From an uncultured Eisenbergiella sp. (GTDB lineage Bacteria; Bacillota; Clostridia; Lachnospirales; Lachnospiraceae): a stretch of DNA of 64,000 nt. Shown piece by piece: positions 1 to 64,000 of this stretch. A program made the translations under genes and the position numbers. The stretch spans positions 11,201-75,200 of the forward strand of contig CANRGX010000005.1 of the NCBI GenBank assembly GCA_947630215.1, read 5' to 3'. How positions within the stretch are numbered: the first letter of the stretch is position 1; each line of letters opens with the position of its first letter. Below the pieces are notes generated by a model. That model ran no database searches. It worked only from the letters and a program-made list of their open reading frames with translations, and was not told where the DNA came from.

Positions 1-4
1 GACA

Positions 5-535
5 ATGAAAAAAATGCTGCGCTATTTGCTCAAGCCGCTTTCCTTTCTGCCTGCCCTGGGCATGATGTACCTTATTTTTCAGCTCTCCTCACAGCCTGGG
101 GAGCAGTCCGGACAGTTCAGCCTTCTGGTCAGCGGTAAGCTGATTTCGGCGGCCAACCGCGCCCTGGATCTGGATCTGAACGCGGCGCAGATAGCGTTTT
201 ATACAAATGACATTCACTTCTATGTCCGCAAGCTGGCCCATGTGACGGAATATTTCCTGCTGGCCGTTTCCGTGTCCCTCCCGCTGTATGTCTACCGGCT
301 GCGGGGATTTTGGCTGGTGCTTTTTGCCGGCGCGTTCTGCGTCGGATTCGCGGCGCTGGACGAATATCACCAGTCTTTTGTCGCGGGCCGGTGTGCTTCC
401 CCTCGCGACGTGGGAATTGACAGCATCGGCATTTTTACAGGGATTTACGTTACCCGCATTGCAGGCTTTATCGGCCGCAGGACGATCTTCGCGCCCTTGT
501 CCCTGTCCCGGCGCCGTCCAAAAAGTTCAAAATAG
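5..535 (+). CDS. VanZ family membrane protein
   Basis: Motifs 'SFLPALGMMYLIFQLSSQPG', 'RKLAHVTEYFLL' and 'DEYHQSFVAGR...DVGID' are typical of VanZ/RDD-like proteins; several hydrophobic segments. Confidence 0.85.
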   Translation: MKKMLRYLLKPLSFLPALGMMYLIFQLSSQPGEQSGQFSLLVSGKLISAANRALDLDLNAAQIAFYTNDIHFYVRKLAHVTEYFLLAVSVSLPLYVYRLRGFWLVLFAGAFCVGFAALDEYHQSFVAGRCASPRDVGIDSIGIFTGIYVTRIAGFIGRRTIFAPLSLSRRRPKSSK

Positions 536-538
536 ATC

Positions 539-568
539 TTGAAATGGGGAAAAGAGGTGTGCTATAAT
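539..568 (+). promoter_or_regulatory. sigma70-type promoter for tRNA-Trp
   Basis: TTGAAA (539-544), 18-bp spacer, TGC-TATAAT (563-568, extended -10), about 32 nt upstream of the tRNA. Confidence 0.65.
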
Positions 569-600
569 ACATTGCGGCGGTTCTGAGCGGAGCGCCATAC

Positions 601-671
601 AGGGGCATAGTTCAAAGGTAGAACAGCGGTCTCCAAAACCGTCGATGTGGGTTCGATTCCTACTGCCCCTG
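601..671 (+). tRNA. tRNA-Trp (CCA)
   Basis: Acceptor stem AGGGGCA/TGCCCCT, D arm TAGTTCAAAGGTAGAAC, anticodon loop CT-CCA-AA, T loop GTTCGATTC. The 3' CCA is not encoded. Confidence 0.95.
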
Positions 672-708
672 TTTTTTTATTTTCTCAAAAAAGAAGGGAG
701 ATGTCTTC

Positions 709-1398
709 ATGAAAAAAATTTTGCTGTCCACAGTGATTTCCGTGTGTCTCGCTTTCATTTTCCTTCCGCAGTCCGCGTATGCCGCCGGATTTGTGCAGGA
801 TACGGCGGGTGTAAAATATCAGAACGACGACGGCTCTTTCCTTAAAGATTCCTGGGTTCAGGTGGGACAGAGCATCTATCATCTGGATAAAAACGGTCTC
901 GTGCAGACCGGATGGATTCAGGTAGGCAGCCTCTGGTATCTGATGGATCAGACCGGCGCCTGCACCAATCCTACTGGAACGGCGACGGCGCCCGCCGGAC
1001 AGGCTCTGGGTTCCACTACAGCCGCTGCTTTAGGCAATCCCTTTGCCGATGCGGGATGGATCGCACTGGACACCACGGATCAGACCGCGCTGGCTGACGG
1101 CATTGCCGCCGGTCTTGTAGGCTTTGACGGCGCGCAGTACTGGGCAGAACCCACCTATGCCGCTGCCCTGGCCGCCTCCGGCATCGCTGCGGCCGGAAGT
1201 GTGGCACAGACCGGTTCCGCTCTCCAGACTCCGGCGGCAAGCACTCCTGCGGCTGCATCAGATGTCTGGCTGCCCGCCACAGGTAAGAAATATCACCGCA
1301 TCAACAACTGCGGCAAAATGAATCCCAAAAAAGCAACAAAAGTTTCCCTGCAGGAGGCAAAGGATCGAGGCTACACCGCCTGCAGCAAATGCTTCTAA
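709..1398 (+). CDS. Secreted protein with cell-wall-binding repeats and a C-terminal His/Cys (Ada-like) metal-binding motif
   Basis: Signal peptide ending AYA; repeats 'WVQVGQSIYHLDKNG' and 'WIQVGSLWYLMDQTG'; C-terminus 'TGKKYH..NC...EAKDRGYTACSKC'; RBS AAGGGAG. Confidence 0.75.
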   Translation: MKKILLSTVISVCLAFIFLPQSAYAAGFVQDTAGVKYQNDDGSFLKDSWVQVGQSIYHLDKNGLVQTGWIQVGSLWYLMDQTGACTNPTGTATAPAGQALGSTTAAALGNPFADAGWIALDTTDQTALADGIAAGLVGFDGAQYWAEPTYAAALAASGIAAAGSVAQTGSALQTPAASTPAAASDVWLPATGKKYHRINNCGKMNPKKATKVSLQEAKDRGYTACSKCF

Positions 1399-1428
1399 AA
1401 ACAGAAAAACCAATATTTCCCAGAATTT

Positions 1429-1473
1429 AAAAACAGCCATAGCCGGAAAAAACCGGATATGGCTGTTTTTTTT
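1429..1473. terminator. Bidirectional intrinsic terminator
   Basis: AAAAACAGCCAT...ATGGCTGTTTTT inverted repeat with an inner CCGG/CCGG stem, lying between convergent genes. Confidence 0.8.
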
Positions 1474-1529
1474 GTTTTCCCGCCTGTCGGGCGGATCCGT
1501 CTGAAAAACCGTTACAGCTTGAAAATCCG

Positions 1530-2171
1530 TTACAGCTTGGAATACCCGTACCCGTTTACCATGGCGTCCAGCCGCTGGCGGTTCTTGCAGAACGGGCAGG
1601 CATAGGCTTCATAGGCCTGATAGCCGGGCACATCCTCCGTGGTGAAAATGCACTCCACCCTGTGACCGTTGATACTGCTGATCGCGCTGAACACGGAACA
1701 GATCTGCTGCACATGGCCGCCGTAATAATCGATGCACTCCATGCTGCGGCTGATGGTCAGACCCGTGGTGGAGGTGGCCAGCAGCAAAAGCACATTTTTG
1801 CCCCGGATGGCATGTACCAGATTATCCCGGAAGATCATCTGATTGTTGATATTAAATTCCGGGGTCACCACATATACGGTCTGGTGCGCGTTGTGGATGG
1901 GGAAGTTCCCCCTTTCCAGCTCCTCCGCCAGATAGGCGCCGATGACCTCGCTGCCGTCCATGCAGACGATGGTGTCGATGGCCGTTTCAATGGGAAAACG
2001 CTGCACAAACTCCCTGGCCACGGCACGGGCCTCGCTGCTTCTGGTCTTTAAGCCGGTCATATCCACATAGTAGTTGATATGGGAATGGCTGGTGGCAAAA
2101 TGTCCCGGTATGGCGCGCAGGACAATATTGTTCCCCGACTTTGAGTAAAATTTCATGGCTTTGTCTTCCAT
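1530..2171 (-). CDS. Phosphoribosyltransferase (orotate PRTase-like)
   Basis: 'GHFATSHSHINYYVD' plus a PRPP-loop-like 'NVLLLLATSTTG'. Start set at MEDKAM (2171) after RBS AAGGGGG; own promoter TTGCAA-17-TATACT at 2222-2194. Confidence 0.7.
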   Translation of the reverse strand: MEDKAMKFYSKSGNNIVLRAIPGHFATSHSHINYYVDMTGLKTRSSEARAVAREFVQRFPIETAIDTIVCMDGSEVIGAYLAEELERGNFPIHNAHQTVYVVTPEFNINNQMIFRDNLVHAIRGKNVLLLLATSTTGLTISRSMECIDYYGGHVQQICSVFSAISSINGHRVECIFTTEDVPGYQAYEAYACPFCKNRQRLDAMVNGYGYSKL

Positions 2172-2228
2172 GCTGTAACCCCCTTTTTCTTTCAGTATAC
2201 CTGTTATAGCGGGATCTTGCAAGCAAAT

Positions 2229-4448
2229 TCAGCAGAATCCCTCTCTGCCCTCCATGAAATACCGGACCAGATCCGCCATGGCCGACGTGTCCTTTACGCC
2301 GCCGGTCTCAAAGGCCGAGTGCATGGCAAGCTGAGCCAGACCGATATCCGCCGTGGAGATCGACACATGCGCCGTGGAAATGTTGCCCAGCGTGGAACCG
2401 CCGGCAATGTCCGACCGGTTCGCAAAATCCTGCAGGGCAATGCCGTGTTGGCGGCAGATACTGCGCACCAGCGCGGCGGAACAGGCGTCCGTGGCATAGC
2501 GCTGGCTGCCCTGGAACTTGAGCACCACCCCGCCGTTTAAATACGGGCGGCAGCCGGCGTCGCTCTTCCCGGGATAGTTGGGATGCACCGCGTGGCCGTT
2601 ATCCGCCGACAAAAGGAAGCTGCTTTGCAAAAACTCCCTTTTTTCCCGCGCGCGATCTATGCCCAGTTCCTCCATCACAATATCCAGCACTTCCGAAAGC
2701 AGCGTGGAATCCGCTCCCTGCCGGGTGCTGCTCCCTACCTCCTCGTTGTCAAACAGCGCGTAAACCGTCACATACGAATCCGGCGTGCCGTCCAAAAATC
2801 CCTTCAGGGTGGAGAACACGCACTGCAGATCGTCCAGACGCGGCGCGCCGATAAAGGCATTGTCCGCCCCCAGGATCCGCCCCTTGTCCCGGTTATACAC
2901 ATACAGATCGCTTCCCAGTATCTCCTCCTGGGGGATCCCCAGATTTCCTGCGCACAGCTCCCGCAGGGTCAGCTCCTGGTTCTGGCAGAACAGGGGCGGC
3001 AAATCCTCCTGCGGATTGAGCACCTGCCCGTCGTTGACCTTGCGGTTAAAGTGAATGGCAAGGCTGGGGATCACCAGCATATCCTTCCGGAAATCCACCA
3101 GCTTCTGCACGATATTCCCACTGTCCGGATCCCGGAACACCACTCTGCCCGCCACGCCAAGGGGCCGATCAAACCAGGTGCTTAAAATCGTGCCGCCGTA
3201 CGTTTCGGTGTTGAGCTTTACATAGCGGTTTTCCAGCCGGATTTCCGGCTGCTCCTTGATCTTAAAGCAGGGGGAATCGCTGTGGCTGGCCACAATGCGG
3301 AAACCGGACGCCTTTCCCTTCGGAAGACGCACCGCCACCACAGAGGATCCGTTCTGCATGGTATAATAGGATCGGCCCGGCACAAGCCCTTCTTTTCCGA
3401 TCTGTTCCATCCGTTCAAAGCCCACCTCCCGCAGCAGCTTTTCCACATTGGCGGCGGCGTGAAAAGCGGTGGGACTTTCATCAATAAAATGCAGCATTTC
3501 CCTGGTCAGTTCCAGCGGATCGGACTTTTCCCGCATCTCCTCCGCATAACTGCCGGGCCGGATTTCCGTCACCAGCCCCTTTTCCATGAGAAACGCGGGG
3601 TGATAGGAGAGCTTGGCCTGCCGCAGCCCTTCTGCCCCGGCATCGTCTTCCCGGTTTACATAAGTATATCCTTCCATGGCGTGTTCCACAAACTGCTGGT
3701 TGATCATGGAATAGGCCCCGTCCACATCGGCCAGCGCCTTTTCAAAATGTACCACGAACATATCCTTTCCACATGGTTCTCCCAGTGCAAAGGCCACCAC
3801 CCGTCCGCCGGCGCGCAGAAGACCGCCGGTCAGATGCAGCGCCTGCATTTCCCGCAGGCCATGGATGGTCACGGCGATTTCTTCTTCCTTTTCGCCGCCT
3901 TCCCGGTGATCGTTGTACGCCCACCATTCCCGCGCCATCTCCAGACATTCTTCCACATTTTCGGGCGTGATGGGCTCATAACTCCAGTCCGGATATTCCT
4001 TTTGAAATTTGTTGCAATGGTTCTTTTTGCCGTGCAGTTCCTTCCCGGACAGATGCAACAGCTTTTCCCGCTCGTACACATAGTCCGCGTTATCCCTGTC
4101 ATAATCGATCCGAAAGCGTCCGGGATACAGCGCCTCCAGCCGTTGAAACTGCTCCGGGCTCACCAGGTGCATCTGAAACGGCCGTCCCACCCGCGCAAAC
4201 CATGCGGACAGCTCGTCCACGGTTTTTCTCAGATTGACCGCCCCCTGGGGAAAGCTGACAGACATTCCGCCCTCGCCGGATTCAAACACCAGGCTCCCTT
4301 CCACGATGCTCCAGAAAATAGGGTAATACGGCTTCCACAGATAGTTATTGCCAAAGGTGAACTCACAGTTGCGGACCGGCTCCTTCTCATAATAACTTTC
4401 GATCAGCTCCCGATCCCCCAGTTCCAGTTCCTTCCACAGCAGTCTCAT
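2229..4448 (-). CDS. Fusion: DUF2156 (aminoacyl-transferase/LPG-synthase-C-like) domain plus M18 aspartyl aminopeptidase
   Basis: N-terminal ~295 aa carry 'CEFTFGNNYLW', 'DYVY..EKL..LSGK..HGKKNH.NKF', 'HFEKA' and 'YVNREDDAG.EGLRQAKLSYHP'. C-terminal ~430 aa carry M18 motifs 'SPTAFHA', 'SHSDSP', 'RLDD', 'DNEEVGS', 'AVHPNY' and 'AMHS'. Confidence 0.8.
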   Translation of the reverse strand: MRLLWKELELGDRELIESYYEKEPVRNCEFTFGNNYLWKPYYPIFWSIVEGSLVFESGEGGMSVSFPQGAVNLRKTVDELSAWFARVGRPFQMHLVSPEQFQRLEALYPGRFRIDYDRDNADYVYEREKLLHLSGKELHGKKNHCNKFQKEYPDWSYEPITPENVEECLEMAREWWAYNDHREGGEKEEEIAVTIHGLREMQALHLTGGLLRAGGRVVAFALGEPCGKDMFVVHFEKALADVDGAYSMINQQFVEHAMEGYTYVNREDDAGAEGLRQAKLSYHPAFLMEKGLVTEIRPGSYAEEMREKSDPLELTREMLHFIDESPTAFHAAANVEKLLREVGFERMEQIGKEGLVPGRSYYTMQNGSSVVAVRLPKGKASGFRIVASHSDSPCFKIKEQPEIRLENRYVKLNTETYGGTILSTWFDRPLGVAGRVVFRDPDSGNIVQKLVDFRKDMLVIPSLAIHFNRKVNDGQVLNPQEDLPPLFCQNQELTLRELCAGNLGIPQEEILGSDLYVYNRDKGRILGADNAFIGAPRLDDLQCVFSTLKGFLDGTPDSYVTVYALFDNEEVGSSTRQGADSTLLSEVLDIVMEELGIDRAREKREFLQSSFLLSADNGHAVHPNYPGKSDAGCRPYLNGGVVLKFQGSQRYATDACSAALVRSICRQHGIALQDFANRSDIAGGSTLGNISTAHVSISTADIGLAQLAMHSAFETGGVKDTSAMADLVRYFMEGREGFC

Positions 4449-4491
4449 TTTTCTTTTCCTTCCGTTTTCTCCGGTTTTCTTTCGACAGCCC

Positions 4492-5577
4492 TTACACGGC
4501 CGGATTCATCCGCGCCAGCTTCGCCGCCTGATCCGCGGCGATGAGATTGTCCACCAGTTCCTGAATATCCCCGTCCATAATGGCGTCGATCTTATAGAGC
4601 GTCAGCTTGATGCGGTGGTCGGTCACCCGCCCCTGGGGGAAATTGTAGGTCCGGATTTTCTCCGAACGGTCCCCGGTTCCCACCTGGCTGCGTCTCAGCT
4701 GGGCTTCCTCGTCGTGACGCTTCTGCTGTTCCAGATCGTAGAGCTTGGCCCGCAGCACCTTCAGCGCCTTGTCCTTGTTCTTAAGCTGGCTCTTTTCATC
4801 CTGACAGGAGATCACGATTCCCGTGGGAATATGGGTCAGGCGGACGGCGGAGTCAGTGGTATTGACGCACTGGCCCCCGTTTCCGGACGCCCGAAATACG
4901 TCAAACCGGCAGTCGTTCATGTCGATCTGCACGTCAAAATCCTCCACCTCCGGCATAATCGCCACGGTGATGGTAGACGTATGGATACGGCCGCCGCTCT
5001 CCGTCTCCGGCACGCGCTGGACCCGGTGCACACCGCTTTCGTACTTCAGACGGGAATAGGCCCCCTGACCGGAAATCAGAAAGCTGACATATTTCATGCC
5101 GCCGATGCCGATTTCCTCTGCGTCCATGGTCTCCACGCGCCAGTGCTGGCGCTCCGCATAGCGGACGTAGAGACGGTAAATCTGCGCGGCGAAAAGCGCG
5201 GCTTCGTCCCCGCCCGCGCCGGCGCGGATCTCCACGATCACGTTCTTATCGTCGTTGGGATCCTTGGGCAGCAAAAGCACCTTCAGCTGTTTCTCCAGGG
5301 CGTCGATCTGCTCCCGCGCGCTGCTCAGTTCTTCCTTGAGCATCTCGCGCATTTCCCCATCCTTTTCCGTCTCCAGCATAGCGGTGCCGTCTTCGATATC
5401 CTGCTCGCATTTTTTATAGGCACGATAGGCCTCCACAATGGGAGCCAGATCGCTCTGCTCCTTCATGAGCGCGCGAAACCGGGCCTGATCGGCCGTCACC
5501 GAAGGCCCGTTGAGCTCCCCCATCACTTCTTCATAACGGATCAGCAGATCCTCCAGCTTATCAAACATACTCCTCAT
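4492..5577 (-). CDS. prfA: Peptide chain release factor 1
   Basis: GGQ motif ([15 protein letters not shown]), PxT anticodon motif (RVPETES); adjacent to prmC. Confidence 0.97.
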
Positions 5578-5597
5578 CCTCCGGGCCGCCCGGCTTC

Positions 5598-6428
5598 TCA
5601 GTATTCTCCGTACACCACACGATCCAGGCCCGCATAATCCGGGACCGCCGTCACGTTCCGAAATCCTGCTTCCCGCAGCAGCGCCGTAACCGCCTCCCTC
5701 TGATCGTATCCGATTTCCAAAAAAAGCTGCCCGCCTCCGCAGAGGTGCCGCCTGCTCTCCTTCACAATGCGCCGGTAGAAGGAAAGCCCGTCGCTTCCTC
5801 CGTCCAGCGCCATCAGCGGTTCGTGCAGCCGCACTTCCTCCATCAGCGTCCCGATCACATCGGATCGGATGTAGGGAGGATTGGAAACGATGATCTCAAA
5901 CTGCCCTTCCACCTTTTCAAACAGGTCGCTCTGAAGAAATGCAGCGTTTGGCTCCTGCAGGACCAGCGCATTTTGTCTGGCCACATCCAGCGCTTTGGCG
6001 GACAGGTCGGTTCCCACGCCGGTACAGCCGTTGGAATAGTGCAGCAGACTCAATAAAATGCAGCCCGATCCCGTACACAGATCCAGAATCCGAAACCCGT
6101 CGTGCAGATTTTTTAAGACCTCCTCCGTCAGGATCTCCGTATCCTGACGCGGGATCAGCACGTCCGGGGTCACCAGAAAGGAGAGCCCCATAAACGACTG
6201 CTCCCCGGTCAGATACTGCAAAGGCCGATGCGCCCCCCGCGCCTGAATCAAAGACAGATAGCGCGCCGTCTGTTCCTGGGAAACAGGACGTTCTCCATGG
6301 GCAAGCAAATCGTTCCTTCCGGTATGACAGACAAATTCCAGCAGCAGCCTGGCGTCCAGATCCGCTTCCCGGATCCCTTTCCGCGCCAGAGTCCGCTTTC
6401 CTGTGTCGTACAGTTCCCGATAGGTCAT
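5598..6428 (-). CDS. prmC: Release factor glutamine methyltransferase
   Basis: 'VLIPRQDTE', SAM motif 'LDLCTGSGC', NPPY motif. Confidence 0.95.
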
Positions 6429-7435
6429 GACGGTTCGCCGCCTTCTGCAGGTGCCGCGCCGGATTCCTGTTCTTCCCAGGCATCTATATCATATCCAAAT
6501 GTTTCCTTCAAATACGCTTTCCAGTCAAAAACCGCTTCCACGGACGCAATGGCCACTTCGATCATGGCGTCGTCCGGCTCTTTCGTGGTCAGTTTCTGCA
6601 GCAGCATACCGGGCGCGGAAAGAAGCCGCACGAGAAAGGCGTCGCTTCTGCCCGCCAGCCGGATGAACTCATAGGAAATGCCCGCAATGACAGGAATGAG
6701 CAAAATCCGTACCACCAGCCGCAGCAGCGGATTGGAAAGGCGGATAAACAAAAACAGTATCACGCTGACCAGCATGACGAACAAAAGGAAGCTGGTGCCG
6801 CAGCGCCGGTGCAGCCGGGAGCTTCTGCGCACATTTTTCACCGTCAGTTCCCTTCCCCGTTCAATGCAGTTGATACACTTATGCTCCGCGCCGTGGTACA
6901 TATACACTCTGCGGATATCCTTCATGGCCGAAATGGCCGCCACATACCCCACGAAAATCGCAATGCGCAAAAGTCCCTCCAGAATCGCCAGAAGGGAGGC
7001 GTTGCGTACATAAGAGGCAAACAGCGTACTGATAAAATAGGGCAGCACCACAAAGATCGCCACCGCCAGCAGCAGCGAAAAAGCCACTGTGGCGCCCGTC
7101 GCGAACTTCTCCCGCGCGCCGGAGGCTCCTGCAATCTTTTTCTCCTTCCCCTTCCGGTTGTCCTCCTCCTCATAAAAATCCGCAGACCAGGTCAGGGTGC
7201 GCATTCCCAGCACCAGAGAATCCACAAAATTGAACACGCCGCGCACAAACGGAATCCGGGAAACGGCATGACTGCCCCAGATACCGGTATAGTCCTCCGT
7301 TTTCACCTCGATCTGCCCGTCGGGCCTTCTGACGGCCACCGCGTAGCGATCCTGATTTTTCATCATCACGCCTTCCAGCACCGCCTGCCCGCCAATACCG
7401 CAGTACGCCCTCTTTTTTCTTTTCTTTTTTGCCAT
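6425..7435 (-). CDS. DUF1385 domain membrane protein
   Basis: 'IGGQAVLEGVMM', 'YHGAEHK', 'HRRCGTSF', 'TTKEPDD'; usual position between rpmE and prmC. Confidence 0.85.
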   Translation of the reverse strand: MAKKKRKKRAYCGIGGQAVLEGVMMKNQDRYAVAVRRPDGQIEVKTEDYTGIWGSHAVSRIPFVRGVFNFVDSLVLGMRTLTWSADFYEEEDNRKGKEKKIAGASGAREKFATGATVAFSLLLAVAIFVVLPYFISTLFASYVRNASLLAILEGLLRIAIFVGYVAAISAMKDIRRVYMYHGAEHKCINCIERGRELTVKNVRRSSRLHRRCGTSFLLFVMLVSVILFLFIRLSNPLLRLVVRILLIPVIAGISYEFIRLAGRSDAFLVRLLSAPGMLLQKLTTKEPDDAMIEVAIASVEAVFDWKAYLKETFGYDIDAWEEQESGAAPAEGGEPS

Positions 7436-7451
7436 GGAAAACCTCTTTATA

Positions 7452-7491
7452 AAAAGCAAGGTTGAGATTCTCGTGAAACCTCAACCTTGCG
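7452..7491 (-). terminator. Intrinsic terminator after rpmE
   Basis: Minus strand GCAAGGTTGAG...CTCAACCTTGC followed by TTTTT. Confidence 0.7.
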
Positions 7492-7496
7492 CCTTC

Positions 7497-7700
7497 TCAA
7501 TTTCCTACGCCGTACTTCCTGTTGAACTTATCAATACGTCCGCGCGCCTGGGCCGCTTTCTGCTGGCCGGTGTAAAATGAATGGCACTTGGAACACACTT
7601 CCACGTGAATCTCCGGCTTGGTCGATCCGGTCACGAAGGTATTCCCGCAGTTGCACGTAACGGTCGCCTGATAGTACTCAGGATGGATTCCCTCTTTCAT
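7497..7700 (-). CDS. rpmE: 50S ribosomal protein L31 (Zn-binding type)
   Basis: 'MKEGIHPEY', CNC...CSKCH zinc ligands, '[11 protein letters not shown]'. Confidence 0.95.
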
Positions 7701-7797
7701 GTCCTTTCACCTCATTCTATATCATTTTCAGTTGCTTGTTCCCATCCGTTTGCCCCAGAGGGCATATGTTCACAGGACACCTGTAAACAGCTTTCTC

Positions 7798-7826
7798 ATT
7801 GTAACACAGCTTTTTTTTTGATGCAA
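7798..7826 (-). promoter_or_regulatory. sigma70-type promoter for rpmE
   Basis: Minus strand TTGCAT, 17 bp, TGT-TACAAT (extended -10). Confidence 0.65.
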
Positions 7827-7856
7827 GGGGTTTTCTGAAATAAACCCGCCCTTTTC

Positions 7857-9638
7857 TCAAATAAACCGCATTTTCTTTACGGACTGGACAAACTCCGCGT
7901 TGTTTCTGGTTTTGGCAAACAGATCCAGCACCCGGTCCGCGGCCTCGTCGGATTTCATCACGTTGAGCGCCCGCCGGACAATGTTGATGGCTTCCATTTC
8001 CTCATGCGTCAGCAGCAGATCCTCCCTGCGCGTGCTGGTCTTGGGAATGTCGATGGCGGGAAATACCCTGCGCTCGGACAGCTTGCGATCCAGCACCAGC
8101 TCCATGTTGCCGGTGCCCTTAAATTCCTCGTAGATCACATCGTCCATCTTGGACCCCGTATCCACCAGCGCCGTGGCCAGAATGGTCAGACTTCCGCCCT
8201 CGCGCATATTGCGGGCCGCGCCGAAGAACCGTTTGGGCATATGCAGGGCCGCCGGGTCGATGCCGCCCGACAGCGTGCGGCCACTGGGCTGTACCACCAG
8301 GTTGTAGGCCCGGGCCAGCCGGGTAATGCTGTCCAACAGAATCATGACGTCCTGTTTATGTTCCACCAGACGCCGGGCGCGCTCCACCACCATTTCCGCC
8401 ACCCGCTTATGGTGATCCGGCAGCTCGTCAAAGGTGGAATAGATCACCTCCACGTTGGGGCCCTCTACCGTCTCGCGCATATCGGTGACTTCCTCCGGCC
8501 GTTCGTCGATCAGAAGAATGATCAGGTGCATATCCGGATAATTGTGTTTCACGCTCATCGCCACTTCTTTTAATAAGGTAGTTTTTCCGGCTTTGGGCGG
8601 GGAAACGATCATGCCCCTCTGTCCTTTTCCGATGGGGCTGAGCAAATCCATAATGCGCATGGCCACAGAAGAACCGTATTTTTCCAGCTTCAGCCTGCTG
8701 TCCGGGAAAATAGGGGTCATGTCCTCAAAATTGAGTCTGCGGCAGGCCACCTCCGGCGCGTAGCCGTTGATGCTTTTTACGTACAGCAGCGCAGAAAATT
8801 TCTCGTTCTGCGTGCGAATGCGGGTATTGCCCTCCAGAATATCCCCGGTCTTTAAGCCGAACCGGCGGATCTGGCTGGGCGCCACATAAATATCGTTCTC
8901 CCCGGGCAGATAATTGGCCGAACGGATAAAACCGTAGCCGTCCGCCATGACTTCTAAAATCCCGCTGACCGTAATGCCGCTGTCCAGTTCCACCGGGAAC
9001 TTGTCCTCCTCCTCGTTGGCAGAGGGGGCCGTTCCTTTATTGTACGGACTGTAATAGCGCGGCTCCTGGCTGCGGGACATCACGGCCTTCCCGCCCTCCG
9101 GATTCTGGGAAGCCTGGTGCGAGCCGGAATAGGCTGCGGCCTGCTCCCGCACGGACGGATCCTGCGCTGTCTGTTCCTTTCCTCCTGCGCTCTGCGCCGG
9201 CCGTTCCCGCACGTTTTCCCGGACGCGCTCTCTCTGCCTGGTGTGGTTTGGCCCCTGCTGCCTTGCCGCCTCCCGGGGCTTTCCGACACGTCCCCTTGCG
9301 TCCTGGGACTTACCCTCCGGCCTGTCCGCGTCCGGGGCCTTTTTCCCGGCCTGCGTCTCTTTTTCAGCCTGCGTCTCTTTTTCGGCCTGTGTCTCTTTTT
9401 CGGCCTGTGTCTCTTTCTCAACTCTTGTCTCTTTTTCGGCCCGCGTCTCTTTTTCCGTCCCTGCCTTGGGCCCTTCTTCCAGTTTCCGGGCCCCTTCCGC
9501 CGCATCCAGAGCAAGCATTGCCTCCACCACGTCCGCTTTTTTCATGGAAGAAACGCCTTTAATGCCCCGTGCCTTCGCGATTTCTTTCAGATCATGAACC
9601 GCCAGGGATTCATATCTGGCCCTCATCACTTTCAACAT
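7857..9638 (-). CDS. rho: Transcription termination factor Rho with a long low-complexity N-terminal insertion
   Basis: '[14 protein letters not shown]', P-loop 'PPKAGKT', 'LIDERPEEV', '[12 protein letters not shown]', 'KGTGNME'. Start moved to MLKV (9638) after AAGGAG. Confidence 0.95.
9348..9455 (-). repeat. 18-bp tandem repeat x6 encoding EKET(Q/R)(A/V) in Rho
   Basis: Translated [36 protein letters not shown]; 108 bp. Confidence 0.9.
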
Positions 9639-9902
9639 ACTTTCCTGCTCCTTTTCACTTGTTTTCCCTGGTATTTTCCTGAACACTAGAGGAATTGCAA
9701 TGTCTGATTTGCGATAGAACATACCGATTCTGGAAATTTTCCTTTATATGTAGCTGTATCATATCACACATTTTAAAAAATAGAAAGAGGTTTTTTAATT
9801 TATCTTGATCCGGCGGGTCAAATATTATATGATGTAAAAGTATCCCGCGCCTGCGGGCGGATTTTTGAATTACACACGGAAAGAAAGCAGGTATGAAAAA
9901 CT

Positions 9903-11054
9903 ATGACGATTCAGGAGAAAGCGCTCAAACTGCACGAAGAACTGACCGGCAAGCTGGAGACGGTCACCAAAATCCCCGTAAAAACCCGCGAGGATCTGGC
10001 ACTCGCCTACACCCCCGGCGTTGCGGAGCCCTGTAAGGTCATCGCCCAGGACACCTCTAAAGCATACACCTATACCATGAAAGCCAACACCATTGCCGTG
10101 GTTTCCGACGGTTCCGCCGTCCTGGGCCTGGGCAACATCGGCCCGGAGGCCGCCATGCCCGTCATGGAGGGCAAGGCCGTACTTTTCAAAGAATTTGGCG
10201 GCGTAAACGCCGTTCCCATCTGCCTGGACACCCAGGACACCGAGGAGATCATCAAAGCCGTAACCTGGATCGCGCCGGGCTTCGGCGGCATCAACCTGGA
10301 GGATATCAGCGCGCCCCGCTGTTTTGAGATCGAACGCCGTCTGAAGGAGACGCTGAACATTCCCGTCTTCCACGACGATCAGCACGGCACCGCCATTGTC
10401 GTTTTAGCCGGTATCATCAACGCGCTCAAAATCGTTCAGAAGAAAAAAGAGGACTGCTCCGTCGTCATCAGCGGCGCGGGCAGCGCTGGCGTTGCCATCG
10501 CCAAGCTCCTGCTCAATTACGGCTTCCGGGACATCGTCCTGTGCGGCAGCCGCGGCATCCTCTGCGAAGGCGATCCCAAGCTGAATTGGATGCAGCAGGA
10601 AATGACCAAAATCACCAATCTGTCCCATAAGACCGGCACGCTGGCGGACGCCATGGTGGGTTCGGATATTTTCATCGGCGTTTCCGCTCCCAACATCGTG
10701 ACCGAGGAAATGGCGGCATCCATGAACTCCGACGCCATTGTTTTCGCCATGGCCAATCCCGTTCCGGAAATCATGCCGGATGTGGCCAAAAGGGCCGGCG
10801 CCCGGATCGTGGGGACCGGACGCAGCGATTTCCCCAACCAGATCAATAATGTAGTGGCTTTCCCCGGCATTTTCAAAGGTGCGCTGGAGGGCCGCGCGAA
10901 ACAGATCACCGAGGAAATGAAGATGGCGGCTGCCATCGCCATTGCCGGTGTGGTGCCGGAGAACGAAATTTCGGAGGATCACATCATGCCGGAAGCCTTC
11001 GATCCGAAGGTGGCCGATGTGGTGGCGCAGGCCGTCAAGGATCTGATCCGCTGA
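9903..11054 (+). CDS. NAD(P)-dependent malic enzyme
   Basis: 'LALAYTPGVAEPC', 'VSDGSAVLGLGNIG', 'INLEDI', 'FHDDQHGTA', 'GAGSAG', 'FAMANP'. Confidence 0.93.
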   Translation: MTIQEKALKLHEELTGKLETVTKIPVKTREDLALAYTPGVAEPCKVIAQDTSKAYTYTMKANTIAVVSDGSAVLGLGNIGPEAAMPVMEGKAVLFKEFGGVNAVPICLDTQDTEEIIKAVTWIAPGFGGINLEDISAPRCFEIERRLKETLNIPVFHDDQHGTAIVVLAGIINALKIVQKKKEDCSVVISGAGSAGVAIAKLLLNYGFRDIVLCGSRGILCEGDPKLNWMQQEMTKITNLSHKTGTLADAMVGSDIFIGVSAPNIVTEEMAASMNSDAIVFAMANPVPEIMPDVAKRAGARIVGTGRSDFPNQINNVVAFPGIFKGALEGRAKQITEEMKMAAAIAIAGVVPENEISEDHIMPEAFDPKVADVVAQAVKDLIR

Positions 11055-11069
11055 CGCAAAGGAGCTTTC

Positions 11070-11585
11070 ATGGCACAGGAACCGCTGACGCTTTACAAGC
11101 TGATCGTGCTCTACCTTCTGGACCGGGTTTCGTTTCCGCTCACCACGGCGCAGATCAGCGATTTCATTTTGGAAAAGGATTATACGAATTATCTCACGCT
11201 GCAGCAGGTCATTCATGAGCTGCTGGAGGCCGGTCTGATCCGATCCAGGACGCTGTTCAACCGCACGCAGCTTTCCATCACGCAGGAGGGGCAGGACTCC
11301 CTCTCCTATTTTGGGAACCGCATCAGCGCCGCCATCAAGGCGGACGTGGCCCAGTATCTGAAGGAAAACGGATGGAAAATGCGGGAGGAGGCCTCCGTAC
11401 AGGGACGCTACTACAAAGCGGCGGGCGGCGGCTACAGCGCGGTTCTGACCGCCGCAGACAAGGAGGAAACGCTGGTCTCCATCCAGCTGAACGTCCCCAC
11501 CAGCGCTCTGGCGGCCGCCATCTGCGACAACTGGCAGAAACGCAGCCAGGAGATTTATCAATATCTGACCGCCGCGCTTTTTTAA
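11070..11585 (+). CDS. DUF4364 family protein (winged-helix-like N-terminus)
   Basis: 'LYKLIVLYLLDRVSFPLT..QI..FILEKDYTNY..LQQ'; RBS AAAGGAG. Confidence 0.75.
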   Translation: MAQEPLTLYKLIVLYLLDRVSFPLTTAQISDFILEKDYTNYLTLQQVIHELLEAGLIRSRTLFNRTQLSITQEGQDSLSYFGNRISAAIKADVAQYLKENGWKMREEASVQGRYYKAAGGGYSAVLTAADKEETLVSIQLNVPTSALAAAICDNWQKRSQEIYQYLTAALF

Positions 11586-11663
11586 GCACAGAGGATCTAC
11601 CGGTGGGATACCCAAGCAGGACACATTTTTCGCCCGCTTATCAGATAAAGGAGAAAACGCTCT

Positions 11664-14600
11664 ATGAAAAGAATACGTCTGTTCTGCCTGGCGCTGGCCG
11701 CTTTGCTGGCCTCCTCCTGCCTTACCGCGTATGCCGCCGGAACGGAAAAAGAAACCCCCGAAGTGCTCCGGGTGGGATATTTTGCTTTTCCCGGCTATCA
11801 GGTCATAGAAAAAGACGGCCGCAGAAGCGGCTATGGCTACGAATTTCTCCAGCGTCTTGCCATCCACGGCGGCTGGTCGTATGAATATATCGGATACGAC
11901 GGTTCCTATGCCGACGCCCTGGATCTGCTGCGCAGGGGCGAGGTCGATATCGTCACTTCCGTCTCTAAGACCCCGGAACGGGAAGAAGAATTTCTGTTCT
12001 CCGATCAGTCCATCGGCGTCAACTCCACTATTTTCACTGTAAAATCCGGGAACCAGTCCATTGTGGAGGGCGACTACTCCACTTACGACGGCATCACCGT
12101 AGGGATGATCAAGGACAATTCCAAAAACGATAATTTCCAGCAGTTCGCGGACGAACACGGTTTTTCTTTCCGGCCGGTCTACTTTGCCGAACAGGAGGAG
12201 CTGTCAAACGCCCTGCAGAACGGAACGGTGGACGGCGCGGTGACGGGCAGCCTGAGACTGCTGGAAAACGAATGGGTGCTGGAATCCTTCAGCGCCAGTC
12301 CCTTCTATATTTGTACCCGTAAGGACAAGACCGGGCTGATGGCCCAAATCAACGCCGCCATCAACGAAATGGATCTGCACGATCCCAACTGGCGGGATTC
12401 CCTGCATGAAACCTATTATGCGACCGATCAGGGCGGCACCATCATCATGAACGCCGGAGAACGGGCCTTTCTGGAGGAACACCGCGCTTCCGGCGTCCCT
12501 CTGCGGCTGCTGATCAACCCCGAGCGGATCCCCTACTGCTACTTCCGCGACCAGGAGGCCCGGGGGATTATCCCCGCTATTTTTGCCGTTCTGGCCAGGC
12601 GTCTGGATCTGAACTATGAATTTATTCCCGTAAAGGATCGGAACGAATACTATGCGCTGCGCGCCTCCGGCGCTGCGGATGTGGTGCTGGACTTCATCGG
12701 GGACTACTATATGGCGGAAGAAGAAGGCTACAAGATCACGGTTCCCTATTTCCATACCAACTACGCCCGCCTTACGCTGGATGGCTTTACCGGGACGGTA
12801 AAGAGGCTGGCGGCGACGGAGCAGGCCGACGCCATGGCAATTCCGATTGCCAGCCGTTATCCGGACGCCCAGGTCATCCGGTTTCCTTCCACGGACAACT
12901 GCGTCCAGGCGGTGCTGGACGGGGAGGTCGATTCCACCATTCTCTACTCCTATACCGCTGAAAGCTACGTGCAGAACGACGCCCGCAACCGGCTGGCGTC
13001 CATCGTCTTTGGAAACGCTTCCCTGTCTTACGCGGTGGGAAACGACGTCCCCAACGGCCGGTATCTTCTCTCCCTGCTGGATAAGGGGGCGGAAAGTCTT
13101 ACCGACGCGGAAATCGACGCCATCATCGACCGGGAGATCGATGCCGGACGGGACAGCCGCATCCATCTTCTCACGTTCCTCTACCAGAACCCGCTCTACT
13201 TTGTGCTGGGCATCGTGCTGTTTTTGCTGCTGCTCTTTGCCTTTGCCATGCTGGCGGTACGGACAAAAAACCAGCGGGAACTGGAAAAAAAGGTGGATCA
13301 GGCCACCCGGGAACTGCAGGACAAGGCGCAGGATCTGACGCAGGCCCTTCAGGCTGCGGACGCCGCCAATCAGGCGAAAACCACCTTCCTCAACAGTATG
13401 TCCCACGATATACGCACCCCTATGAACGCCATCATCGGCTATACGGCCCTGGCCAACACGCATCTGGACAACCGGGAGCGGGCACAGGACTACCTGGAGA
13501 AGATCGCCCAGGCGTCCAGCCATCTGCTTTCCCTGATCAACGATGTGCTGGACATGAGCCGCATTGAATCCGGCAAGGTCACCATCACCGAGCGTCCGGA
13601 AAATCTGGCGGAAATTCTGCAGGGCCTGCGCAATATTATCCAGTCCGACATCCACGCCAAACGCATGGAACTGTTCATCGATACCGTGGATGTGACGGAC
13701 GAAGAAATTTACTGCGACAAGCTGCGGTTAAACCAGATCCTGCTGAACCTGACCTCCAATGCCATCAAATTCACCCCCGCCGGCGGCACGGTAGCCGTCC
13801 GGGTCACCCAGAAGCCTTCCCCATCCAGGGAACGCGGTCTCTATGAATTCCGGGTCAGCGATACCGGGATCGGTATGAGCCCAGAGTTTGCCAAAACCGT
13901 GTTTGAGCCCTTTACCCGGGAGCAGACTTCTACGGTCAGCGGCATCCAGGGCACAGGCCTGGGCATGGCCATCACCAAAAACATTGTGGATATGATGGGC
14001 GGTTCCATCCGCGTGGAAAGTGAGCCCGGAAAGGGTACTACCTTTACCGTAGAACTGGAGCTGCGCTTCTGCGCCGCCCATCAGGAAATGAAGCCGATTG
14101 CCAAGCTGCAGAATCTGAGGGGACTGGTGGTGGACGACGATATGGTCTGCTGCCAGAGCGTATCCAAGATGCTCCGACAGATCGGAATGCGGGCCGAATG
14201 GGCCCTCTCCGGACGGGAGGCCATCGCGCGCGCCATGGAAGCGGGGGATCTTGCCGATCCCTTCGAGGTCTATATTGTGGACTGGTCCATGCCGGAGCTG
14301 AGCGGTATAGAAACCGTCCGGGAAATCCGCCGGATTGCCGGCGAAGATTCCCCCATTATCCTCATGTCGGCCTACGACTGGACGGATATTGAAGAAAAAG
14401 CCCGCGAGGCCGGCGTCACCGGCTTTATCAGCAAGCCGCTCTTTGCCTCCGACCTCCATCAGACCCTGGAATACACGCTGAACCACCAGGAGAAAGAAGT
14501 GCCTAAAAAAGAAACCCCGTTGCCCAGAGAAATCCTTTTCCAGGGCAAACGTATCCTTCTGGCCGAAGATAATGAACTCAACCGGGAGATTGCCACCGAA

Positions 14601-14930
14601 CTGTTACAGGAAGCCGGATTTTTGGTGGAATGTGCCGAAAACGGCCAACAGGCCTGCGACATGGTCCGTCAGGCCGGGCCGGGATACTATGATCTGATTC
14701 TGATGGATATTCAGATGCCCATTATGGACGGCTACGAGGCCACCCGCATCATCCGGGCCATGGAGGATCCGGCTCTGGCCAGCCTGCCCATTGTCGCCAT
14801 GACGGCCAACGCCTTTGAGGAAGATCGGGAGCGGGCCCTGGAAGCAGGTATGAACGACCATCTGGCCAAGCCCATCGATCTGGAAAAAATGCTGGCTCTG
14901 CTGCGGGATTTATTCAGCAGGAAACGCTGA
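11664..14930 (+). CDS. Hybrid sensor histidine kinase: two periplasmic-binding (SBP_bac_3-like) domains, TM, HisKA, HATPase, two receiver domains
   Basis: Signal peptide; H-box 'SHDIRTPMN'; N/G boxes 'NAIKFT', 'DTGIG', 'GTGLG'; receivers 'VDDD..DWSMP' and 'AEDN..MDIQMP'. Confidence 0.9.
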   Translation: MKRIRLFCLALAALLASSCLTAYAAGTEKETPEVLRVGYFAFPGYQVIEKDGRRSGYGYEFLQRLAIHGGWSYEYIGYDGSYADALDLLRRGEVDIVTSVSKTPEREEEFLFSDQSIGVNSTIFTVKSGNQSIVEGDYSTYDGITVGMIKDNSKNDNFQQFADEHGFSFRPVYFAEQEELSNALQNGTVDGAVTGSLRLLENEWVLESFSASPFYICTRKDKTGLMAQINAAINEMDLHDPNWRDSLHETYYATDQGGTIIMNAGERAFLEEHRASGVPLRLLINPERIPYCYFRDQEARGIIPAIFAVLARRLDLNYEFIPVKDRNEYYALRASGAADVVLDFIGDYYMAEEEGYKITVPYFHTNYARLTLDGFTGTVKRLAATEQADAMAIPIASRYPDAQVIRFPSTDNCVQAVLDGEVDSTILYSYTAESYVQNDARNRLASIVFGNASLSYAVGNDVPNGRYLLSLLDKGAESLTDAEIDAIIDREIDAGRDSRIHLLTFLYQNPLYFVLGIVLFLLLLFAFAMLAVRTKNQRELEKKVDQATRELQDKAQDLTQALQAADAANQAKTTFLNSMSHDIRTPMNAIIGYTALANTHLDNRERAQDYLEKIAQASSHLLSLINDVLDMSRIESGKVTITERPENLAEILQGLRNIIQSDIHAKRMELFIDTVDVTDEEIYCDKLRLNQILLNLTSNAIKFTPAGGTVAVRVTQKPSPSRERGLYEFRVSDTGIGMSPEFAKTVFEPFTREQTSTVSGIQGTGLGMAITKNIVDMMGGSIRVESEPGKGTTFTVELELRFCAAHQEMKPIAKLQNLRGLVVDDDMVCCQSVSKMLRQIGMRAEWALSGREAIARAMEAGDLADPFEVYIVDWSMPELSGIETVREIRRIAGEDSPIILMSAYDWTDIEEKAREAGVTGFISKPLFASDLHQTLEYTLNHQEKEVPKKETPLPREILFQGKRILLAEDNELNREIATELLQEAGFLVECAENGQQACDMVRQAGPGYYDLILMDIQMPIMDGYEATRIIRAMEDPALASLPIVAMTANAFEEDRERALEAGMNDHLAKPIDLEKMLALLRDLFSRKR

Positions 14931-14942
14931 ACCCATCGGATT

Positions 14943-16235
14943 TTACAGTAGAATTTCCTGAATGACGCTCCCGTCGATCTCTCCCAGATCCAGACCCATG
15001 AGGGCCGCGATGGTGGCGCCCTCGTCCCAGAGTCTTACGGGGCGCTGCACCTGTCCGGGCCGGATCCCACAGCCCTTTGCCGCAAAAAAGGTTTGATAGT
15101 CCTCACCCTCCGGCAAATACCCGTGGGCCCCTCGGACGGCGTGGCGTTTCTCCTCTCTAACCTCCTTCGTCCGGCATTCCCATTCATCCAGGAAACACCA
15201 GCCGGGCTTTGCCTCCAGCATCACAAAACAGGCAGGATCCGCCCCCAGCAGGGCGGCCTGGGCGCTGTCCCAGATATGCGCGATTCCAAAATCCTCCCTG
15301 CCTTCCAGTTCCCGCAGCACGTCCAACAGCCTTTCCTGAAACGCTCTGTCCTGCCGCCGTCTTTGATTCAGATACAGGTAGGCGCTGCCGTCGCAGGTTT
15401 TGGCTATCGCGTCCCAGCCTGTCAGCCTGCCCTTTTGGATCCGCAAAAACCCTTCCTGTGCCAGAACGTAGTTTACATAGGCAATCTTTTGCACGTCCTT
15501 CTGATAGTGATCCCCCAGAAGAATCACCGTCGTCTTTTCCATATCTCCGGTTTCGGCCAGCGCCTCCAGAATTTCTCCCAGCCGCCGGTCGTGCCGCCGC
15601 AGGGCCTCCGTCACCTTCTCATGGTGCACGCCGTAAATATGGCGGTTGGTATCCACATCCGTCAGATGGAGCAGAAAGAGATCCGGATTGTATTTGCGGA
15701 TCGTATACAACGCACTGGCCTGTATAAAATGATCCAGCGCCGGCTGCCGGACGCCGTCCCGCAGATGCCCAAAGCGCCGGTTCAAATCCAGCTGATACCG
15801 GACAGGGCCGTTCATGGCGTTTGCCAGAATCTGGTTCTGCCACCGTCTGGTCACCATCACCTCCGGCACGGCGTAGGGAATTTTGCTCCTCCCCACCACG
15901 GGCCACAGCAGAGCCGCCACCTTTTTCCCCTGCTTGCGCGCCTCGTCACAGATCGTAGTGCCCTTGATAAATCTGCGCTGGCAGATCCAGTCGGGACGTT
16001 CCCTGTCCGGCTGCAGCTTTGTGTTGTGGATCACGCCGTGGTTTTTCGGCATTTTCCCTGTAAGAATGGAGGTATGGGCCGGATAGGTAATCGAAGGATA
16101 CACACTACAGACATGCGAACACAGGGCGGCACGGTTAAAAAACGCGCCAAAATGGGGAAGCGTCTGCAGAAACGCCAGATCCTCCCGCCCCACCGCGTCC
16201 AAGGACAGAATCATCACCCGCTGTGGTCTGTTCAT
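14943..16235 (-). CDS. Alkaline phosphatase superfamily / nucleotide pyrophosphatase-phosphodiesterase
   Basis: 'LSLDAV', 'SVYPSITYPAHTS', 'DVDTNRH', 'GDH', 'GAHGY'. Confidence 0.88.
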   Translation of the reverse strand: MNRPQRVMILSLDAVGREDLAFLQTLPHFGAFFNRAALCSHVCSVYPSITYPAHTSILTGKMPKNHGVIHNTKLQPDRERPDWICQRRFIKGTTICDEARKQGKKVAALLWPVVGRSKIPYAVPEVMVTRRWQNQILANAMNGPVRYQLDLNRRFGHLRDGVRQPALDHFIQASALYTIRKYNPDLFLLHLTDVDTNRHIYGVHHEKVTEALRRHDRRLGEILEALAETGDMEKTTVILLGDHYQKDVQKIAYVNYVLAQEGFLRIQKGRLTGWDAIAKTCDGSAYLYLNQRRRQDRAFQERLLDVLRELEGREDFGIAHIWDSAQAALLGADPACFVMLEAKPGWCFLDEWECRTKEVREEKRHAVRGAHGYLPEGEDYQTFFAAKGCGIRPGQVQRPVRLWDEGATIAALMGLDLGEIDGSVIQEILL

Positions 16236-17566
16236 TTTTCCTCCCTGGCTTCTTCTTTGAGCCTGCGCATATGTTCTTTGATCTTTTGCTCATACCCGTT
16301 TCCGGAGGGCCGGTAAAATTCCCGTCCGGTCAGCTCATAGGGCAGATACTGTTGGTTTACATAATGATTCGGATAGTCGTGCGCATACTTGTAATTCAGT
16401 CCGTGTCCCAGCTTCGCCGCTCCCTTATAGTGCGCGTCCTGCAGATGGGGCGGAATCGGAAGATTCCCGGAGGCCTCCACTTCAGCCATAGCCTCCGAAA
16501 TGGCACAGACCGCCGCGTTGCTCTTTGGCGCACCGGCCACATAGGCGGCAGCATGGGCCAGGATGATCTGCGCCTCCGGCATTCCCACGCGCTCCACTGC
16601 CAGGGATGCCGCTACGGCCACCTGAAGCGCCTGCGGATCGGCGTTTCCCACATCCTCCGAAGCACAGATCATGATCCGGCGGGCAATGAATTTGACATCC
16701 TCTCCCGCATAGAGCATCCGGGCCAGATAATAGATGGCGGCGTCCGGATCGGATCCCCGCATACTTTTGATGAACGCGGAAATCGTATCGTAATGGTTGT
16801 CCCCGGTCTTGTCATAGCGGACGGCCCGTTTCTGAATGCACTCCTGCGCCACCTCCAGCGTGAGATGGATCTTCCCGTCCCCGCTGCGCGGCGTGGTCAG
16901 GATCCCCAGTTCCACCGCATTGAGCGCGCGTCTGGCATCGCCGTCCGCAATATCGGCCAGAAACGCCTCCGCGTCCTTGTCGATGACGGCCTCATACGCG
17001 CCCATTCCGCGCTCCCTGTCACAGACCGCGCGCCGGATCAGCTCCCGGATATCCTCCTGGGACAGGGGATAGAGTTCAAAAATAACGGATCGGGACAGTA
17101 AGGCTCCGTTTACCTCAAAGTACGGATTTTCCGTCGTCGCCCCGATCAGCACCAGCGTACCGTCCTCCACGAAGGGAAGCAGATAATCCTGCTGTCCTTT
17201 GTTGAAGCGGTGAATTTCGTCGATAAACAGGATCGTCTTCCTGCCGTACATTCCCTGCAGTTCTTTCGCCCGCGCCACCATGTCTTCCATATCCTTTTTC
17301 CCCGCCACCGTGGCGTTGAGCTGGACAAACTGTGCGCTGGTGGTATTGGCGATCACCCTTGCCAGCGTGGTTTTGCCCGTCCCGGGCGGCCCGTAAAAAA
17401 GAATGGAGGAAATTTTATCCGCCATGACGGCGCGGTACAACAGCTTGTCCTTCCCGATGATATGCTGCTGTCCCACCACCTCGTCCAGCGTGCGCGGACG
17501 CAGCCGGGCGGCCAGGGGCGCTTCCTTCTCCTGCCTGTTTTCCCTCATATATTCAAACAGATCCAT
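16232..17566 (-). CDS. rarA: Replication-associated recombination protein A (AAA+)
   Basis: 'PLAARLRP', Walker A 'GPPGTGKT', 'DEIHRFNK', 'SAFIKSMRGSD', 'SEDVG'. Start at MDLFEY (17566) after GGGAGG. Confidence 0.93.
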   Translation of the reverse strand: MDLFEYMRENRQEKEAPLAARLRPRTLDEVVGQQHIIGKDKLLYRAVMADKISSILFYGPPGTGKTTLARVIANTTSAQFVQLNATVAGKKDMEDMVARAKELQGMYGRKTILFIDEIHRFNKGQQDYLLPFVEDGTLVLIGATTENPYFEVNGALLSRSVIFELYPLSQEDIRELIRRAVCDRERGMGAYEAVIDKDAEAFLADIADGDARRALNAVELGILTTPRSGDGKIHLTLEVAQECIQKRAVRYDKTGDNHYDTISAFIKSMRGSDPDAAIYYLARMLYAGEDVKFIARRIMICASEDVGNADPQALQVAVAASLAVERVGMPEAQIILAHAAAYVAGAPKSNAAVCAISEAMAEVEASGNLPIPPHLQDAHYKGAAKLGHGLNYKYAHDYPNHYVNQQYLPYELTGREFYRPSGNGYEQKIKEHMRRLKEEAREEK

Positions 17567-17789
17567 ACATCCTCCCGGGAGCCGGCATATCGAGCAATGC
17601 CGAAATCTGATCTCTACGTCCATAAATCACCGCTGTAATCCACACTACTTTCTTTTCCTCGTCCACCAGATAGTAAACGAGAAAATTCTTAACGGGCATT
17701 TTATGGACCCCTTCCGTGCGCCACGGTTCTTCCTCTGTAAGAGGATATCTTGCCTGTGCAGTCAGCTTCACCTCATACTGCATACTCAA
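17553..17789 (-). pseudogene. RelE/ParE-family toxin with an apparent internal in-frame deletion
   Basis: The N-terminal strand 'YEVKLTAQA' joins directly to 'RYPLTEEEPW...VKNFLVYY...VWITAVIYGRRDQ'; the two helices expected between them are missing. Overlaps the antitoxin stop codon. Confidence 0.65.
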
Positions 17790-18082
17790 ATTCCCTCACG
17801 GATTTTGGAAAAGGCTTCATCCACGGACAGTCCGTCGCCGGATTTGGCCTGCTGATAACCATTTTCCATCATTATATGAAATTGTTCATCGGTCATCCTG
17901 TCTCTGGTGAGCAGATTTGGTACAGTGAGGGAATACGGGACACCGCCCGTCATAATGATTTGCCGGTATAAGGTATCAATCAAAACCGAAACAGGCAACC
18001 CAATTCTGTCCAGAATCGCCTCCGCCTGCCGTTTGATTTCAGGTTGCACACGAGCTGTTACATTTGCGCTTTTCGTTGCCAT
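17786..18082 (-). CDS. RelB/DinJ-family antitoxin
   Basis: 'KSANVTARVQPEIKRQAEAILDRIGLPVS..ID..YRQII..GGVPY'; TTGA overlap with the toxin. Confidence 0.85.
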   Translation of the reverse strand: MATKSANVTARVQPEIKRQAEAILDRIGLPVSVLIDTLYRQIIMTGGVPYSLTVPNLLTRDRMTDEQFHIMMENGYQQAKSGDGLSVDEAFSKIREGI

Positions 18083-18108
18083 GATAAGCACCTGCCTTTC
18101 TGCTTTTC

Positions 18109-18137
18109 ATTATGCCATATTGTATGGCTAATTGCAA
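18109..18137 (-). promoter_or_regulatory. TA promoter with a palindromic operator
   Basis: TTGCAA-17-CATAAT on the minus strand; perfect inverted repeat GCCATA-N3-TATGGC (18114-18128) within the spacer. Confidence 0.65.
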
Positions 18138-18164
18138 TACATTATTCCGACAGTTTTGCCGATC

Positions 18165-18205
18165 AAAAAACGGAACCGCACGGCGCGTCTTTCGCCCGGT
18201 TCCGT
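18165..18205 (-). terminator. Intrinsic terminator after the XRE gene
   Basis: Minus strand AACGGAACCG...CGGTTCCGTT followed by a T run. Confidence 0.65.
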
Positions 18206-18219
18206 TCTCTTTTCCTGAT

Positions 18220-18630
18220 TCATCCGCGTTTTCTTCTTTTCTCCTGGACTTCTCCCTCCTGCAACGCCCTCAGCAGGATACCAAAATCGATCCCGTCCGG
18301 CATACGGGACTCATCCCGGCAGAAATCACTGACCAGACGACAGAAAATCTGGAGCTTATCGATATCGGTACACTTATGGACGGCCCGCCAGGCCTCGTCC
18401 ACAACGCCGCGCTTGCCGTACATGATAAATTCCGGCGATATGCCCCGGGCGTACAGCTTGTCCTGCAAATCCTGAGAAATGTTATTTACGCCAGACTCCG
18501 CCGCCTTATACGCCTTTGCGGATACGCCAATCCACTCCGCAAACTCGTCCTGGGTCATGCCGAGCTGTTCCCGGATCCGACGCATCCGGCCAGAACGCTC
18601 CCGCCGGATCGGTTCCCCTTTTTTCTTCAT
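18220..18630 (-). CDS. XRE-family HTH transcriptional regulator
   Basis: 'MRRIREQLGMTQDEFAEWIGVSAKAYKAAESG'. Start chosen at MKKKGE (18630) after GGAG. Confidence 0.8.
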   Translation of the reverse strand: MKKKGEPIRRERSGRMRRIREQLGMTQDEFAEWIGVSAKAYKAAESGVNNISQDLQDKLYARGISPEFIMYGKRGVVDEAWRAVHKCTDIDKLQIFCRLVSDFCRDESRMPDGIDFGILLRALQEGEVQEKRRKRG

Positions 18631-18884
18631 GATACAACTCCATTTTGATTCGGATTTCTTATCTATAAATATGGAGTAGGATTCCCCTTTTCGGAAGCCC
18701 CTGTCAATAGTATTTTTATCCATTGTCAATGGTATTTATGTAAAAAAAAAGAGCCGCAGCTTTTCTTTTCTTTCTGCGCCCGCGCCCAAACTTCGTTTCT
18801 CATTTTTCTCTGCCAATGTTTTGAAATACCACCGGGAATGGTTCCCAAAGGTTACACGCTGCCTTTTCCCTCCTGTCCTAGCCG

Positions 18885-19373
18885 CTAACGGATCTCCTTT
18901 CTGAGTTTTTCTTTGATCCTCTCAATCCGCCGTTTAAAACAGCTTTTCTGGATTCCCAAATCCCTGGCGATTTCTTCCGCCGTATATCCGTCCTCATAAT
19001 ACAGCCGCAGCGCGTCCACCTGTTCGTCCGGTACAACACTTTTCATGGATACATAGTATTCCGTCATCTCCAACGCCTGCTCCTGTCTGTGATCCGAAAA
19101 CACAGTTTCCAGAAGCTCCGGTTGGTTCATACACGCCGCCTTCTGATCTCTCGCGTACTTTTTCAGCAGGTTCTTTGCAATATTCATCAGATATCCGGTA
19201 CTGTTTTCACTGTCCTGCACCGCATCCCACTTCTGCAGGGCAATCACGAAGACCTGTTGGGTCAAATCCTCCGCTTCCGCCCAGTCTGATCCCCGCATTC
19301 TCCGGATGTATCTGAGAATTTCCTTGTATTCCTTCCCGTACACCTCAGCATAATTCAGTTTTTCTTCGTCCAC
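18885..19373 (-). CDS. ECF-type sigma-70 family factor
   Basis: Region 2 'EAEDLTQQVFVIALQKW...YLMNIAKN' and region 4 'LRLYYEDGYTAEEIARDLGI'; GTG start, true start uncertain. Confidence 0.75.
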   Translation of the reverse strand: MDEEKLNYAEVYGKEYKEILRYIRRMRGSDWAEAEDLTQQVFVIALQKWDAVQDSENSTGYLMNIAKNLLKKYARDQKAACMNQPELLETVFSDHRQEQALEMTEYYVSMKSVVPDEQVDALRLYYEDGYTAEEIARDLGIQKSCFKRRIERIKEKLRKEIR

Positions 19374-19543
19374 TGTTCTTTTTCAGCACAGACGCCATCC
19401 CAAAGCTGCTCCTTCTTCCTGCGCTGTCCGTTCTTCTTTCCTCCCTCCCCAAACAGGCCCGATGCGCCTTGCATATGCTTTCATTATAAAGGGAAATTTC
19501 TCCGCGATCAACCGCCTTTTGCCTTTCTTTTGGCGTATTTTCG

Positions 19544-20290
19544 TCACTCAAACAGGACTTCGTCCACCGTCACGAACTCATATCCCTCCTTTTGCAATTC
19601 ATCCACTACCCGCAGCGCCGCGGTTACGGTGGAGGGAAATTCGTCATGCATCAGAATGATGGCGTTTTCCTTCGCTCCGGAAAGCACCCGCTCCACAATG
19701 CGGGAAGCGTCGCTGGAGCACCAGTCCAGCGGATCGACGTTCCAGAGCACCGGAAACAGGTTCAGTTCCTCCTCCAGCGACTTCTCCCAGCATCCGTAAG
19801 GGGGCCGCACAAAAAGGACTTCTTCTCCCGTAATCTGTTCTATGATCCCGTTGGTCTTTTCCAGCTCCTGCTTGAACTGTTCCCGATTGTTCCGGGTAAG
19901 CTGCAGGTGGCTGTAGGTATGATTTCCGATCAGATGTCCTTCCTCCTGCAGGCGTTTTACCAGTTCCGGATATTCTTCCGCTTTTTTCCCGGTGAGGAAG
20001 AAACTCGCCTTTACCTTTCGCTGGGCCAGGCCGTCCAAAAGCTGCGGCGTATAGCGCGGATCGGGTCCGTCGTCAAAGGACAGACAGATCTTTTTCCTTT
20101 CTTTCCACGGATCCGTCTCCCCCCTTGCGCCATCCTGCGTTTCTGTCCCGGCCGTTTCCGTTTCCGCCATGCCGACAGCCGGCCGAAGATCCTGCTGCTG
20201 CCCATAAATTCTGTTGAAATTCCATAAAAGCAGCGCCAGCAGAAGAAGTTCCAAAGCCTCGACAAGATTGTTTCGGTTTCTTCTTCGCAT
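19544..20290 (-). CDS. Polysaccharide deacetylase (CE4/NodB), membrane-anchored
   Basis: 'LSFDDGP', 'GNHTYSH', 'RPPYG', 'ILMHD'; N-terminal hydrophobic anchor. Confidence 0.9.
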   Translation of the reverse strand: MRRRNRNNLVEALELLLLALLLWNFNRIYGQQQDLRPAVGMAETETAGTETQDGARGETDPWKERKKICLSFDDGPDPRYTPQLLDGLAQRKVKASFFLTGKKAEEYPELVKRLQEEGHLIGNHTYSHLQLTRNNREQFKQELEKTNGIIEQITGEEVLFVRPPYGCWEKSLEEELNLFPVLWNVDPLDWCSSDASRIVERVLSGAKENAIILMHDEFPSTVTAALRVVDELQKEGYEFVTVDEVLFE

Positions 20291-20334
20291 GGCGCTGCCT
20301 CAATACCGCGTTATCCCTTTATTATATGCCGCCG

Positions 20335-21279
20335 TCACCCCACGATATTCTGTGGGTGTCCGTCCAGATACGCCGCTATGTTGTCCAACGCGATGCAGGC
20401 CCTCTGATAGAGCGCTTCCTTCGTGGCAAAAGCCACATGGGGCGTGGCGATCAGGTTGGGGCAGCAAAGCAGCGGATGATCCACAGGAAGCGGCGGTTCC
20501 GTCTCAAATACGTCCACCGCGGCGCCGGCCAGCCGGTTTTCCCGCAGCGCCTCCGCCAGCGCAGCACTGTCCACCACGGGCCCGCGGGCCGTATTGATCA
20601 AAATCGCGTCCGGTTTCATCAGGGCAAGCTCCCGTCCGCCGATCATCCCCTTCGTTTCCTGCGTCAGCGGAACGTGTAGGGACACAATATCGCATACGGA
20701 AAGCAGGGTATCCAGATCCACCGCCGTCACACCCTCCATCGGTTTTGGGCTCCTGTTATACGCATAGACCCGGCACCCGAAGGCCTGCGCCAGCAGAGCG
20801 GTTCTGCGGCCGATGGCGCCCAGCCCCACCACGCCGAAGGTTTTACCCGCCAGTTCCAGTCCCACAAGCCCGGTCTTATCCTTTCCCTGCCGGACTGCCT
20901 GATCACAGGAGGGAATATGACGGTACAGGCTCAGCGCCAGGCCAAAGACCAGCTCCGAAACCGCGGTGTTGGAATATCCCGCACAGTTGCTGACCAGAAT
21001 GCCCCGTCTGCCGCATTCCTCCATGGCCACATGATCCACTCCGGTAAAGGCCACGGAAATCATTTTCAAATTCGGGCACTGCTCCAGTACCTGCTTGGGA
21101 AAGGGCAGATTGGAAAAAGTCAGAATATCCGCCTCTTTCGCGCGCATGACAAGTGTGTCGGTATCAGTAGTTCTTGTGTCATAATAGGTGACATCCGCTT
21201 TGTCGTGCAGTTTTTCTTCCGCCAGCGCCAGCAGTTTATCCTGTTCCACACCCAGCGGTTCTAAAATCACCAGCTTCAT
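20335..21279 (-). CDS. D-isomer-specific 2-hydroxyacid dehydrogenase
   Basis: 'GVVGLGAIG', 'DIVSLHVP', 'LINTARG', 'LDV/DVFETEP', 'TPHVA'. Confidence 0.9.
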   Translation of the reverse strand: MKLVILEPLGVEQDKLLALAEEKLHDKADVTYYDTRTTDTDTLVMRAKEADILTFSNLPFPKQVLEQCPNLKMISVAFTGVDHVAMEECGRRGILVSNCAGYSNTAVSELVFGLALSLYRHIPSCDQAVRQGKDKTGLVGLELAGKTFGVVGLGAIGRRTALLAQAFGCRVYAYNRSPKPMEGVTAVDLDTLLSVCDIVSLHVPLTQETKGMIGGRELALMKPDAILINTARGPVVDSAALAEALRENRLAGAAVDVFETEPPLPVDHPLLCCPNLIATPHVAFATKEALYQRACIALDNIAAYLDGHPQNIVG

Positions 21280-21304
21280 ACGCTCCTCCTTTTTCTTTTA
21301 TAAG

Positions 21305-21616
21305 TTAAGATACCTTGACCGCCGTTCCGTATGCGATGCACTCCGCACTGCCCTGCATCACGGAGGACGAAGCGTAGCGAATGTTGACGACAGCGTCCGC
21401 GCCCATCGCCTCGGCCTCCTCCACCATCCGTTTGGTCGCAATGCCCCTGGCTTCGTTGAGCATCTTCGTATAATCCACAATCTCACCGCCTACCAGCGTT
21501 TTCATCGCCGCCATAAAATCTTTTCCAAAATTTTTGGAAAACACCACGCTTCCCTTGACGATTCCCAGCGCCTGTATCTGACTTCCGGGGATATGATCAA
21601 TATTTAGCAGCAACAT
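21305..21616 (-). CDS. YbjQ/UPF0145 family protein
   Basis: 'LGIVKGS...NFGKDFMA..K.LVGGE...Y', 'A..MGADAVVNIRY', 'AYGTAV'. Confidence 0.88.
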   Translation of the reverse strand: MLLLNIDHIPGSQIQALGIVKGSVVFSKNFGKDFMAAMKTLVGGEIVDYTKMLNEARGIATKRMVEEAEAMGADAVVNIRYASSSVMQGSAECIAYGTAVKVS

Positions 21617-22238
21617 CTTCTTCTCCTCCTTCAATTTCTTTTAATCTCTGTAGTAGCGCAATCAGCACCCCTGCCAGCGGGATGGTAAGCAGCGCCATCA
21701 TGATAATAAGGGGCGGTGCGGCTTCGGGATCCAGCAGGGCCGCCCATAAAAGCAGCGCCACGACTGCCGCCAACAGCAGGCAGAAAACCAGTGCCGCAAG
21801 CAGGGAGCCTCTCTTTTTCCTATCTCGATCCCATTGTTTGACATCCATAAATCGTGTTCCCTCCTTTTCCATTTGATCCAGCCCAGCCAGCCACAGATCC
21901 GCGTTCAGTTCGTCAAACGACTCCTGTTTTTCCAGCATCTGCGTGCAGACGGCCTGCACCTTCAAAAGATTGCTGCTCTGTTCTCCGAGGGTGACGCTAT
22001 GCCGCTTCAGGACGTCCTGAAGCGACAGGCGCATGGTCTGTAGATTTCGGATCTCGTCTATGGGAATCGCCAGCCGGCGCAGCAGCCTGATCCGTTTGAG
22101 CGTCTCGACTTCTTTGGGGCCGTACTCCCGGTATCCGTTTTCCGGGCTGCGCTGTGGGGACAAAAGACCTTCCTTTTCATAAAAGCGGATGTTCTTTTGC
22201 GTGATTCCCACCATCCGTTCCACCTCGTTGATCCTCAT
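21597..22238 (-). CDS. MerR-family regulator with two C-terminal transmembrane helices
   Basis: 'MRINEVERMVGITQKNIRFYEKEGLL.P.R..NGYREY'; hydrophobic C-terminal hairpin. Confidence 0.88.
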   Translation of the reverse strand: MRINEVERMVGITQKNIRFYEKEGLLSPQRSPENGYREYGPKEVETLKRIRLLRRLAIPIDEIRNLQTMRLSLQDVLKRHSVTLGEQSSNLLKVQAVCTQMLEKQESFDELNADLWLAGLDQMEKEGTRFMDVKQWDRDRKKRGSLLAALVFCLLLAAVVALLLWAALLDPEAAPPLIIMMALLTIPLAGVLIALLQRLKEIEGGEEDVAAKY

Positions 22239-22270
22239 GCGAACCTCCTTTTGTCCGGGCTTTCACAAAG

Positions 22271-22301
22271 AAAATACACCTTCCCCTTTGTGGAAGGTCA
22301 A
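22271..22301 (-). promoter_or_regulatory. MerR-type promoter/operator
   Basis: TTGACC, 19-bp spacer, TATTTT; dyad ACCTTCC-N7-GGAAGGT (22278-22298) overlaps the spacer and the -35 element. Confidence 0.75.
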
Positions 22302-22348
22302 GGGACTTTCGTATTTTTTCAAATTTTTTTGCCTGGAAAGGGCCGCTG

Positions 22349-23878
22349 TCAAAAATTCAGATGTTCCAGATAGAGCGTCTCAAAATCCGGCTCCTGCGCC
22401 AGATTGACCGCCCTGCTGATCCGACGGATTTTTTCCGCCTCCGTTTTGTCCGATCTCCCGTATAAATAAGCGCCCGCCAGCGACGTATTGCCCACCGCCT
22501 TTACCTTCTCCCTTAATTCGGCCGGAAACAGTCCGATTTGTGCGGCCCTGTGGGTATCCAGAAAATATCCGAAGCCGCCTGCCAGCCAGACGGCCGATAT
22601 GTCTTTACAGGTGATGCCGTACTTTCGCATCAGCACACAGATCCCAGCGTGAATGGCCGCTTTCGCCTTCTGGAGCGCGCGGATATCCTCCTGTGTAACG
22701 CGCCAGCATGCCGCGCCGGTTCCCGTCTCCCATTCCCAGGGATATCCGGTTTCAAACCAGAGCTCTTTCAGCAGTCCGGTTTTCTCTATGACGCCCTCCT
22801 CCAGCAGCTGTCCTATCACCGCAATGCGATCCGTGCCCCGCTCCGGCGTTCCGGCCGTCCCTTCAAAGGCGGGCCCCGCCGCCGTAGCGGCACACAGCAG
22901 CCGTTCCCGGTTTCCCAGTACCAGTTCCCCATTGGTGCCCAGATCGAGCAGCAGAGTGATTTCCCGGCGCCGGTGCATCCGGCAGGCCAGCGTCCCTGCC
23001 AGCAGATCCGCCCCCACAAAGGCGGAAATTCCGGGCAGCAGCGTCCAGGGCGTCTTTTCCTTCGTCCGGCTGTCCCAAGGGATGTGCTGTTCCTCCAGCG
23101 TTACCGGCGTAAACGGATACCGGGCCAGCCCCTCGACAGGCAGGCCGGCCAGAAGATGCTCCATCACCGTATTGCCCGCCACGTAGACACTGGCGGGGTC
23201 TCCCCGTCCCACCTGCCGGGTCAGCCGGTAGACGCCGGTTTCCAACGCTTCCCGTATCAGCTTTTGCAGCGCTTCCCCCTGTCCGTCCTGCGCCGCCTGC
23301 ATCCGGGAAACCACATCCGCTCCGAAACGACGCTGCGGATTTTGTGCCGTCCATTCCGCCAGCACGGCCCCGTCCCTAAGACTTCTGGCCTGCATGGCCA
23401 CTGTGGTGGTTCCCAGATCGACCGCGATACACCAGCCGCCATCGCTTGCGTCGCCTTCGCTTTCGCCGCCATCGCCTGCGTCACCGTCGCCTGAGGTAGC
23501 GCAAGCCGCAGACGACAGAGGCGCAAAAGGGCCGTCCTCCAGCCCCACTGTCTCTGTCACAACCTCTGTCTCCGGCCCCCGGGCAAAGTCCACCTCCACC
23601 CGGCAGGGTCGTTCCGCCCTGTGCAGGCAGGCCAGACGAACGCCCGCGCGCAGCTCCTCCGGCGTCAGCAAGCGCCGTTCCACAGCGGACGGGAAGGGCG
23701 CCCCCTCCGGAAAGCGAACGCGGCATTTTCCGCATCGCCCGCCGCCCCGGCAGCCGCCCTCTGTCCAAAAGCCCTGCTCCTCCAGCGCCATGAGCAAAGT
23801 CTCCCCGCTTTTGGCGGCAATCCGGACTGTTTGTTTTTCAGACGAACCGATTTTGTTTTCCGTCATACCGATATCCAA
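22349..23878 (-). CDS. ASKHA-domain protein with N-terminal 2Fe-2S ferredoxin (RACo/RamA-like corrinoid activator family)
   Basis: 'GGCRGGGRCGKC...RLAC', 'AVDLGTTT', 'NPQ..FGADVVSR', 'DLGTNGE', 'AGPAFEG', 'LAGGFG', 'GNTSLAGA'. Confidence 0.85.
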   Translation of the reverse strand: MDIGMTENKIGSSEKQTVRIAAKSGETLLMALEEQGFWTEGGCRGGGRCGKCRVRFPEGAPFPSAVERRLLTPEELRAGVRLACLHRAERPCRVEVDFARGPETEVVTETVGLEDGPFAPLSSAACATSGDGDAGDGGESEGDASDGGWCIAVDLGTTTVAMQARSLRDGAVLAEWTAQNPQRRFGADVVSRMQAAQDGQGEALQKLIREALETGVYRLTRQVGRGDPASVYVAGNTVMEHLLAGLPVEGLARYPFTPVTLEEQHIPWDSRTKEKTPWTLLPGISAFVGADLLAGTLACRMHRRREITLLLDLGTNGELVLGNRERLLCAATAAGPAFEGTAGTPERGTDRIAVIGQLLEEGVIEKTGLLKELWFETGYPWEWETGTGAACWRVTQEDIRALQKAKAAIHAGICVLMRKYGITCKDISAVWLAGGFGYFLDTHRAAQIGLFPAELREKVKAVGNTSLAGAYLYGRSDKTEAEKIRRISRAVNLAQEPDFETLYLEHLNF

Positions 23879-24011
23879 TCCCCGCCAGCTTCTCCTCCAA
23901 CTCGGAGACGCTGATATCCAAATCCTGACAGCAGCTTTCCAGATCGGGATAAAAATCCCGTAGCTTCAAATTGATAAAGCTCAATAACATCACCGGATCT
24001 TTGGGCAGCAT
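23838..24011 (-). CDS. DUF4250 family small protein
   Basis: 'MLPKDPVMLLSFINLKLRDFY..L...C', ending 'GYRYD..QNRFV'; RBS AGGAG. Confidence 0.8.
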   Translation of the reverse strand: MLPKDPVMLLSFINLKLRDFYPDLESCCQDLDISVSELEEKLAGIGYRYDGKQNRFV

Positions 24012-24205
24012 TGCTTTCTCCTTCCCGACTCCTTTTTTGCAATTATACCATTCTTTGTGCGAAATAGCTACACGGCTGCACGGATTTCTTCTGAGCCGCT
24101 TTCTCCAGAAAAGAACCAAAAAAGGCCCAAAAAAGGCCCCGCCCGCAAAATACGCGGACAGAGCCTTTTGCTTTGTGAAAAAATCCGTTTGGAAACCGGC
24201 CGTCC

Positions 24206-26812
24206 TTATGACTGGGCCGTCCTTACGCCCACCTTGCGGCCGGCGGTCAGCGCGCCGTTTTCCAGTGCAATCTGAATGGTGTCGCCCATCTCCACCTGAT
24301 CCGCCAGAATCAGTTTGGCGGAAAGGGTTTCCACATGTTTCTGGATATAACGTTTGAGCGGACGCGCACCATAAACGGGATCGTAGGCGTTTTCCACAAT
24401 ATAGTCCTCCGCTTCCGGCGTCAGCTCAATGGAAATTTCCCGTTCCGCCAGACGGCGGTTCAAATCCTCCACAATAAGGCGGATGATGCCGCTGATGTCT
24501 TCCTTTGTCAACGGTTTGAACAGGATCGTCTCGTCCAGACGGTTCAAAAATTCCGGTCTGAAATGGCTCCGCAGCTCGTTCATCACCATGTTTTCGGCGT
24601 CCGGCCGGATGGTGCCGTCGTTATCAATTCCCTCCAACAGGTACTGAGCGCCGATGTTGGAGGTCATGATCAGAATGGTGTTTTTAAAGTCCACCGTCCT
24701 GCCCTGGGAATCCGTAATCCGTCCGTCGTCCAGCACCTGCAGCAAAACGTTGAATACATCCGGATGCGCCTTCTCGATTTCATCAAACAACACCACGGAG
24801 TAGGGCTTCCTGCGCACCGCCTCGGTGAGCTGGCCGCCTTCCTCGTACCCCACGTATCCGGGAGGCGCCCCAATCAGGCGGGATACCGCGAATTTCTCCA
24901 TGTATTCGCTCATATCAATCCGCACCATGTTGTTTTCATCGTCAAACAGCGCCGCCGCCAGAGCCTTAGCCAGTTCGGTCTTGCCCACGCCGGTAGGCCC
25001 GAGGAACAGAAACGAGCCGATGGGCTTATCCGGATCCTTGATGCCCGCTCTGGAGCGAATGATAGCCTCTGTCACTTTTGTGACACCTTCGTCTTGTCCG
25101 ATGACACGTTTGTGTAATTCCTCGTCCAAATGCAGTGTCTTGTTGCGTTCACTCTCTGTCAGCTTCGCCACAGGGATCCCGGTCCAGCGGGAAATGATGC
25201 GGGCGATTTCTTCTTCCGTCACTGCCTCGTGTACCAGGGAGAACTCATCCTTTTTCACCTTCTCCTCCTCGGCCTCCAGTTGCTTTTTCAGAGCAGGCAG
25301 TCTGCCGTAGGAAAGCTCCGCCGCCTTTTCATAATTGCCCTCCCGCTGCGCGATCTGGATCTGGTTGTTCATATCCTCGATCTCCTCCCGCAGTTTGGAA
25401 AGACGTTCCACGCCAGCCTTCTCGTTATCCCACTGGGCCTTTCGGTTGTCCAGTTCGGTCTTCTGCTCCGCCAGTTCCTTCTGCAGCGCTTCCAGCCGTT
25501 CTTTGCTCAGGTTGTCTTCCTCCTTTTTCAGGGCGGTTTCTTCGATCTCCAGCTGCATTACCCGGCGGTTGAGTTCATCCAGCTCGGTGGGCATGGAATC
25601 CAGCTCCGTCTTAATCAGCGCGCAGGCTTCGTCCACCAGATCGATGGCCTTATCCGGCAGGAACCGGTCGGAAATATAACGGTGGGAAAGCGTGGCCGCA
25701 CTGACCAGCGCATTATCCAGGATTTTTACGCCGTGATAGACCTCGTAACGTTCCTTTAACCCGCGCAAAATAGAGATCGTATCCTCCACGGTGGGTTCAT
25801 CCACCATAACCGGCTGGAAACGGCGTTCCAGCGCCGCGTCCTTTTCAATGTATTTGCGATATTCGTCCAGTGTGGTGGCCCCCACACAGTGCAGCTCGCC
25901 CCGGGCCAGCATGGGCTTTAACAGATTGCCCGCATCCATGGCCCCGTCGGTCTTGCCTGCGCCCACGATGGTATGCAGTTCGTCGATGAACAAAATGATC
26001 TGCCCGTCGCTTTTCTTCACATCCTCCAGCACCGCCTTCAACCGCTCCTCAAACTCGCCGCGGTACTTGGCTCCCGCCACAAGCGCGCCCATATCCAGCG
26101 AAAAGATTTTCTTGTCCTTGAGCCCCTGGGGCACGTCGCCCCGGACAATCCTCTGGGCCAGTCCCTCCACTACGGCGGTCTTTCCCACGCCGGGTTCGCC
26201 GATCAGCACCGGGTTGTTCTTGGTCTTGCGGGAAAGGATCCGAATCACGTTCCGGATCTCGGCATCCCGCCCGATAACCGGATCCAGCTTCTGGGCCCTG
26301 GCCCGTTCCACCAGATCCTGCCCGTATTTCTCCAGCGTGTCATAGGTGGCCTCCGGATTGTCGCTGGTTACCCGCTGATTGCCGCGCACGGAGGACAGCG
26401 CCTGTAAAAACCGTTCCCTGGTAATGCCGTATTCCTTCCAAATCTGCCCGATCTCCCGGTTGGGATGGGACAGCATGGCCAGAAACAGATGCTCTACGGA
26501 AACGTATTCGTCCCCCATCTGCTTCGCCTCGTCCTCCGCGGACAAAAGCGCCTGATTCAAGTCCTTTCCGATGAAAACCTGTCCGCCGGACACCTTCACC
26601 CGCTTCTCTACGGCCTGTCGGGCCCGGTTCAGAAAATGTTCCTTCTGGATCTCCATCTTTTCGATCAGTTTCAGGATCAGACTGTCCTCGACGGTCAGAA
26701 GGCTGTATAACAAATGCTCCTGTTCGATCTCCTGGTTGCCGTATTCATAAGCCAGTTTTTCGCAGCCCTGCACGGCTTCCATGGATTTCTGCGTAAACTT
26801 GGAAATATTCAT
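24206..26812 (-). CDS. clpB: ATP-dependent chaperone ClpB
   Basis: Two AAA+ modules (GEPGVGKT; GPTGVGKT), long coiled-coil M domain, 'GYVGYEEGG'. Confidence 0.96.
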
Positions 26813-26866
26813 CCAGGTCCCTCCCTTCATGTTCTACTTCTAATATAACAACTAGCATCTGGTGTT

Positions 26867-26909
26867 ACTATATCATGTATTGTTAGCCACGTCAATAGGT
26901 GAGTGCTAA
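26867..26909 (-). promoter_or_regulatory. clpB promoter overlapped by a degenerate CIRCE (HrcA operator)
   Basis: Minus strand TTAGCACTC-ACCTATTGA-CGTGGCTAA (left arm perfect, right arm 5/9); TTGACG-17-TATAGT promoter. Confidence 0.6.
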
Positions 26910-26977
26910 TTCTTTTCAGATTTTTTCCTCAAGAGTCGGTTTGCATGAAAAGAAAGCCCGCCAAACACAAAAGAATA

Positions 26978-27006
26978 TTGATTTTTATGGTCTGGAATCG
27001 TATGAT
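26978..27006 (+). promoter_or_regulatory. sigma70-type promoter for the giant surface protein
   Basis: TTGATT-17-TATGAT about 100 nt upstream of the start codon. Confidence 0.5.
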
Positions 27007-27108
27007 ACTATTATATATTTGGTTATTTTTCCGAATTGACATCCGGTGCCGCCATTTCTGCGGCAAAAAAATAATTTCCTTATTTTATTTCTTTGGGAGG
27101 CATTTGAA

Positions 27109-30100
27109 ATGAAGCAGAATAAAGTCCGTCCTATTTCGCAGCTTGGCAGACGCCTGACAGCGTTTAGCCTGGCGCTCCTTCTGGCCCTGTCCCTGGTGGG
27201 GACACAGGACTGGACAGACGCTTATGCATCGGATTTTTCAACGGCGGCTGCCGAACAGACCCAACAGGCGGAGCAATCCCCGGCTGCGTATGTGCAGGAC
27301 TCAGACGACGGCGCAAATTCGGGAGACGGACTGACTTCTTCCGAAACACCCCCTTCCCAACCTGACGCTGCGGACACGGGCAGCACCCCCGAATCCTCTG
27401 ACCCGGCCACCCCCACGGAAACAGAGAATCCCGTTGAAACGCAGACCGGCAGCACCGAAGCGGAGAAAGAAATCCCGACCGAATCCGGAGAGCAGGCAGA
27501 AACGGAGACGGAAACCGAAACCGGGGCCGAAACGGAAACCGAAACTGAGACCGAGACCGAGACAGAAACAGAAACAGAAACGGAAACGGAAACAGAGACG
27601 GAATTGGAAACCGAGACCGAAACAGAAACCGAGTCCTCCGGTAAGAGCGGATTTCCCATGTCCATCTTTTCTGCCCCAGACACACCGACACTGGCTTTTT
27701 CCGTAGCACCGGACCCGGCTGACAAAAATACGCCGCCTAAAAATTACACGCTGACTGTGACCTACACGGGGAATCAAACGCTGACGGGCAAAAGTAATGG
27801 GTTGGTGTTCACCAGAAAGGAAATGGGCGCCAAATTAGTCTGGAATGGTGACGAGACTACTCCTTCCGGTTACGGTTCTAGGGATAGCAATACGACCTTC
27901 TACGTTCTGGGGAGCAAGGACGGTTCCCAGGCCTATACCCTGGAGTCTTCTAAAAGCTTCTCGATCCCTTTTAAACTGGATTCCGTTCCGAATACGCAGC
28001 CCTTTGACTTTGGCTTTTCCGTCTCTCTGGCGGAAGAAACGCTCCAATACGGCGATATCTATGTTTCCGCCATTTCAGAGGATATCATCTTTCAATATGA
28101 TAACGGAACCATTACGCCGGCCTCCTTCTCCCTGCCGCTTTCTCCGACAGGTGAACCGGGTCCGACCGAACCGACAGGCTATACTCTGATCTATCATCTC
28201 AACGCGCCGAGAAATAAAGAAGAAGCCGTACATACCGAATCCAGCGAAACCGGCAGTTTTTCTTTAAAAAGCGTAGGAGATGGGACGGATACCATCTTTG
28301 ACACGATTTCCGATGCCAACACAACAAAAGGGCTGGTAGAGGGCTATTACGGAGCCACATCGGACAGATATTACTTTGCCGGCTGGAGCCGGGAGGAAAA
28401 CGCGTCCTTCTCCTCCTACGATAAAATCGAGTTCCCGATCACGGATATTGGCAACAACAAAGCGACGTACCGCGGATATCGCACCGCCCCGTCCCTTTCG
28501 GCCGAACAGAAAACGACCCATCTGTATGCCGTCTGGGCACCGGAGGAAAGCGTGGGACTGTTCGGTTACGTCATGTCCATAGAAGGAGGTGATTTTGTCA
28601 GCGATACCCAGACAGACGGTCAAAAGCTGGGGGACAACGGAACCACCTCACAAAACAACGCGAAAAAATATGTGGTCTATGATAAAGGATATTGGGAAGA
28701 ATCCGAAACACCCTTTACCGTGTCCGGCGAACGCCCCACAGATTCCATAAACAACTATTCCTTCCTCACCTGGTTCAACAAAAGTCCGAAGCAGGCAGAT
28801 AAATATATTGTCATGCCCGGAGATCAGGTGCTCTACGGCGGCCAGCACAGCATTTACAGCCTGGATGCCGTCTGGGGCGAGTTAAACCGGGGCACGGATG
28901 TCAGCTGCCGTTTCGATGGTAAAGCACACTCGATAGATTTCAACACGCTGGCTTCCGGATCCGGCTCCGGGGCTGCCAAAAATGCGCCGCAGACCAAATT
29001 CCACGCGGGATCCTACAGCGGTTCGGTGCAAACTGCCTTTGACAAGGTGTTTTCCTCCGACCAGGTGAGCTATACCTACACCGTTACAAAGGACGGAACG
29101 CCGGTGAATCCGGAAACCTTTACGCGCAATGCGGACGGTGTGCCCGTCTTTACCGAACCGGGCGTCTACGAGTATACGGTAAACGCGGAGCTGAATGTTC
29201 CCGCCAATTTCCTCAACGATCCGTCAAAATCAACCGGTGTCGGGATTGGAACCATCCAGGCAACCCTGACCATCACCCATGAAGCGGAGCTGATCTATCA
29301 TTTCAACGCTCCGGAAACGCCAACGGATCAGACCTCCATGGACACTGACCCGACCGTGGAAGGCGGCAGTTATACCTATTTTGTCCGTCAGCTGGAGGAA
29401 GCTTTCCCGCAGTCAGAATATGACGATTTTCTTACCTCGCTCAAAGCACAGCTGGAAAACGGAAGGATCACGATAAACGGGAAAAACTGGTATTTTGCAG
29501 GCTGGTCAAAAAAGGCAAATCCTGCAGGCTATCCGGACGTGGATTATGCCGTTTCGGTTTTTGAGAAAGGAGATAATAAAAGCGCCCGCCTGCTGGCCGA
29601 TGACCTGAAACTGACGACTTCCAATAACACCGCGGACCTTTATGCCGTGTGGGTGGAAAGCCCGGCTCTGTTCGGTTATACCATGACGATTCCGGACGGG
29701 GATTTTGCTTCTTCCGAAAGGACCTCCGACAATCAGACGCTGGGAGACAACGGCATCACCGGTAAAGGAGCAAAAAAATATGTCGTCCTGGATCGGGGGT
29801 ACGACTTTGAGCAGGATAAAGATAAAGAAATCCGGGTAACCACGGAGATCCCTCAGGACGCCAAAACCGGCTATACCTTCCTGGCCTGGTACAATAAAAA
29901 TTATACAAAAGAGGATAAGAACACCGGAGGCAACAATAAAAACCTGAACAATCCCTTCACCTTCCCCGGCGGACAGGTTTATTTCGGCAACACCAATACC
30001 GTCTTTTCCCTGGACGCGGTATGGAGCAGGCTGGAAGCCCAAAATGACCGGGTTCTTTACGATGGGGAAGAACACGGACTGCCTGCCGCCAAGTTTTTGT

Positions 30101-33100
30101 TCCAGGGCGGAAGGGATGAGGCCGATCTGGAAAAAGCCCTGAAAGCCGGCGTGAACGCTTCTTATTCCGTGACGGTGAAAAAGGACGGCAAACCGTTGGG
30201 CGATCCCGTAACGGGCACTCTGACTTTCTTCGATGATCTCCCGCTTCCGGCGCAATATACGGACGTGGGAACCTATGAATATGAAATCAACGTAACTTTT
30301 ACAGATAAAGAATCTCCCTCCGGGCCGCCCTGCAGTCTCTCCACTACCGCGACCCTGATCATCGATCCCGTACTGGAAGTGATTGTGCACAAGGATCTGC
30401 AAGGACGGGACTGGAAAGAAGGAGACGCTTTTTCCTTCACTTTAGACCTTACATCGGGCAAGGCGACTATGCCCGCCCAAAAAAACGCCGATGCGACAAA
30501 GGAAAGCCCTACGGTTACTTTTTCCCCGATCTCTTTTGACGCCTCCGGCACGTGCACCTTTTCCGTTTCCGAAGCAGACGGCGGCGAACCCGGCATGACC
30601 TATGCGCAGAAGCAGAATGTGACGGTTCAGATCGACCGGACGGATACGGCGCCGTACCGGATTTCGGGAGAAGGCATTGTTTTGGATCCATCCGGGAATC
30701 TGTATCGCAAGGAGATCCCGTTTACAAACCTCTATACGCCCGGCGCCCTGACCGTCAAAAAGACCGTCACCGGCCGGGGAGCGGATGCGACACGAAGGTT
30801 TGCCTTTACGGTAGAACTGAGCGACCCTACCCTCACCGGCACCTACGGCGGCATGACCTTCCAAGAGGGCGTGGCCTCTTTCAGTCTGAGCGACGGACAG
30901 AGCCTGACGGCGGAAAACCTTCCGGCGGGCGTGACTTATACTGTCACGGAAACCGACGCGGATCAGGACAACTACAAAACCGACGTCACCGGCGCACCGA
31001 CCGGCACGATCCAGTCCGGCGTGACGGCCAGCGTCGCCTATACCAATACTTACCGGACCGGCGATCTGACCGTCAAAAAGACCGTTTCCGGTGACAAGGC
31101 GGACAAAAAGCGGAAATTTACCTTCACCGTAACGCTGGATCATACGGAAATCAACGGTCTGTACGGTGAAATGACCTTCTCCAACGGCACCGCCTCCTTT
31201 GATCTGGCCGACGGCGAAAGCATCACCGCTTCCGATCTGCCTGCGGGAACAGGCTATACGATTTCGGAAGAACCGGTTACCGGCTATACGGCCAGTCTTC
31301 CCGATTCCGGGAAAACCGGCACCGTTCCGGATGGCTCCGAAATCCTGGAAACCATTACCAACACCTATCGGACCGGAAACCTGACCGTGAAAAAGGTGGT
31401 GTCCGACGGCGGCAACAAGGAACGAAAGTTCCAGATCCGCGTCCGGCTGGACGATACGTCTGTCAGCGGCAACTTTGGCGGCATGACGTTTACAAACGGC
31501 GTCGCCGAACTCTCCTTAAAGGACGGGGAAAGTAAAACAGCCCTGGATCTGCCGGCCGGTGCAGGCTATACCGTCACGGAAGTGCGGGATGCAAACCTGA
31601 AAGGGTATACGGTTGCCGTCACGCCTTCCGACACAGGGACAATCCCTGCGGACGGCACGGAGGAAGTCACCGTCACCAACACCTATGACGCCGGGACGCT
31701 GACCGTCTCCAAAACGGTGACGGGGGACGGCGCCGATCCGGACAAGGCGTTTACCTTTACCGTAACCCTGAGCGATAAAACGGTACAGGGCCCCAGAGGA
31801 CAAAACGCGCAGGGAGGATTACTGCAGTTTACAGCGGGCGTCGCGTCCTTTACGCTGACGGACGGACAGTCCGTGACCATCCCCGGCCTGCCGGCCGGCG
31901 CGACCTACACCGTCACGGAAGCGTCCGAGGACGGCTATCTGCTCACCGAAGCCTCCAACGAATCCGGCACCATCCCCAGTGGCGGCACCATAACGGCGGC
32001 ATTTACCAACACCTACCGGCCGGGACATCTGCTGGTCCGGAAAACCGTCTCCGGCAGGGGAGCGGATCCAACGCAGGACTTTTCCTTCACCGTCACGCTG
32101 TCAGGCCACCCCGAATGCAACCACAAGCATGGGGATATGCAGTTTACCAACGGGACGGCCACTTTCACCCTGCACGACGGAGAGTCGGTTTCCGCCTCCG
32201 ATCTGCCCATTGGAACCTACACCGTGACGGAAACGCCCGTGGAGGGCTATGCGTCCTCTGTCAACGGCACGGAAGCCAACACCTTCACCGGGGAGCTGAC
32301 CAGTACGGACTCCTCCGCCACTGTGGCCTTCCTCAACCGGTATCAGACCGGCAGCCTGGAAGTGACCAAAACCGTCTCCGGCGGCGACATCACCCGGCCC
32401 TTCTCCTTTGAGGTCACTCTGGACCGGGCTCTGAACGGCACCTACGGCGAAATGAACTTTAAAGACGGCGTGGCGTCCTTTTCCCTGACCGGCGGCGAAA
32501 GCATCACCGCTGAGCAGCTGCCTGCCGGTGTTCCATATACCGTTAAGGAAAAAGAGGAAAATCAGAACGGCTATCAAACCACCTATGAAAACGCTTCCGG
32601 CACCATTCCGGATCAAAAGACAGCGCAGGTTTCCGTCCTGAATACCTTCCACAGCGGTTCCCTGACCGTGAAGAAGGTGCTCACTGCCGGGGGCAACACC
32701 ACCAGGGCCTTCTCCTTTACCGTAACCTTTGAAAGCCCCGGTCTGACCGGCACTTACGGCGGACTTTCCTTTACGGACGGAACCGCCTCTGCGTCCTTTT
32801 CCTTAAAGGGCGGGGAAAGCAGGACCTTTTCCGGCCTGCCTGCAGGAACCGCATATACCGTAACCGAGGAGAAGCTGTCGGATTACCGGACCACCTATGA
32901 CAAACAGACCGGCGCCATTCCGGACGGCAAAACGGCAACGACCACGGTGACAAACCACTACCCTGCCGGCGGCCTGACCGTCAAAAAGACCGTCGCGGGA
33001 GACGGCGCGGACCGGACAAAGACGTTTCATTTCACCGTGACCCTGACCGACACCGGCATCAACGGGCCGCGGGGAACCGATGCCAAAAAGCAACCGCTGG

Positions 33101-36100
33101 TCTTTACCAACGGCGTCGCCCGCTTTACCTTACAGCACGGCCAGCAGGTGGTTCTGGAGGGACTGCCCGCCGGGACCGGCTATAAGGTCACGGAAGAAGA
33201 AAGCAACCAGAGCGGCTATGCCACCACTTCCACAGGCGAAGCCGGTACCATCCGGGAGAACCGGACGGCGATGGCTTCCTTTACCAACACCTATACCACC
33301 GGCGGTCTGACCGTTTCCAAGGTCGTCAGCGGAGACGGCGCGGATCTTACCAGAGCCTTTTCCTTCCTTGTAACACTGGACGATCCGGATATCAGCGGCA
33401 CCTACGGCAATATGGTCTTTGATCACGGAAAAGCTGCATTTTCCCTGACCCATGGCCAGTTTAAAGAAGCAAAGAATCTGCCGGCCGGCACCGGGTATAC
33501 CGTTACGGAAACCGACGCGAATCAGAGCAATTATGAAGCGACTTCTACCGGCGCCTCCGGCACGATCCGCACCAGCGGTTCCGCTGCCGCCGTCTTTACC
33601 AACCGCTACAAAAGCGGCGGCCTGACCGTTTCCAAAAAGACGGTCGACGCACCCGCTCCGGATAAGAGCAAAGCGTTTTCCTTTACCGTAACGCTGGATC
33701 GTTCTTCTATAAACGGGGAATACGGCGGTATGGTATTTGAAAACGGCGTCGCACAGTTTGACCTTGCGGACGGAGAATCCAGAAGCGCAAAAGGCCTGCC
33801 CGCCGGCACCGGCTATACGGTCACGGAAACAGAAACGACAGGCTATACTTCCTCCATACCGGACGGCGCGTCCGGTCGGATTCCGGACAATGCCCTGGCG
33901 CGCCTGGAAGTCACCAACACCTATCATGCCGGCAATCTTACCGTCACTAAAATCCTGTCCGAGGGCGGCAACCAACAGCGGCGTTTCCTCATCCATGTGA
34001 GCCTGGACGACAAGACCATCGAGGGCAAATACGGCGATATGACATTTGAAAAAGGGGTAGCCTCCTTTGAACTGGCCGGCGTGGACGACGGAACCGGCAG
34101 CAATGTCAAACGGGCACAGGGGCTGCCCGCCGGTATGGGGTACCATGTGACGGAAACCGCCGTGAAGGGATATCGGGCTTCTTACGAAAACCAGGACGGC
34201 GTTATCCCGGAAGATGATACGATTGCCGCCACAATTACCAATACGTACAATGCAGGCTCCCTGCAGATTTCCAAAACCGTGGCGGATGCTCCTGCGGCGG
34301 ATAAAGACAAGGCTTTCCACTTTACCGTCACTCTGTCCGATCAAACCGTAAACGGGCCGAGAGGAGAAGCGACCTTCCAGGCCGGAAAAGCCACCTTTTC
34401 CCTGAAAGACGGGGAAAAACTCCTGATCCCGGGGCTGCCGGCGGGTACCCATTACACCGTCACGGAAAACGACGCGGGACAGGACGGCTATGTCACTTCC
34501 AGTACCGGCGCCTCCGGCGACATCCAGTTAGACACCACACAGGAAGCGAATTTTACCAACACCTACCGGCCCGGCAGCCTGACTGTTTCTAAAACTGTAA
34601 TCGGCGCTCCGGAAGCAGATCGGGAGCGGGAATTTCAATTTACCGTAACGCTGGTAGGTCAGACAGACTGCACCGGCCATGACCACGGCGCTGATATGAC
34701 GTTTGTCAACGGCGTAGCCAATTTTACGCTGAAAAACGGAGAGAGTAAAACCGCCGACAATCTGCCTGTCGGAGACTATATCGTTGAGGAAACACCGGAG
34801 GACGGCTACGATACCACCGTCAACAGCAAATCCGACAGCAAAATCACCGGCACCATTTCAGCAGGCGCCGCAACAAGTACCTCTGCAACAGCCGCTTTCG
34901 TCAACACTTACAAAACCGGAACGCTGACGGTTTCCAAAACCGTTGCAAAAGGCAGCAAATCCAAACCGTTCCATTTCACCGTTACACTGAACGATCCTAC
35001 GATCAGCGGTTCTTATGGCGAGATGAACTTTAAAGAGGGAAAAGCCACTTTTGACCTGGCGGACAGCGAAAGTGTTACTGCCGACAATCTGCCGGACGGT
35101 CTTACCTATGAAGTGACAGAAAAAGAAGAAACCGGATACCAGACGCAAAGCACCGGCGCTTCCGGCAGTATTACATTCGGCCTGCCGGCCCATGCTAGCT
35201 TTACCAATACGTTCCATCCGGGCAGTTTGCGCATCACCAAGGAGCTTTCCGACGGGGGCAACCAAATGCGGGACTTCTCCTTTATCGTCGATTTGCACGA
35301 TCTGGATATTTCCGGAAAATACGGCGATTTGACCTTCCGATCCGGGCAGGCATCCTTTACGCTAAAGGGCGGGGAAAGCAAAACGGCCTCCGGCCTTCCC
35401 TCCGGCGCTTCTTACGATGTGACCGAACGGCGGGCCGACGGCTATATCACCTCTTATGAAAACTGCAGCGGAACCATCCCGGACGGCAGCATAGCGGAGG
35501 CAAAGGTCATCAATACCTACGACGCCGGCACTTTGACCATTTCCAAAACCGTCAAGGGATCTGCGGGCGACAAAAACAAGGAATTTCATTTTACAATCAC
35601 CCTCAGTGATTCCGGCGTCAACGGCCCGAGAGGAGAGGTATCTTTCACAGACGGCACAGCCTCCCTTTCCTTAAAACACGGAGAAGTAATTTATATCCCG
35701 GGTCTGCCCACCGGTACCCACTACGAGGTACAGGAGGCCGAAGCGAACAAAAACGGCTATAAAACCACTGCTTCCGGAGCATCCGGCACAATCGAAGCAG
35801 GGAAAACAGCGGTGGCCGCCTTTACCAACCGCAAAGAGAAACCGGCCGACAGCGCGGATACTCCCGAGGAGAAAGAGAAAGAGGACGAAGATCCCACGCC
35901 TCCCTCCGAATCTTCTTCTGTTTCGACAGAATCGCGGCAGGAGACAGGGACTTTCGTTCCCGCTGTCGTTCCCGAAGCAGAGCTGACGGCGCTTCCGGCC
36001 GCAACCGAAGATCCTTCCGGTACAGCCGGTGCGAATACGCCTGCGACCGGTGATGAGAACCGTCCGCTTTTCTGGGCTATTCTGCTATGCCTGTCCCTTG

Positions 36101-36144
36101 CGGGACTGACCGTTCCCCTTCTGAATCAAAAACGGCGCCGTTAA
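27109..36144 (+). CDS. Giant sortase-anchored adhesin (~3010 aa): signal peptide, Glu/Thr stalk, duplicated InlB-B-repeat-like module, Spy0128-like domain, 16 CnaB-like repeats
   Basis: Start MKQNKV after GGGAGG; C-terminal 'TPATGDE' plus hydrophobic helix and KRRR tail; repeats 'G.LTV.KTV...F.FTV.L...G...F....A.F.L..G......LP.G..Y.V.E....Y.......G.I.......TN.Y'. Confidence 0.88.
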   Translation: MKQNKVRPISQLGRRLTAFSLALLLALSLVGTQDWTDAYASDFSTAAAEQTQQAEQSPAAYVQDSDDGANSGDGLTSSETPPSQPDAADTGSTPESSDPATPTETENPVETQTGSTEAEKEIPTESGEQAETETETETGAETETETETETETETETETETETETELETETETETESSGKSGFPMSIFSAPDTPTLAFSVAPDPADKNTPPKNYTLTVTYTGNQTLTGKSNGLVFTRKEMGAKLVWNGDETTPSGYGSRDSNTTFYVLGSKDGSQAYTLESSKSFSIPFKLDSVPNTQPFDFGFSVSLAEETLQYGDIYVSAISEDIIFQYDNGTITPASFSLPLSPTGEPGPTEPTGYTLIYHLNAPRNKEEAVHTESSETGSFSLKSVGDGTDTIFDTISDANTTKGLVEGYYGATSDRYYFAGWSREENASFSSYDKIEFPITDIGNNKATYRGYRTAPSLSAEQKTTHLYAVWAPEESVGLFGYVMSIEGGDFVSDTQTDGQKLGDNGTTSQNNAKKYVVYDKGYWEESETPFTVSGERPTDSINNYSFLTWFNKSPKQADKYIVMPGDQVLYGGQHSIYSLDAVWGELNRGTDVSCRFDGKAHSIDFNTLASGSGSGAAKNAPQTKFHAGSYSGSVQTAFDKVFSSDQVSYTYTVTKDGTPVNPETFTRNADGVPVFTEPGVYEYTVNAELNVPANFLNDPSKSTGVGIGTIQATLTITHEAELIYHFNAPETPTDQTSMDTDPTVEGGSYTYFVRQLEEAFPQSEYDDFLTSLKAQLENGRITINGKNWYFAGWSKKANPAGYPDVDYAVSVFEKGDNKSARLLADDLKLTTSNNTADLYAVWVESPALFGYTMTIPDGDFASSERTSDNQTLGDNGITGKGAKKYVVLDRGYDFEQDKDKEIRVTTEIPQDAKTGYTFLAWYNKNYTKEDKNTGGNNKNLNNPFTFPGGQVYFGNTNTVFSLDAVWSRLEAQNDRVLYDGEEHGLPAAKFLFQGGRDEADLEKALKAGVNASYSVTVKKDGKPLGDPVTGTLTFFDDLPLPAQYTDVGTYEYEINVTFTDKESPSGPPCSLSTTATLIIDPVLEVIVHKDLQGRDWKEGDAFSFTLDLTSGKATMPAQKNADATKESPTVTFSPISFDASGTCTFSVSEADGGEPGMTYAQKQNVTVQIDRTDTAPYRISGEGIVLDPSGNLYRKEIPFTNLYTPGALTVKKTVTGRGADATRRFAFTVELSDPTLTGTYGGMTFQEGVASFSLSDGQSLTAENLPAGVTYTVTETDADQDNYKTDVTGAPTGTIQSGVTASVAYTNTYRTGDLTVKKTVSGDKADKKRKFTFTVTLDHTEINGLYGEMTFSNGTASFDLADGESITASDLPAGTGYTISEEPVTGYTASLPDSGKTGTVPDGSEILETITNTYRTGNLTVKKVVSDGGNKERKFQIRVRLDDTSVSGNFGGMTFTNGVAELSLKDGESKTALDLPAGAGYTVTEVRDANLKGYTVAVTPSDTGTIPADGTEEVTVTNTYDAGTLTVSKTVTGDGADPDKAFTFTVTLSDKTVQGPRGQNAQGGLLQFTAGVASFTLTDGQSVTIPGLPAGATYTVTEASEDGYLLTEASNESGTIPSGGTITAAFTNTYRPGHLLVRKTVSGRGADPTQDFSFTVTLSGHPECNHKHGDMQFTNGTATFTLHDGESVSASDLPIGTYTVTETPVEGYASSVNGTEANTFTGELTSTDSSATVAFLNRYQTGSLEVTKTVSGGDITRPFSFEVTLDRALNGTYGEMNFKDGVASFSLTGGESITAEQLPAGVPYTVKEKEENQNGYQTTYENASGTIPDQKTAQVSVLNTFHSGSLTVKKVLTAGGNTTRAFSFTVTFESPGLTGTYGGLSFTDGTASASFSLKGGESRTFSGLPAGTAYTVTEEKLSDYRTTYDKQTGAIPDGKTATTTVTNHYPAGGLTVKKTVAGDGADRTKTFHFTVTLTDTGINGPRGTDAKKQPLVFTNGVARFTLQHGQQVVLEGLPAGTGYKVTEEESNQSGYATTSTGEAGTIRENRTAMASFTNTYTTGGLTVSKVVSGDGADLTRAFSFLVTLDDPDISGTYGNMVFDHGKAAFSLTHGQFKEAKNLPAGTGYTVTETDANQSNYEATSTGASGTIRTSGSAAAVFTNRYKSGGLTVSKKTVDAPAPDKSKAFSFTVTLDRSSINGEYGGMVFENGVAQFDLADGESRSAKGLPAGTGYTVTETETTGYTSSIPDGASGRIPDNALARLEVTNTYHAGNLTVTKILSEGGNQQRRFLIHVSLDDKTIEGKYGDMTFEKGVASFELAGVDDGTGSNVKRAQGLPAGMGYHVTETAVKGYRASYENQDGVIPEDDTIAATITNTYNAGSLQISKTVADAPAADKDKAFHFTVTLSDQTVNGPRGEATFQAGKATFSLKDGEKLLIPGLPAGTHYTVTENDAGQDGYVTSSTGASGDIQLDTTQEANFTNTYRPGSLTVSKTVIGAPEADREREFQFTVTLVGQTDCTGHDHGADMTFVNGVANFTLKNGESKTADNLPVGDYIVEETPEDGYDTTVNSKSDSKITGTISAGAATSTSATAAFVNTYKTGTLTVSKTVAKGSKSKPFHFTVTLNDPTISGSYGEMNFKEGKATFDLADSESVTADNLPDGLTYEVTEKEETGYQTQSTGASGSITFGLPAHASFTNTFHPGSLRITKELSDGGNQMRDFSFIVDLHDLDISGKYGDLTFRSGQASFTLKGGESKTASGLPSGASYDVTERRADGYITSYENCSGTIPDGSIAEAKVINTYDAGTLTISKTVKGSAGDKNKEFHFTITLSDSGVNGPRGEVSFTDGTASLSLKHGEVIYIPGLPTGTHYEVQEAEANKNGYKTTASGASGTIEAGKTAVAAFTNRKEKPADSADTPEEKEKEDEDPTPPSESSSVSTESRQETGTFVPAVVPEAELTALPAATEDPSGTAGANTPATGDENRPLFWAILLCLSLAGLTVPLLNQKRRR
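27498..27630 (+). repeat. Imperfect 6-bp (GA(A/G)AC(C/G/A/T)) repeat encoding a poly-(ET) tract
   Basis: ETETETETGAETETETETETETETETETETELETETETE in the translation. Confidence 0.85.
30742..35838 (+). repeat. 16 tandem ~105-aa CnaB-like domain repeats
   Basis: 16 units counted by hand, each from 'G.L.(V/I).K' to 'N(T/R/H)(Y/F/K)'. Confidence 0.85.
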
Positions 36145-36157
36145 GGCGCCGTTTTTT
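36128..36157. terminator. Bidirectional terminator overlapping the adhesin stop codon
   Basis: AAAAACGGCGCC-GTTAA-GGCGCCGTTTTT; perfect 12-bp stem between convergent genes. Confidence 0.85.
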
Positions 36158-36197
36158 TACAAAACGAACAGGGCAAAGAGGTTTGATGTCCGGCGTT

Positions 36198-36923
36198 TCA
36201 TCGCGTATTTTTGAGAATCGGGCTGAGCTTTTTATAGACCAGCAGCGTAACCAGGGACACCAGCGCACCTTTCAGCAGATTCAGCGGCACCACGCAAAGG
36301 AGCACCAGCCCCGTCACACTGTCAATGGAAGGATGGATCGCCGCTCCCATGGCGATAATGGCGTCCAGGGGCATCCCAAACATCTGGGCGAACTTGGGAA
36401 GCAGATATACTGCGTTGAACAGCGCTCCTCCCAATGCCATCAGCAGCGTCCCTGTCACAGTTCCCACAATGGCCCTGCGGCGGCTTTTATGAAACAGATA
36501 AAAGACGGAGGCAGGCAGAACCAGCATACAGCTGACCACAAAATTCGCCAGCTCTCCCACAAAGGCCGTGGACGAGGGTTTTAACACCAGCTTGACCAAA
36601 ATCTTTAAAAACTCAATCATGACACCGGCTACCGGGCCATAGGCAAACGCGCCGATGAGCGCGGGCAGCTCTGAAAAATCGATGTCATAAAAAGATGGCG
36701 CGAAGGGAACCGGAAATGACAGGGACATCAGAATCCCGGAAATAGCGGAAAAAATACCGATCACCACAATTTTCCTGGTTGCCAGCACCCGCTGGGTATC
36801 GCCGTTCCTTTTTTTGACCGCCTTTTCGATTCCGTATGCCAGCAAAAACACAAGCAGCACCAGCCCCAGAAATTGCAGGACAAAAATCAGATTCTCCGTT
36901 ACACTCTGCAGCAGTTCTTTCAT
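36198..36923 (-). CDS. ribU: ECF transporter S component for riboflavin
   Basis: 'PSFYDIDFSELPALIGAFAYGPVAGVMIEFLK', 'FVGELANF', 'PLNLLKG'; directly downstream of an FMN riboswitch. Confidence 0.85.
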   Translation of the reverse strand: MKELLQSVTENLIFVLQFLGLVLLVFLLAYGIEKAVKKRNGDTQRVLATRKIVVIGIFSAISGILMSLSFPVPFAPSFYDIDFSELPALIGAFAYGPVAGVMIEFLKILVKLVLKPSSTAFVGELANFVVSCMLVLPASVFYLFHKSRRRAIVGTVTGTLLMALGGALFNAVYLLPKFAQMFGMPLDAIIAMGAAIHPSIDSVTGLVLLCVVPLNLLKGALVSLVTLLVYKKLSPILKNTR

Positions 36924-36973
36924 TTTTAAAATCTCCTTTCCGACTGAGAAGGGAAAGTTCTTTTGTACCGCGC

Positions 36974-37003
36974 AAAAAGCCCGAAGGAAAATCTCCTTCG
37001 GGC
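36974..37003 (-). terminator. Riboswitch expression-platform terminator
   Basis: Minus strand GCCCGAAGGA-GATTT-TCCTTCGGGC-TTTTTG between the aptamer and ribU. Confidence 0.8.
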
Positions 37004-37070
37004 CATACTTGCCGGTTCTGCGGTTCCCCAAAGCTGCTCACAACGCGCTTTGGCTCCCGTATCCTGCGGT

Positions 37071-37210
37071 TGTCTTCTTTCATCCAGACTGTACTGTCGG
37101 CTTCGGAATTTCCCGACGGATTCCCAGAAATCCGCCGCGATCACCGAATCATACCTTTCGGCTCGTGGGCTGTACCACCGGTTGGGACTTTCACCCGACC
37201 CTGAAGAACT
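37071..37210 (-). ncRNA. FMN riboswitch (RFN element)
   Basis: Minus strand TTCTTCAGGGTCGGGTGAAAGTCCCAACCGGTGGTACAGCCCACGAGC...GATTCGGTG...AATTCCGAAGCCGACAGTACAGTCTGGATGAAAGAAGA matches the RFN consensus. Confidence 0.93.
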
Positions 37211-37292
37211 TCACCTCATTTATTTTTACCTGTTTATCATACTCCGCCGGAAGCAGTCTGTCAACGGTCTTTTTTTGCCTGTATGCCTCTGT

Positions 37293-39704
37293 TCAGTCCT
37301 TATCCAGCCGCATGGTCAGACTGATCCGTTTCTTTGCCAGATCCACGTCCAGCACCTTGACCTCCACAACATCTCCGACGCTGACCGCCTCCAGCGGATG
37401 CCGGATAAAGCGATCCGTAATACGGGAAATATGCACCAGCCCGTCCTGATGGACGCCGATATCCACAAACACACCGAAGTCGATAACGTTGCGCACCGTG
37501 CCCTTTAAAATCATGCCGGGCTTTAAGTCCTTCATCTCCATCACGTCGCTGCGCAGAATGGGAGAGGGCATATTTTCCCTCGGGTCGCGCGCGGGCTTTT
37601 CCAGTTCCTTTAAAATATCCTCCAGCGTCGGTTCTCCGATTCCCAGCTCCTGGGCCAATTTTTTCTTATCTGTTATCCGCTGCTCCAGCAAAGAGACGTT
37701 TTTGCCTTCCGGCCGTGGCTGCTGCATCTTCTTCAGCTGCGACTGTTTCTGCTCCTGCTGCGGCTGCTGCATCTGCTCCATCTGTCCCATGGCCGCCGCC
37801 AGCGCTTTGCCCATGGCGGTATTCGTATTGCGGATCACAAAGCTGCCCTGCCGTCTGCCGCCGGACTGCTTTCCCTTTTCTGCTTTTCCTTTTTCTGTGT
37901 TTCCTTTTGCTGCGTTTCCTTTGCCTGCACCATCCGTTTCCTGCCGGGTCTTTTGGGCCTGCAGTTTTTTCACATCCTCCAGCGTCAGTCCCAGCTTTTC
38001 CAGCAGCTGCTGTACGGCCGCATAGGACTCCGGATGTACGCTGGTGGCGTCCAGCGGGTTATCTCCGTCCGTAATGCGCATAAAGCCCGCGCACTGTTCA
38101 TACGCCTTGGGCCCAAGCTTGGCCACATGCAGAAGCTGTCTGCGATCCATAAACCGGCCGTTTTTCTCCCGGTATTCCACAATATTTTTTGCCAGCGCCC
38201 GGCTCACGCCGGATATATAGGAAAGCAGGGATACGGAAGCCGTATTCAGATCCACGCCCACCCGGTTCACGCAGTCTTCCACCACACCGTTGAGCGCTTC
38301 CCCCAGTTTCTTCTGGTTCATGTCATGCTGATACTGTCCCACGCCGATGGACTTGGGATCGATCTTTACCAGCTCCGCCAGCGGATCCTGCAGGCGGCGG
38401 GCAATGGACGCCGCGCTGCGCTGTCCCACATCGAAATTGGGAAATTCCTCCGTGGCCAGCTTGCTGGCGGAATAGACCGACGCGCCCGCTTCACTGACGA
38501 TCACATACTGCAGCGGACGCTTCTGTTCGCGGATCAGTTCCGCAATCACCTGTTCGGATTCCCGGGACGCCGTGCCGTTGCCCAAAGAGATCAGCGTGAC
38601 CCCGTATTTGTCGATGAGGCGCACCAGCTCGCGCTTGGCCTCCTCCACCTTATTCTGGGGAGCGGTCGGATAAATCACCTTGGTATCCAGCACCTTGCCG
38701 GTGGCGTCCACCACCGCCAGCTTACAGCCTGTCCGAAAGGCCGGATCCCAGCCCAGCACCACCCGTCCCGCAATAGGGGGCTGCATCAAAAGCTGCTGCA
38801 GATTTTTGCCAAATACGCCAATCGCGCCCTCCTGGGCCTTCTCCGTCAGTTCGTTGCGGATTTCCCTCTCGATAGCGGGCGCAATGAGCCGGTCATAGCT
38901 GTCGGCGATCACCTCCCGCAGCACCGGGGATGTGATGGGATTCTCTTTCGTGATCACCTGTTTTTCCAAATACCCCAGAATACGCTCTACAGGCGCCTCG
39001 ATTTTTACCGTCAGGACCTTCTCTGCCTCTCCCCGGTTCATGGCCAGGATCCGGTGCCCTGCCGCCTTTTTGACGGGCTCCTCGTAGTCGTAATACATCT
39101 CGTATACGCTGTCCGTCTTTTTCTCCCGGGCGGCGCTGACGATCCTGCCTTCTTCAAAGGTCAGGTTCCGGATAAAGATGCGGTGATCCGCTTCGTCGGA
39201 AATTTGCTCCGCCAGAATATCCTTTGCGCCCTGCAGGGCCTCGGATACATCTGTGGCCCCCTTTTCTCCCCCGATATATTTTTCCGCTTCTTTCTCCAGC
39301 GGCGTTTCTGTCTCCTGCTGCCAGATCAGATCCGCCAGTCCTTCCAGTCCCTTTTCCTTTGCCACACTGGCCCTGGTCTTTCTCTTGGGACGGTAAGGGC
39401 GGTACAGATCCTCCACCACTACCAGCGTTTCGGCCGCCAGAATCCGCTCTTTTAACTCTGGCGTCAGCTTTCCCTGTTCCTCGATGCTTTTGAGAACAGA
39501 CTCCTTCTTTTCCTCCAGATTGCGCAGATATTGCAGCCGTTCGTCCAGGTTGCGCAGCACCTCGTCGTTTAAGGAGCCGGTGGCTTCCTTTCGGTAACGG
39601 GAAATAAACGGGATCGTGTTGCCCTCGTCGATGAGCTTTACAGCGGCTTCCACCTGCCAGCGCTCTACCTTCAGTTCGTCTTTCAGCCTGTTTAAAATAT
39701 CCAT
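37293..39704 (-). CDS. tex: Tex-family transcription accessory protein (YqgF-like, HhH, S1)
   Basis: 'GNTIPFISRYRKEATG', 'DPAFRTGCK', 'IGVGQYQHD', C-terminal S1 'GTVRNVIDFGVFVDIG..QDGLVHIS'. Confidence 0.92.
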   Translation of the reverse strand: MDILNRLKDELKVERWQVEAAVKLIDEGNTIPFISRYRKEATGSLNDEVLRNLDERLQYLRNLEEKKESVLKSIEEQGKLTPELKERILAAETLVVVEDLYRPYRPKRKTRASVAKEKGLEGLADLIWQQETETPLEKEAEKYIGGEKGATDVSEALQGAKDILAEQISDEADHRIFIRNLTFEEGRIVSAAREKKTDSVYEMYYDYEEPVKKAAGHRILAMNRGEAEKVLTVKIEAPVERILGYLEKQVITKENPITSPVLREVIADSYDRLIAPAIEREIRNELTEKAQEGAIGVFGKNLQQLLMQPPIAGRVVLGWDPAFRTGCKLAVVDATGKVLDTKVIYPTAPQNKVEEAKRELVRLIDKYGVTLISLGNGTASRESEQVIAELIREQKRPLQYVIVSEAGASVYSASKLATEEFPNFDVGQRSAASIARRLQDPLAELVKIDPKSIGVGQYQHDMNQKKLGEALNGVVEDCVNRVGVDLNTASVSLLSYISGVSRALAKNIVEYREKNGRFMDRRQLLHVAKLGPKAYEQCAGFMRITDGDNPLDATSVHPESYAAVQQLLEKLGLTLEDVKKLQAQKTRQETDGAGKGNAAKGNTEKGKAEKGKQSGGRRQGSFVIRNTNTAMGKALAAAMGQMEQMQQPQQEQKQSQLKKMQQPRPEGKNVSLLEQRITDKKKLAQELGIGEPTLEDILKELEKPARDPRENMPSPILRSDVMEMKDLKPGMILKGTVRNVIDFGVFVDIGVHQDGLVHISRITDRFIRHPLEAVSVGDVVEVKVLDVDLAKKRISLTMRLDKD

Positions 39705-39794
39705 TCTTTCCTCCCTGTCCGGAACTGTTTCCGGGTCTAGTATACTGTAAAAAGGCTGCGTTTGGCAAGACGAACCCTCATTCTGACAAAACTC

Positions 39795-40046
39795 CTATTC
39801 CTGATCCAGAAGTCGATCATACGAAACCCTCAGCACCTTGGAAAACCCCCGGATCTCAATATCCGTCACAAAGCGCTGACCGGACTCAATCCGCTGAATT
39901 GCATTCTTATCCAGTTCAATCCCCTCCAACTGCATTTTGTCCGCCAGCCCCCGCTGGGACAGTTTGGGAGAAATGGCCTTCCGGCATTTTGCAATGTTTT
40001 CTCCGGAAATATTGTTTTTCCCCGAAAGAGACTTATTCTTGAACAT
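39795..40046 (-). CDS. Small XRE-family HTH regulator
   Basis: 'NISGENIAKCR...LSQRGLADKMQLEGI.LDKNAIQRIESGQRFVTDIE'; RBS AGGAGG. Confidence 0.85.
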   Translation of the reverse strand: MFKNKSLSGKNNISGENIAKCRKAISPKLSQRGLADKMQLEGIELDKNAIQRIESGQRFVTDIEIRGFSKVLRVSYDRLLDQE

Positions 40047-40059
40047 ATCTGCCTCCTGT

Positions 40060-40133
40060 TTGACATTTTGTGCTTGTCATTTACAAAATTATATGCTATG
40101 CTTTATGCAAAATTGACATTCACTAAATGTCAA
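40060..40133. promoter_or_regulatory. Two dyad operators (TTGACATT-N5-AATGTCAA) around the lipoprotein promoter
   Basis: Perfect site 40113-40133; imperfect site 40060-40080 overlapping the -35 of TTGTCA-17-TATGCT (40074-40102). Confidence 0.65.
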
Positions 40134-40155
40134 AATAGAAAGGAGTAATCCCCAG

Positions 40156-41457
40156 ATGCACAAAAAGAAAACAGAACGGCATGCCAGAAAATGGATTGGC
40201 CTGCTTCTCGCAGTCTGTATGCTGGCAACAGGCTGCGGCGCAGCAAAAGAAACGAACACGTTAAGAGAAACAGAAGCAGGAACTGTAGAGGGAAAGATAG
40301 AGACGACAGAAACGGAAAGTACCCCCATCGAGGAAACAGATGAAGCTGTCAGCGAATCTACAGTCGTTTATGACAGTTCTCAATATGAGTTTCTGCTTTA
40401 TCAGAAGCCTGGCGAGGATAAAGACCCTTTTATCGGATTTAACATTCCGGATGGATATGGCATTGTCAACTTTTCAACAGAAGTGATTGTACTCTATTCC
40501 TCCTCCACGGAACAATATCCAGCATATCGTTTCAATTTGAAAGATCTGCAAACCGGCGATACATATTGGCTTGAAATCGGATGCGACCCAGCATACGGTT
40601 ATGAAATTTCATCGGATAACATCCTGTCCCGGAAAAACACGTCCGCCCCCGACAACGTGACCACTGTGGAAAAGATGAAAGAATACGAGGGCCCCCTGGG
40701 CACGATGGATCTCTATTTTGAAACCACAGAGCATCCGGAGGATGACCACACAGAAGCTTACACGGATCATGCGGAAATCGCCCTATTGCCTTCCGACAAC
40801 AATAATTTTTATATCCGTTTTGAAATGGTTGACCCTTTCGCTATGTATGCTGACAAAAAAAGCACTGTTACAGAAAAGGAAACTACCTATGCCGGCAATC
40901 TGGAAAGGCTTCTGCCAGAACTATTTCTTCCCGCAGATCAATCTGTGAACCAGCTTCCCTCTCTCACAGGCGGCACTGTCACCGTAGGGCCGGAGTATGA
41001 CTATACAATCAATGCAACTGGTAAGGATACCGCAGCGGTTGGGCTGTATGTCCCCTCCGGATACACGGTAAATCACAGCGGCGGTTGGAACGATGATATC
41101 TTAATGACCAAGGATTTTTACACTACACAGATTGAAGTAACCACGATGAAAGTTGAGCTTTTCCGTTACTTTAAAAGAACCAACAAGTGGATAAACGGTG
41201 GCACATGGCAAAGCGGAGAAAACGTATTACACGATGTCCGGGAAGTGGGAGAAACCGATACCCACTTTGGAAAGGCCAAGCTCTATTATGTGGAATGGGA
41301 ATCGCTCGACGGCAGTTCTCTCACCAATGAAGAAGAAATCGCGCTGCTTAACAATAACGGCGTCGATGTTCTGGTCATATACAGGAATACCAATGCGCCC
41401 TGCGACGGAGAATATGATGCGCAGCTTGAGGCCCTGCTGCCGGAACTGTTCGGCTGA
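40156..41457 (+). CDS. Lipoprotein with two homologous ~180-aa domains, function unknown
   Basis: Lipobox 'LATGC'; Glu/Thr-rich linker; paired motifs 'GFNIPDGY/GLYVPSGY', 'EIALL/EIALL' and 'LERLLPELF/LEALLPELF'. Confidence 0.7.
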   Translation: MHKKKTERHARKWIGLLLAVCMLATGCGAAKETNTLRETEAGTVEGKIETTETESTPIEETDEAVSESTVVYDSSQYEFLLYQKPGEDKDPFIGFNIPDGYGIVNFSTEVIVLYSSSTEQYPAYRFNLKDLQTGDTYWLEIGCDPAYGYEISSDNILSRKNTSAPDNVTTVEKMKEYEGPLGTMDLYFETTEHPEDDHTEAYTDHAEIALLPSDNNNFYIRFEMVDPFAMYADKKSTVTEKETTYAGNLERLLPELFLPADQSVNQLPSLTGGTVTVGPEYDYTINATGKDTAAVGLYVPSGYTVNHSGGWNDDILMTKDFYTTQIEVTTMKVELFRYFKRTNKWINGGTWQSGENVLHDVREVGETDTHFGKAKLYYVEWESLDGSSLTNEEEIALLNNNGVDVLVIYRNTNAPCDGEYDAQLEALLPELFG

Positions 41458-41497
41458 TCCTGCTCCTGCAGGAATAACTGTTTCCTGACTTCATACA

Positions 41498-41542
41498 AAG
41501 AGACAGATCCCGGTCTTATGGCCGCGCACCTGTCTCTTTTTT
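41498..41542 (+). terminator. Intrinsic terminator
   Basis: AGAGACAG...CTGTCTCT followed by a T run. Confidence 0.55.
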
Positions 41543-41626
41543 GCCCCTTCTCACTTCACATATTTTTCATTTGTATCCGCTGGGAAAAAGTGGTATGCTG
41601 TCCTCAGAAGGAAAGGATAGGATAGT

Positions 41627-42061
41627 ATGGACGAGTATCGTAATCAAAACGAACAACCGCAGGAAACAGGGGCCCAACAGGCTCCGCCCGTCGTCTGGGG
41701 CCGGGGCTTTGCAACGGCATCGCTGGTCTTTGGCATTCTGGCGCTGCTTAGCACCTTCACCATGACCGTTGCCCTGCCTGTCTTTTTCGGGAGCATGGCC
41801 GTCATTCTGGGCATTCTCTCCCGGGGGAAGCAGACAATCTGGCCAAACAACGCACTGGCAGGCGTCATTGTGGGCGTCTGCACCGTTGTCATCAATATTG
41901 CCCTGGGGGTGGGCTCTGTCTATCTCTTTTTTTCCAACACCGATCTGCAGGCCCAGTACTGGGACATGGTAAATGAAAGCTACGAACAGATCACCGGTAT
42001 GACGTTAGACGAATTTCTGGAAAGCTACGGGCTGGACGCCGATATGCTCCCCGGCCGGTAA
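41627..42061 (+). CDS. DUF4190-like membrane protein
   Basis: 'ATASLVFGILAL', 'AVILGILS', 'ALAGVIVG'; three hydrophobic segments. Confidence 0.7.
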   Translation: MDEYRNQNEQPQETGAQQAPPVVWGRGFATASLVFGILALLSTFTMTVALPVFFGSMAVILGILSRGKQTIWPNNALAGVIVGVCTVVINIALGVGSVYLFFSNTDLQAQYWDMVNESYEQITGMTLDEFLESYGLDADMLPGR

Positions 42062-42140
42062 AACAGTCTGTCTGCCCGGCCAAACCTGCCCGGGCCGGAC
42101 GCCGTTTCTTTCCCTTTATCCTAAACCGAGGTAACCGCTT

Positions 42141-42857
42141 ATGAACCGATATGCAACCAGGGCCGAGTTGAAAGCCAGCGCGAGAGGGGCGCTGCTGGGC
42201 CGCTATTTTTCCCTCTCCGGCGCTTTTCTCACCTATGCGCTGCTGCAGTACCTGATCACCATTCCGTCTTCCCTGATGCAGTTTTCGCCGCCTTTTGGCC
42301 TGATTCTCTATTATGGTCTGAGTTTTGTGCTGGAGCTGTTTTACGGCGTCATACAGGCGGGCATTTCCTACTTGTTTTTAAGCAATGCCTGCGGCCGCCC
42401 CGTCAGCATGAACGGTATCTTCTGGGCCTTCTGGAACAATCCCGGGCGCGCCGTCTGCATCCGCTTTTTCCCGGCGCTTTTACTGCTGATTCCCTCCATC
42501 GCGCCCAATATCTGCCTTGCGCAGTTTGCTTCCACGCGTAGCGGACAGTGGCTGATCTACGGCGCCGCCGTTTCGCTCCTGCTGCTTCCCTTCGTCCTGT
42601 TTGTGGAAATCCTCTATTCCCAGGCGTACTACGTTATGCTGGACTTTCCCGAAATGGAAGCCTGGGACTGTCTCCGGTATTCCCGCAGGCTCATGAAGGG
42701 AAATATGCTGCGCTTCCTCTGGCTTCGGCTGAGTTTTCTCCCGCTTCTGCTTCTGGGCATCTTCAGCTGTGGCCTCGGCCTTTTATATGTCTATCCCTAC
42801 CGAGAACAGACCTACGCCAACTTTTATCTGGATCTGATCGAAAAGAAGCAGGCGTAA
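42141..42857 (+). CDS. DUF975 family membrane protein
   Basis: 'RAELKASARGAL.G', 'YSQAYYVMLD', 'SRRLMKGN..RFLWL.LSF', 'YVYPY..QTYANFY'. Confidence 0.85.
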   Translation: MNRYATRAELKASARGALLGRYFSLSGAFLTYALLQYLITIPSSLMQFSPPFGLILYYGLSFVLELFYGVIQAGISYLFLSNACGRPVSMNGIFWAFWNNPGRAVCIRFFPALLLLIPSIAPNICLAQFASTRSGQWLIYGAAVSLLLLPFVLFVEILYSQAYYVMLDFPEMEAWDCLRYSRRLMKGNMLRFLWLRLSFLPLLLLGIFSCGLGLLYVYPYREQTYANFYLDLIEKKQA

Positions 42858-42893
42858 TGCCTGCTTCCCGTCAAAAGGAACTCTGCCATTTTC

Positions 42894-44027
42894 TCAGCCG
42901 TTTTCTCCGTCCGGCTTTTTCGCACTGACCCATTTCAAATACGCGTTGATAAACGGATCCAGGTCTCCGTCCAGCACGCCGTCGGCGTTGGACACCTCCT
43001 GATTGGTGCGCAGATCCTTCACCAGCTTGTAAGGCTGCAGCACATAGGAGCGGATCTGGTTGCCCCAGGCGATATCCTTCACTTCGCCCCGGATATCCGA
43101 CAGCTTCTCCGCGTTGGCCTCCTGCTTGAGCAGATACAGCTTTGCCTTCAGCATCTGCATGGCCTTGTCCTTATTCTGGAACTGGGATCGTTCGTTCTGG
43201 CACTGTACCACCACGCCTGTGGGAAGGTGCGTGATACGCACGGCGGAGGAAGTTTTATTGATATGCTGGCCGCCGGCGCCGCTGCTGCGGTAGGTATCGA
43301 CGCGCAGATCCTCCGGGTTGATCTCAATATCCAGATCCTCCTCGATGTCCGGCATCACATCCAGCGACACAAAGGAAGTCTGCCTTTTCCCCTGGGCGTT
43401 AAAAGGGGAAATCCGCACCAGCCGGTGCACGCCCTTTTCCGATTTCAAATATCCGTAGGCGTTTTCGCCGTTCACCTGGAAGGTCACGGATTTGATGCCC
43501 GCCTCGTCCCCGTCCAGATAGTCCAGCACTTCCACAGAAAATCCCTTTTTCTCCGCCCAGCGGGTATACATCCGGTAAAGCATACCGCACCAGTCGCAGC
43601 TTTCCGTTCCGCCCGCCCCGGCGTTGAGCTTTAAGATCGCGTCGCACTTGTCATATTCGCCGGAAAGCAGAGTGGAAATGCGCAGTTCATCCAGCTTCTC
43701 CACAAACTGTGTCAGCTCGCCCCGGATCTCCTCCGTCATCTCCGGGTCTTCTTCCTCATAGCCCATTTCAATGAGCGTCTCAATATCCGAATACTGCGTC
43801 CGCAGCGCTTCGCACAGATCCCGCGTGTCCTTTAAATTCTTCAGTTCTTTCATCTTGCGGTTGGAGGACTCCGGATCGTCCCAGAAGCCGGGGGATTCCA
43901 GCTCCATTTCCAGTTCCTCTATCCGTTTGCTCTTACCGTCCAGATCCAGGGAATCCGTCACTTCCTGCAGCATCCCCTCATAGCTTTGCAGCTCAAACTT
44001 CATCTGGTCGAGTTCTACCATTGCCAT
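42894..44027 (-). CDS. prfB: Peptide chain release factor 2, continuous ORF without programmed frameshift
   Basis: SPF motif 'LVRISPFN', 'GAGGQHINKT'; follows secA; reads GAT TCC CTG GAT CTG where CTT TGA C is usually found. Confidence 0.95.
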   Translation of the reverse strand: MAMVELDQMKFELQSYEGMLQEVTDSLDLDGKSKRIEELEMELESPGFWDDPESSNRKMKELKNLKDTRDLCEALRTQYSDIETLIEMGYEEEDPEMTEEIRGELTQFVEKLDELRISTLLSGEYDKCDAILKLNAGAGGTESCDWCGMLYRMYTRWAEKKGFSVEVLDYLDGDEAGIKSVTFQVNGENAYGYLKSEKGVHRLVRISPFNAQGKRQTSFVSLDVMPDIEEDLDIEINPEDLRVDTYRSSGAGGQHINKTSSAVRITHLPTGVVVQCQNERSQFQNKDKAMQMLKAKLYLLKQEANAEKLSDIRGEVKDIAWGNQIRSYVLQPYKLVKDLRTNQEVSNADGVLDGDLDPFINAYLKWVSAKKPDGENG

Positions 44028-44044
44028 CTTACAAAAACTCCTTC

Positions 44045-46612
44045 TTATTTGCCGCGTCCGCAGCAGTTTTTATACTTTTTCCCGCTGCCGCAGGGACAGG
44101 GATCGTTGGGATACACCTTCATCTTTTCCCGTTTCACCGGTTTCTTCGGGCCGGAATCGTCCTTGTTTGTTCCCGTCACCTTGGCCACCTGTTCCCGCTC
44201 CACCTTCTGCTCGATGCGGATATGGCAGAGTACGCGGACGGTATCCTCCTTGATGCTTTCGGTCATATTGTCGAACATCTCGTACCCGCTCATCTTGTAT
44301 TCCACCAGCGGATCGCGCTGGCCGTATGCCTGCAGGCCGATGCCCTGTCGGAGCTGCTCCATGTCGTCGATATGGGTCATCCATTTCCGGTCGATCACCT
44401 TGAGCAAAATGACGCGCTCCGCCTCCCGGATCAGTTCCGGATTGGGGAACTCCGCTTCCTTGGCTTCGTAAAACTTTACCGCTTCCTCTTTGAGCTGCTG
44501 CTTTAAGCCGTTGCGCTTCGGATTCGCAACGCGTTCCCTGGTAATAGGCTCCAGCGGGATGATGGGAAGCAGGAGGGAGTTGAGTTCTCCGAAATTCCAG
44601 TCTTCCACGCCCGCATCCTCGCCGATCACCATGTCCACCGTATTGTCCACGATGTCCGTCAGCATCTTATAGATGGAGTCGCGCATACTTTCGCCGTCCA
44701 GCACCCGGCGGCGCTCCGCGTAGATGATCTCACGCTGTTCGTTCATCACCTGGTCGTATTCCAGCAGATTTTTCCGGATGCCGAAGTTATTGCCCTCAAT
44801 CTTCTTCTGCGCGTTTTCAATGGCCTTGGTCAGCATCTTGTGCTCGATCTCCTGCCCCTCCGGGATCCCCAGGGCGTTAAACATGGAGATCATCTTCTCG
44901 GAGCCGAACAGCCGCATGAGATCGTCCTCCAGGGAAATAAAGAACTTGGATTCCCCCGGATCCCCCTGCCGTCCGGAACGGCCGCGCAGCTGATTGTCGA
45001 TACGACGGGATTCATGGCGCTCGGTGCCGATGATCTTTAAACCGCCCGCCGCCTTGGCTTCCTCGTCCAGCTTGATATCCGTACCACGGCCGGCCATATT
45101 GGTGGCGATGGTCACCGCCCCGTGCAGACCGGCGTCCGCTACGATTTCCGCTTCCAGTTCATGGAATTTCGCATTCAAAACCTTATGCGCGATTCCTTCC
45201 CGGCGCAGCATACCGGAGAGCTCCTCGGAGGCCTCGATGGTGATGGTGCCCACCAGAACGGGCTGCCCTTTCGCGTGGGCCTCCTTCACCGCCTCCACAA
45301 TGGCGTGGAGCTTTTCCCTCCGGGTCTTATACACCGCGTCATGGTGATCGATACGGATCACGGGCCGATTGGTGGGCGTCTCCACCACGTCCATGCCGTA
45401 GATATCCCGGAATTCCCTTTCTTCCGTCAGGGCCGTACCGGTCATGCCCGCCTTTTTTTCAAATTTATTGAAGAAATTCTGAAAGGTGATGGTGGCCAGC
45501 GTCTTGCTTTCCCGCTTCACCTTCACGTGCTCCTTGGCCTCGATGGCCTGGTGCAGGCCGTCGGAATACCGCCGTCCCGGCATGATACGGCCCGTAAATT
45601 CGTCCACGATGAGCACCTGATCGTCCTTGACCACATAGTCCTTGTCCCGGTGCATCAGATTGTGGGCACGCAGCGCCAGAATGATGTTGTTCTGGATTTC
45701 CAGATTGTCGGAATCCGCCAGGTTATCGATGTGGAAAAACTTCTCGACTCTGCTGATGCCCTCGGCGGTCAGATTGACCACCTTATCCTTTTCATTGACG
45801 ACAAAGTCGCCGGTCTCCTCCTGCTCGATGCCCATGATGGCATCCATCTTGGACAAGTCTTCCATATCCTTCCCGCGCTTTAACTGCCGGGCCAGAATAT
45901 CGCAGGCCTCGTACAGGCTGGTGGACTTCCCGCTCTGTCCGGAAATGATCAGCGGCGTGCGGGCTTCGTCGATGAGCACCGAGTCCACCTCGTCGATGAT
46001 GGCATAGTGCAGGCCCCGCTGTACCAGCTGTTCCTTATAAATCGCCATATTGTCCCGCAGATAATCAAACCCCAGTTCATTGTTGGTCACGTAGGTGATA
46101 TCGCAGGCATAGGCCGCCCGCCGTTCTTCCGAATTCATGCTGTTTAAGATGACGCCCACCTTCAGCCCCAGAAACTCGTGTACGGCGCCCATCCACTGGG
46201 CGTCGCGGGCCGCCAGATAGTCGTTGACCGTGACCACGTGTACGCCCTTGCCCTCCAGGGCGTTTAGATACGCTGGCAGGGTTGCCACCAGCGTCTTACC
46301 TTCACCGGTCTTCATCTCGGCGATACGACCCTGATGCAGGATCACGCCGCCCAGCAGCTGCACCCGGAAATGCTCCATGTTCAGTACGCGCCGCGCCGCC
46401 TCCCGGACTGCCGCGTAGGCCTCCGGCAGCAGATCGTCCAACGTCTCGCCGCCCGCAAGGCGCTCCTTAAATTCTCTCGTTTTATCCCTGAGCTGTTCGT
46501 CGCTCAGTTCCATCATGGCGGGCCTGAGCTGCTCGATTTTGTCCACGATAGGTTCGATCCGTTTGATTTCTCTTTCGCTGTGGGTTCCAAAGATTTTTTC
46601 AAATACACTCAT
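44045..46612 (-). CDS. secA: Preprotein translocase subunit SecA
   Basis: 'MKTGEGKT', 'DEVDS', 'TNMAGRGTD', '[10 protein letters not shown]', C-terminal '[14 protein letters not shown]'; start moved to MSVFEK. Confidence 0.97.
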
Positions 46613-46734
46613 TTGTCCCATCTCCAATCTCATCCTGTCCACATACAGACTAATGTATATTTTAGCAGATCCGCCGGGAAAAAGCAACAACGGCCTGCAC
46701 AGGCAGACCGTTGACACGTGATATGCTGTTTTCT

Positions 46735-48732
46735 CTATTCCGCTTCATAGGAAAAGGCTTCGCTGCAGTATCCGTCTGCGTCAAAGTGATATTCCTTTCC
46801 CTCTATCTGCGCCGTCGTATCGGCGTAAAAGCTTCCGTCCGCCTTCTGATAACGCCAGCCTGTATCGTTCTTCTTCCAGCCCTCCGGCGTGACGCCCTCC
46901 CGCATATAGGTATACAAATTCAGCTCCGCCCGGATGTCGTCGTCCTGAAAATGCCACCACTCGGAAAACAGATCGTTAAAGCCGGCGGACATCATATAGC
47001 GGGCCAGCAGATCCGCGTTCTCGTTGTTTTGGGCGATGGAAGAATACCAGCTCAAATCGTGCATTTCCGTCTGCATCGTAAGGGCTTTTCCGTCCTCCAG
47101 CCCTTCCAGCGTCAGATCCAGCGCAATTCCCCGGTTGTGGGCCGAAACCGAACTGGCCAGGAAGGAAGAAAGCCCGTAACGGCCTCCCGTCATGACACTG
47201 CCATACGTTTCCCCAATCCTGCTGCCGTCCGAGGTTCCCTGGCAGTCCTCCCCGATCCGCTTTCCCATTTTGCCGCTCATGGTAGAATACAGATAGCGGG
47301 TGGCTTCGTTGGGGCGGAACGCGTCATAGATCCGCAGCCGGTATCCGTCCCGTCTGACCATATTGACCGCCTGCAAAAGCCGGTTCGCGGTGGGATACAA
47401 AAGCGGCACCAGATAGCTGTCCGTATCCAGACAAATATCCTCATAGCCCGGTATTACCGTGTCCGTAATTTCCGGAATGTCATAGCCGTGCACCCGAAAC
47501 AGGGAAGCACAGCTGTTTTTGATGTCATAAGCGCACAGATCCCCCAGGTATTCCGCCAGATTGATCATGCAGTATCTGCCGTCCACCCAGCCTGCCGTAT
47601 CCTGGTAACGGACGAGGAAAAAATCGCCCTCCTGGCGCAGGACGCAAAGGGCCGTCCCCGCCGGAATGCGCCCCAGGCTGCCGGTGCCATCCGCATTTTC
47701 CCAGAAGGGCTGCTCCAGCAGGGGCCAGACCGTACAATACAACGGCGAAACCTCCACGCGGAACGTGACCTCATAAGGGTTGGCGGTGAAATTCTCCGTC
47801 TCCTTCTGCTCTGTTGTGTCATAGGCAATGACCCGGAAGCGAACCTGGGTTCCGGAGGGCAGGGTGCCTGCCTCGTACCGGTTTTCCCCGCCCTCCAGGA
47901 CAGCGCACGTCAGCCAGTCGTTTTCCTTTGCGGACCATCGCTGTACCTCGCAGTACTTTCCCTCCACGCTATCCCACTCCAGCGCGTACTTTCGATCCCC
48001 CAGCCCTTCGTAGGTCAGATTCAGCTGGCCGCCGAACAGCTCCCGGTGGGAAATTGCCACCGGTTCCGCGTAGGCGCTGTAAGAAACGTATCCGTCCCCC
48101 TGCACCTTCGTCCGCACCGTAAACAGAATCGTATCCCGATCCCGCAGAACGTCAAAATCGGCCCCCGCAGACAGACAGATCAGAGGGCTGTCGGATTCCC
48201 CGATGCTCTGCCACGCTCCCTCTTTATCCTGGATATATATTTCATAAACGTTTCCTTCCGTTTCCGTACATCCCAGGAAAATCTGCTTGTCCACGCTGTC
48301 CACATCGCCTTCCAGCCTAGGCTGTCCAAGCGCCACCGGCTCGATCAGAAACTCCGAAACGTCCCCTTCCTTCTTTCGGGACATATGCAGCAGATTCACC
48401 GTTTCCCGGATCGGCTGCAGGCGCAGATAAATCTTCTCTCCCTCCGCCACACCGGCCAAAACCACGCTGTCTTTGGGATATTCTCCCAGCGCCGTATAAC
48501 TGTCCCCGTCCAGACTGTATTCCACTCTGCACCGGGAAACGGAAAGCTGCGAAGGCCAGGACAGGGACAACTGTCCCTCCTGCAGACTGATCTGCAGCGC
48601 CCCCGCCGGAAGCACAGGCTTTGCCCCCGCAGGCTGTAAAAGCAGGCCTGCGCCGAAGGCTGCCGCAAAAAGCAGCCCGACGCCCAGAAGAATCAGGATA
48701 ATCCGAAAAACGGCCCCAAACCATTTCTTCAT
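46735..48732 (-). CDS. Membrane-anchored modular M15 (VanX/DdpX-like) metallopeptidase A: TM, FN3-like domains, SH3-like domain, M15, cell-wall-binding repeats
   Basis: 'IYDAFRP', '[13 protein letters not shown]' (SxHxxGxAxD), 'EWWHF'; C-terminal '[16 protein letters not shown]...EYHFDADGY'. Confidence 0.8.
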
Positions 48733-50144
48733 CCGACGTTTCCTCCCACCCTTCCTTCATATAAAATCCGGCAGTCTTCCCCGGATTTTGTCATCACCTT
48801 CACCCAAAACTGTGTCCCCTCCAACTGGAGCTTCGACAAATATAACGTATATCCGTAATCGGTGTCTACGCCGTTTTCCTTTGTCTGGACGCAGAACGCC
48901 TCAAAGACCCTGCTTTGCTTTCCGTCCCCGATCTCCAGCAGGATCGGGCTGTCTGTTTCCAAAAACCGCGCGTCTGCGGTTCCCGAAAATTTCCAGTAGC
49001 TGCCTTCCTCCCCCAGACAGAGCGTGGTATTGCTTTCCGTTCTTTCACAGTCCCCCGGCCAATCCCTTTGCATGGCGCTCATCAGCGGCGGGACGCTGCC
49101 CAGCGTGGGCAGGTGCCGCTCCACCTTTTCCAGTATCACCACGTCCGATTCCGATGTGATCAAATCCGTCATGGGATAGGGCACCTGTTTGGAAAACGTG
49201 GCCTTCTGAAATGCCAGGGCAAAGAAGGGAAGCAGGGAATTTCCAAAGGAATCCCGATACATCAGCAGATTTTTTGTCCCTGTATCGGATACGGTCTGAA
49301 TGTAGTCGTCCTCCACATCGTCCCCCGTCAGATACGACCAGCCCTCCGTGGGCGCGTAACAGATCTCCTCCTCCGGCTGTGCGCCCACCGGATAAACCAT
49401 CCGATTCAAATCCCCGTAATAGGCCCGACTGTTCTGGGACGGTCTGTTTGCATAGCCCGGATTCTCCTTCCCGCAGGCTGTCAGCAGCGCGTCTGAAACC
49501 AGCGCCGCGCCCTTCTGGTTCCAGTGGGAATCCCGCGCATAATACAGCGTTTCTTCCTGCCCGCCAAATAGCGCGTACAAATCCACATAGGCCACGCCCT
49601 CCCGTTTCAGCCAGGGCAAAAGACGTTTGGCGTCGCTCTCCCCGGCCGCCTGCCAGCAGTACCGGGCAGGCATATGCTCCCCGTACAGGGAATTTTTATT
49701 GGGCGCAATGGTAAAGACAAAGGTCTGCCCCAGGCTCCGGGTATACTCCTGCATCAGCGCCAGATTGTGCGCCATATTGAAAAGCATCCGCTCCGACACC
49801 CCGTGATTGTGCTGGAAATCGTCCAGTGTGGCCGCATAGTACAGCCAGCCGTCTTTTCCGGTAATCACGCTGTCCACAGGAGAGGTTTGGAAAATCCCGT
49901 TCCGGATCCGGGCGTCCGCCGCCACCAGTTCCTGGCGGAACGCAAAATGATCGGTGAAATACTCGCCCGCCTGCTGTAAAAAATCCGTATGGATACCCGA
50001 CTCATCCGTCAGCGCAGGCCATTGGGCCAGCGTTGTATTTTCCGTGGTCTGCATTGTCGGCCAAAAGATCATTCCGGCCAGGGGAAGCAGGCAGATCCCT
50101 AAAACCAGCACGCAGTACAGGATGTCCATTCTGTTTTTCTTCAT
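48729..50144 (-). CDS. AlgX/AlgJ (DHHW-like) SGNH-type acyltransferase, membrane-anchored
   Basis: N-terminal TM; 'ENTTLAQWP'; 'VITGKDGWLYY'; D-x-H motif 'RDSHWN' preceding Ser motif 'RDSFGN'. Confidence 0.8.
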   Translation of the reverse strand: MKKNRMDILYCVLVLGICLLPLAGMIFWPTMQTTENTTLAQWPALTDESGIHTDFLQQAGEYFTDHFAFRQELVAADARIRNGIFQTSPVDSVITGKDGWLYYAATLDDFQHNHGVSERMLFNMAHNLALMQEYTRSLGQTFVFTIAPNKNSLYGEHMPARYCWQAAGESDAKRLLPWLKREGVAYVDLYALFGGQEETLYYARDSHWNQKGAALVSDALLTACGKENPGYANRPSQNSRAYYGDLNRMVYPVGAQPEEEICYAPTEGWSYLTGDDVEDDYIQTVSDTGTKNLLMYRDSFGNSLLPFFALAFQKATFSKQVPYPMTDLITSESDVVILEKVERHLPTLGSVPPLMSAMQRDWPGDCERTESNTTLCLGEEGSYWKFSGTADARFLETDSPILLEIGDGKQSRVFEAFCVQTKENGVDTDYGYTLYLSKLQLEGTQFWVKVMTKSGEDCRILYEGRVGGNVG

Positions 50145-50161
50145 CGTTACTCCCCCGCTCC

Positions 50162-51556
50162 CTAAAATCGGAAATAAATGAACGGATTATAGGTGCCGCC
50201 CGACAGACTCAGCAGACACAGAACCAAAAGCAGGACGGAAGCCGCGTAGGAAAGGGGCCGCGTCCAGCTTCTTTGTCCCAGGCGCCGCCGCGCCCAGTCC
50301 CCGACCGGCAAAGAACCGATCACCGCTGCCGCCAGCGCCGCGAAAAACAGCCCGTTTAACGGGGCCGTGGCTGCGGCGGCCACACCGGCGTTAAACGTTA
50401 CCCCCGTAAACATCGCCGCCAACATTCTGCCGGCCTGTCCCACGCTGTCGGAGCGGAACAGGACAAAGCCCACACAGACCACAAGCAGCACATAAAGATG
50501 CCCGAACAGACTCTTTTTTCCCTTCCTGGGGAAAATCGTTTCCAGCGTCAAAAACAGGCCGTGATACAGCCCCCAGAGAACGAAGGTCCAGTTGGCCCCA
50601 TGCCAGAGCCCCGTGCAGAAAAATACAAGCAGACGGTTGATCCACGTCCTGGTTTTGCCCTTGCGGTTCCCGCCCAGCGGGATATAAAGATATTCCCGAA
50701 ACCAGCCCGTCAGGGAAATATGCCACCTTCTCCAAAAATCCTGCATACTCGCCGCGATATAGGGGTGATCGAAATTTTCCTTGATGGAAAACCCGAACAT
50801 CCGGCCCAGACCGATGGCCATATCGCTGTAGCCGCTGAAATCAAAATAAATCTGCAGCATATACGAGACCGCCCCTATCCAGCCTGCCGCCATGGAAAGC
50901 TCTGCTGCCGGCAGGGCGTACACATAATCCGCCGCCGCGCCCATGGTATTGGAAATCAGCACCTTTTTGGAAAGCCCCACAATAAAACGCCGCAGTCCCA
51001 GGGCGGTGTTCCGGGGCGTCTGCGTCCTGTCGTCAATCTGATGCGCAATATCCGCATATTTCACAATGGGGCCAGCGATGAGCTGCGGGAAAAAAGAAAT
51101 ATAGAGCAGCACCTTAAAAAAACTTTTTTCCGCTTCCGCCTTTCCCCGGTACACGTCGATCACATAGGAAAGCGCCTGGAAGGTGAAAAAGGAAATGCCG
51201 ATGGGAAGGCGGATCGAAACGGCAGGGAGGGAAAGTCCCGTCAGAATGTTCACCGTTTCCAGAAGCATTCCCGTATATTTGTAAAAGGCCAGCATTCCCA
51301 GATTCAAAACCACCCCGACGCCCAGCAGCGCCTTTTTTGACCTTTCGGGCCTGCCGGGAAAGGCCCTGGCCAGAAGATAATTGCCGAATACGCAGACGAT
51401 CATCAAAAGGACATACACCGGCTCCCCGTATGCGTAGAACAACAGACTGATTCCCACCAGCACCGCGTTTTTGGCGCGCAGAGTGGGCATCAGAGCGTAG
51501 AGCAGAAAGCCCAGCGGCAGAAAAACACACAGAAAGGGCATCGAACTAAAGGCCAT
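50162..51556 (-). CDS. MBOAT family O-acyltransferase (AlgI/PatA-like)
   Basis: 'LPIGISFFTFQ', 'FFPQLIAGPI', 'QIYFDFSGYSDMAIG', 'FWRRWHISL', catalytic His in 'GLWHGANW'. Confidence 0.93.
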   Translation of the reverse strand: MAFSSMPFLCVFLPLGFLLYALMPTLRAKNAVLVGISLLFYAYGEPVYVLLMIVCVFGNYLLARAFPGRPERSKKALLGVGVVLNLGMLAFYKYTGMLLETVNILTGLSLPAVSIRLPIGISFFTFQALSYVIDVYRGKAEAEKSFFKVLLYISFFPQLIAGPIVKYADIAHQIDDRTQTPRNTALGLRRFIVGLSKKVLISNTMGAAADYVYALPAAELSMAAGWIGAVSYMLQIYFDFSGYSDMAIGLGRMFGFSIKENFDHPYIAASMQDFWRRWHISLTGWFREYLYIPLGGNRKGKTRTWINRLLVFFCTGLWHGANWTFVLWGLYHGLFLTLETIFPRKGKKSLFGHLYVLLVVCVGFVLFRSDSVGQAGRMLAAMFTGVTFNAGVAAAATAPLNGLFFAALAAAVIGSLPVGDWARRRLGQRSWTRPLSYAASVLLLVLCLLSLSGGTYNPFIYFRF

Positions 51557-51567
51557 TTTTTTCTCCT

Positions 51568-52452
51568 TCAGAAAATCACAGGCCACTCCGCCTGCTTGAT
51601 CAGAGGTTTCACCGGATAGGTTTCATAGGTTTTAAAGTAGAAATCCTGCTTTTTGGCATCCTCCATATCCGGATCGAACAGATACCATTCCTCCCCGATC
51701 AGAATTTCCGTCCAGCCATGCGGGGTCACGCCTCCCCGGGCGGAATGAATCTGTCCCGTAACGACCCGGGTCTCATAGCCCAGTCCCCGTGCCAGACTGG
51801 CAAAGGCGGCCGCATAGCGGAAACAGTTGCCCTTCCCGGTGGTGAAAACCTCCAGGGCATACTCCCCTGTCCAGTCCCCGGCAGGCGTCTCATAAGTTCT
51901 CTTATAGCTGGTATGATCCAGGATATACTGATAGGCGGCCCGCAGCTTCTGATCCGCCGTCATTTCCGGCGTGGTAATCGTTGACAGGATCTGCGTCACA
52001 CATTGGGCGAGCGGCGAGGCCTCCTGGGGCAGAATTTCCTCCAGCTTTCCGTCCTTCCCGAACCGGTACTGTCCCACCGTCGCATCCCTTACCATCACGC
52101 CGTCGTTTCCGAAAAAGTAAAGCGCGTCTTTTTCCGAAAGCCATCCGGTAAAAAGGCTGCCGTCCGGCTTCAGATAATAGGTGGATCCGTCCACCTCGGT
52201 CATACCCACCTGGATATAGCCGCCACCGTCCAAGTGCCATTTCAGATCCCCCAGTGCAATCCAGCAGTCCTTTGCCCATGTGCCGTCCGCGTTCTGCCAC
52301 ATCACGCCGCGATCCGCCTGCACAAAGCCGTAAGAAATCCCCTGTGCCCCTGCGCCCGGGGCCGTCTCCTGAGCCAGCGCCCTGATGCCGCCCGCCCAGA
52401 AACACCCGACCGCCGCTATCAAAAGCACCGCTCCATAAACGCCCTTCTTCAT
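51568..52452 (-). CDS. Secreted transglutaminase-like protein with cell-wall-binding repeats
   Basis: Signal peptide; repeats 'WIALGDLKWHLDGGG' and 'YYLKPDG'; Cys-His-Asp motifs 'GNCFRYA', 'HGWTEI', 'WYLFDP'. Confidence 0.8.
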   Translation of the reverse strand: MKKGVYGAVLLIAAVGCFWAGGIRALAQETAPGAGAQGISYGFVQADRGVMWQNADGTWAKDCWIALGDLKWHLDGGGYIQVGMTEVDGSTYYLKPDGSLFTGWLSEKDALYFFGNDGVMVRDATVGQYRFGKDGKLEEILPQEASPLAQCVTQILSTITTPEMTADQKLRAAYQYILDHTSYKRTYETPAGDWTGEYALEVFTTGKGNCFRYAAAFASLARGLGYETRVVTGQIHSARGGVTPHGWTEILIGEEWYLFDPDMEDAKKQDFYFKTYETYPVKPLIKQAEWPVIF

Positions 52453-55181
52453 CTTCCCGTTTCCTCCACGCAATAGCCTTCCTCGTCAAAGGTATATTCC
52501 CGGCCGTCCACAGTCAGCTTCCCACCGGTAAAATAGCTGCCGTCCTCCTGCCGGTATTTCCATCCCCTGTCATCCTTTTTCCAGCCCGTAATTTCCAGTC
52601 CGGAAGCCAGGTAGGTATTCAGCCCCAGTTCGTTTCTCGTCTCGTCGTCCTGGAAATGCCACCATTCCGACGTCAGATCGTGGAATCCGATCCCCTTCAT
52701 ATACTTCGCCAGCAGATCCGCGTTTTCATTGTTATAGGGCAGAGCGGAATGCCAGCTCAGATCGTGCATATCCGTCTGCATCGTCAGACTCTCCCCGGTA
52801 TCCATGCGCTCCAGTGTCAGATCCAGCGCGATTCCTCTGTTATGGGCGGAGGTCTCCGCGGCCAGAAAACTGCCCAGACGGTATCTGCCGTCCGTCATGG
52901 CCGTGTAAAAGGTCTGGGTATTTCCCTGCAGATAACTCCGAAACGCCGCCATCTGATCCGGCGTCAGTTCCTTTAAGGCGATGAGCTCCTGACGGGTCAT
53001 TACGCTAAGCTTCTGTAAAAGATCCGGCGTCAGCCCATAGCCTACGGCCACCGCCGTCATCTGTTCCGGCGTCATGCCGTATGCCAGCGCAATCTGTTCC
53101 GGCGTCGGAAAATCGGCCGTGACCGAAGGATCCTCCGTCTCCTGGGAAGGCAGTTCTGTCTCCTGGGGAATCTGGGTGTCCGCATTTTCTTCTTCCTCCT
53201 GCCCGTCTGTTTCCCTGGGCAGGAAAAATCCCGTGACTGCCAGCAGATCCGCAGACAGAACCTGAAATACCTGAAATTCCTCCTCGGACAGATTTCTGAG
53301 CATGGTCACCGTCTGTCCCGAAATTATATCCAGTCTTTGCACCGTCTCGGCAGGCAGACCCATGGCCGTCAGTTCCTCCGGCGTCTTTTCCGAAAGCAGC
53401 GCAATGACCTCCGGCTCCAGGCCGCCGTACAGATCCTTTTCCCCGTCTTCTTCCTCCTGCCCGTCCGGTTCCTGCCGGGCATCCGGTTCCTGCTGGCCTT
53501 GCTGCTCCTGCTGATCGTCCGGCACCGCCGCCGTGCCTTCGGTTTCCTCCCCGGGCTCCTGCGTCTTTGTTTCTTCTTCCTCGTCTGCCGGCAGCTTCGG
53601 AACCGGCAGATCCAAAAGCAGTTCCGTGGTGTCATAGAGAAACCGCGTGGCCTCATTGGGCCGGAACGCATCAAAAATGCGCAGATAATAGCCGTCTTCC
53701 CGCACGGCCTCCGCCGCCGCAATCAGTTTCTTGGCGCAGGGATAGAGATAGGGCACCAAAAACGTGCCGTCCTCCAGCTGTACGCCCTCATAACCCTTCA
53801 CCACGGTTCCCGTAATACCGGGAATTTCATAGCCGTGGACGCGGAAAATGGAATCGTATCCGTTGGCAATATCGTAGGCACACAGATTCCCCAGATACTC
53901 CGACAGGTTGATCAGGCAATAGCGGGCGTCCACATAGCCGTAAGTATCCCGGTAGCGTACCCGGAAGCGTCCGTTTTGCTCTCCCAGCACGCACAGCGCC
54001 TCTCCCGCCGGTATCTGAGCCAGCGCGTTTTCTCCGTCTGCACTCTCCAGCAGATTTAAGGGCATAATCGGCCATACCGTACAGTAATATGTGGAATATT
54101 CCGTGCGGAAGGTAGTTTCCAGCGGCTCGTCTACAAACTGCCCTTCCTCCCGCTGGTTTTCGGTATCATAGGTCACTACCCGGAAGGACACCTGGGTACC
54201 GGAGGGCAGACGTCCGGTTTCATAGGACAATTCCTGTGTCCAGTCGTAGGTGGCCATGGTGACCCAGTCCCGCTCCGTATCCGACCACTGCTGCAGGGCA
54301 TAATATCTGCCTTTTCCTTCTTCCCATCTCAAAATATACTGACAGACATCAATCCGGCCGCAGCTTAATCCCTGTCCTTCCTCTATGAGTTCACTGCGCT
54401 GGATATAAACGGGATCGGACAGTTCTCCATAGAGAAGACAGCCGCCTTCCCGCCTGCCCTCCCGCACTGCCAGGCAGACCGGATGATCCCGGTCAGGCAT
54501 CGCTATCCCGTGGACAAAGTCCAGTTCCACCATTCCGTAGACGTCCTGGGCATACAACTCCCAGGAGCCGTCCTCCCCTTTTTGGAACACCTGATATTCA
54601 CAGCCGGGCACCGCCGTCCAGAACAGGGAAACCCTCTGCGGATCCGCACCGGCGCTTTTGGTCAGCACCGGCCGGCCAGGTTTTGCGTCATCTACAGAAA
54701 CTTCCTTTTTTTCTCCTTTGAAAACATGGGAAATCCCCAGAATTTCTGTCTCCCGTACCGCCTGCAGCCTAAGCCGCAGCGCTCCGCCGCCGTCAGGCGG
54801 CAGGGGCAGGTACGCTTCTGTATCGTATTCGCCATACAGCGTCCAGGTCTTTTGTTCTGTTTCATATGTATACAGACGGCATTTGTCGTTTTCCCGCAGG
54901 GCAGGCCAGGTCACTTCATAACCGCCGTCCTTCATGCAGATCTGGATCTCTCCTTCCCCGAATACCGGCCGGTTCACGCGCCAGTAGAGAAAGAACCCGG
55001 CCCCGCCTATAAAGGACAAAACAAGGATCACCAAAAGAGCGCAGGCGAAGACGGACAAAAGTTCCCGGATTACCCGCCGTCTCCTGCGCTTTTTTCTTCT
55101 CGTCCCTCCGACGCCGCCATAGCTAATCGGCTGATACCGGACCAGACCATAATTCCGCCGTCTGCGCCCTCTGCGTTTCAA
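52449..55181 (-). CDS. Membrane-anchored modular M15 (VanX-like) metallopeptidase B with a ~230-aa acidic insertion
   Basis: Paralog of 46735-48732 ('LPSGTQV.FRV..YD', 'YCTVWP', 'YCLINLSEYLG', '[12 protein letters not shown]', '[13 protein letters not shown]', 'EWWHFQDD'); TTG start after GGGAG. Confidence 0.8.
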   Translation of the reverse strand: MKRRGRRRRNYGLVRYQPISYGGVGGTRRKKRRRRRVIRELLSVFACALLVILVLSFIGGAGFFLYWRVNRPVFGEGEIQICMKDGGYEVTWPALRENDKCRLYTYETEQKTWTLYGEYDTEAYLPLPPDGGGALRLRLQAVRETEILGISHVFKGEKKEVSVDDAKPGRPVLTKSAGADPQRVSLFWTAVPGCEYQVFQKGEDGSWELYAQDVYGMVELDFVHGIAMPDRDHPVCLAVREGRREGGCLLYGELSDPVYIQRSELIEEGQGLSCGRIDVCQYILRWEEGKGRYYALQQWSDTERDWVTMATYDWTQELSYETGRLPSGTQVSFRVVTYDTENQREEGQFVDEPLETTFRTEYSTYYCTVWPIMPLNLLESADGENALAQIPAGEALCVLGEQNGRFRVRYRDTYGYVDARYCLINLSEYLGNLCAYDIANGYDSIFRVHGYEIPGITGTVVKGYEGVQLEDGTFLVPYLYPCAKKLIAAAEAVREDGYYLRIFDAFRPNEATRFLYDTTELLLDLPVPKLPADEEEETKTQEPGEETEGTAAVPDDQQEQQGQQEPDARQEPDGQEEEDGEKDLYGGLEPEVIALLSEKTPEELTAMGLPAETVQRLDIISGQTVTMLRNLSEEEFQVFQVLSADLLAVTGFFLPRETDGQEEEENADTQIPQETELPSQETEDPSVTADFPTPEQIALAYGMTPEQMTAVAVGYGLTPDLLQKLSVMTRQELIALKELTPDQMAAFRSYLQGNTQTFYTAMTDGRYRLGSFLAAETSAHNRGIALDLTLERMDTGESLTMQTDMHDLSWHSALPYNNENADLLAKYMKGIGFHDLTSEWWHFQDDETRNELGLNTYLASGLEITGWKKDDRGWKYRQEDGSYFTGGKLTVDGREYTFDEEGYCVEETGR

Positions 55182-55233
55182 TCTCCCATTCTCCCAATCA
55201 TCTTAACAAACCTGACCGCGCTTTTTCTCCCGT

Positions 55234-55755
55234 TCAGTCGTCAATATACTCCACATGGCCATCGGAATACAGCACCTCCCAGTATCCGCTGTCCATGCCG
55301 CAATCTTCGATATAAGTCCGGCTGACCTCTGTCACGGCGCCATCCTGGGCCTGGGCTTCCGCCTGTGCTTGTGCTTCCGCCTGAGCCGCCGCTTCTGCTT
55401 CCGCCTCTGCCTGCGCCTGGGCTTTTGCCTCCGCCTGGGCCGCCGCTTCCGCCTCTGCCTGGGCCTGCGCTTCCGCCTGGGCCTGGGTTTCATCCGCCGT
55501 TTCCTTTTCGGTTTCTTTGGCGTTTTCTGCCGGCATCTGCGTCTTGGGTTCTTTCTCCTGCTCCGGTTCTTCCTGCGGCAGATTTTCTGTCTTTTCCTCC
55601 GGTATTTCCAGACTGTCCGCCGTTTCCGTCTCCACGGCGCTTTCCACGGGGGCCATTACCTCAACGGCCGTATTCTCTACACCCGTTTCTGTCTGCACGG
55701 TCGTGCACCCGGAAAGCGTTACAGCAATTCCTATAAAAATCAGCCACTTTTTCAT
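55234..55755 (-). CDS. Lipoprotein with acidic and (EAQA)n stalk and a short C-terminal beta motif
   Basis: Lipobox 'LSGC'; RBS AGGAGG; C-terminus 'EVSRTYIEDCGMDSGYWEVLYSDGHVEYIDD'. Confidence 0.75.
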   Translation of the reverse strand: MKKWLIFIGIAVTLSGCTTVQTETGVENTAVEVMAPVESAVETETADSLEIPEEKTENLPQEEPEQEKEPKTQMPAENAKETEKETADETQAQAEAQAQAEAEAAAQAEAKAQAQAEAEAEAAAQAEAQAQAEAQAQDGAVTEVSRTYIEDCGMDSGYWEVLYSDGHVEYIDD

Positions 55756-55907
55756 TTTATCCTCCTGTATTAGGCAATAAAGTCCTTTTTATTTTTGTAA
55801 ATTATTGCTTAATCAATTTTTTATCTATTCTAAAAGAGCTACCATACAATACTCCAGCAGGAACCCATTTCCGAGATGAAACAGTATGCACAGTATGGCA
55901 TTTCCTG

Positions 55908-57932
55908 TTAACCGTAACATAATATCCAATAGCACCTCTGACCCGGAATATAATAATACGCACATCCGATTTCATGAACATCATTATTCAATATGTCTTG
56001 GGCACAGTTTCTCAATGTGGAATTTACAAATAATTCCCCAGAAATGTATGAAGGCATACTAGCCCGAATCATATCATAATATTGATATTCGCCTTGTCCA
56101 TGCGCAAACGAAAAAGAAATTGCTTTAGCATTTTCCTCCATTTCATTATTCCAGACTAACAATGGTAACCCTGCTTCTACTCTTGCCTGATTCAGTAACT
56201 CCATCACCTTTTGTGCCTCTGCGATCTGCAGGCCCTCAGAACGGTTGTCTTTTTTTGATTTTTCAGGATTGCCTTCTGTCTGACTCTCCGGTTCCCCCCT
56301 CTCTTGTGTTTCTTCCTCCTCAGTTTCACTCTCCGGTTCAGGCTCCTCATCATTAATGACGATCTGGATCCGCTTCCCCTGCTTCTCCACAGACCCTGCT
56401 TCCAGACTTTGACGGATGATCTTTCCCCTCTCTACATTCTCCACAAGCTCATATGCTACCTCCGCCTCCATTCCGGCTTCTTCAATCAGTGATAGGGCCT
56501 CCTCCAAAGTCTTATACTGCACATCCGGAACAAATGTTTCTCCTTCTTGCAGCTCATAGCCGTTCCCCTGATTCTTCTCCCCTCCGCTCACCACTACCTC
56601 GACCAGTTCTCCCTTCGGGGCGATACTGCCCGCCGACATGGATTGCGTCAGGATTCGATCTTTCGGTATCTCCTCAGAGAATTGTTTATCCATGATCCGG
56701 ATCCCCAGTTCTCTCTTTGCCAGCAGTTCTTCTGACTCTTTTACTTCCCGGTTCACTATATTCGGTACACGGCTCCGCCCCTCCGGTACTCCAAAATTCC
56801 CAAAATCATATATTTCAAACTGAATCACCCCTGTCGCCAGCAGCAGTAGAAATAAAACCATGGCCGCAGCAGAAACCGCCGATATCAGAAATACAGGGCG
56901 GGGTATCCTGCCTATCTTTCTTTCTACCGTCCGTACAAAGTGCTCTTTTGCCTTTATCTGGCCACTCAGCTCCAGCAAAAACTGCTCCGCCGTCTGCGTT
57001 CGATTTTTTATCTCCACATTCAGCGCGTTCATAACGGCCCGATCCGTCTGTCGGGAAATCTTTGCTCCCGCTTTGGACGGCGCTTTCAAGGTATCCTTTC
57101 TTCTGCGCTCCAACGCTCCCGCAGGCACTTTACCGGTCAGCATATGATACATCGTCGCGCTGCAGGCATAGACATCCGTCCAGGTTCCCTGATCTCCCCG
57201 GCTCCGGTACTGCTCCTCCGGCGTATAACCCTCTTTGTAAAGCACCGTCAGACTCTTGCTGTAGGTTCCGGTTACGCTTCTTGCTGCGCCAAAATCCAGC
57301 AGCTTCACTTCTCCATCCGTTGACAGGAAAATGTTATTAGGAGCAATGTCCCTGTGGAGGATACCTTCCTTATGCACCGCCTCCAAGGCCTGCAGTACCG
57401 GAAGCATGATTCTTATCGCCTCCTGTTCCGGCAGTTTCTTTTCCCGCTGCAGCCGCTGGGCAAGCGTTTCTCCCTCCAGATATTCCATTACGATATAGGC
57501 CGTGCCGTTTTCCTCAAAGCTGTTATAAATACGGACGATCCCCGGTATCTCCTGAAACTTTGCAAGTTTCCGGGACTCCTCGTAAAACTTGCTCTTGCCG
57601 TCTTCGAACTGTTCTGTCTTTTCCCCACCGTAGACGGTGACCTGGGTCTGTCCGGGCATACGGGTAGAGAACTCCCCCGGCAGAAATTCCTTTACAGCCA
57701 CCTTCTGTTCCAGCACCTGATCCCAGGCGGCATAGGTTGTCCCGAACCCGCCTGCTCCAATCACAACACCCAATAGATACCGGCCCTGCAGAATCGTACC
57801 CGGCCGGAGATACTGCGGTTCCAGAGGGACTGTCTCATTATGACCACAATGAGGACATACATTGTACTTCGACTCATATAACTCAAAGCATCGGTAGCAT
57901 CTTTTTAGCTCAGTTTGATCTTTTGATGGCAT
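55908..57932 (-). CDS. Hanks-type Ser/Thr kinase: Zn ribbon, kinase, TM, two PASTA, CAP-like C-terminus
   Basis: 'CYRC...CPHCG', 'GAGGFG', 'VAVKE', 'HRDIAPNN', 'DFG', 'TDVY'; PASTA 'VPNIV'/'VPDVQ'; 'LNQARVEAGLPLLVW...YWILCYG'. Confidence 0.88.
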   Translation of the reverse strand: MPSKDQTELKRCYRCFELYESKYNVCPHCGHNETVPLEPQYLRPGTILQGRYLLGVVIGAGGFGTTYAAWDQVLEQKVAVKEFLPGEFSTRMPGQTQVTVYGGEKTEQFEDGKSKFYEESRKLAKFQEIPGIVRIYNSFEENGTAYIVMEYLEGETLAQRLQREKKLPEQEAIRIMLPVLQALEAVHKEGILHRDIAPNNIFLSTDGEVKLLDFGAARSVTGTYSKSLTVLYKEGYTPEEQYRSRGDQGTWTDVYACSATMYHMLTGKVPAGALERRRKDTLKAPSKAGAKISRQTDRAVMNALNVEIKNRTQTAEQFLLELSGQIKAKEHFVRTVERKIGRIPRPVFLISAVSAAAMVLFLLLLATGVIQFEIYDFGNFGVPEGRSRVPNIVNREVKESEELLAKRELGIRIMDKQFSEEIPKDRILTQSMSAGSIAPKGELVEVVVSGGEKNQGNGYELQEGETFVPDVQYKTLEEALSLIEEAGMEAEVAYELVENVERGKIIRQSLEAGSVEKQGKRIQIVINDEEPEPESETEEEETQERGEPESQTEGNPEKSKKDNRSEGLQIAEAQKVMELLNQARVEAGLPLLVWNNEMEENAKAISFSFAHGQGEYQYYDMIRASMPSYISGELFVNSTLRNCAQDILNNDVHEIGCAYYYIPGQRCYWILCYG

Positions 57933-57933
57933 T

Positions 57934-59826
57934 TTAGGATTCTCCAACAAACAGTACCCTTTCAATATATTTATCCAGACCGGTGAAATCCGGGTTGACT
58001 TCCTGATATACCTGCAGTACACTTCGATTCAACGGCAAAAAATTATGATTTTGTACTGTCAGATAATCCTGGGCAGTTTCAGACAAAAAATAGTAAAGAA
58101 GCCGTATTGCTGCAGCATATTCGTCGGATGATGCAGCGGCATTTATGCTCCACAGATTTTGGAAGGTTCCCTTGTTCTGTGCCGTATTTTCCGGAAATTC
58201 TATCGTATAAATCCCGGGAAGCTCCTGCTGTACTTCCGCATATTCCTTTATGCTCCCCAAATAACCGGCTTTTCTTTGTCCCAAAAAATCGTCACAGGTA
58301 AACTGCCTGATTTCTTCAAGTTCTTCTCCTTGATAGAGTAATGCGTTTTTATATAGAACCGGCACATCAAACGTCAACGGAAACTGCTTGAGAGAAGGAT
58401 AATAGTTCTGATAATCCTCCAGAAAATAGTAATCTCCCGGATCAAATAAAGAAAACTCTAAAAGTGAGTCAAGCGTTGCAAGCTTATCATACTCCGCTTT
58501 ATGCAAACAGCTACTGTCAAACAGCACCGGGGCCGTCCCTTCCTGTAGGGCCTGTTTTAGGACTGACTCGTATTCATTTGCATCAATCGCTGTGATTTCC
58601 ACCTGTACTCCTGCATTGTTTTTCTGAAACTCCTCCACCATATAATGGAACATACGCTCTGTTTCTTCTTTTTGCGATGTTTCTGCATAGGGCGTCCAAA
58701 TCGTAATCATTGCAGGAGCTAAAACTGCTTCTCGCCGTATTGCATAAAATTGATGGACACAAAAAAACGCGCCCGATAATAACATAATCATAATTGCCGC
58801 GATCCAACTGTTTCTTTTGCGACGGCGAAAACGAATTTCTTTCTTTGCATCCCTCCCCTCTTTCTCTGAACACAGTGCCCGGGAAAACTGCTCAACAGAC
58901 TGAAATCGTATCTCCGGTTGTATCGCCATTGCCCGCATTACCGCATTGTTTATAGATATAGGAAGCTCCGGATTAATGACCCGCGGTTCTTCTACCAAAT
59001 CCTCTATTTTCCGGTTGATAGATTCTTCCGGTTTGATCCCCGTCAGCATTTCATAGAGCACTGCCGCCATTGCATATATATCCGTATATGGACCTTGTTT
59101 ACTTTTTGTCTGATACTGTTCGGCAGGCGCATAGCCCGGAGTGATAATAATGGTTCTTGTTTTTTCTGTTTCGCTATCAGAAAAACGGGCGGCGCCAAAA
59201 TCTATCAGCTTGATCGTACCATCTTTACATATAAAAATATTTCCCGGTTTTATATCCCGGTGAATGATTCCGGCAGCGTGCGTTGCTTTTAATGCACTTA
59301 ATACAGATTGTGTAATCTGGAGGGCTGTTTCTACGCTAATCTGATTCCCCTGTTCCCAGTTTCCCTGCATAAATGTTTTTAAGCTGTAACCGTCCAGGTA
59401 TTCCATTACAAAATATGCCGTTCCATTTTCTTCAAAAAAGTCATATATATGCACAATATTGGGATGAGAATTAAATTTGGCCATATTTCTGGCCTCATCC
59501 AGAAATTCTCTTTTTCCCTTCTCAAATGCACTCAGATTTTTCTTATCGTATACATTCACCTGCACTTCACCGGTCACTCGGTTTAAAAAAGTCGTAGGAT
59601 AATACTCCTTTATAGCAACTATCGTTTCCAGATTTGTATCCCATGCCCTGTAGATTACACCGAAACCGCCAAATCCGATTACTGTACCAACGATATATTT
59701 CCCTGCAAGCATCACTCCCGGATAAAGATGATACGATTCTCTCGGCCTGGTGCCCTGCACAAATCCGCAATAGGGACATTTTTCGTACTCGTCGGTATAT
59801 TCCTTCATACAATTTAAGCATCTCAT
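57934..59826 (-). CDS. Hanks-type Ser/Thr kinase: Zn ribbon, kinase, TM, extracellular solute-binding-protein-like domain
   Basis: 'CLNC...CPYCG', 'GFGGFG', 'VAIKE', 'HRDIKPGN', 'DFG', 'GYAPAEQ'; ectodomain 'ITIWTP...VEEFQKNNAGVQVEITAI...GTAPVLF'. Confidence 0.88.
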   Translation of the reverse strand: MRCLNCMKEYTDEYEKCPYCGFVQGTRPRESYHLYPGVMLAGKYIVGTVIGFGGFGVIYRAWDTNLETIVAIKEYYPTTFLNRVTGEVQVNVYDKKNLSAFEKGKREFLDEARNMAKFNSHPNIVHIYDFFEENGTAYFVMEYLDGYSLKTFMQGNWEQGNQISVETALQITQSVLSALKATHAAGIIHRDIKPGNIFICKDGTIKLIDFGAARFSDSETEKTRTIIITPGYAPAEQYQTKSKQGPYTDIYAMAAVLYEMLTGIKPEESINRKIEDLVEEPRVINPELPISINNAVMRAMAIQPEIRFQSVEQFSRALCSEKEGRDAKKEIRFRRRKRNSWIAAIMIMLLSGAFFCVHQFYAIRREAVLAPAMITIWTPYAETSQKEETERMFHYMVEEFQKNNAGVQVEITAIDANEYESVLKQALQEGTAPVLFDSSCLHKAEYDKLATLDSLLEFSLFDPGDYYFLEDYQNYYPSLKQFPLTFDVPVLYKNALLYQGEELEEIRQFTCDDFLGQRKAGYLGSIKEYAEVQQELPGIYTIEFPENTAQNKGTFQNLWSINAAASSDEYAAAIRLLYYFLSETAQDYLTVQNHNFLPLNRSVLQVYQEVNPDFTGLDKYIERVLFVGES

Positions 59827-59827
59827 A

Positions 59828-60043
59828 TCAGAACCCTTTATCCGTATCCGTTTCTTCCAGACAGATTACGGTTTTATCATCTTCCAAAGAACTATCCTGC
59901 AGCTTCACTGTTTTTTCGTCATCCCAAGCGTCCTTATAGATATTCTCTTTTTTCACAACTTCAAGGGAAATCCCGCAATAAGGACACCGGAAAAATTTTT
60001 GATTATCATAAAAATGCCCTTTTGCACATATTGTAACAGCCAT
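59828..60043 (-). CDS. 71-aa Zn-ribbon microprotein with acidic D-x-T-V motifs
   Basis: 'ICAKGHFYD....RCPYCG', then 'DDEKTV' and 'EDDKTV'; RBS GAGGAGG. Confidence 0.7.
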   Translation of the reverse strand: MAVTICAKGHFYDNQKFFRCPYCGISLEVVKKENIYKDAWDDEKTVKLQDSSLEDDKTVICLEETDTDKGF

Positions 60044-60054
60044 TTTCGCCTCCT

Positions 60055-60789
60055 CTACCGAGTTAACCAGACACAAATAGCCGAATAATTATCCATCATT
60101 CTTCCAGTGCCATTCTTCAACACGGTCTCTTTCATCATATCCGCCCAATTCTGGGCACTGTCTGCTTTCCGCAGAGCTTTCAGCATGGCCTTTTCCTCTA
60201 TCAATTCCCAAAATCCATCCGTGCATAACAACAGAGCTTGTTTTCTTTTTCGGCCGACTGATTCGCCTAACTCATATTCGTTTTCTCTGCTCCATTCTGC
60301 TCCGAGTGCCTTCATCAATCGGTTTCGATCCGGATGAAACCGAATATCCTTTTCCCGAATTTCCTTTGCATAAACCAGCATTTGAGGCACGCTGTGATCC
60401 AAGGTGCGTTTTACAAGCCTAAAGCCCCCTTCAAATAAATACAGCCTGGAATCGCCTATATGCCCCCATCTGATAGAATCCCGATTTACACAACAAATTA
60501 CCATTGTTGTCTTCATATCCATCGTTTCACATGCGTTCTTTTGTTCTTGTATCAACCTGTTTTGACACAATTTAAAAACATCTGGCAAATAATCATCATA
60601 AAATCCGCGTTTTTCAAACATCTTCAGCGCAGTCTGCACAGCCAGTCCGGAAGCGACCTCCCCTTTTCCGTGTCCGCCCAATCCGTCGGCAATCACAAAG
60701 CACCACTCGTCTCCTCTGCTCTTATATCCAATCGTATCCTCATTGATATCCCGGCTTCCTTTTTCACTGATAACGCCTACCGAAACCAT
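60055..60789 (-). CDS. PP2C/PPM-family Ser/Thr phosphatase
   Basis: 'G.R..NED', 'VIADGLGGHG', 'HIGDSRLY', 'LLCTDG', 'DNYSAI'. Confidence 0.92.
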   Translation of the reverse strand: MVSVGVISEKGSRDINEDTIGYKSRGDEWCFVIADGLGGHGKGEVASGLAVQTALKMFEKRGFYDDYLPDVFKLCQNRLIQEQKNACETMDMKTTMVICCVNRDSIRWGHIGDSRLYLFEGGFRLVKRTLDHSVPQMLVYAKEIREKDIRFHPDRNRLMKALGAEWSRENEYELGESVGRKRKQALLLCTDGFWELIEEKAMLKALRKADSAQNWADMMKETVLKNGTGRMMDNYSAICVWLTR

Positions 60790-60919
60790 TTGACCATTTC
60801 CTCCCATATATGCAGCATGATGCGCACTGTTGTATCTATCCGAAATAAGTCTCCATCAAAATGAAAAAACACGGCGCCCAATCTGAAGGAGAAAATGAAC
60901 ACTTTTCAACACGCGGATA

Positions 60920-62332
60920 TCACCCAACATGAAATACGATATAGCCTTCACCTGCAGACAATTCATAATCAAACCATCCCTCTCCATCGCTATATCCATG
61001 ACTTTTGTTATCAATAAGCCATTGTTTCCTGCCATCTGCAATCTCGTATACATAATCACCTGCATATATATAATTGGGGCGTTTCGATGGATTATGAACA
61101 CAATATGCGACGGCAAAATAATCATCATATACTGAATCAAAAACACCCACTACTTTGCCATCGCTGGTCAATAACTCATACTCTACAGCCCAGTTCCTTT
61201 TTGCATGTTTGAATACGCTGCATTTTTCCAGAAAATCAGGCTCGGTTATAATGGAAAATACCGCGTCACAATCTCCTGAAATCATTTTCTCATACAGTTC
61301 ATCCACCCAGGCGGAATTTTCGGCACGAATTATCTGTTCTTCAAGGCTGTCCAGCGTCTTTTGAAAATCTACATCGTCTGTTGCAGTTCGATGTTGTTCC
61401 ACTAACTCTTTTGCTTCATCATAACGTCTATCTTCAAACAATAAATCTACGTTTTCCCTTACAAGGATTTCGTCAAGAATGACCTGAAAATCTATTCCGG
61501 ATACTATATCTTGATATTTTTCAATCAGTGACTTTGCTTTATCATAAAGTCCCTGTTTCATCAAGGAATCAAGATATTTCTCTAAACAGGTTTCCATATC
61601 AGACTGTACTTTTGCATTTTTACTGTCCAATTCCAAAAGCCCGTCATAAACCTCCAGCGCTTTCTCATAGTCATCCTTGCTGACATATTCTTTTGCCTGG
61701 CTTAAGCGGTACTCAACCAACTCTTCCTTTATCTGTGCGTCTTTGGTACATTCCAAACCTTCTTCCAGAGTCTGTAACGCCATATCAATATTATCAAGAT
61801 CTTTATATAACTGTGCCTTATTTAAATATGCTTCCGCATTCATAGAATCAATTGATAACGCTTTATCAAATTCTGTAATTGCCTGTTCATAGTTATGATT
61901 TTCAAAATATTTATGGGCCAGTTCAAGCTGCGCCGATAACCATGCTTTCTGAATCTGTTCATCCTCGGTTCTCTCATACCCATCAGCTAACGTCTGGATA
62001 GCCATATCCGCATCGCCCAAACCATCATAAGCTTCTGCTTTACCCAGATAAGCATCTATTCTCATCGAATCAATCGCTATAGCTTTATCAAACTCAACGA
62101 TGGCCCGTTCATAATTCTGTTCCGTCAAATATCGATTTCCTAAGTCTAATTGTCTTGACAGGCGATTAGCCGGGGCGTTATAGATTGCGATTCCTGTGAT
62201 TATTGCAATAAAAATCACAACAATTGCACCCGCAACCCCCAATCTCCTTCCATTTTTTCTGCCCGATACGTGGGTTTTTCCTATATCAGTCTTTTCTTCC
62301 TGTAATGTTTCTATCTTTTGCTCTTCGCTCAT
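60920..62332 (-). CDS. Single-pass membrane protein with extracellular TPR repeats
   Basis: TM 'LGVAGAIVVIFIAIITGIAIY'; TPR-like 'NYERAIVEFDKAIAID...AYL' and 'NYEQAITEFDKALSID...AYL'. Confidence 0.8.
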   Translation of the reverse strand: MSEEQKIETLQEEKTDIGKTHVSGRKNGRRLGVAGAIVVIFIAIITGIAIYNAPANRLSRQLDLGNRYLTEQNYERAIVEFDKAIAIDSMRIDAYLGKAEAYDGLGDADMAIQTLADGYERTEDEQIQKAWLSAQLELAHKYFENHNYEQAITEFDKALSIDSMNAEAYLNKAQLYKDLDNIDMALQTLEEGLECTKDAQIKEELVEYRLSQAKEYVSKDDYEKALEVYDGLLELDSKNAKVQSDMETCLEKYLDSLMKQGLYDKAKSLIEKYQDIVSGIDFQVILDEILVRENVDLLFEDRRYDEAKELVEQHRTATDDVDFQKTLDSLEEQIIRAENSAWVDELYEKMISGDCDAVFSIITEPDFLEKCSVFKHAKRNWAVEYELLTSDGKVVGVFDSVYDDYFAVAYCVHNPSKRPNYIYAGDYVYEIADGRKQWLIDNKSHGYSDGEGWFDYELSAGEGYIVFHVG

Positions 62333-62400
62333 TTATTTTCATCTCCAATGTAAGACTTTTACAGACTACGCTCATATAAATTCATAAAACATAATAATAT

Positions 62401-62529
62401 TCACATTAAATAGTCTTCTTTTAATTCTTTTAAGATCCGTTTCCCAGCCGTATGCCGGTAAATCAGGCTGACAGAAAACAAAACCAATGCCAGCGCGATC
62501 ATCCCAATCCCTATTTCCAATAACAACAT
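62401..62529 (-). CDS. 42-aa single-pass membrane microprotein (not in the ORF track)
   Basis: Hand-translated MLLLEIGIGMIALALVLFSVSLIYRHTAGKRILKELKEDYLM*; RBS GGGAGG upstream. Confidence 0.65.
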   Translation of the reverse strand: MLLLEIGIGMIALALVLFSVSLIYRHTAGKRILKELKEDYLM

Positions 62530-62560
62530 AAAAATCCTCCCCATTTCTGCAAATTCGCCC

Positions 62561-64000
62561 TTACAGCCAGCCCCCGTCTGCCAGTTCCTGCATCATCCGA
62601 TCTAGCATTTCCATCTCCATATCCGCCCCATCGGCCGGATATTTGTCTTTAGCCAATTCATAGAAATCCCTCATCCGCAAATAGTTCCGCTGTTCGTTCT
62701 CCTTCTCCTGCTGCCGATCCGCTTCCAGATAAGCCAGCCGCTTATACACCTCGTAACGCTCTGGATATTTTTCCGTCATTTCCATCAGAAGCGTCTCCGC
62801 TTCCTCAAAGCGATCCAGATTTTCATATAAGATTGCCATGTTTTCCTGTAACTGATAGGTCACATACCCACGCTCATAGAGAGAGGTAAAGAGGGAGAGC
62901 GCTTTGGTATCATATTCCTGTTCAAACTGTTCTCCCGTCCGCGCTTTTCTGGCATAAGCATCCGCAAGATATTCTGAAAACACCAGCTCCCCATTTCCCT
63001 GTGCACCTTTCAGACTTTCCTCCAGCAGAGCAATTTCTGCATCAATCGCTCCCGTTGTTTTATAAACTTCGGTGCAAAGCAACACCGCCCTTTGCTGTAA
63101 CTGTGCATCCTCTGTGACGGCAATGGTCTGTGTCAGATATTTGGTTGCTTCTTCCTCCTCCCCTTTTGCGTGAGCAATTTCTCCTTGGGCCATATAAATG
63201 GAATCCTGTCCCATCCCAAGAGCAATTCCCTTTTCCAACTCCGTCCGAGCTGCTTCCATCTGTCCCAGTTTTGCCAGTGTAATCGCGTAATCCCTATAAT
63301 ACAATCCGTTCTGGCCGTACTGTTCAATCGCTTGCTTCAAATACTTTTCCGCATTGGGATAGTCCTGTATTTCATAACAGGCATTTCCAACGAGATAGAA
63401 TATATTTCCATAGTTTTCTTCGTCTCCCTCAACACCAACTTCAAAAGGAACCGTATTGAGCCAGGTCTCTCCCTGTTCAATACATTCTTCGTATTCCCCT
63501 TGCAGATACAGGAGATGAAGTTCCTCCTCATAGGCTTCCAGGCGAACATCATAAATGGCTTTCGCCTGCGCCAACGCCTCTCTGGCCTCTCCATATTCGC
63601 CAAAGCCAGCCGCCTCCTTCGCTGTCCGTACCAATTCATAATAAACAGCGTTCTTTTCCACCCGTATTCGATATAATCCGGAAAAGATAAGGAAAACGCC
63701 AAGCGCCAAGCTTCCAGCAGCGGCAATCTGTAGTAAATTCTGCCTTCTGTGCATCACAATATAACGGTGATCCAACTTATGGCAGTTTTGAATTGCATTC
63801 AGATACTCTTTTCCGTTGGCATAGCGTTCCTGTGGAGAAAGTGCCATCATTTTTTCCAAAATGACTGCAAATCCTTCACTGATCGGTATTCCCGTTTCAC
63901 CAATCGGAATTCTCTCCTTAAAGTCAATCGGCGGCTCTGTCCCAGTCAGAGCATAATAAAGCGTCACTCCCAGGCTGTATATATCGGAGCGGGTGCTGAT
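62561..64000 (-). CDS. Ser/Thr kinase C-lobe, TM and TPR ectodomain (5' end beyond the window)
   Basis: Frame is open to the window edge: 'ISTRSDIYSLGVTLYYALTG' (subdomain IX) and 'PQERY' (XI), then a TM and multiple TPR-like helices. Confidence 0.85.
   Translation of the reverse strand: MSTRSDIYSLGVTLYYALTGTEPPIDFKERIPIGETGIPISEGFAVILEKMMALSPQERYANGKEYLNAIQNCHKLDHRYIVMHRRQNLLQIAAAGSLALGVFLIFSGLYRIRVEKNAVYYELVRTAKEAAGFGEYGEAREALAQAKAIYDVRLEAYEEELHLLYLQGEYEECIEQGETWLNTVPFEVGVEGDEENYGNIFYLVGNACYEIQDYPNAEKYLKQAIEQYGQNGLYYRDYAITLAKLGQMEAARTELEKGIALGMGQDSIYMAQGEIAHAKGEEEEATKYLTQTIAVTEDAQLQQRAVLLCTEVYKTTGAIDAEIALLEESLKGAQGNGELVFSEYLADAYARKARTGEQFEQEYDTKALSLFTSLYERGYVTYQLQENMAILYENLDRFEEAETLLMEMTEKYPERYEVYKRLAYLEADRQQEKENEQRNYLRMRDFYELAKDKYPADGADMEMEMLDRMMQELADGGWL

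Follow-up and report, generated by a model that had tools for sequence, protein, structure and literature searches.

The window (the whole stretch of DNA analysed, 64,000 nucleotides from a gut bacterium of the genus Eisenbergiella) holds on its minus strand a single unbroken open reading frame of 739 aa plus stop (P0001), running from an ATG at 4448 to a TGA at 2229-2231, in which a soluble MprF-like (DUF2156) transferase and an intact M18 aminopeptidase are joined in one polypeptide, a genuine fusion. A putative Shine-Dalgarno-like GGAAGGA (4457-4463, minus strand) precedes the ATG by 8 nt. Directly 5′ of the fusion and on the same strand, as the sequence-only reading had it, are prfA, encoding RF1 (4492-5577; TIGR00019, 536 bits), which is separated from the fusion by 43 nt, and prmC, encoding the release factor N5-glutamine methyltransferase (5598-6428; TIGR03534, 282 bits); they are preceded by a gene for a DUF1385 protein (6425-7459, minus strand; Pfam E 5e-95), which synteny places in a conserved rho-DUF1385-prmC-prfA block. 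Starting 6 nt past the fusion stop, dn230 (1530-2222, minus strand) is a conserved 230-aa gene that follows M18 whether DUF2156 is there or not; its product has no match in Pfam or the PDB and only a weak phosphoribosyltransferase-like similarity (NCBIfam E 9e-5 and 2e-4, below the cut-offs). None of the genes neighbouring the fusion points to a lipid substrate.

Pfam matches to both domains lie within the one frame, as had been claimed. The DUF2156/LPG_synthase_C tandem-GNAT domain, of the BT_3689 (2HQY) type, occupies aa 1-295 (3564-4448) and is followed by a linker of about 17 residues (aa 296-312; 3513-3563), close to the span of about 3530-3570 first proposed, and by the M18 metallo-aminopeptidase domain (aa 313-739; 2232-3512). 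The full-length AF2 model, made from 15 close homologues, is of low confidence (mean pLDDT 64, pTM 0.50, with pLDDT below 50 at aa 300-308), so the packing of the domains was not read from it, and a complex prediction of the M18 against the DUF2156 domain returned scores of 0.00 and 0.00, which, being without controls, are evidence neither way. Within the linker, the motif GGAGGAG (3543 to 3537) does abut an internal ATG (3536 to 3534), the two together spanning 3534-3543 on the minus strand, with a spacing of only 0-2 nt. An internal start at this Met305 as a conserved feature is ruled out by the lack of the residue in several other fused orthologues (e.g., L013, L014 and L016), among which the linker varies in both length and sequence. 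Three studies independent of one another (runs X7, X8 and X17) yielded contigs that cross the linker with no indel and no stop, and among the variants listed, 26 synonymous and 11 non-synonymous, none creates a stop: the fused frame is not an assembly error. In an RNA run (X20), contigs cover parts of both domains and leave a gap at 3278-3874; this gap and possible DNA carry-over mean that the run provides no evidence for a single transcript.

The C-terminal half is a member of peptidase family M18. Peptidase_M18 (PF02127) matches aa 321-731 (E 1e-108, 364 bits), the NCBIfam model NF002759 (“M18 family aminopeptidase”) is matched at 487 bits, above its cut-off of 356, and the last 435 aa can be aligned over their whole length with the Pseudomonas aeruginosa aminopeptidase PaAP (3WT4, E 2.5e-87). 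The motifs HSDSP, RLDDL, DNEEVGS, SADNGH and AMHS align with those of PaAP (3WT4/2IJZ), so that the binuclear-metal ligands and the catalytic Glu are all present, bearing out the complete motif set described for this part, and their key residues (H, D, EE, D, H) are invariant in 29 orthologues. The likeness to the PaAP/ApeB structures (3WT4, 4NJQ, 2IJZ) thus extends over the full length of this half; PaAP, however, is a stand-alone enzyme of about 429 aa, whereas here a 300-aa domain precedes M18. Enzymes of the family are dodecameric and prefer N-terminal Asp/Glu, and M18 has been joined at its N-terminus to other upstream neighbours as well, namely a TrmB-type methyltransferase (P0081) and HTH domains (P0134, P0166).

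Soluble DUF2156 proteins of the BT_3689 type are common in gut Bacillota and Bacteroidota, and to our knowledge neither a function nor a donor substrate has been established for the branch. The N-terminal half of the fusion belongs to this branch. LPG_synthase_C (PF09924) matches aa 26-286 over profile positions 7-291 of 298 (E 4e-52, 177.5 bits against a gathering threshold of 27.5; 180.5 bits in the genome search, where the fused protein is the sole PF09924 match in the whole genome). In the PDB it finds only 2HQY, which is BT_3689 of B. thetaiotaomicron, over its full length (E 5e-63 with the single sequence, 1.7e-89 with a profile); neither search matched an MprF structure, and since the profile finds 2HQY alone, residue-level alignment to the catalytic residues of MprF or FemX is impossible. 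The AF2 model of the domain (pLDDT 88) superposes on 2HQY at TM 0.92 and 2.0 Å, with 37% identity in the Foldseek alignment, and the two proteins share their size, a basic helix between the GNAT halves and a C-terminal EGLRxAKLSYxP motif, although BT_3689 is a free 305-aa protein without a peptidase. After 2HQY, the fold search ranks a series of aa-tRNA transferases, namely the MprF synthase domain (TM 0.63-0.66; 4V36, 5VRV, 6LV0, 4V34), FemX (0.60-0.62) and Sbb17/Sba18 (0.55-0.58), with acyl-CoA tandem GNATs below 0.47. An alignment of 31 orthologues has 61 invariant columns, among them K279, a speculative counterpart of the catalytic Lys of FemX/DhpH, and, in helix 136-151 between the GNAT halves, H139, K141, N143, H144 and N146, accompanied by conserved K/R; a positively charged helix in this position is common to aa-tRNA transferases (PMC6103681), and the modelled domain has both this helix and the tandem GNAT of the aa-tRNA-dependent class. 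It shares Pfam family and fold with the MprF synthases but is not an MprF/aaPGS enzyme, as it has no N-terminal flippase domain: DUF2156 starts at residue 1, and the gene upstream is prfA.

The donor is another matter. BT_3689 has been reported with acetyl-CoA in its active site, and a DUF2156 protein of H. pylori, HPB8_1270, reportedly takes part in the lysine acetylation of RNase J (PMC10700544). NCBI calls relatives of the DUF2156 half “GNAT family N-acetyltransferase”, in other proteins this type of DUF2156 domain is joined to Eis-like GNAT acetyltransferases, and the protein atlas offers generic DUF2156 names only. Because the half is not MprF-like in sequence and its nearest relative is the structure reported with acetyl-CoA, aminoacyl-tRNA as donor is an assumption; of the proposal that DUF2156 is an aa-tRNA-using fold, the likeness of fold stands and the donor is conjectural.

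A search for the same architecture and for adjacency of the two genes, which had been suggested as a check, found the fused form in 8 of 20 species of the genus and also in another clade, where the fusion is a separate one (P0022/P0023). In the databases it makes up 22 clusters at 90% identity, and among 1.84 billion representatives DUF2156 and M18 are found together in a single 50%-identity cluster. In 23 distinct loci the two are neighbours or fused, the adjacency holding among orthologues down to about 52% identity. Split relatives, Lachnospiraceae bacterium CE91-St56 (AP025576) among those with a split pair, have a same-frame stop, have the two genes in different frames, or show overlaps and gaps of roughly -14 to +115 nt; in several of them the stop and start codons overlap, which suggests translational coupling. 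On the tree, the fused or split state has changed at least 3-4 times (arisen or reverted). Comparison of fused orthologues gives a dN/dS of 0.04-0.21 for each domain, against 0.4-0.9 or saturated for the linker; dS in the domains, at about 0.7-2, is near saturation. By these codon comparisons, both domains are under strong purifying selection. The fusion goes back a long way, is confined to certain lineages and joins two genes that were neighbours. The suspicion of a recent stop-loss merger was therefore right as to the merger, split neighbours being found in relatives, and wrong as to its age, with at least 8 species, at least 3 changes of state and near-saturated dS.

Each gene also occurs without the other. 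In four genomes of the same genus that are 97-99% complete (G017, G009, G019, G003), and at loci labelled E. tayi and E. porci, the M18 orthologue is retained and DUF2156 is neither close by nor detected; three genomes that are 93-100% complete (G361, G227, G140) keep the DUF2156 orthologue and have only an M18 paralogue of 25-28% identity. In some genera DUF2156 keeps company with prfA, in others with M18, the prfA linkage being found on both sides of the DUF2156 tree, and in five loci it is followed by two housekeeping aminotransferases instead of M18. The adjacency of the two genes fits an ancestral order rho-DUF1385-prmC-prfA-DUF2156-M18. RF1-DUF2156 proteins (P0024-P0026) were considered as a sign of a functional link to RF1 and set aside as unsafe, since they come from single short ENA contigs, one with a frameshift-like junction.

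We favour, at a probability of about 0.5, an explanation in which the protein is a long-lived fusion of neighbours with both halves active and no dedicated coupling. Ancestral Lachnospiraceae probably had a soluble DUF2156 gene flanked by the rho-DUF1385-prmC-prfA block on one side and an M18-dn230 block on the other. Loss of the stop codon and of the short spacer that divided DUF2156 from M18 would then have taken place in one subclade of Eisenbergiella and, separately, in another clade, and would have left a single chain whose linker, 15-25 residues long, is flexible and evolves fast. The two halves are presumably still working enzymes, the C-terminal one an ordinary M18 binuclear-metal aminopeptidase and the N-terminal one a BT_3689-type tandem GNAT that would draw on aa-tRNA for an aminoacyl group, or on acyl-CoA for an acyl group, and transfer it to a soluble acceptor. 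What the fusion brings is most likely obligatory co-expression and tethering only, with twelve transferase domains carried on the peptidase particle, and a dedicated cycle of addition and removal was probably not created. The oligomeric state and the activity of each half are what we infer, and the case against catalytic coupling is an argument from absence. Fusion in at least two clades and lasting adjacency form a pattern expected of partners, which counts against a lack of coupling.

The alternative closest to the first reading of the locus is a coupled pair, in which the DUF2156 half would add Asp or Glu from charged tRNA to the amine or hydroxyl of a soluble acceptor, be it a peptide or protein N-terminus, a metabolite or a lipid head group, and the M18 half would remove the residue again, a possible one-chain analogue of MprF-AhyD/PA0919 and ErdS-ErdH. 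Asp and Glu at the N-terminus are what Bpt and ATE1 act on and what M18 enzymes remove, and with Aat these two transferases are GNAT-superfamily aa-tRNA transferases, in line with the role proposed for the DUF2156 half, yet none of these families appears among the best 50 fold-search matches to its model. In the 98.98%-complete genome, searches for PF02617 (ClpS), PF03588 (L/F-transferase) and PF04377 (ATE_C/Bpt) found nothing, with positive controls in reference genomes, so no N-degron pathway of ClpS with an L/F- or Bpt/ATE-type transferase was detected that would read such a mark. With a BT_3689-type half, none of these partners, each orthologue also found alone and an adjacency that fits an ancestral gene order, the N-terminal writer/eraser is unsupported, though the idea stays chemically sensible; what survives of the earlier reading is the architecture, the intact domains and the merger of neighbours.

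In its wider form, the coupled reading draws on membership of PF09924, on nearest folds after 2HQY that are all aa-tRNA transferases, on the invariant basic helix, and on a site behind prfA that suits a tRNA-linked role. Characterised DUF2156 synthases are, moreover, typically paired with a hydrolase gene, as for the MprF partners AhyD, PA0919 and AcvB/VirJ (PMC6103681, PMC7334510), although the fused protein differs from MprF in having no membrane flippase domain and from these partners, which are extracytoplasmic esterases, in carrying a cytosolic clan-MH metallo-aminopeptidase fused in cis. The fungal ergosteryl-Asp and ergosteryl-Gly synthases (ErdS/ErdH, ErgS) provide soluble or free-standing DUF2156 enzymes, and ErdS is itself an AspRS-DUF2156 fusion that handles Asp and has a dedicated hydrolase beside it (PMC7334510, PMC8913301), but its fusion partner is an aaRS rather than a hydrolase, ErdH belongs to the alpha/beta hydrolases, the acceptor in this eukaryotic system is a sterol, and kinship to the window protein is seen at the level of the Pfam family only. 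Soluble peptide synthases of the FemX and Sbb17/Sba18/Orf11 types, which share the tandem-GNAT fold with its tRNA-binding helix (TM 0.55-0.62), form amide bonds on soluble acceptors and leave a free alpha-amine (PMC12945691), but they are 9-15% identical, of other families, and found in cell-wall or antibiotic clusters as opposed to the housekeeping context here. Eis-like GNATs, like the aminopeptidase, act on free alpha-amino groups, a hint of a shared class of substrate. Set against this are MprF structures unmatched even by profile, the acetyl-CoA reported in the closest homologue, the independent occurrence of the two genes, the missing ClpS, Aat and Bpt, and the futile cycle that a constitutive synthase-hydrolase fusion would run unless regulated; we consider coupling unlikely.

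Doubtful too, in our estimation, is an acyl-CoA-dependent N-acyltransferase working with peptide trimming, which would acylate N-termini or lysines after M18 trimming, or the freed Asp/Glu, and make the fusion a module for N-terminal maturation or salvage. The acetyl-CoA reported in BT_3689, at 37% identity and TM 0.92, the report on HPB8_1270, the relatives joined to further GNAT acetyltransferase domains and named accordingly, and an operon shared with the protein-modifying PrmC are all consistent with it, but what H. pylori contributes is indirect genetic evidence, the whole fold ranks aa-tRNA transferases above acyl-CoA tandem GNATs, and the two genes are independent in relatives. Still more speculatively, and improbably, BT_3689-type DUF2156 may be aa-tRNA-dependent and add an acidic residue whose alpha-amine stays free to a cytosolic acceptor (the N-terminus of a peptide or protein, or else a metabolite), with M18 as eraser and the Eis-like GNAT as N-acetyl capper. 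An artefact, whether a miscalled base or chimeric assembly that removed a stop or a start at Met305 that yields a separate M18 enzyme, would suit the GGAGGAG directly 5′ of the ATG and the same-frame stop in the linker of some congeners, but is scarcely credible against a junction crossed intact in three studies, a frame kept in many species under purifying selection, and an SD-like motif set just 0-2 nt from a Met that L013, L014 and L016 lack.

Gene context offers few clues to the BT_3689-type branch, and its natural fusion here to an aminopeptidase that is well understood is one of them. If DUF2156, M18 and the Eis-like GNAT did act as adder, eraser and capper, tRNA-dependent reversible aminoacylation would exist outside lipids and the cell wall, encoded beside release factor 1; if the two halves of the fusion are coupled, tRNA-dependent aminoacylation and its reversal would extend to cytosolic targets. 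If they are not coupled, as the comparative data favour, the protein is a case in which a Rosetta-stone fusion of ancestrally adjacent housekeeping genes need not imply a shared pathway.

The frame at 2229–4448 (minus strand) is open over 739 codons and carries both of the domains that the sequence-only reading had assigned to it: Pfam places LPG_synthase_C/DUF2156 at aa 26–286 (E 4e-52) and Peptidase_M18 at aa 321–731 (E 1e-108), and the fused protein scores 487 bits against NF002759, the NCBIfam M18 equivalog, whose cut-off is 356. Over its whole length the M18 half can be aligned with PaAP, an aminopeptidase of P. aeruginosa (3WT4/2IJZ; E 2.5e-87), and it retains the motifs for metal binding and catalysis (HxD, D, EE, D, H), which do not vary across 29 orthologues. 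The DUF2156 half is also strongly constrained, with 61 invariant columns among 31 orthologues. A second, distant M18 paralogue in the source genome (contig C33:16290-17597; 27% identity to the M18 half) is of the "aminopeptidase 1" type, PRK02256, and occurs in nearly all relatives too.

The next gene upstream of the fusion is prfA, and beyond it come prmC, a DUF1385 gene and rho, all four in the same orientation as the fusion and within 4449–9722; a 230-aa gene, dn230 (1530–2222, minus strand), begins 6 nt past the fusion stop; it has weak, sub-threshold similarity to PyrE/Apt phosphoribosyltransferases and zero matches in Pfam and PDB. A strong terminator-like hairpin (7456–7490, minus strand; 15 pairs, then a T-run) separates rho from the genes that follow, and because the prfA–fusion interval holds no comparable terminator, DUF1385-prmC-prfA-fusion-dn230 may form one operon. 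In most relatives dn230 is kept 3′ of M18, often with a CspB-like germination subtilase after it, whose place is taken in the window by a 229-aa ORF with choline-binding (cell-wall-binding) repeats (709–1398, plus strand), just outside the conserved block.

That the fused ORF is an artefact is very improbable, since the whole gene or the junction is spanned, without insertions or deletions, by contigs of three studies with no link to one another (2016, 2021, 2024), and the 37 listed variants, 26 of them synonymous, include no change to a stop codon. Between fused orthologues, both domains show dN/dS of 0.04–0.21 at dS of about 0.7–2, while the linker evolves almost freely. The internal ATG preceded by GGAGGAG, which had raised the suspicion of a recent stop-loss merger of adjacent genes, is indeed present (3534–3543), but its Met is not kept across fused forms. 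Purifying selection, the depth of divergence and the unconserved Met therefore show that the fusion is neither artefact nor recent.

The same architecture and adjacency recur elsewhere. The comparison within the genus covered 20 species-level genomes, source genome included. The frame is fused in eight (G000, the source, with G014, G006, G016, G002, G013, G004 and G012); DUF2156 and M18 are adjacent but separate in five, where a stop within the frame, a different reading frame or overlapping genes keep them distinct; the M18 orthologue stands alone in another five, and in two, both incomplete, just a paralogue was seen. Clustering of the protein database at 90% identity gives 22 fused clusters, and split pairs occur in further Lachnospiraceae, including Kineothrix and the complete genome CE91-St56, so that a merger of neighbours stands even though its supposed recency does not. 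A tree of the concatenated domains requires at least 3–4 changes between fused and split forms, and two proteins (P0022 and P0023) form a separately fused clade with much shorter linkers. Across protein space the spread is narrow: only 1 of 1.84 billion cluster representatives (50% identity) has both domains together, and literature searches found no paper describing the architecture.

DUF2156 orthologues from twelve other genera (52–58% identity) help to place the adjacency. Six lie directly or one gene behind rho-DUF1385-prmC-prfA (L094, L097, L099, L100, L102, L104), and in five the next genes are a pair of housekeeping class I/II aminotransferases, one of PRK06836 type and hisC, with M18 absent from that place (L097, L098, L100, L101, L102). 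One genome, G108, has prfA-DUF2156-M18 in the order of the window. At paired DUF2156/M18 loci the upstream genes differ while dn230 and the CspB-like subtilase recur downstream, and the DUF2156 tree has prfA-linked members on both of its sides. The simplest history would be an ancestral order rho-DUF1385-prmC-prfA-DUF2156-M18-dn230-csp, which would have been broken on either side of DUF2156, differing by lineage. Linkage of DUF2156 of the type of BT_3689, a stand-alone Bacteroides thetaiotaomicron protein, to prfA is wider than its linkage to M18, extending over many Lachnospiraceae genera, and the rho-DUF1385-prmC-prfA association hints at a translation-related role. Three ENA metagenome proteins (P0024, P0025, P0026; 624–654 aa) fuse RF1 (PCRF + RF-1) without a linker to a DUF2156 52% identical to that of the window; they come from single short contigs, one with a frameshift-like junction, and may be errors.

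Each half also persists alone. In four congeners (97–99% complete), and at loci whose record titles name E. tayi or E. porci, the M18 orthologue is kept and neither DUF2156 nor a remnant was found; conversely, three genomes (G361, G227, G140) keep the DUF2156 orthologue with only an M18 paralogue (25–28% identity). In other lineages M18 follows a TrmB-type tRNA methyltransferase domain (Methyltransf_4; P0081, 676 aa) or HTH domains (P0134, P0166), and its N-terminus appears to accept fusions readily. The ancestral gene order, the solitary occurrences and the other M18 fusions together favour a tolerated, retained fusion of neighbours and argue against a single-substrate module; we put the probability of such a bifunctional fusion without catalytic coupling at roughly 0.5.

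Two forms of coupling were weighed against it. The sequence-only reading proposed a writer/eraser, the DUF2156 half adding residues from aminoacyl-tRNA and the M18 half removing them, which we consider unlikely. The DUF2156-half model (pLDDT 88) superposes on BT_3689 (2HQY), its sole PDB sequence relative even by profile search, with TM 0.92, and next matches MprF synthase domains (0.63–0.66), FemX (0.60–0.62) and the aminoacyl-tRNA-dependent peptide synthases Sbb17/Sba18 (0.55–0.58), all ahead of acyl-CoA tandem GNATs (<0.47); the full-length model was poor and is not counted. Between the GNAT halves lies an invariant basic helix (aa 136–151) of a kind described as common in aminoacyl-tRNA transferases (PMC6103681), and the characterised DUF2156 enzymes all use aminoacyl-tRNA, modify lipids and are usually paired with a hydrolase gene (PMC7334510, PMC8913301). 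Against this donor, 2HQY is stated to hold acetyl-CoA in its active site, and HPB8_1270, an H. pylori DUF2156 protein, to play a part in the acetylation of lysine in RNase J (PMC10700544), while the nearest longer relatives carry fused Eis-like GNAT acetyltransferase domains. An acyl-CoA acyltransferase acting together with peptide trimming, to which these observations point, is considered equally unlikely, with neither donor favoured. The C-terminal Eis-like GNAT (Acetyltransf_9/1/7; P0027–P0053, ~460–600 aa) is the commonest fusion of such DUF2156, exemplified by MEY8332541.1 of Lachnospiraceae bacterium 47-T17, annotated "GNAT family N-acetyltransferase"; it has a wider spread than fusion to M18, and both are uncharacterised.

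The source genome has no further PF09924 gene, hence no MprF, and ClpS, L/F-transferase and ATE/Bpt domains were not found in it, so the N-degron analogy is without a known reader here. The main value of the fusion is as an experimental handle on an uncharacterised, soluble branch of DUF2156.

Follow-up and report, generated by a model that had tools for sequence, protein, structure and literature searches.

Six co-oriented genes on the minus strand of the 64,000-nucleotide stretch of DNA analyzed here (hereafter, the window) on balance probably constitute a self-contained operon for modification of the cell envelope, in which an acyl-transfer pair, composed of an MBOAT protein and an AlgX-like transferase, is encoded together with a small lipoprotein, a secreted transglutaminase-like (TGase-like) enzyme and two VanX-family metallopeptidases, M15-A and M15-B. 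Neither the literature searched nor database names describe this combination of genes; TGase-like, M15 and lipoprotein partners beside MBOAT-SGNH pairs are not reported in that literature, and the homologues of the module members are all annotated as 'hypothetical protein'.

Layout and boundaries of the locus

The locus spans positions 46735-55755 (minus strand) in the order lipoprotein, M15-B, TGase-like, MBOAT, AlgX-like and M15-A, and independent gene calls on identical contigs return the identical six-gene set. ATGA overlaps of 4 bp join M15-B to the TGase-like gene (52449-52452) and the AlgX-like gene to M15-A (48729-48732), thereby suggesting translational coupling of the neighboring genes, and the MBOAT gene is flanked by gaps of 11 bp and 17 bp. 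Coordinates and gene calls confirm the layout of six minus-strand genes, overlaps and gaps given by the initial annotation, whose broader notion of an operon-like cluster of extracytoplasmic envelope enzymes is supported by this layout together with the conserved linkage presented below.

An AT-rich intergenic region 5' of the first gene (55756-55907, minus strand) probably holds the promoter and forms the left boundary of the module, with a weak sigma-70-like match at 55911-55883; contigs of related strains part from the window sequence exactly at 55765. The operon ends at an intrinsic terminator in the interval between M15-A and secA (46678-46713, minus strand; 11-bp stem, UGUG loop, U-rich tail), and the surrounding 76 nt have a minimum free energy of -24.4 kcal/mol. 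All six genes have some coverage in the RNA library and a contig of 1064 nt bridges the MBOAT/AlgX-like junction, a hint of a shared transcript, these contigs being undirected, derived from one metatranscriptome with possible DNA carry-over, and including one that crosses the operon terminator.

No glycosyltransferase, carrier protein, adenylation enzyme or ligase is encoded within about 10 kb of the locus, and neither polysaccharide-synthesis genes nor van genes were found near it; with such biosynthesis and partner genes missing, the earlier rejection of an alginate, dlt or van identity is upheld. The source of the locus is an uncultured Eisenbergiella of the rabbit gut.

Proposed acyl transfer and its candidate acceptors

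The MBOAT acyltransferase (464 aa; 50162-51556, minus strand; PF03062, E = 5e-37) is of the PatA/AlgI type, and its last six codons (50165-50182, minus strand) encode the acyl-shuttle hexapeptide FIYFRF, an FxYxxF motif that contains Tyr461; a FIYxx[F/Y] C-terminus is present in 39 of 39 MBOATs of the listed related loci and in four copies of this locus. The FxYxxF motif takes over acetyl from acetyl-CoA as acetyl-Tyr and delivers it to the SGNH partner (PMC12148441). That carrier-protein and adenylation genes are missing can be understood because the MBOAT carries this fused shuttle of acyl-CoA-using PatA/AlgI-type enzymes.

The best solved relative of the MBOAT is DltB (E = 1e-26, with both conserved His residues, H279 and H319, aligned), and DltB is also its best NCBIfam model, at 162 bits, which is nevertheless far under the cut-off of 375. 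Teichoic acid D-alanylation by DltB/DltD/DltX/DltC/DltA likewise proceeds by an MBOAT and SGNH-type relay via acyl-Tyr. In a Dlt-like reading of the locus, a wall polymer might be esterified with D-alanine or another amino acid while the VanX-like peptidases serve D-Ala supply or D-alanyl removal; a second MBOAT of Lachnospiraceae bacterium A4, which adjoins a TGase and M15 pair and has as neighbors an AMP-binding enzyme, a carrier-like protein of 83 aa and an asparagine-synthase homologue, would fit such aminoacylation. DltB, however, lacks FxYxxF and requires DltX and DltC instead (PMC12148441). DltA is needed as well, and all three are missing from the window, whose MBOAT bears the fused motif typical of acyl-CoA users; we accordingly hold a Dlt-like function to be very improbable.

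The AlgX/DHHW-type SGNH-like transferase (471 aa; 48729-50144, minus strand; PF16822, E = 2e-17) is built of an N-terminal TM anchor, a circularly permuted SGNH-like domain and a C-terminal beta-sandwich, and its D205/H207/S299 triad is invariant. It scores 64 bits with the Pfam ALGX model and 24.6 bits with the DHHW model, whose cut-off is 25 bits. Its best PDB sequence match is PatB1 (E = 8e-9); Foldseek on the AF2 model (pLDDT 87.6) returns AlgX, PatB1, DHHW 4nzk and AlgJ at E-values of 1e-10 to 1e-12, with AlgX on top, the top matches being 7ula and 4knc. The fold match to PatB1 is strong (TM 0.63 on target) and the two proteins have block I, (K/R)DS, and block V, D-x-H-W, in common, whereas block II, DxRY, is found only in PatB1 and the additional C-terminal beta-sandwich only in the AlgX-like protein. 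Orthology with PatB1 was rejected on account of the missing DxRY block and the DHHW score under the cut-off.

The lipoprotein LIPO (173 aa; 55234-55755, minus strand) has an LSGC lipobox with an LPAM_1 match, a ribosome-binding site AGGAGG 8 nt 5' of its ATG, an acidic and AQAEA low-complexity linker, and a conserved 34-aa C-terminal mini-domain that matches no Pfam family. The mini-domain adjoins TGase-MBOAT-AlgX in 13 related loci (about 67-85% identity) and is fused C-terminally onto the AlgX homologue P0181 (79% identity); because of this fusion, a Rosetta-stone link to the AlgX-like protein, LIPO is judged a genuine component of the system and not a bystander.

We propose a relay in which the MBOAT would take up an acyl group, most likely an acetyl donated by acetyl-CoA of the cytoplasm, and load it onto Tyr461 in its extracytoplasmic C-terminal hexapeptide, from where the membrane-anchored AlgX-like protein would receive it on Ser299; this protein, with LIPO as its presumptive partner, would esterify a wall-associated glycan gripped by its C-terminal beta-sandwich. 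As the acceptor we tentatively favor a secondary wall polysaccharide or a teichoic-type polymer, and give a lower but still appreciable probability to peptidoglycan. Peptidoglycan is not favored because PatB1, the nearest characterized sequence relative of the AlgX-like protein, acetylates the secondary cell-wall polysaccharide (SCWP) and not peptidoglycan (PMC9487903). The PatA1/PatB1 and PatA2/PatB2 systems of SCWP O-acetylation in Bacillus cereus and B. anthracis likewise pair a Gram-positive MBOAT with an adjacent anchored, circularly permuted SGNH-like transferase; the present locus differs from PatA1/PatB1 in its TGase-like, M15 and lipoprotein partners.

It is possible, but in our judgment unlikely, that the pair O-acetylates peptidoglycan MurNAc in the style of Gram-negative PatA/PatB while the M15 and TGase-like enzymes trim the stem peptides of that sacculus, with lysozyme, glycopeptide or NOD recognition being altered as a result. 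Gram-positive peptidoglycan O-acetylation is normally carried out by OatA (AT3-SGNH), which argues against such a route. The mechanism class is nonetheless that of the PatA/PatB/Ape1 OAP cluster of Neisseria and Campylobacter, where the same relay runs from acetyl-CoA via MBOAT Tyr and SGNH Ser to the polymer and where the transferases are also joined with a wall hydrolase (PMC12148441); moreover, the partners found here belong to peptidoglycan-peptidase families, VanX-type M15 plus SH3 being a catalogued cell-wall peptidase architecture (PMC6403190). The OAP hydrolase Ape1 is an SGNH esterase, in contrast to TGase-like and M15 partners. PatB of Gram-negative bacteria, a canonical SGNH protein, has no carbohydrate-binding module (PMC12148441); the AlgX-like protein, by contrast, possesses a beta-sandwich domain.

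Acetylation of a secreted exopolysaccharide, in the manner proposed for CcsH/CcsI (clostridial cellulose) or AlgI/J/X (alginate), with the peptidases being unrelated autolysins linked fortuitously, would agree with AlgX as the top structural match. Features shared with Pseudomonas AlgI/AlgJ/AlgX (plus AlgF) are an FxYxxF MBOAT and a two-domain SGNH-like/beta-sandwich transferase (PF16822). Sequence identity to the alginate system is nevertheless about 13%, the host is monoderm, alginate biosynthesis genes are lacking, and AlgF is absent with the small lipoprotein in its stead. MBOAT and DHHW pairs do occur in Clostridia within the cellulose synthase locus, and these CcsH/CcsI pairs are thought to derive from wall-polysaccharide-modifying ones (PMC7710045); they are, however, always accompanied by ccsA (synthase), ccsB (accessory protein) and ccsZ (GH5), all of which are missing here. 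Genes for a synthase, a glycosyltransferase or a glycoside hydrolase are absent both from the window and from loci in different genomic contexts, the invariant neighbor is the wall-binding TGase-like protein, and chance can hardly account for an M15 linkage that occurs in three independent gene orders, all of which renders an exopolysaccharide acceptor improbable.

Predicted wall-binding peptidases of the locus

The TGase-like Cys-His-Asp enzyme (294 aa; 51568-52452, minus strand; Transglut_core, E = 2e-18, plus Choline_bind_2/3) carries N-terminal choline-binding/CW_binding-type repeats that match TcdB CROPs and LytA, and 13 homologues drawn from three locus classes all retain its C210, H245 and D260. 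The pseudomurein endoisopeptidases PeiW/PeiP, which cleave a wall peptide bond, and other PF01841 enzymes have the same core fold joined to wall-binding repeats; yet no specific sequence relationship is detectable beyond the Pfam core, and the host wall here is murein, not pseudomurein. We regard the TGase-like protein as an obligatory partner, probably acting as a wall peptidase or amidase, or else as a de-acylase that edits the acyl mark.

M15-B (910 aa, TTG start; 52449-55181, minus strand; PF01427, E = 2e-12) and M15-A (665 aa; 46735-48732, minus strand; PF01427, E = 1e-11) are membrane-anchored VanX-family metallopeptidases (M15D for M15-B), both with NCBIfam matches. M15-B comprises a basic cytoplasmic tail, a TM helix, a beta-rich spacer, an SH3 domain, a split catalytic domain and a C-terminal wall-binding repeat, and M15-A a TM helix, three FnIII-like domains, SH3, the catalytic domain and a wall-binding repeat; placed after the TM helix, the peptidase domain faces outside the cytoplasm. 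The residues R507, H780, D787, E839 and H842 of M15-B and R473, H532, D539, E591 and H594 of M15-A align to VanX R71/H116/D123/E181/H184 and are invariant. Catalytic domain and residues (SxHxxGxAxD, ExxH, Arg) are thus held in common with VanX/DdpX/PcgL (MEROPS M15D) and VanY/VanXY, and VanX 1r44 is the sole M15 structure matched by M15-A (single-sequence search, E = 1e-6; profile search, E = 6e-12), whose AF2 model (pLDDT 82.8) has FnIII tandems as best Foldseek matches. Known VanX-type enzymes are, by contrast, single-domain proteins of about 200 aa, whereas here the catalytic domain lies near the end of a 665-910-aa membrane-anchored chain and, in M15-B, contains an insert of about 240 aa that splits it. 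This acidic helical insertion (about 230-250 aa; 52914-53609, minus strand), which separates the Arg motif from the His-Asp motif, is 16% Glu, has no Pfam match and contains, at 53451, an 18-nt length variant among related strains. Homologues of M15-B are present in class-1 loci.

PcgL illustrates that the VanX-type family is able to act outside the cytoplasm. Since VanX is a strict dipeptidase, activity of M15-A and M15-B on stem peptides is an assumption, under which they would most likely remove or hydrolyze the C-terminal D-Ala-D-Ala. Key residues are located in all five enzymes, in agreement with the intact catalytic motifs noted initially, and the wall-binding repeats ascribed to three proteins are indeed found, C-terminally in M15-A and M15-B and N-terminally in the TGase-like enzyme. 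The CW_binding repeats and SH3 domains would keep these three proteins on the wall, such that the peptidase half may work on the same wall as the acyl-transfer half, and the acyl mark may, by analogy with PatA1/PatB1, steer where the repeat-bearing hydrolases bind or act.

Conservation of the gene linkage

With the AlgX-like gene as anchor, an MBOAT gene lies directly upstream in 56 of 56 loci and a TGase-core gene is present in every fully flanked one (22/22), the metagenome loci being partly redundant in that near-identical strains contributed many of them. The TGase-like, MBOAT and AlgX-like genes make up the conserved core. When M15 is the anchor, TGase-like, MBOAT and SGNH genes are found co-oriented within 7 kb in 38 of 80 species-level loci, and all three partners in 15 of the 32 loci whose flanks both extend at least 6 kb. 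This four-component linkage is found again among gut Clostridia, in both Lachnospiraceae and Oscillospiraceae, and takes three gene orders, one of them involving another SGNH partner and an Ig-like-TGase; a lack of synteny was therefore not seen, and the linkage of gene types, kept in many species and several orders, exceeds chance.

M15 also occurs alone (14/32 fully flanked loci, mostly Oscillibacter) or with a TGase-like gene as its only partner, and it accompanies 2 of the 22 fully flanked AlgX-anchored loci. The coupled M15/acylation system put forward by the initial annotation thus holds insofar as the linkage recurs but not as a constant association: because most TGase-MBOAT-AlgX loci are without M15, and M15 is often alone, its coupling to acylation is facultative. 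The bracketing of the module by two peptidases is likewise not conserved, given that sister Eisenbergiella MAGs carry [TGase-M15A]-secA and [M15B-TGase-MBOAT-AlgX-LIPO] on separate contigs (L008 versus L074, L007 versus L060), and the two-peptidase arrangement is a lineage-specific merger of two modules.

Such a merger of two units, along with the frequent solitary M15, would also be expected if independent surface enzymes were merely co-located by shared secretion or growth-phase regulation. We deem this absence of functional coupling rather improbable, however, in view of the invariant TGase-MBOAT-AlgX triad, the reassembly of the four-component linkage from non-orthologous SGNH and TGase versions, the lipoprotein-AlgX fusion and the ATGA overlaps. 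The module is found in unrelated genomic contexts, and to judge from its sequence surroundings it is mobile as a unit.

Gene order and boundaries of the operon

Bacteria generally rely on MBOAT-SGNH pairs to acylate extracellular polymers, by a chemistry that has been clarified only recently. We have identified a large clade of such pairs in the dominant gut Clostridia (Lachnospiraceae and Oscillospiraceae), to which a wall-binding transglutaminase-like (TGase-like) enzyme is always linked and membrane-anchored VanX-type ecto-peptidases are often linked. The representative in the window occupies 46735-55755 on the minus strand and encodes a 173-aa lipoprotein that matches LPAM_1 and has the lipobox LSGC (55234-55755), the 910-aa peptidase M15-B with a TTG start (52449-55181), the TGase-like protein (51568-52452), the MBOAT (50162-51556), an AlgX-like protein (48729-50144) and the peptidase M15-A (46735-48732). 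These six ORFs are seen in the sequence in the order proposed by the initial annotation, the six products also appear in the gene calls of identical public contigs, and Pfam and NCBIfam agree on the domain assignments of all six; the ATGA overlaps at 52449-52452 and 48729-48732 are likewise correct, as are the gaps of 11 bp and 17 bp around the MBOAT gene, the AlgX-like gene starting 17 bp downstream of it.

The lipoprotein gene, the first of the series, has an AGGAGG ribosome-binding site and an AT-rich region of 152 bp on its 5' side, and a terminator hairpin with an 11-bp stem and a U-rich tail (46678-46713, minus strand) lies 3' of M15-A, before secA. Apart from this strong terminal hairpin, a promoter and terminator scan of the operon region returned no more sites than shuffled sequence, and Rfam matched no RNA element within or adjoining the operon. 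Near-identical contigs from one metatranscriptome, the only one in which the locus was found, cover parts of all six genes, one of 1064 nt bridging the MBOAT/AlgX junction and another spanning the terminator; as these contigs are undirected and may include DNA, they give a weak indication of co-transcription.

The contigs of related strains diverge from the window immediately 5' of the lipoprotein gene, at 55765, which places the kinases encoded further upstream outside the unit; they were considered as members of the module and rejected, the upstream neighbours differing in related strains and species. These genes (55908-60807) encode two tandem Ser/Thr kinases, one with a PASTA domain and the other with a weak match to a solute-binding-protein-like ectodomain, and a PP2C phosphatase. 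From 58000 to 64000, a region holding the second kinase gene, the PP2C gene and two TPR-protein genes, G+C drops from ~0.55 to 0.41-0.45, which may be a sign of foreign origin. At the other end, the closest genomes, uncultured Eisenbergiella MAGs from rabbit gut, include a locus (L005) whose M15-A is 80% identical and which has, at its positions 6937-7386 between M15-A and secA, a second, incomplete TGase-like copy that covers roughly half of the window protein with 76% identity. Since the corresponding interval in the window measures just 122 bp, the M15-A/secA junction appears to have been rearranged recently.

Conservation of the gene linkage

A search with an alignment of M15 homologues yielded 80 loci from species-representative genomes, in which the partner genes were mapped by tblastn, and five situations could be told apart. 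In Lachnospiraceae the order is M15B-TGase-MBOAT-AlgX-lipoprotein or a permutation of it; in Oscillospiraceae (Scatomorpha, Faecousia and others) it is TGase-MBOAT-(TGase)-AlgX-(TGase)-M15. In a third group, M15 is followed in turn by a 530-630-aa protein made up of a TM segment, Ig-like and TGase domains, by a 420-aa MBOAT and, according to Pfam, by a different SGNH/GDSL-like protein. The fourth holds a TGase-M15 pair free of MBOAT, for example beside secA in several Eisenbergiella, and in the fifth, mostly Oscillibacter, M15 stands alone. TGase, MBOAT and SGNH genes lie within 7 kb and on the same strand in 38 of the 80 loci; of the 32 whose flanks reach 6 kb or more on each side, 15 contain all three partners, three the TGase only and 14 none. 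For a genome with no more than a few MBOAT genes, chance adjacency is estimated at ~1%, and the re-formation of the set with non-orthologous versions of the TGase and SGNH proteins argues for selection on the four-part combination. In two of the SGNH/GDSL-like partners of the third group (L047:14729-15760 and L081:15087-16310), GDCE replaces the usual GDS of SGNH block I, so that the presumed nucleophile position is Cys and not Ser.

The reverse search, anchored on the AlgX-like protein in metagenome contigs, found MBOAT directly upstream in every locus having upstream sequence (56/56) and a same-strand TGase-core gene in each of the 22 loci flanked by 4.5 kb or more on either side, although M15 accompanied only two of these 22; the effective sample is smaller than these counts because the contigs are partly redundant. 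Independent Pfam-annotated neighbourhoods place the module in unrelated genomic contexts, as MBOAT-AlgX-TGase-M15 beside lexA and a sugar ABC transporter and as TGase-MBOAT-AlgX-164aa-M15 beside flagellar genes. We conclude from these comparisons that the conserved core consists of the TGase-like, MBOAT and AlgX-like proteins, M15 being a frequent but facultative partner. The anticipated M15-MBOAT-AlgX-TGase synteny does recur, in Lachnospiraceae and Oscillospiraceae. The image of two peptidases bracketing the other enzymes does not hold as a general plan: in sister MAGs, TGase-M15A-secA-prfB (loci L008 and L007) and M15B-TGase-MBOAT-AlgX-lipoprotein (L074 and L060, respectively) sit on different contigs of the same genome, and the arrangement in the window is hence a lineage-specific merger of two units.

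Long-M15 paralogues also occur in twos or threes at separate loci within single Eisenbergiella/Lachnospiraceae MAGs (L009/L024, L005/L070, L010/L055 and L011/L046). A larger version of the neighbourhood is found in a cultured isolate, Lachnospiraceae bacterium A4 (locus L014, KE159527, 1000-20000). It begins with an SGNH-like gene, a 189-aa gene, an 83-aa carrier-like protein (PP-binding_2) and a 522-aa MBOAT ending in FIYNQF, continues with an asparagine-synthase homologue, a 238-aa gene, an AMP-binding enzyme, an Ig-like-TGase and M15, and ends with a Wzy_C O-antigen-ligase-like protein, a TPR/LRR protein and MBOAT-AlgX-lipoprotein-TGase; a carrier-dependent, perhaps aminoacyl, MBOAT system possibly adjoins an acyl-CoA-type one here.

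The encoded enzymes and the lipoprotein

The MBOAT matches PF03062 (E 5e-37). In an alignment with DltB, the solved protein most closely related to it (E 1e-26), its H279 (WHISL) and H319 (LWHGANW) fall on conserved His positions. Its C-terminus, FIYFRF, is an FxYxxF acyl-shuttle hexapeptide, and FIYxx[F/Y] also ends 39 of the 39 MBOATs examined in related loci, besides four copies of this locus. In PatA the Tyr of this motif is auto-acetylated from acetyl-CoA and then donates the acetyl group to the SGNH partner, whereas DltB, in which the motif is missing, requires DltX and DltC (PMC12148441); a shuttle fused to the MBOAT would explain why the cluster holds neither a carrier protein nor an adenylation enzyme, an absence for which the initial annotation had offered no reason. 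With these His residues, the hexapeptide and an SGNH partner, the MBOAT/AlgX-like pair is predicted to be an acyl-CoA-type MBOAT-SGNH polymer acyltransferase of the PatA/AlgI/WssH class.

That partner, the AlgX-like protein, has an N-terminal TM anchor (residues 5-27) and an invariant triad of D205, H207 and S299 within the motifs D205-x-H207-W and R-D-S299. Its best solved relative by sequence is PatB1 of Bacillus cereus (E 8e-9), the secondary cell-wall polysaccharide (SCWP) O-acetyltransferase partner of the MBOAT PatA1, and its confident AF2 model (pLDDT 87.6) matches the folds of AlgX (7ula, 4knc), PatB1, the DHHW protein 4nzk and AlgJ with E of 1e-10 to 1e-12, the alignment to AlgX extending through the C-terminal beta-sandwich (residues ~358-467). 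DHHW-family proteins are marked by the block motifs KDS, DxRY and TDHHW (PMC9487903). The protein has RDS at block I and RDSHW at block V, DxRY being absent after block I, where FSKQVPYP stands instead; its PF14286 (DHHW) score of 24.6 lies just under the cut-off of 25, and many of its homologues match both PF14286 and PF16822. Given the missing DxRY block and the DHHW score, it appears to be an AlgX/DHHW intermediate and not a PatB1 orthologue.

Two peptidases of VanX type accompany the acyltransferase pair in the window. The catalytic residues are R473, S530, H532, D539, E591 and H594 in M15-A and R507, H780, D787, E839 and H842 in M15-B, and the VanX-type motif residues (SxHxxGxAxD, ExxH and an Arg) are unchanged across 32 M15 homologues. 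Both proteins thereby carry what M15D enzymes of the VanX/DdpX fold are expected to have, namely putative Zn ligands His-Asp-His, a catalytic Glu and a transition-state Arg. VanX is the sole M15 structure they match, even when a profile is used; Foldseek with the whole M15-A model returned FnIII tandems only and was uninformative for the catalytic domain, so that the VanX assignment rests on sequence and profile matches. The M15-A model (AF2, pLDDT 82.8) comprises a TM helix, three FnIII-like domains, an SH3 domain, the peptidase domain and a LytA-type wall-binding repeat, a layout from which both enzymes are predicted to face outwards. M15-B follows the same plan with an additional acidic helical insert of ~240 aa that splits its catalytic domain; the length of this insert (52914-53609) varies among near-identical strains, with an 18-nt indel at 53451. 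Known D-Ala-D-Ala dipeptidases (M15D) are single-domain proteins of ~200 aa, whereas M15-A and M15-B are membrane-anchored multidomain proteins of 665-910 aa. Within 1.84 billion representatives this long architecture accounts for 324 clusters at 50% identity (E of 1e-30 or lower), all of them unnamed, and combinations of VanX-type and SH3 domains have been catalogued as cell-wall peptidase architectures, so far without study (PMC6403190).

The TGase-like protein consists of a signal peptide, choline-binding/CW_binding-type repeats and a transglutaminase core (PF01841, E 2e-18), whose Cys-His-Asp triad of C210, H245 and D260 is invariant in 13 homologues. As for the lipoprotein, its last 34 residues form a mini-domain that matches no Pfam family, adjoins the triad of TGase-like, MBOAT and AlgX-like genes in 13 loci at ~67-85% identity, and is better conserved between loci than the enzymes themselves. 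Because the mini-domain also forms the C-terminus of an 822-aa AlgX homologue (P0181, 79% identity), a Rosetta-stone fusion, and recurs beside the triad, the lipoprotein belongs to the system. Its AQAEA repeat linker (55380-55480) differs in length among near-identical strains, with indels of ~12 nt at 55453-55459.

Mechanism, acceptor and remaining features of the window

The best-supported reading of the MBOAT/AlgX-like pair is a relay of PatA/PatB type, in which acetyl-CoA would supply an acyl group that is carried first by Tyr461 of the MBOAT and next by Ser299 of the AlgX-like protein before it reaches a wall-associated glycan. The co-encoded, wall-tethered TGase-like and VanX-family enzymes would work on this wall too. 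As far as the serine intermediate, the steps follow from established family chemistry and the motifs seen; the acceptor and the peptidase substrates are what we infer. OatA is the usual route of peptidoglycan O-acetylation in Gram-positives. PatB1 acetylates SCWP, and the mark written by Bacillus PatA1/PatB1 governs how wall-associated proteins bind (PMC9487903); unlike the AlgX-like protein with its predicted AlgX-type beta-sandwich, Gram-negative PatB lacks a carbohydrate-binding module (PMC12148441). By analogy, the kinship with PatB1, the beta-sandwich, the use of OatA and the control of protein binding by the Bacillus mark lead us to favour an SCWP or teichoic-type acceptor over peptidoglycan, and the Bacillus precedent suggests that the acyl mark could here tune the binding of repeat-bearing hydrolases. 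The initial proposal of an operon that trims peptidoglycan stems and O-acylates the wall is supported in part, and peptidoglycan is not the favoured acceptor. Acetylation of an exopolysaccharide, as proposed for the clostridial pair CcsH/CcsI (PMC7710045), would call on the same kind of pair but is unlikely, as synthase genes do not travel with the module in the window or in related loci.

The statement that this is not a standard alginate, dlt or van locus is upheld, the defining partner genes of all three being missing. AlgF, AlgK and an alginate biosynthesis operon are absent from the window and related loci, which dismisses an AlgI/J/F/X locus. For dlt, the cluster does not encode DltA, DltC or DltX, the MBOAT has a fused shuttle motif, and it scores 162 with TIGR04091 (DltB), short of the required 375. 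For van, the dehydrogenase, the ligase and VanR/S are absent within the flanking 10 kb, and the M15 proteins score 33-42 bits with the VanX equivalog model, whose cut-off is 320.

A more far-reaching view would make the TGase-like protein, instead of a bystander hydrolase, the obligatory third catalytic component of an unrecognised MBOAT-SGNH class in gut Clostridia, its Cys, for instance, forming a thioester with the acyl group, or an acyl-enzyme with the stem peptide, and writing a covalent wall modification. Stem peptides might in this way be N-acylated or transamidated, or the acylated polymer might be attached. Beforehand, D-Ala-D-Ala would be cleared from the stem by the VanX-family ecto-peptidases, and the lipoprotein mini-domain would serve as an adaptor; we consider this scheme improbable. 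The acyl relay as such is already known, and what is new is the invariant TGase-like partner, the VanX-type ecto-peptidases and the lipoprotein mini-domain. Database homologues of the M15 and AlgX-like proteins are all unnamed or 'hypothetical protein', full-text literature searches found no paper that brings a transglutaminase(-like) protein and MBOAT together with the cell wall or peptidoglycan, and the 'lipocone' paper proved to have no bearing on the module. If the coupling is functional, it would constitute a new pathway of wall remodelling, in organisms whose envelopes have scarcely been studied, with possible consequences for autolysin targeting, for sensitivity to lysozyme and glycopeptides and for the muropeptides that reach the host from these commensals. 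Candidates whose catalytic residues are named are at hand, as is a carrier strain in culture, Lachnospiraceae bacterium A4.

Elsewhere in the window, Rfam matched only a tRNA gene (601-671, plus strand) and an FMN riboswitch (37068-37212, minus strand, 87 bits) upstream of a 277-aa ORF at 36198-37031. A 739-aa ORF at 2229-4448 (minus strand) joins LPG_synthase_C, the C-terminal domain of aminoacyl-phosphatidylglycerol synthase, to a complete M18 aminopeptidase, an unusual combination, and a 3032-aa surface protein with 16 DUF7601 and 14 DUF5979 repeats and Cna_B-type segments (27046-36144, plus strand) is probably a giant adhesin.
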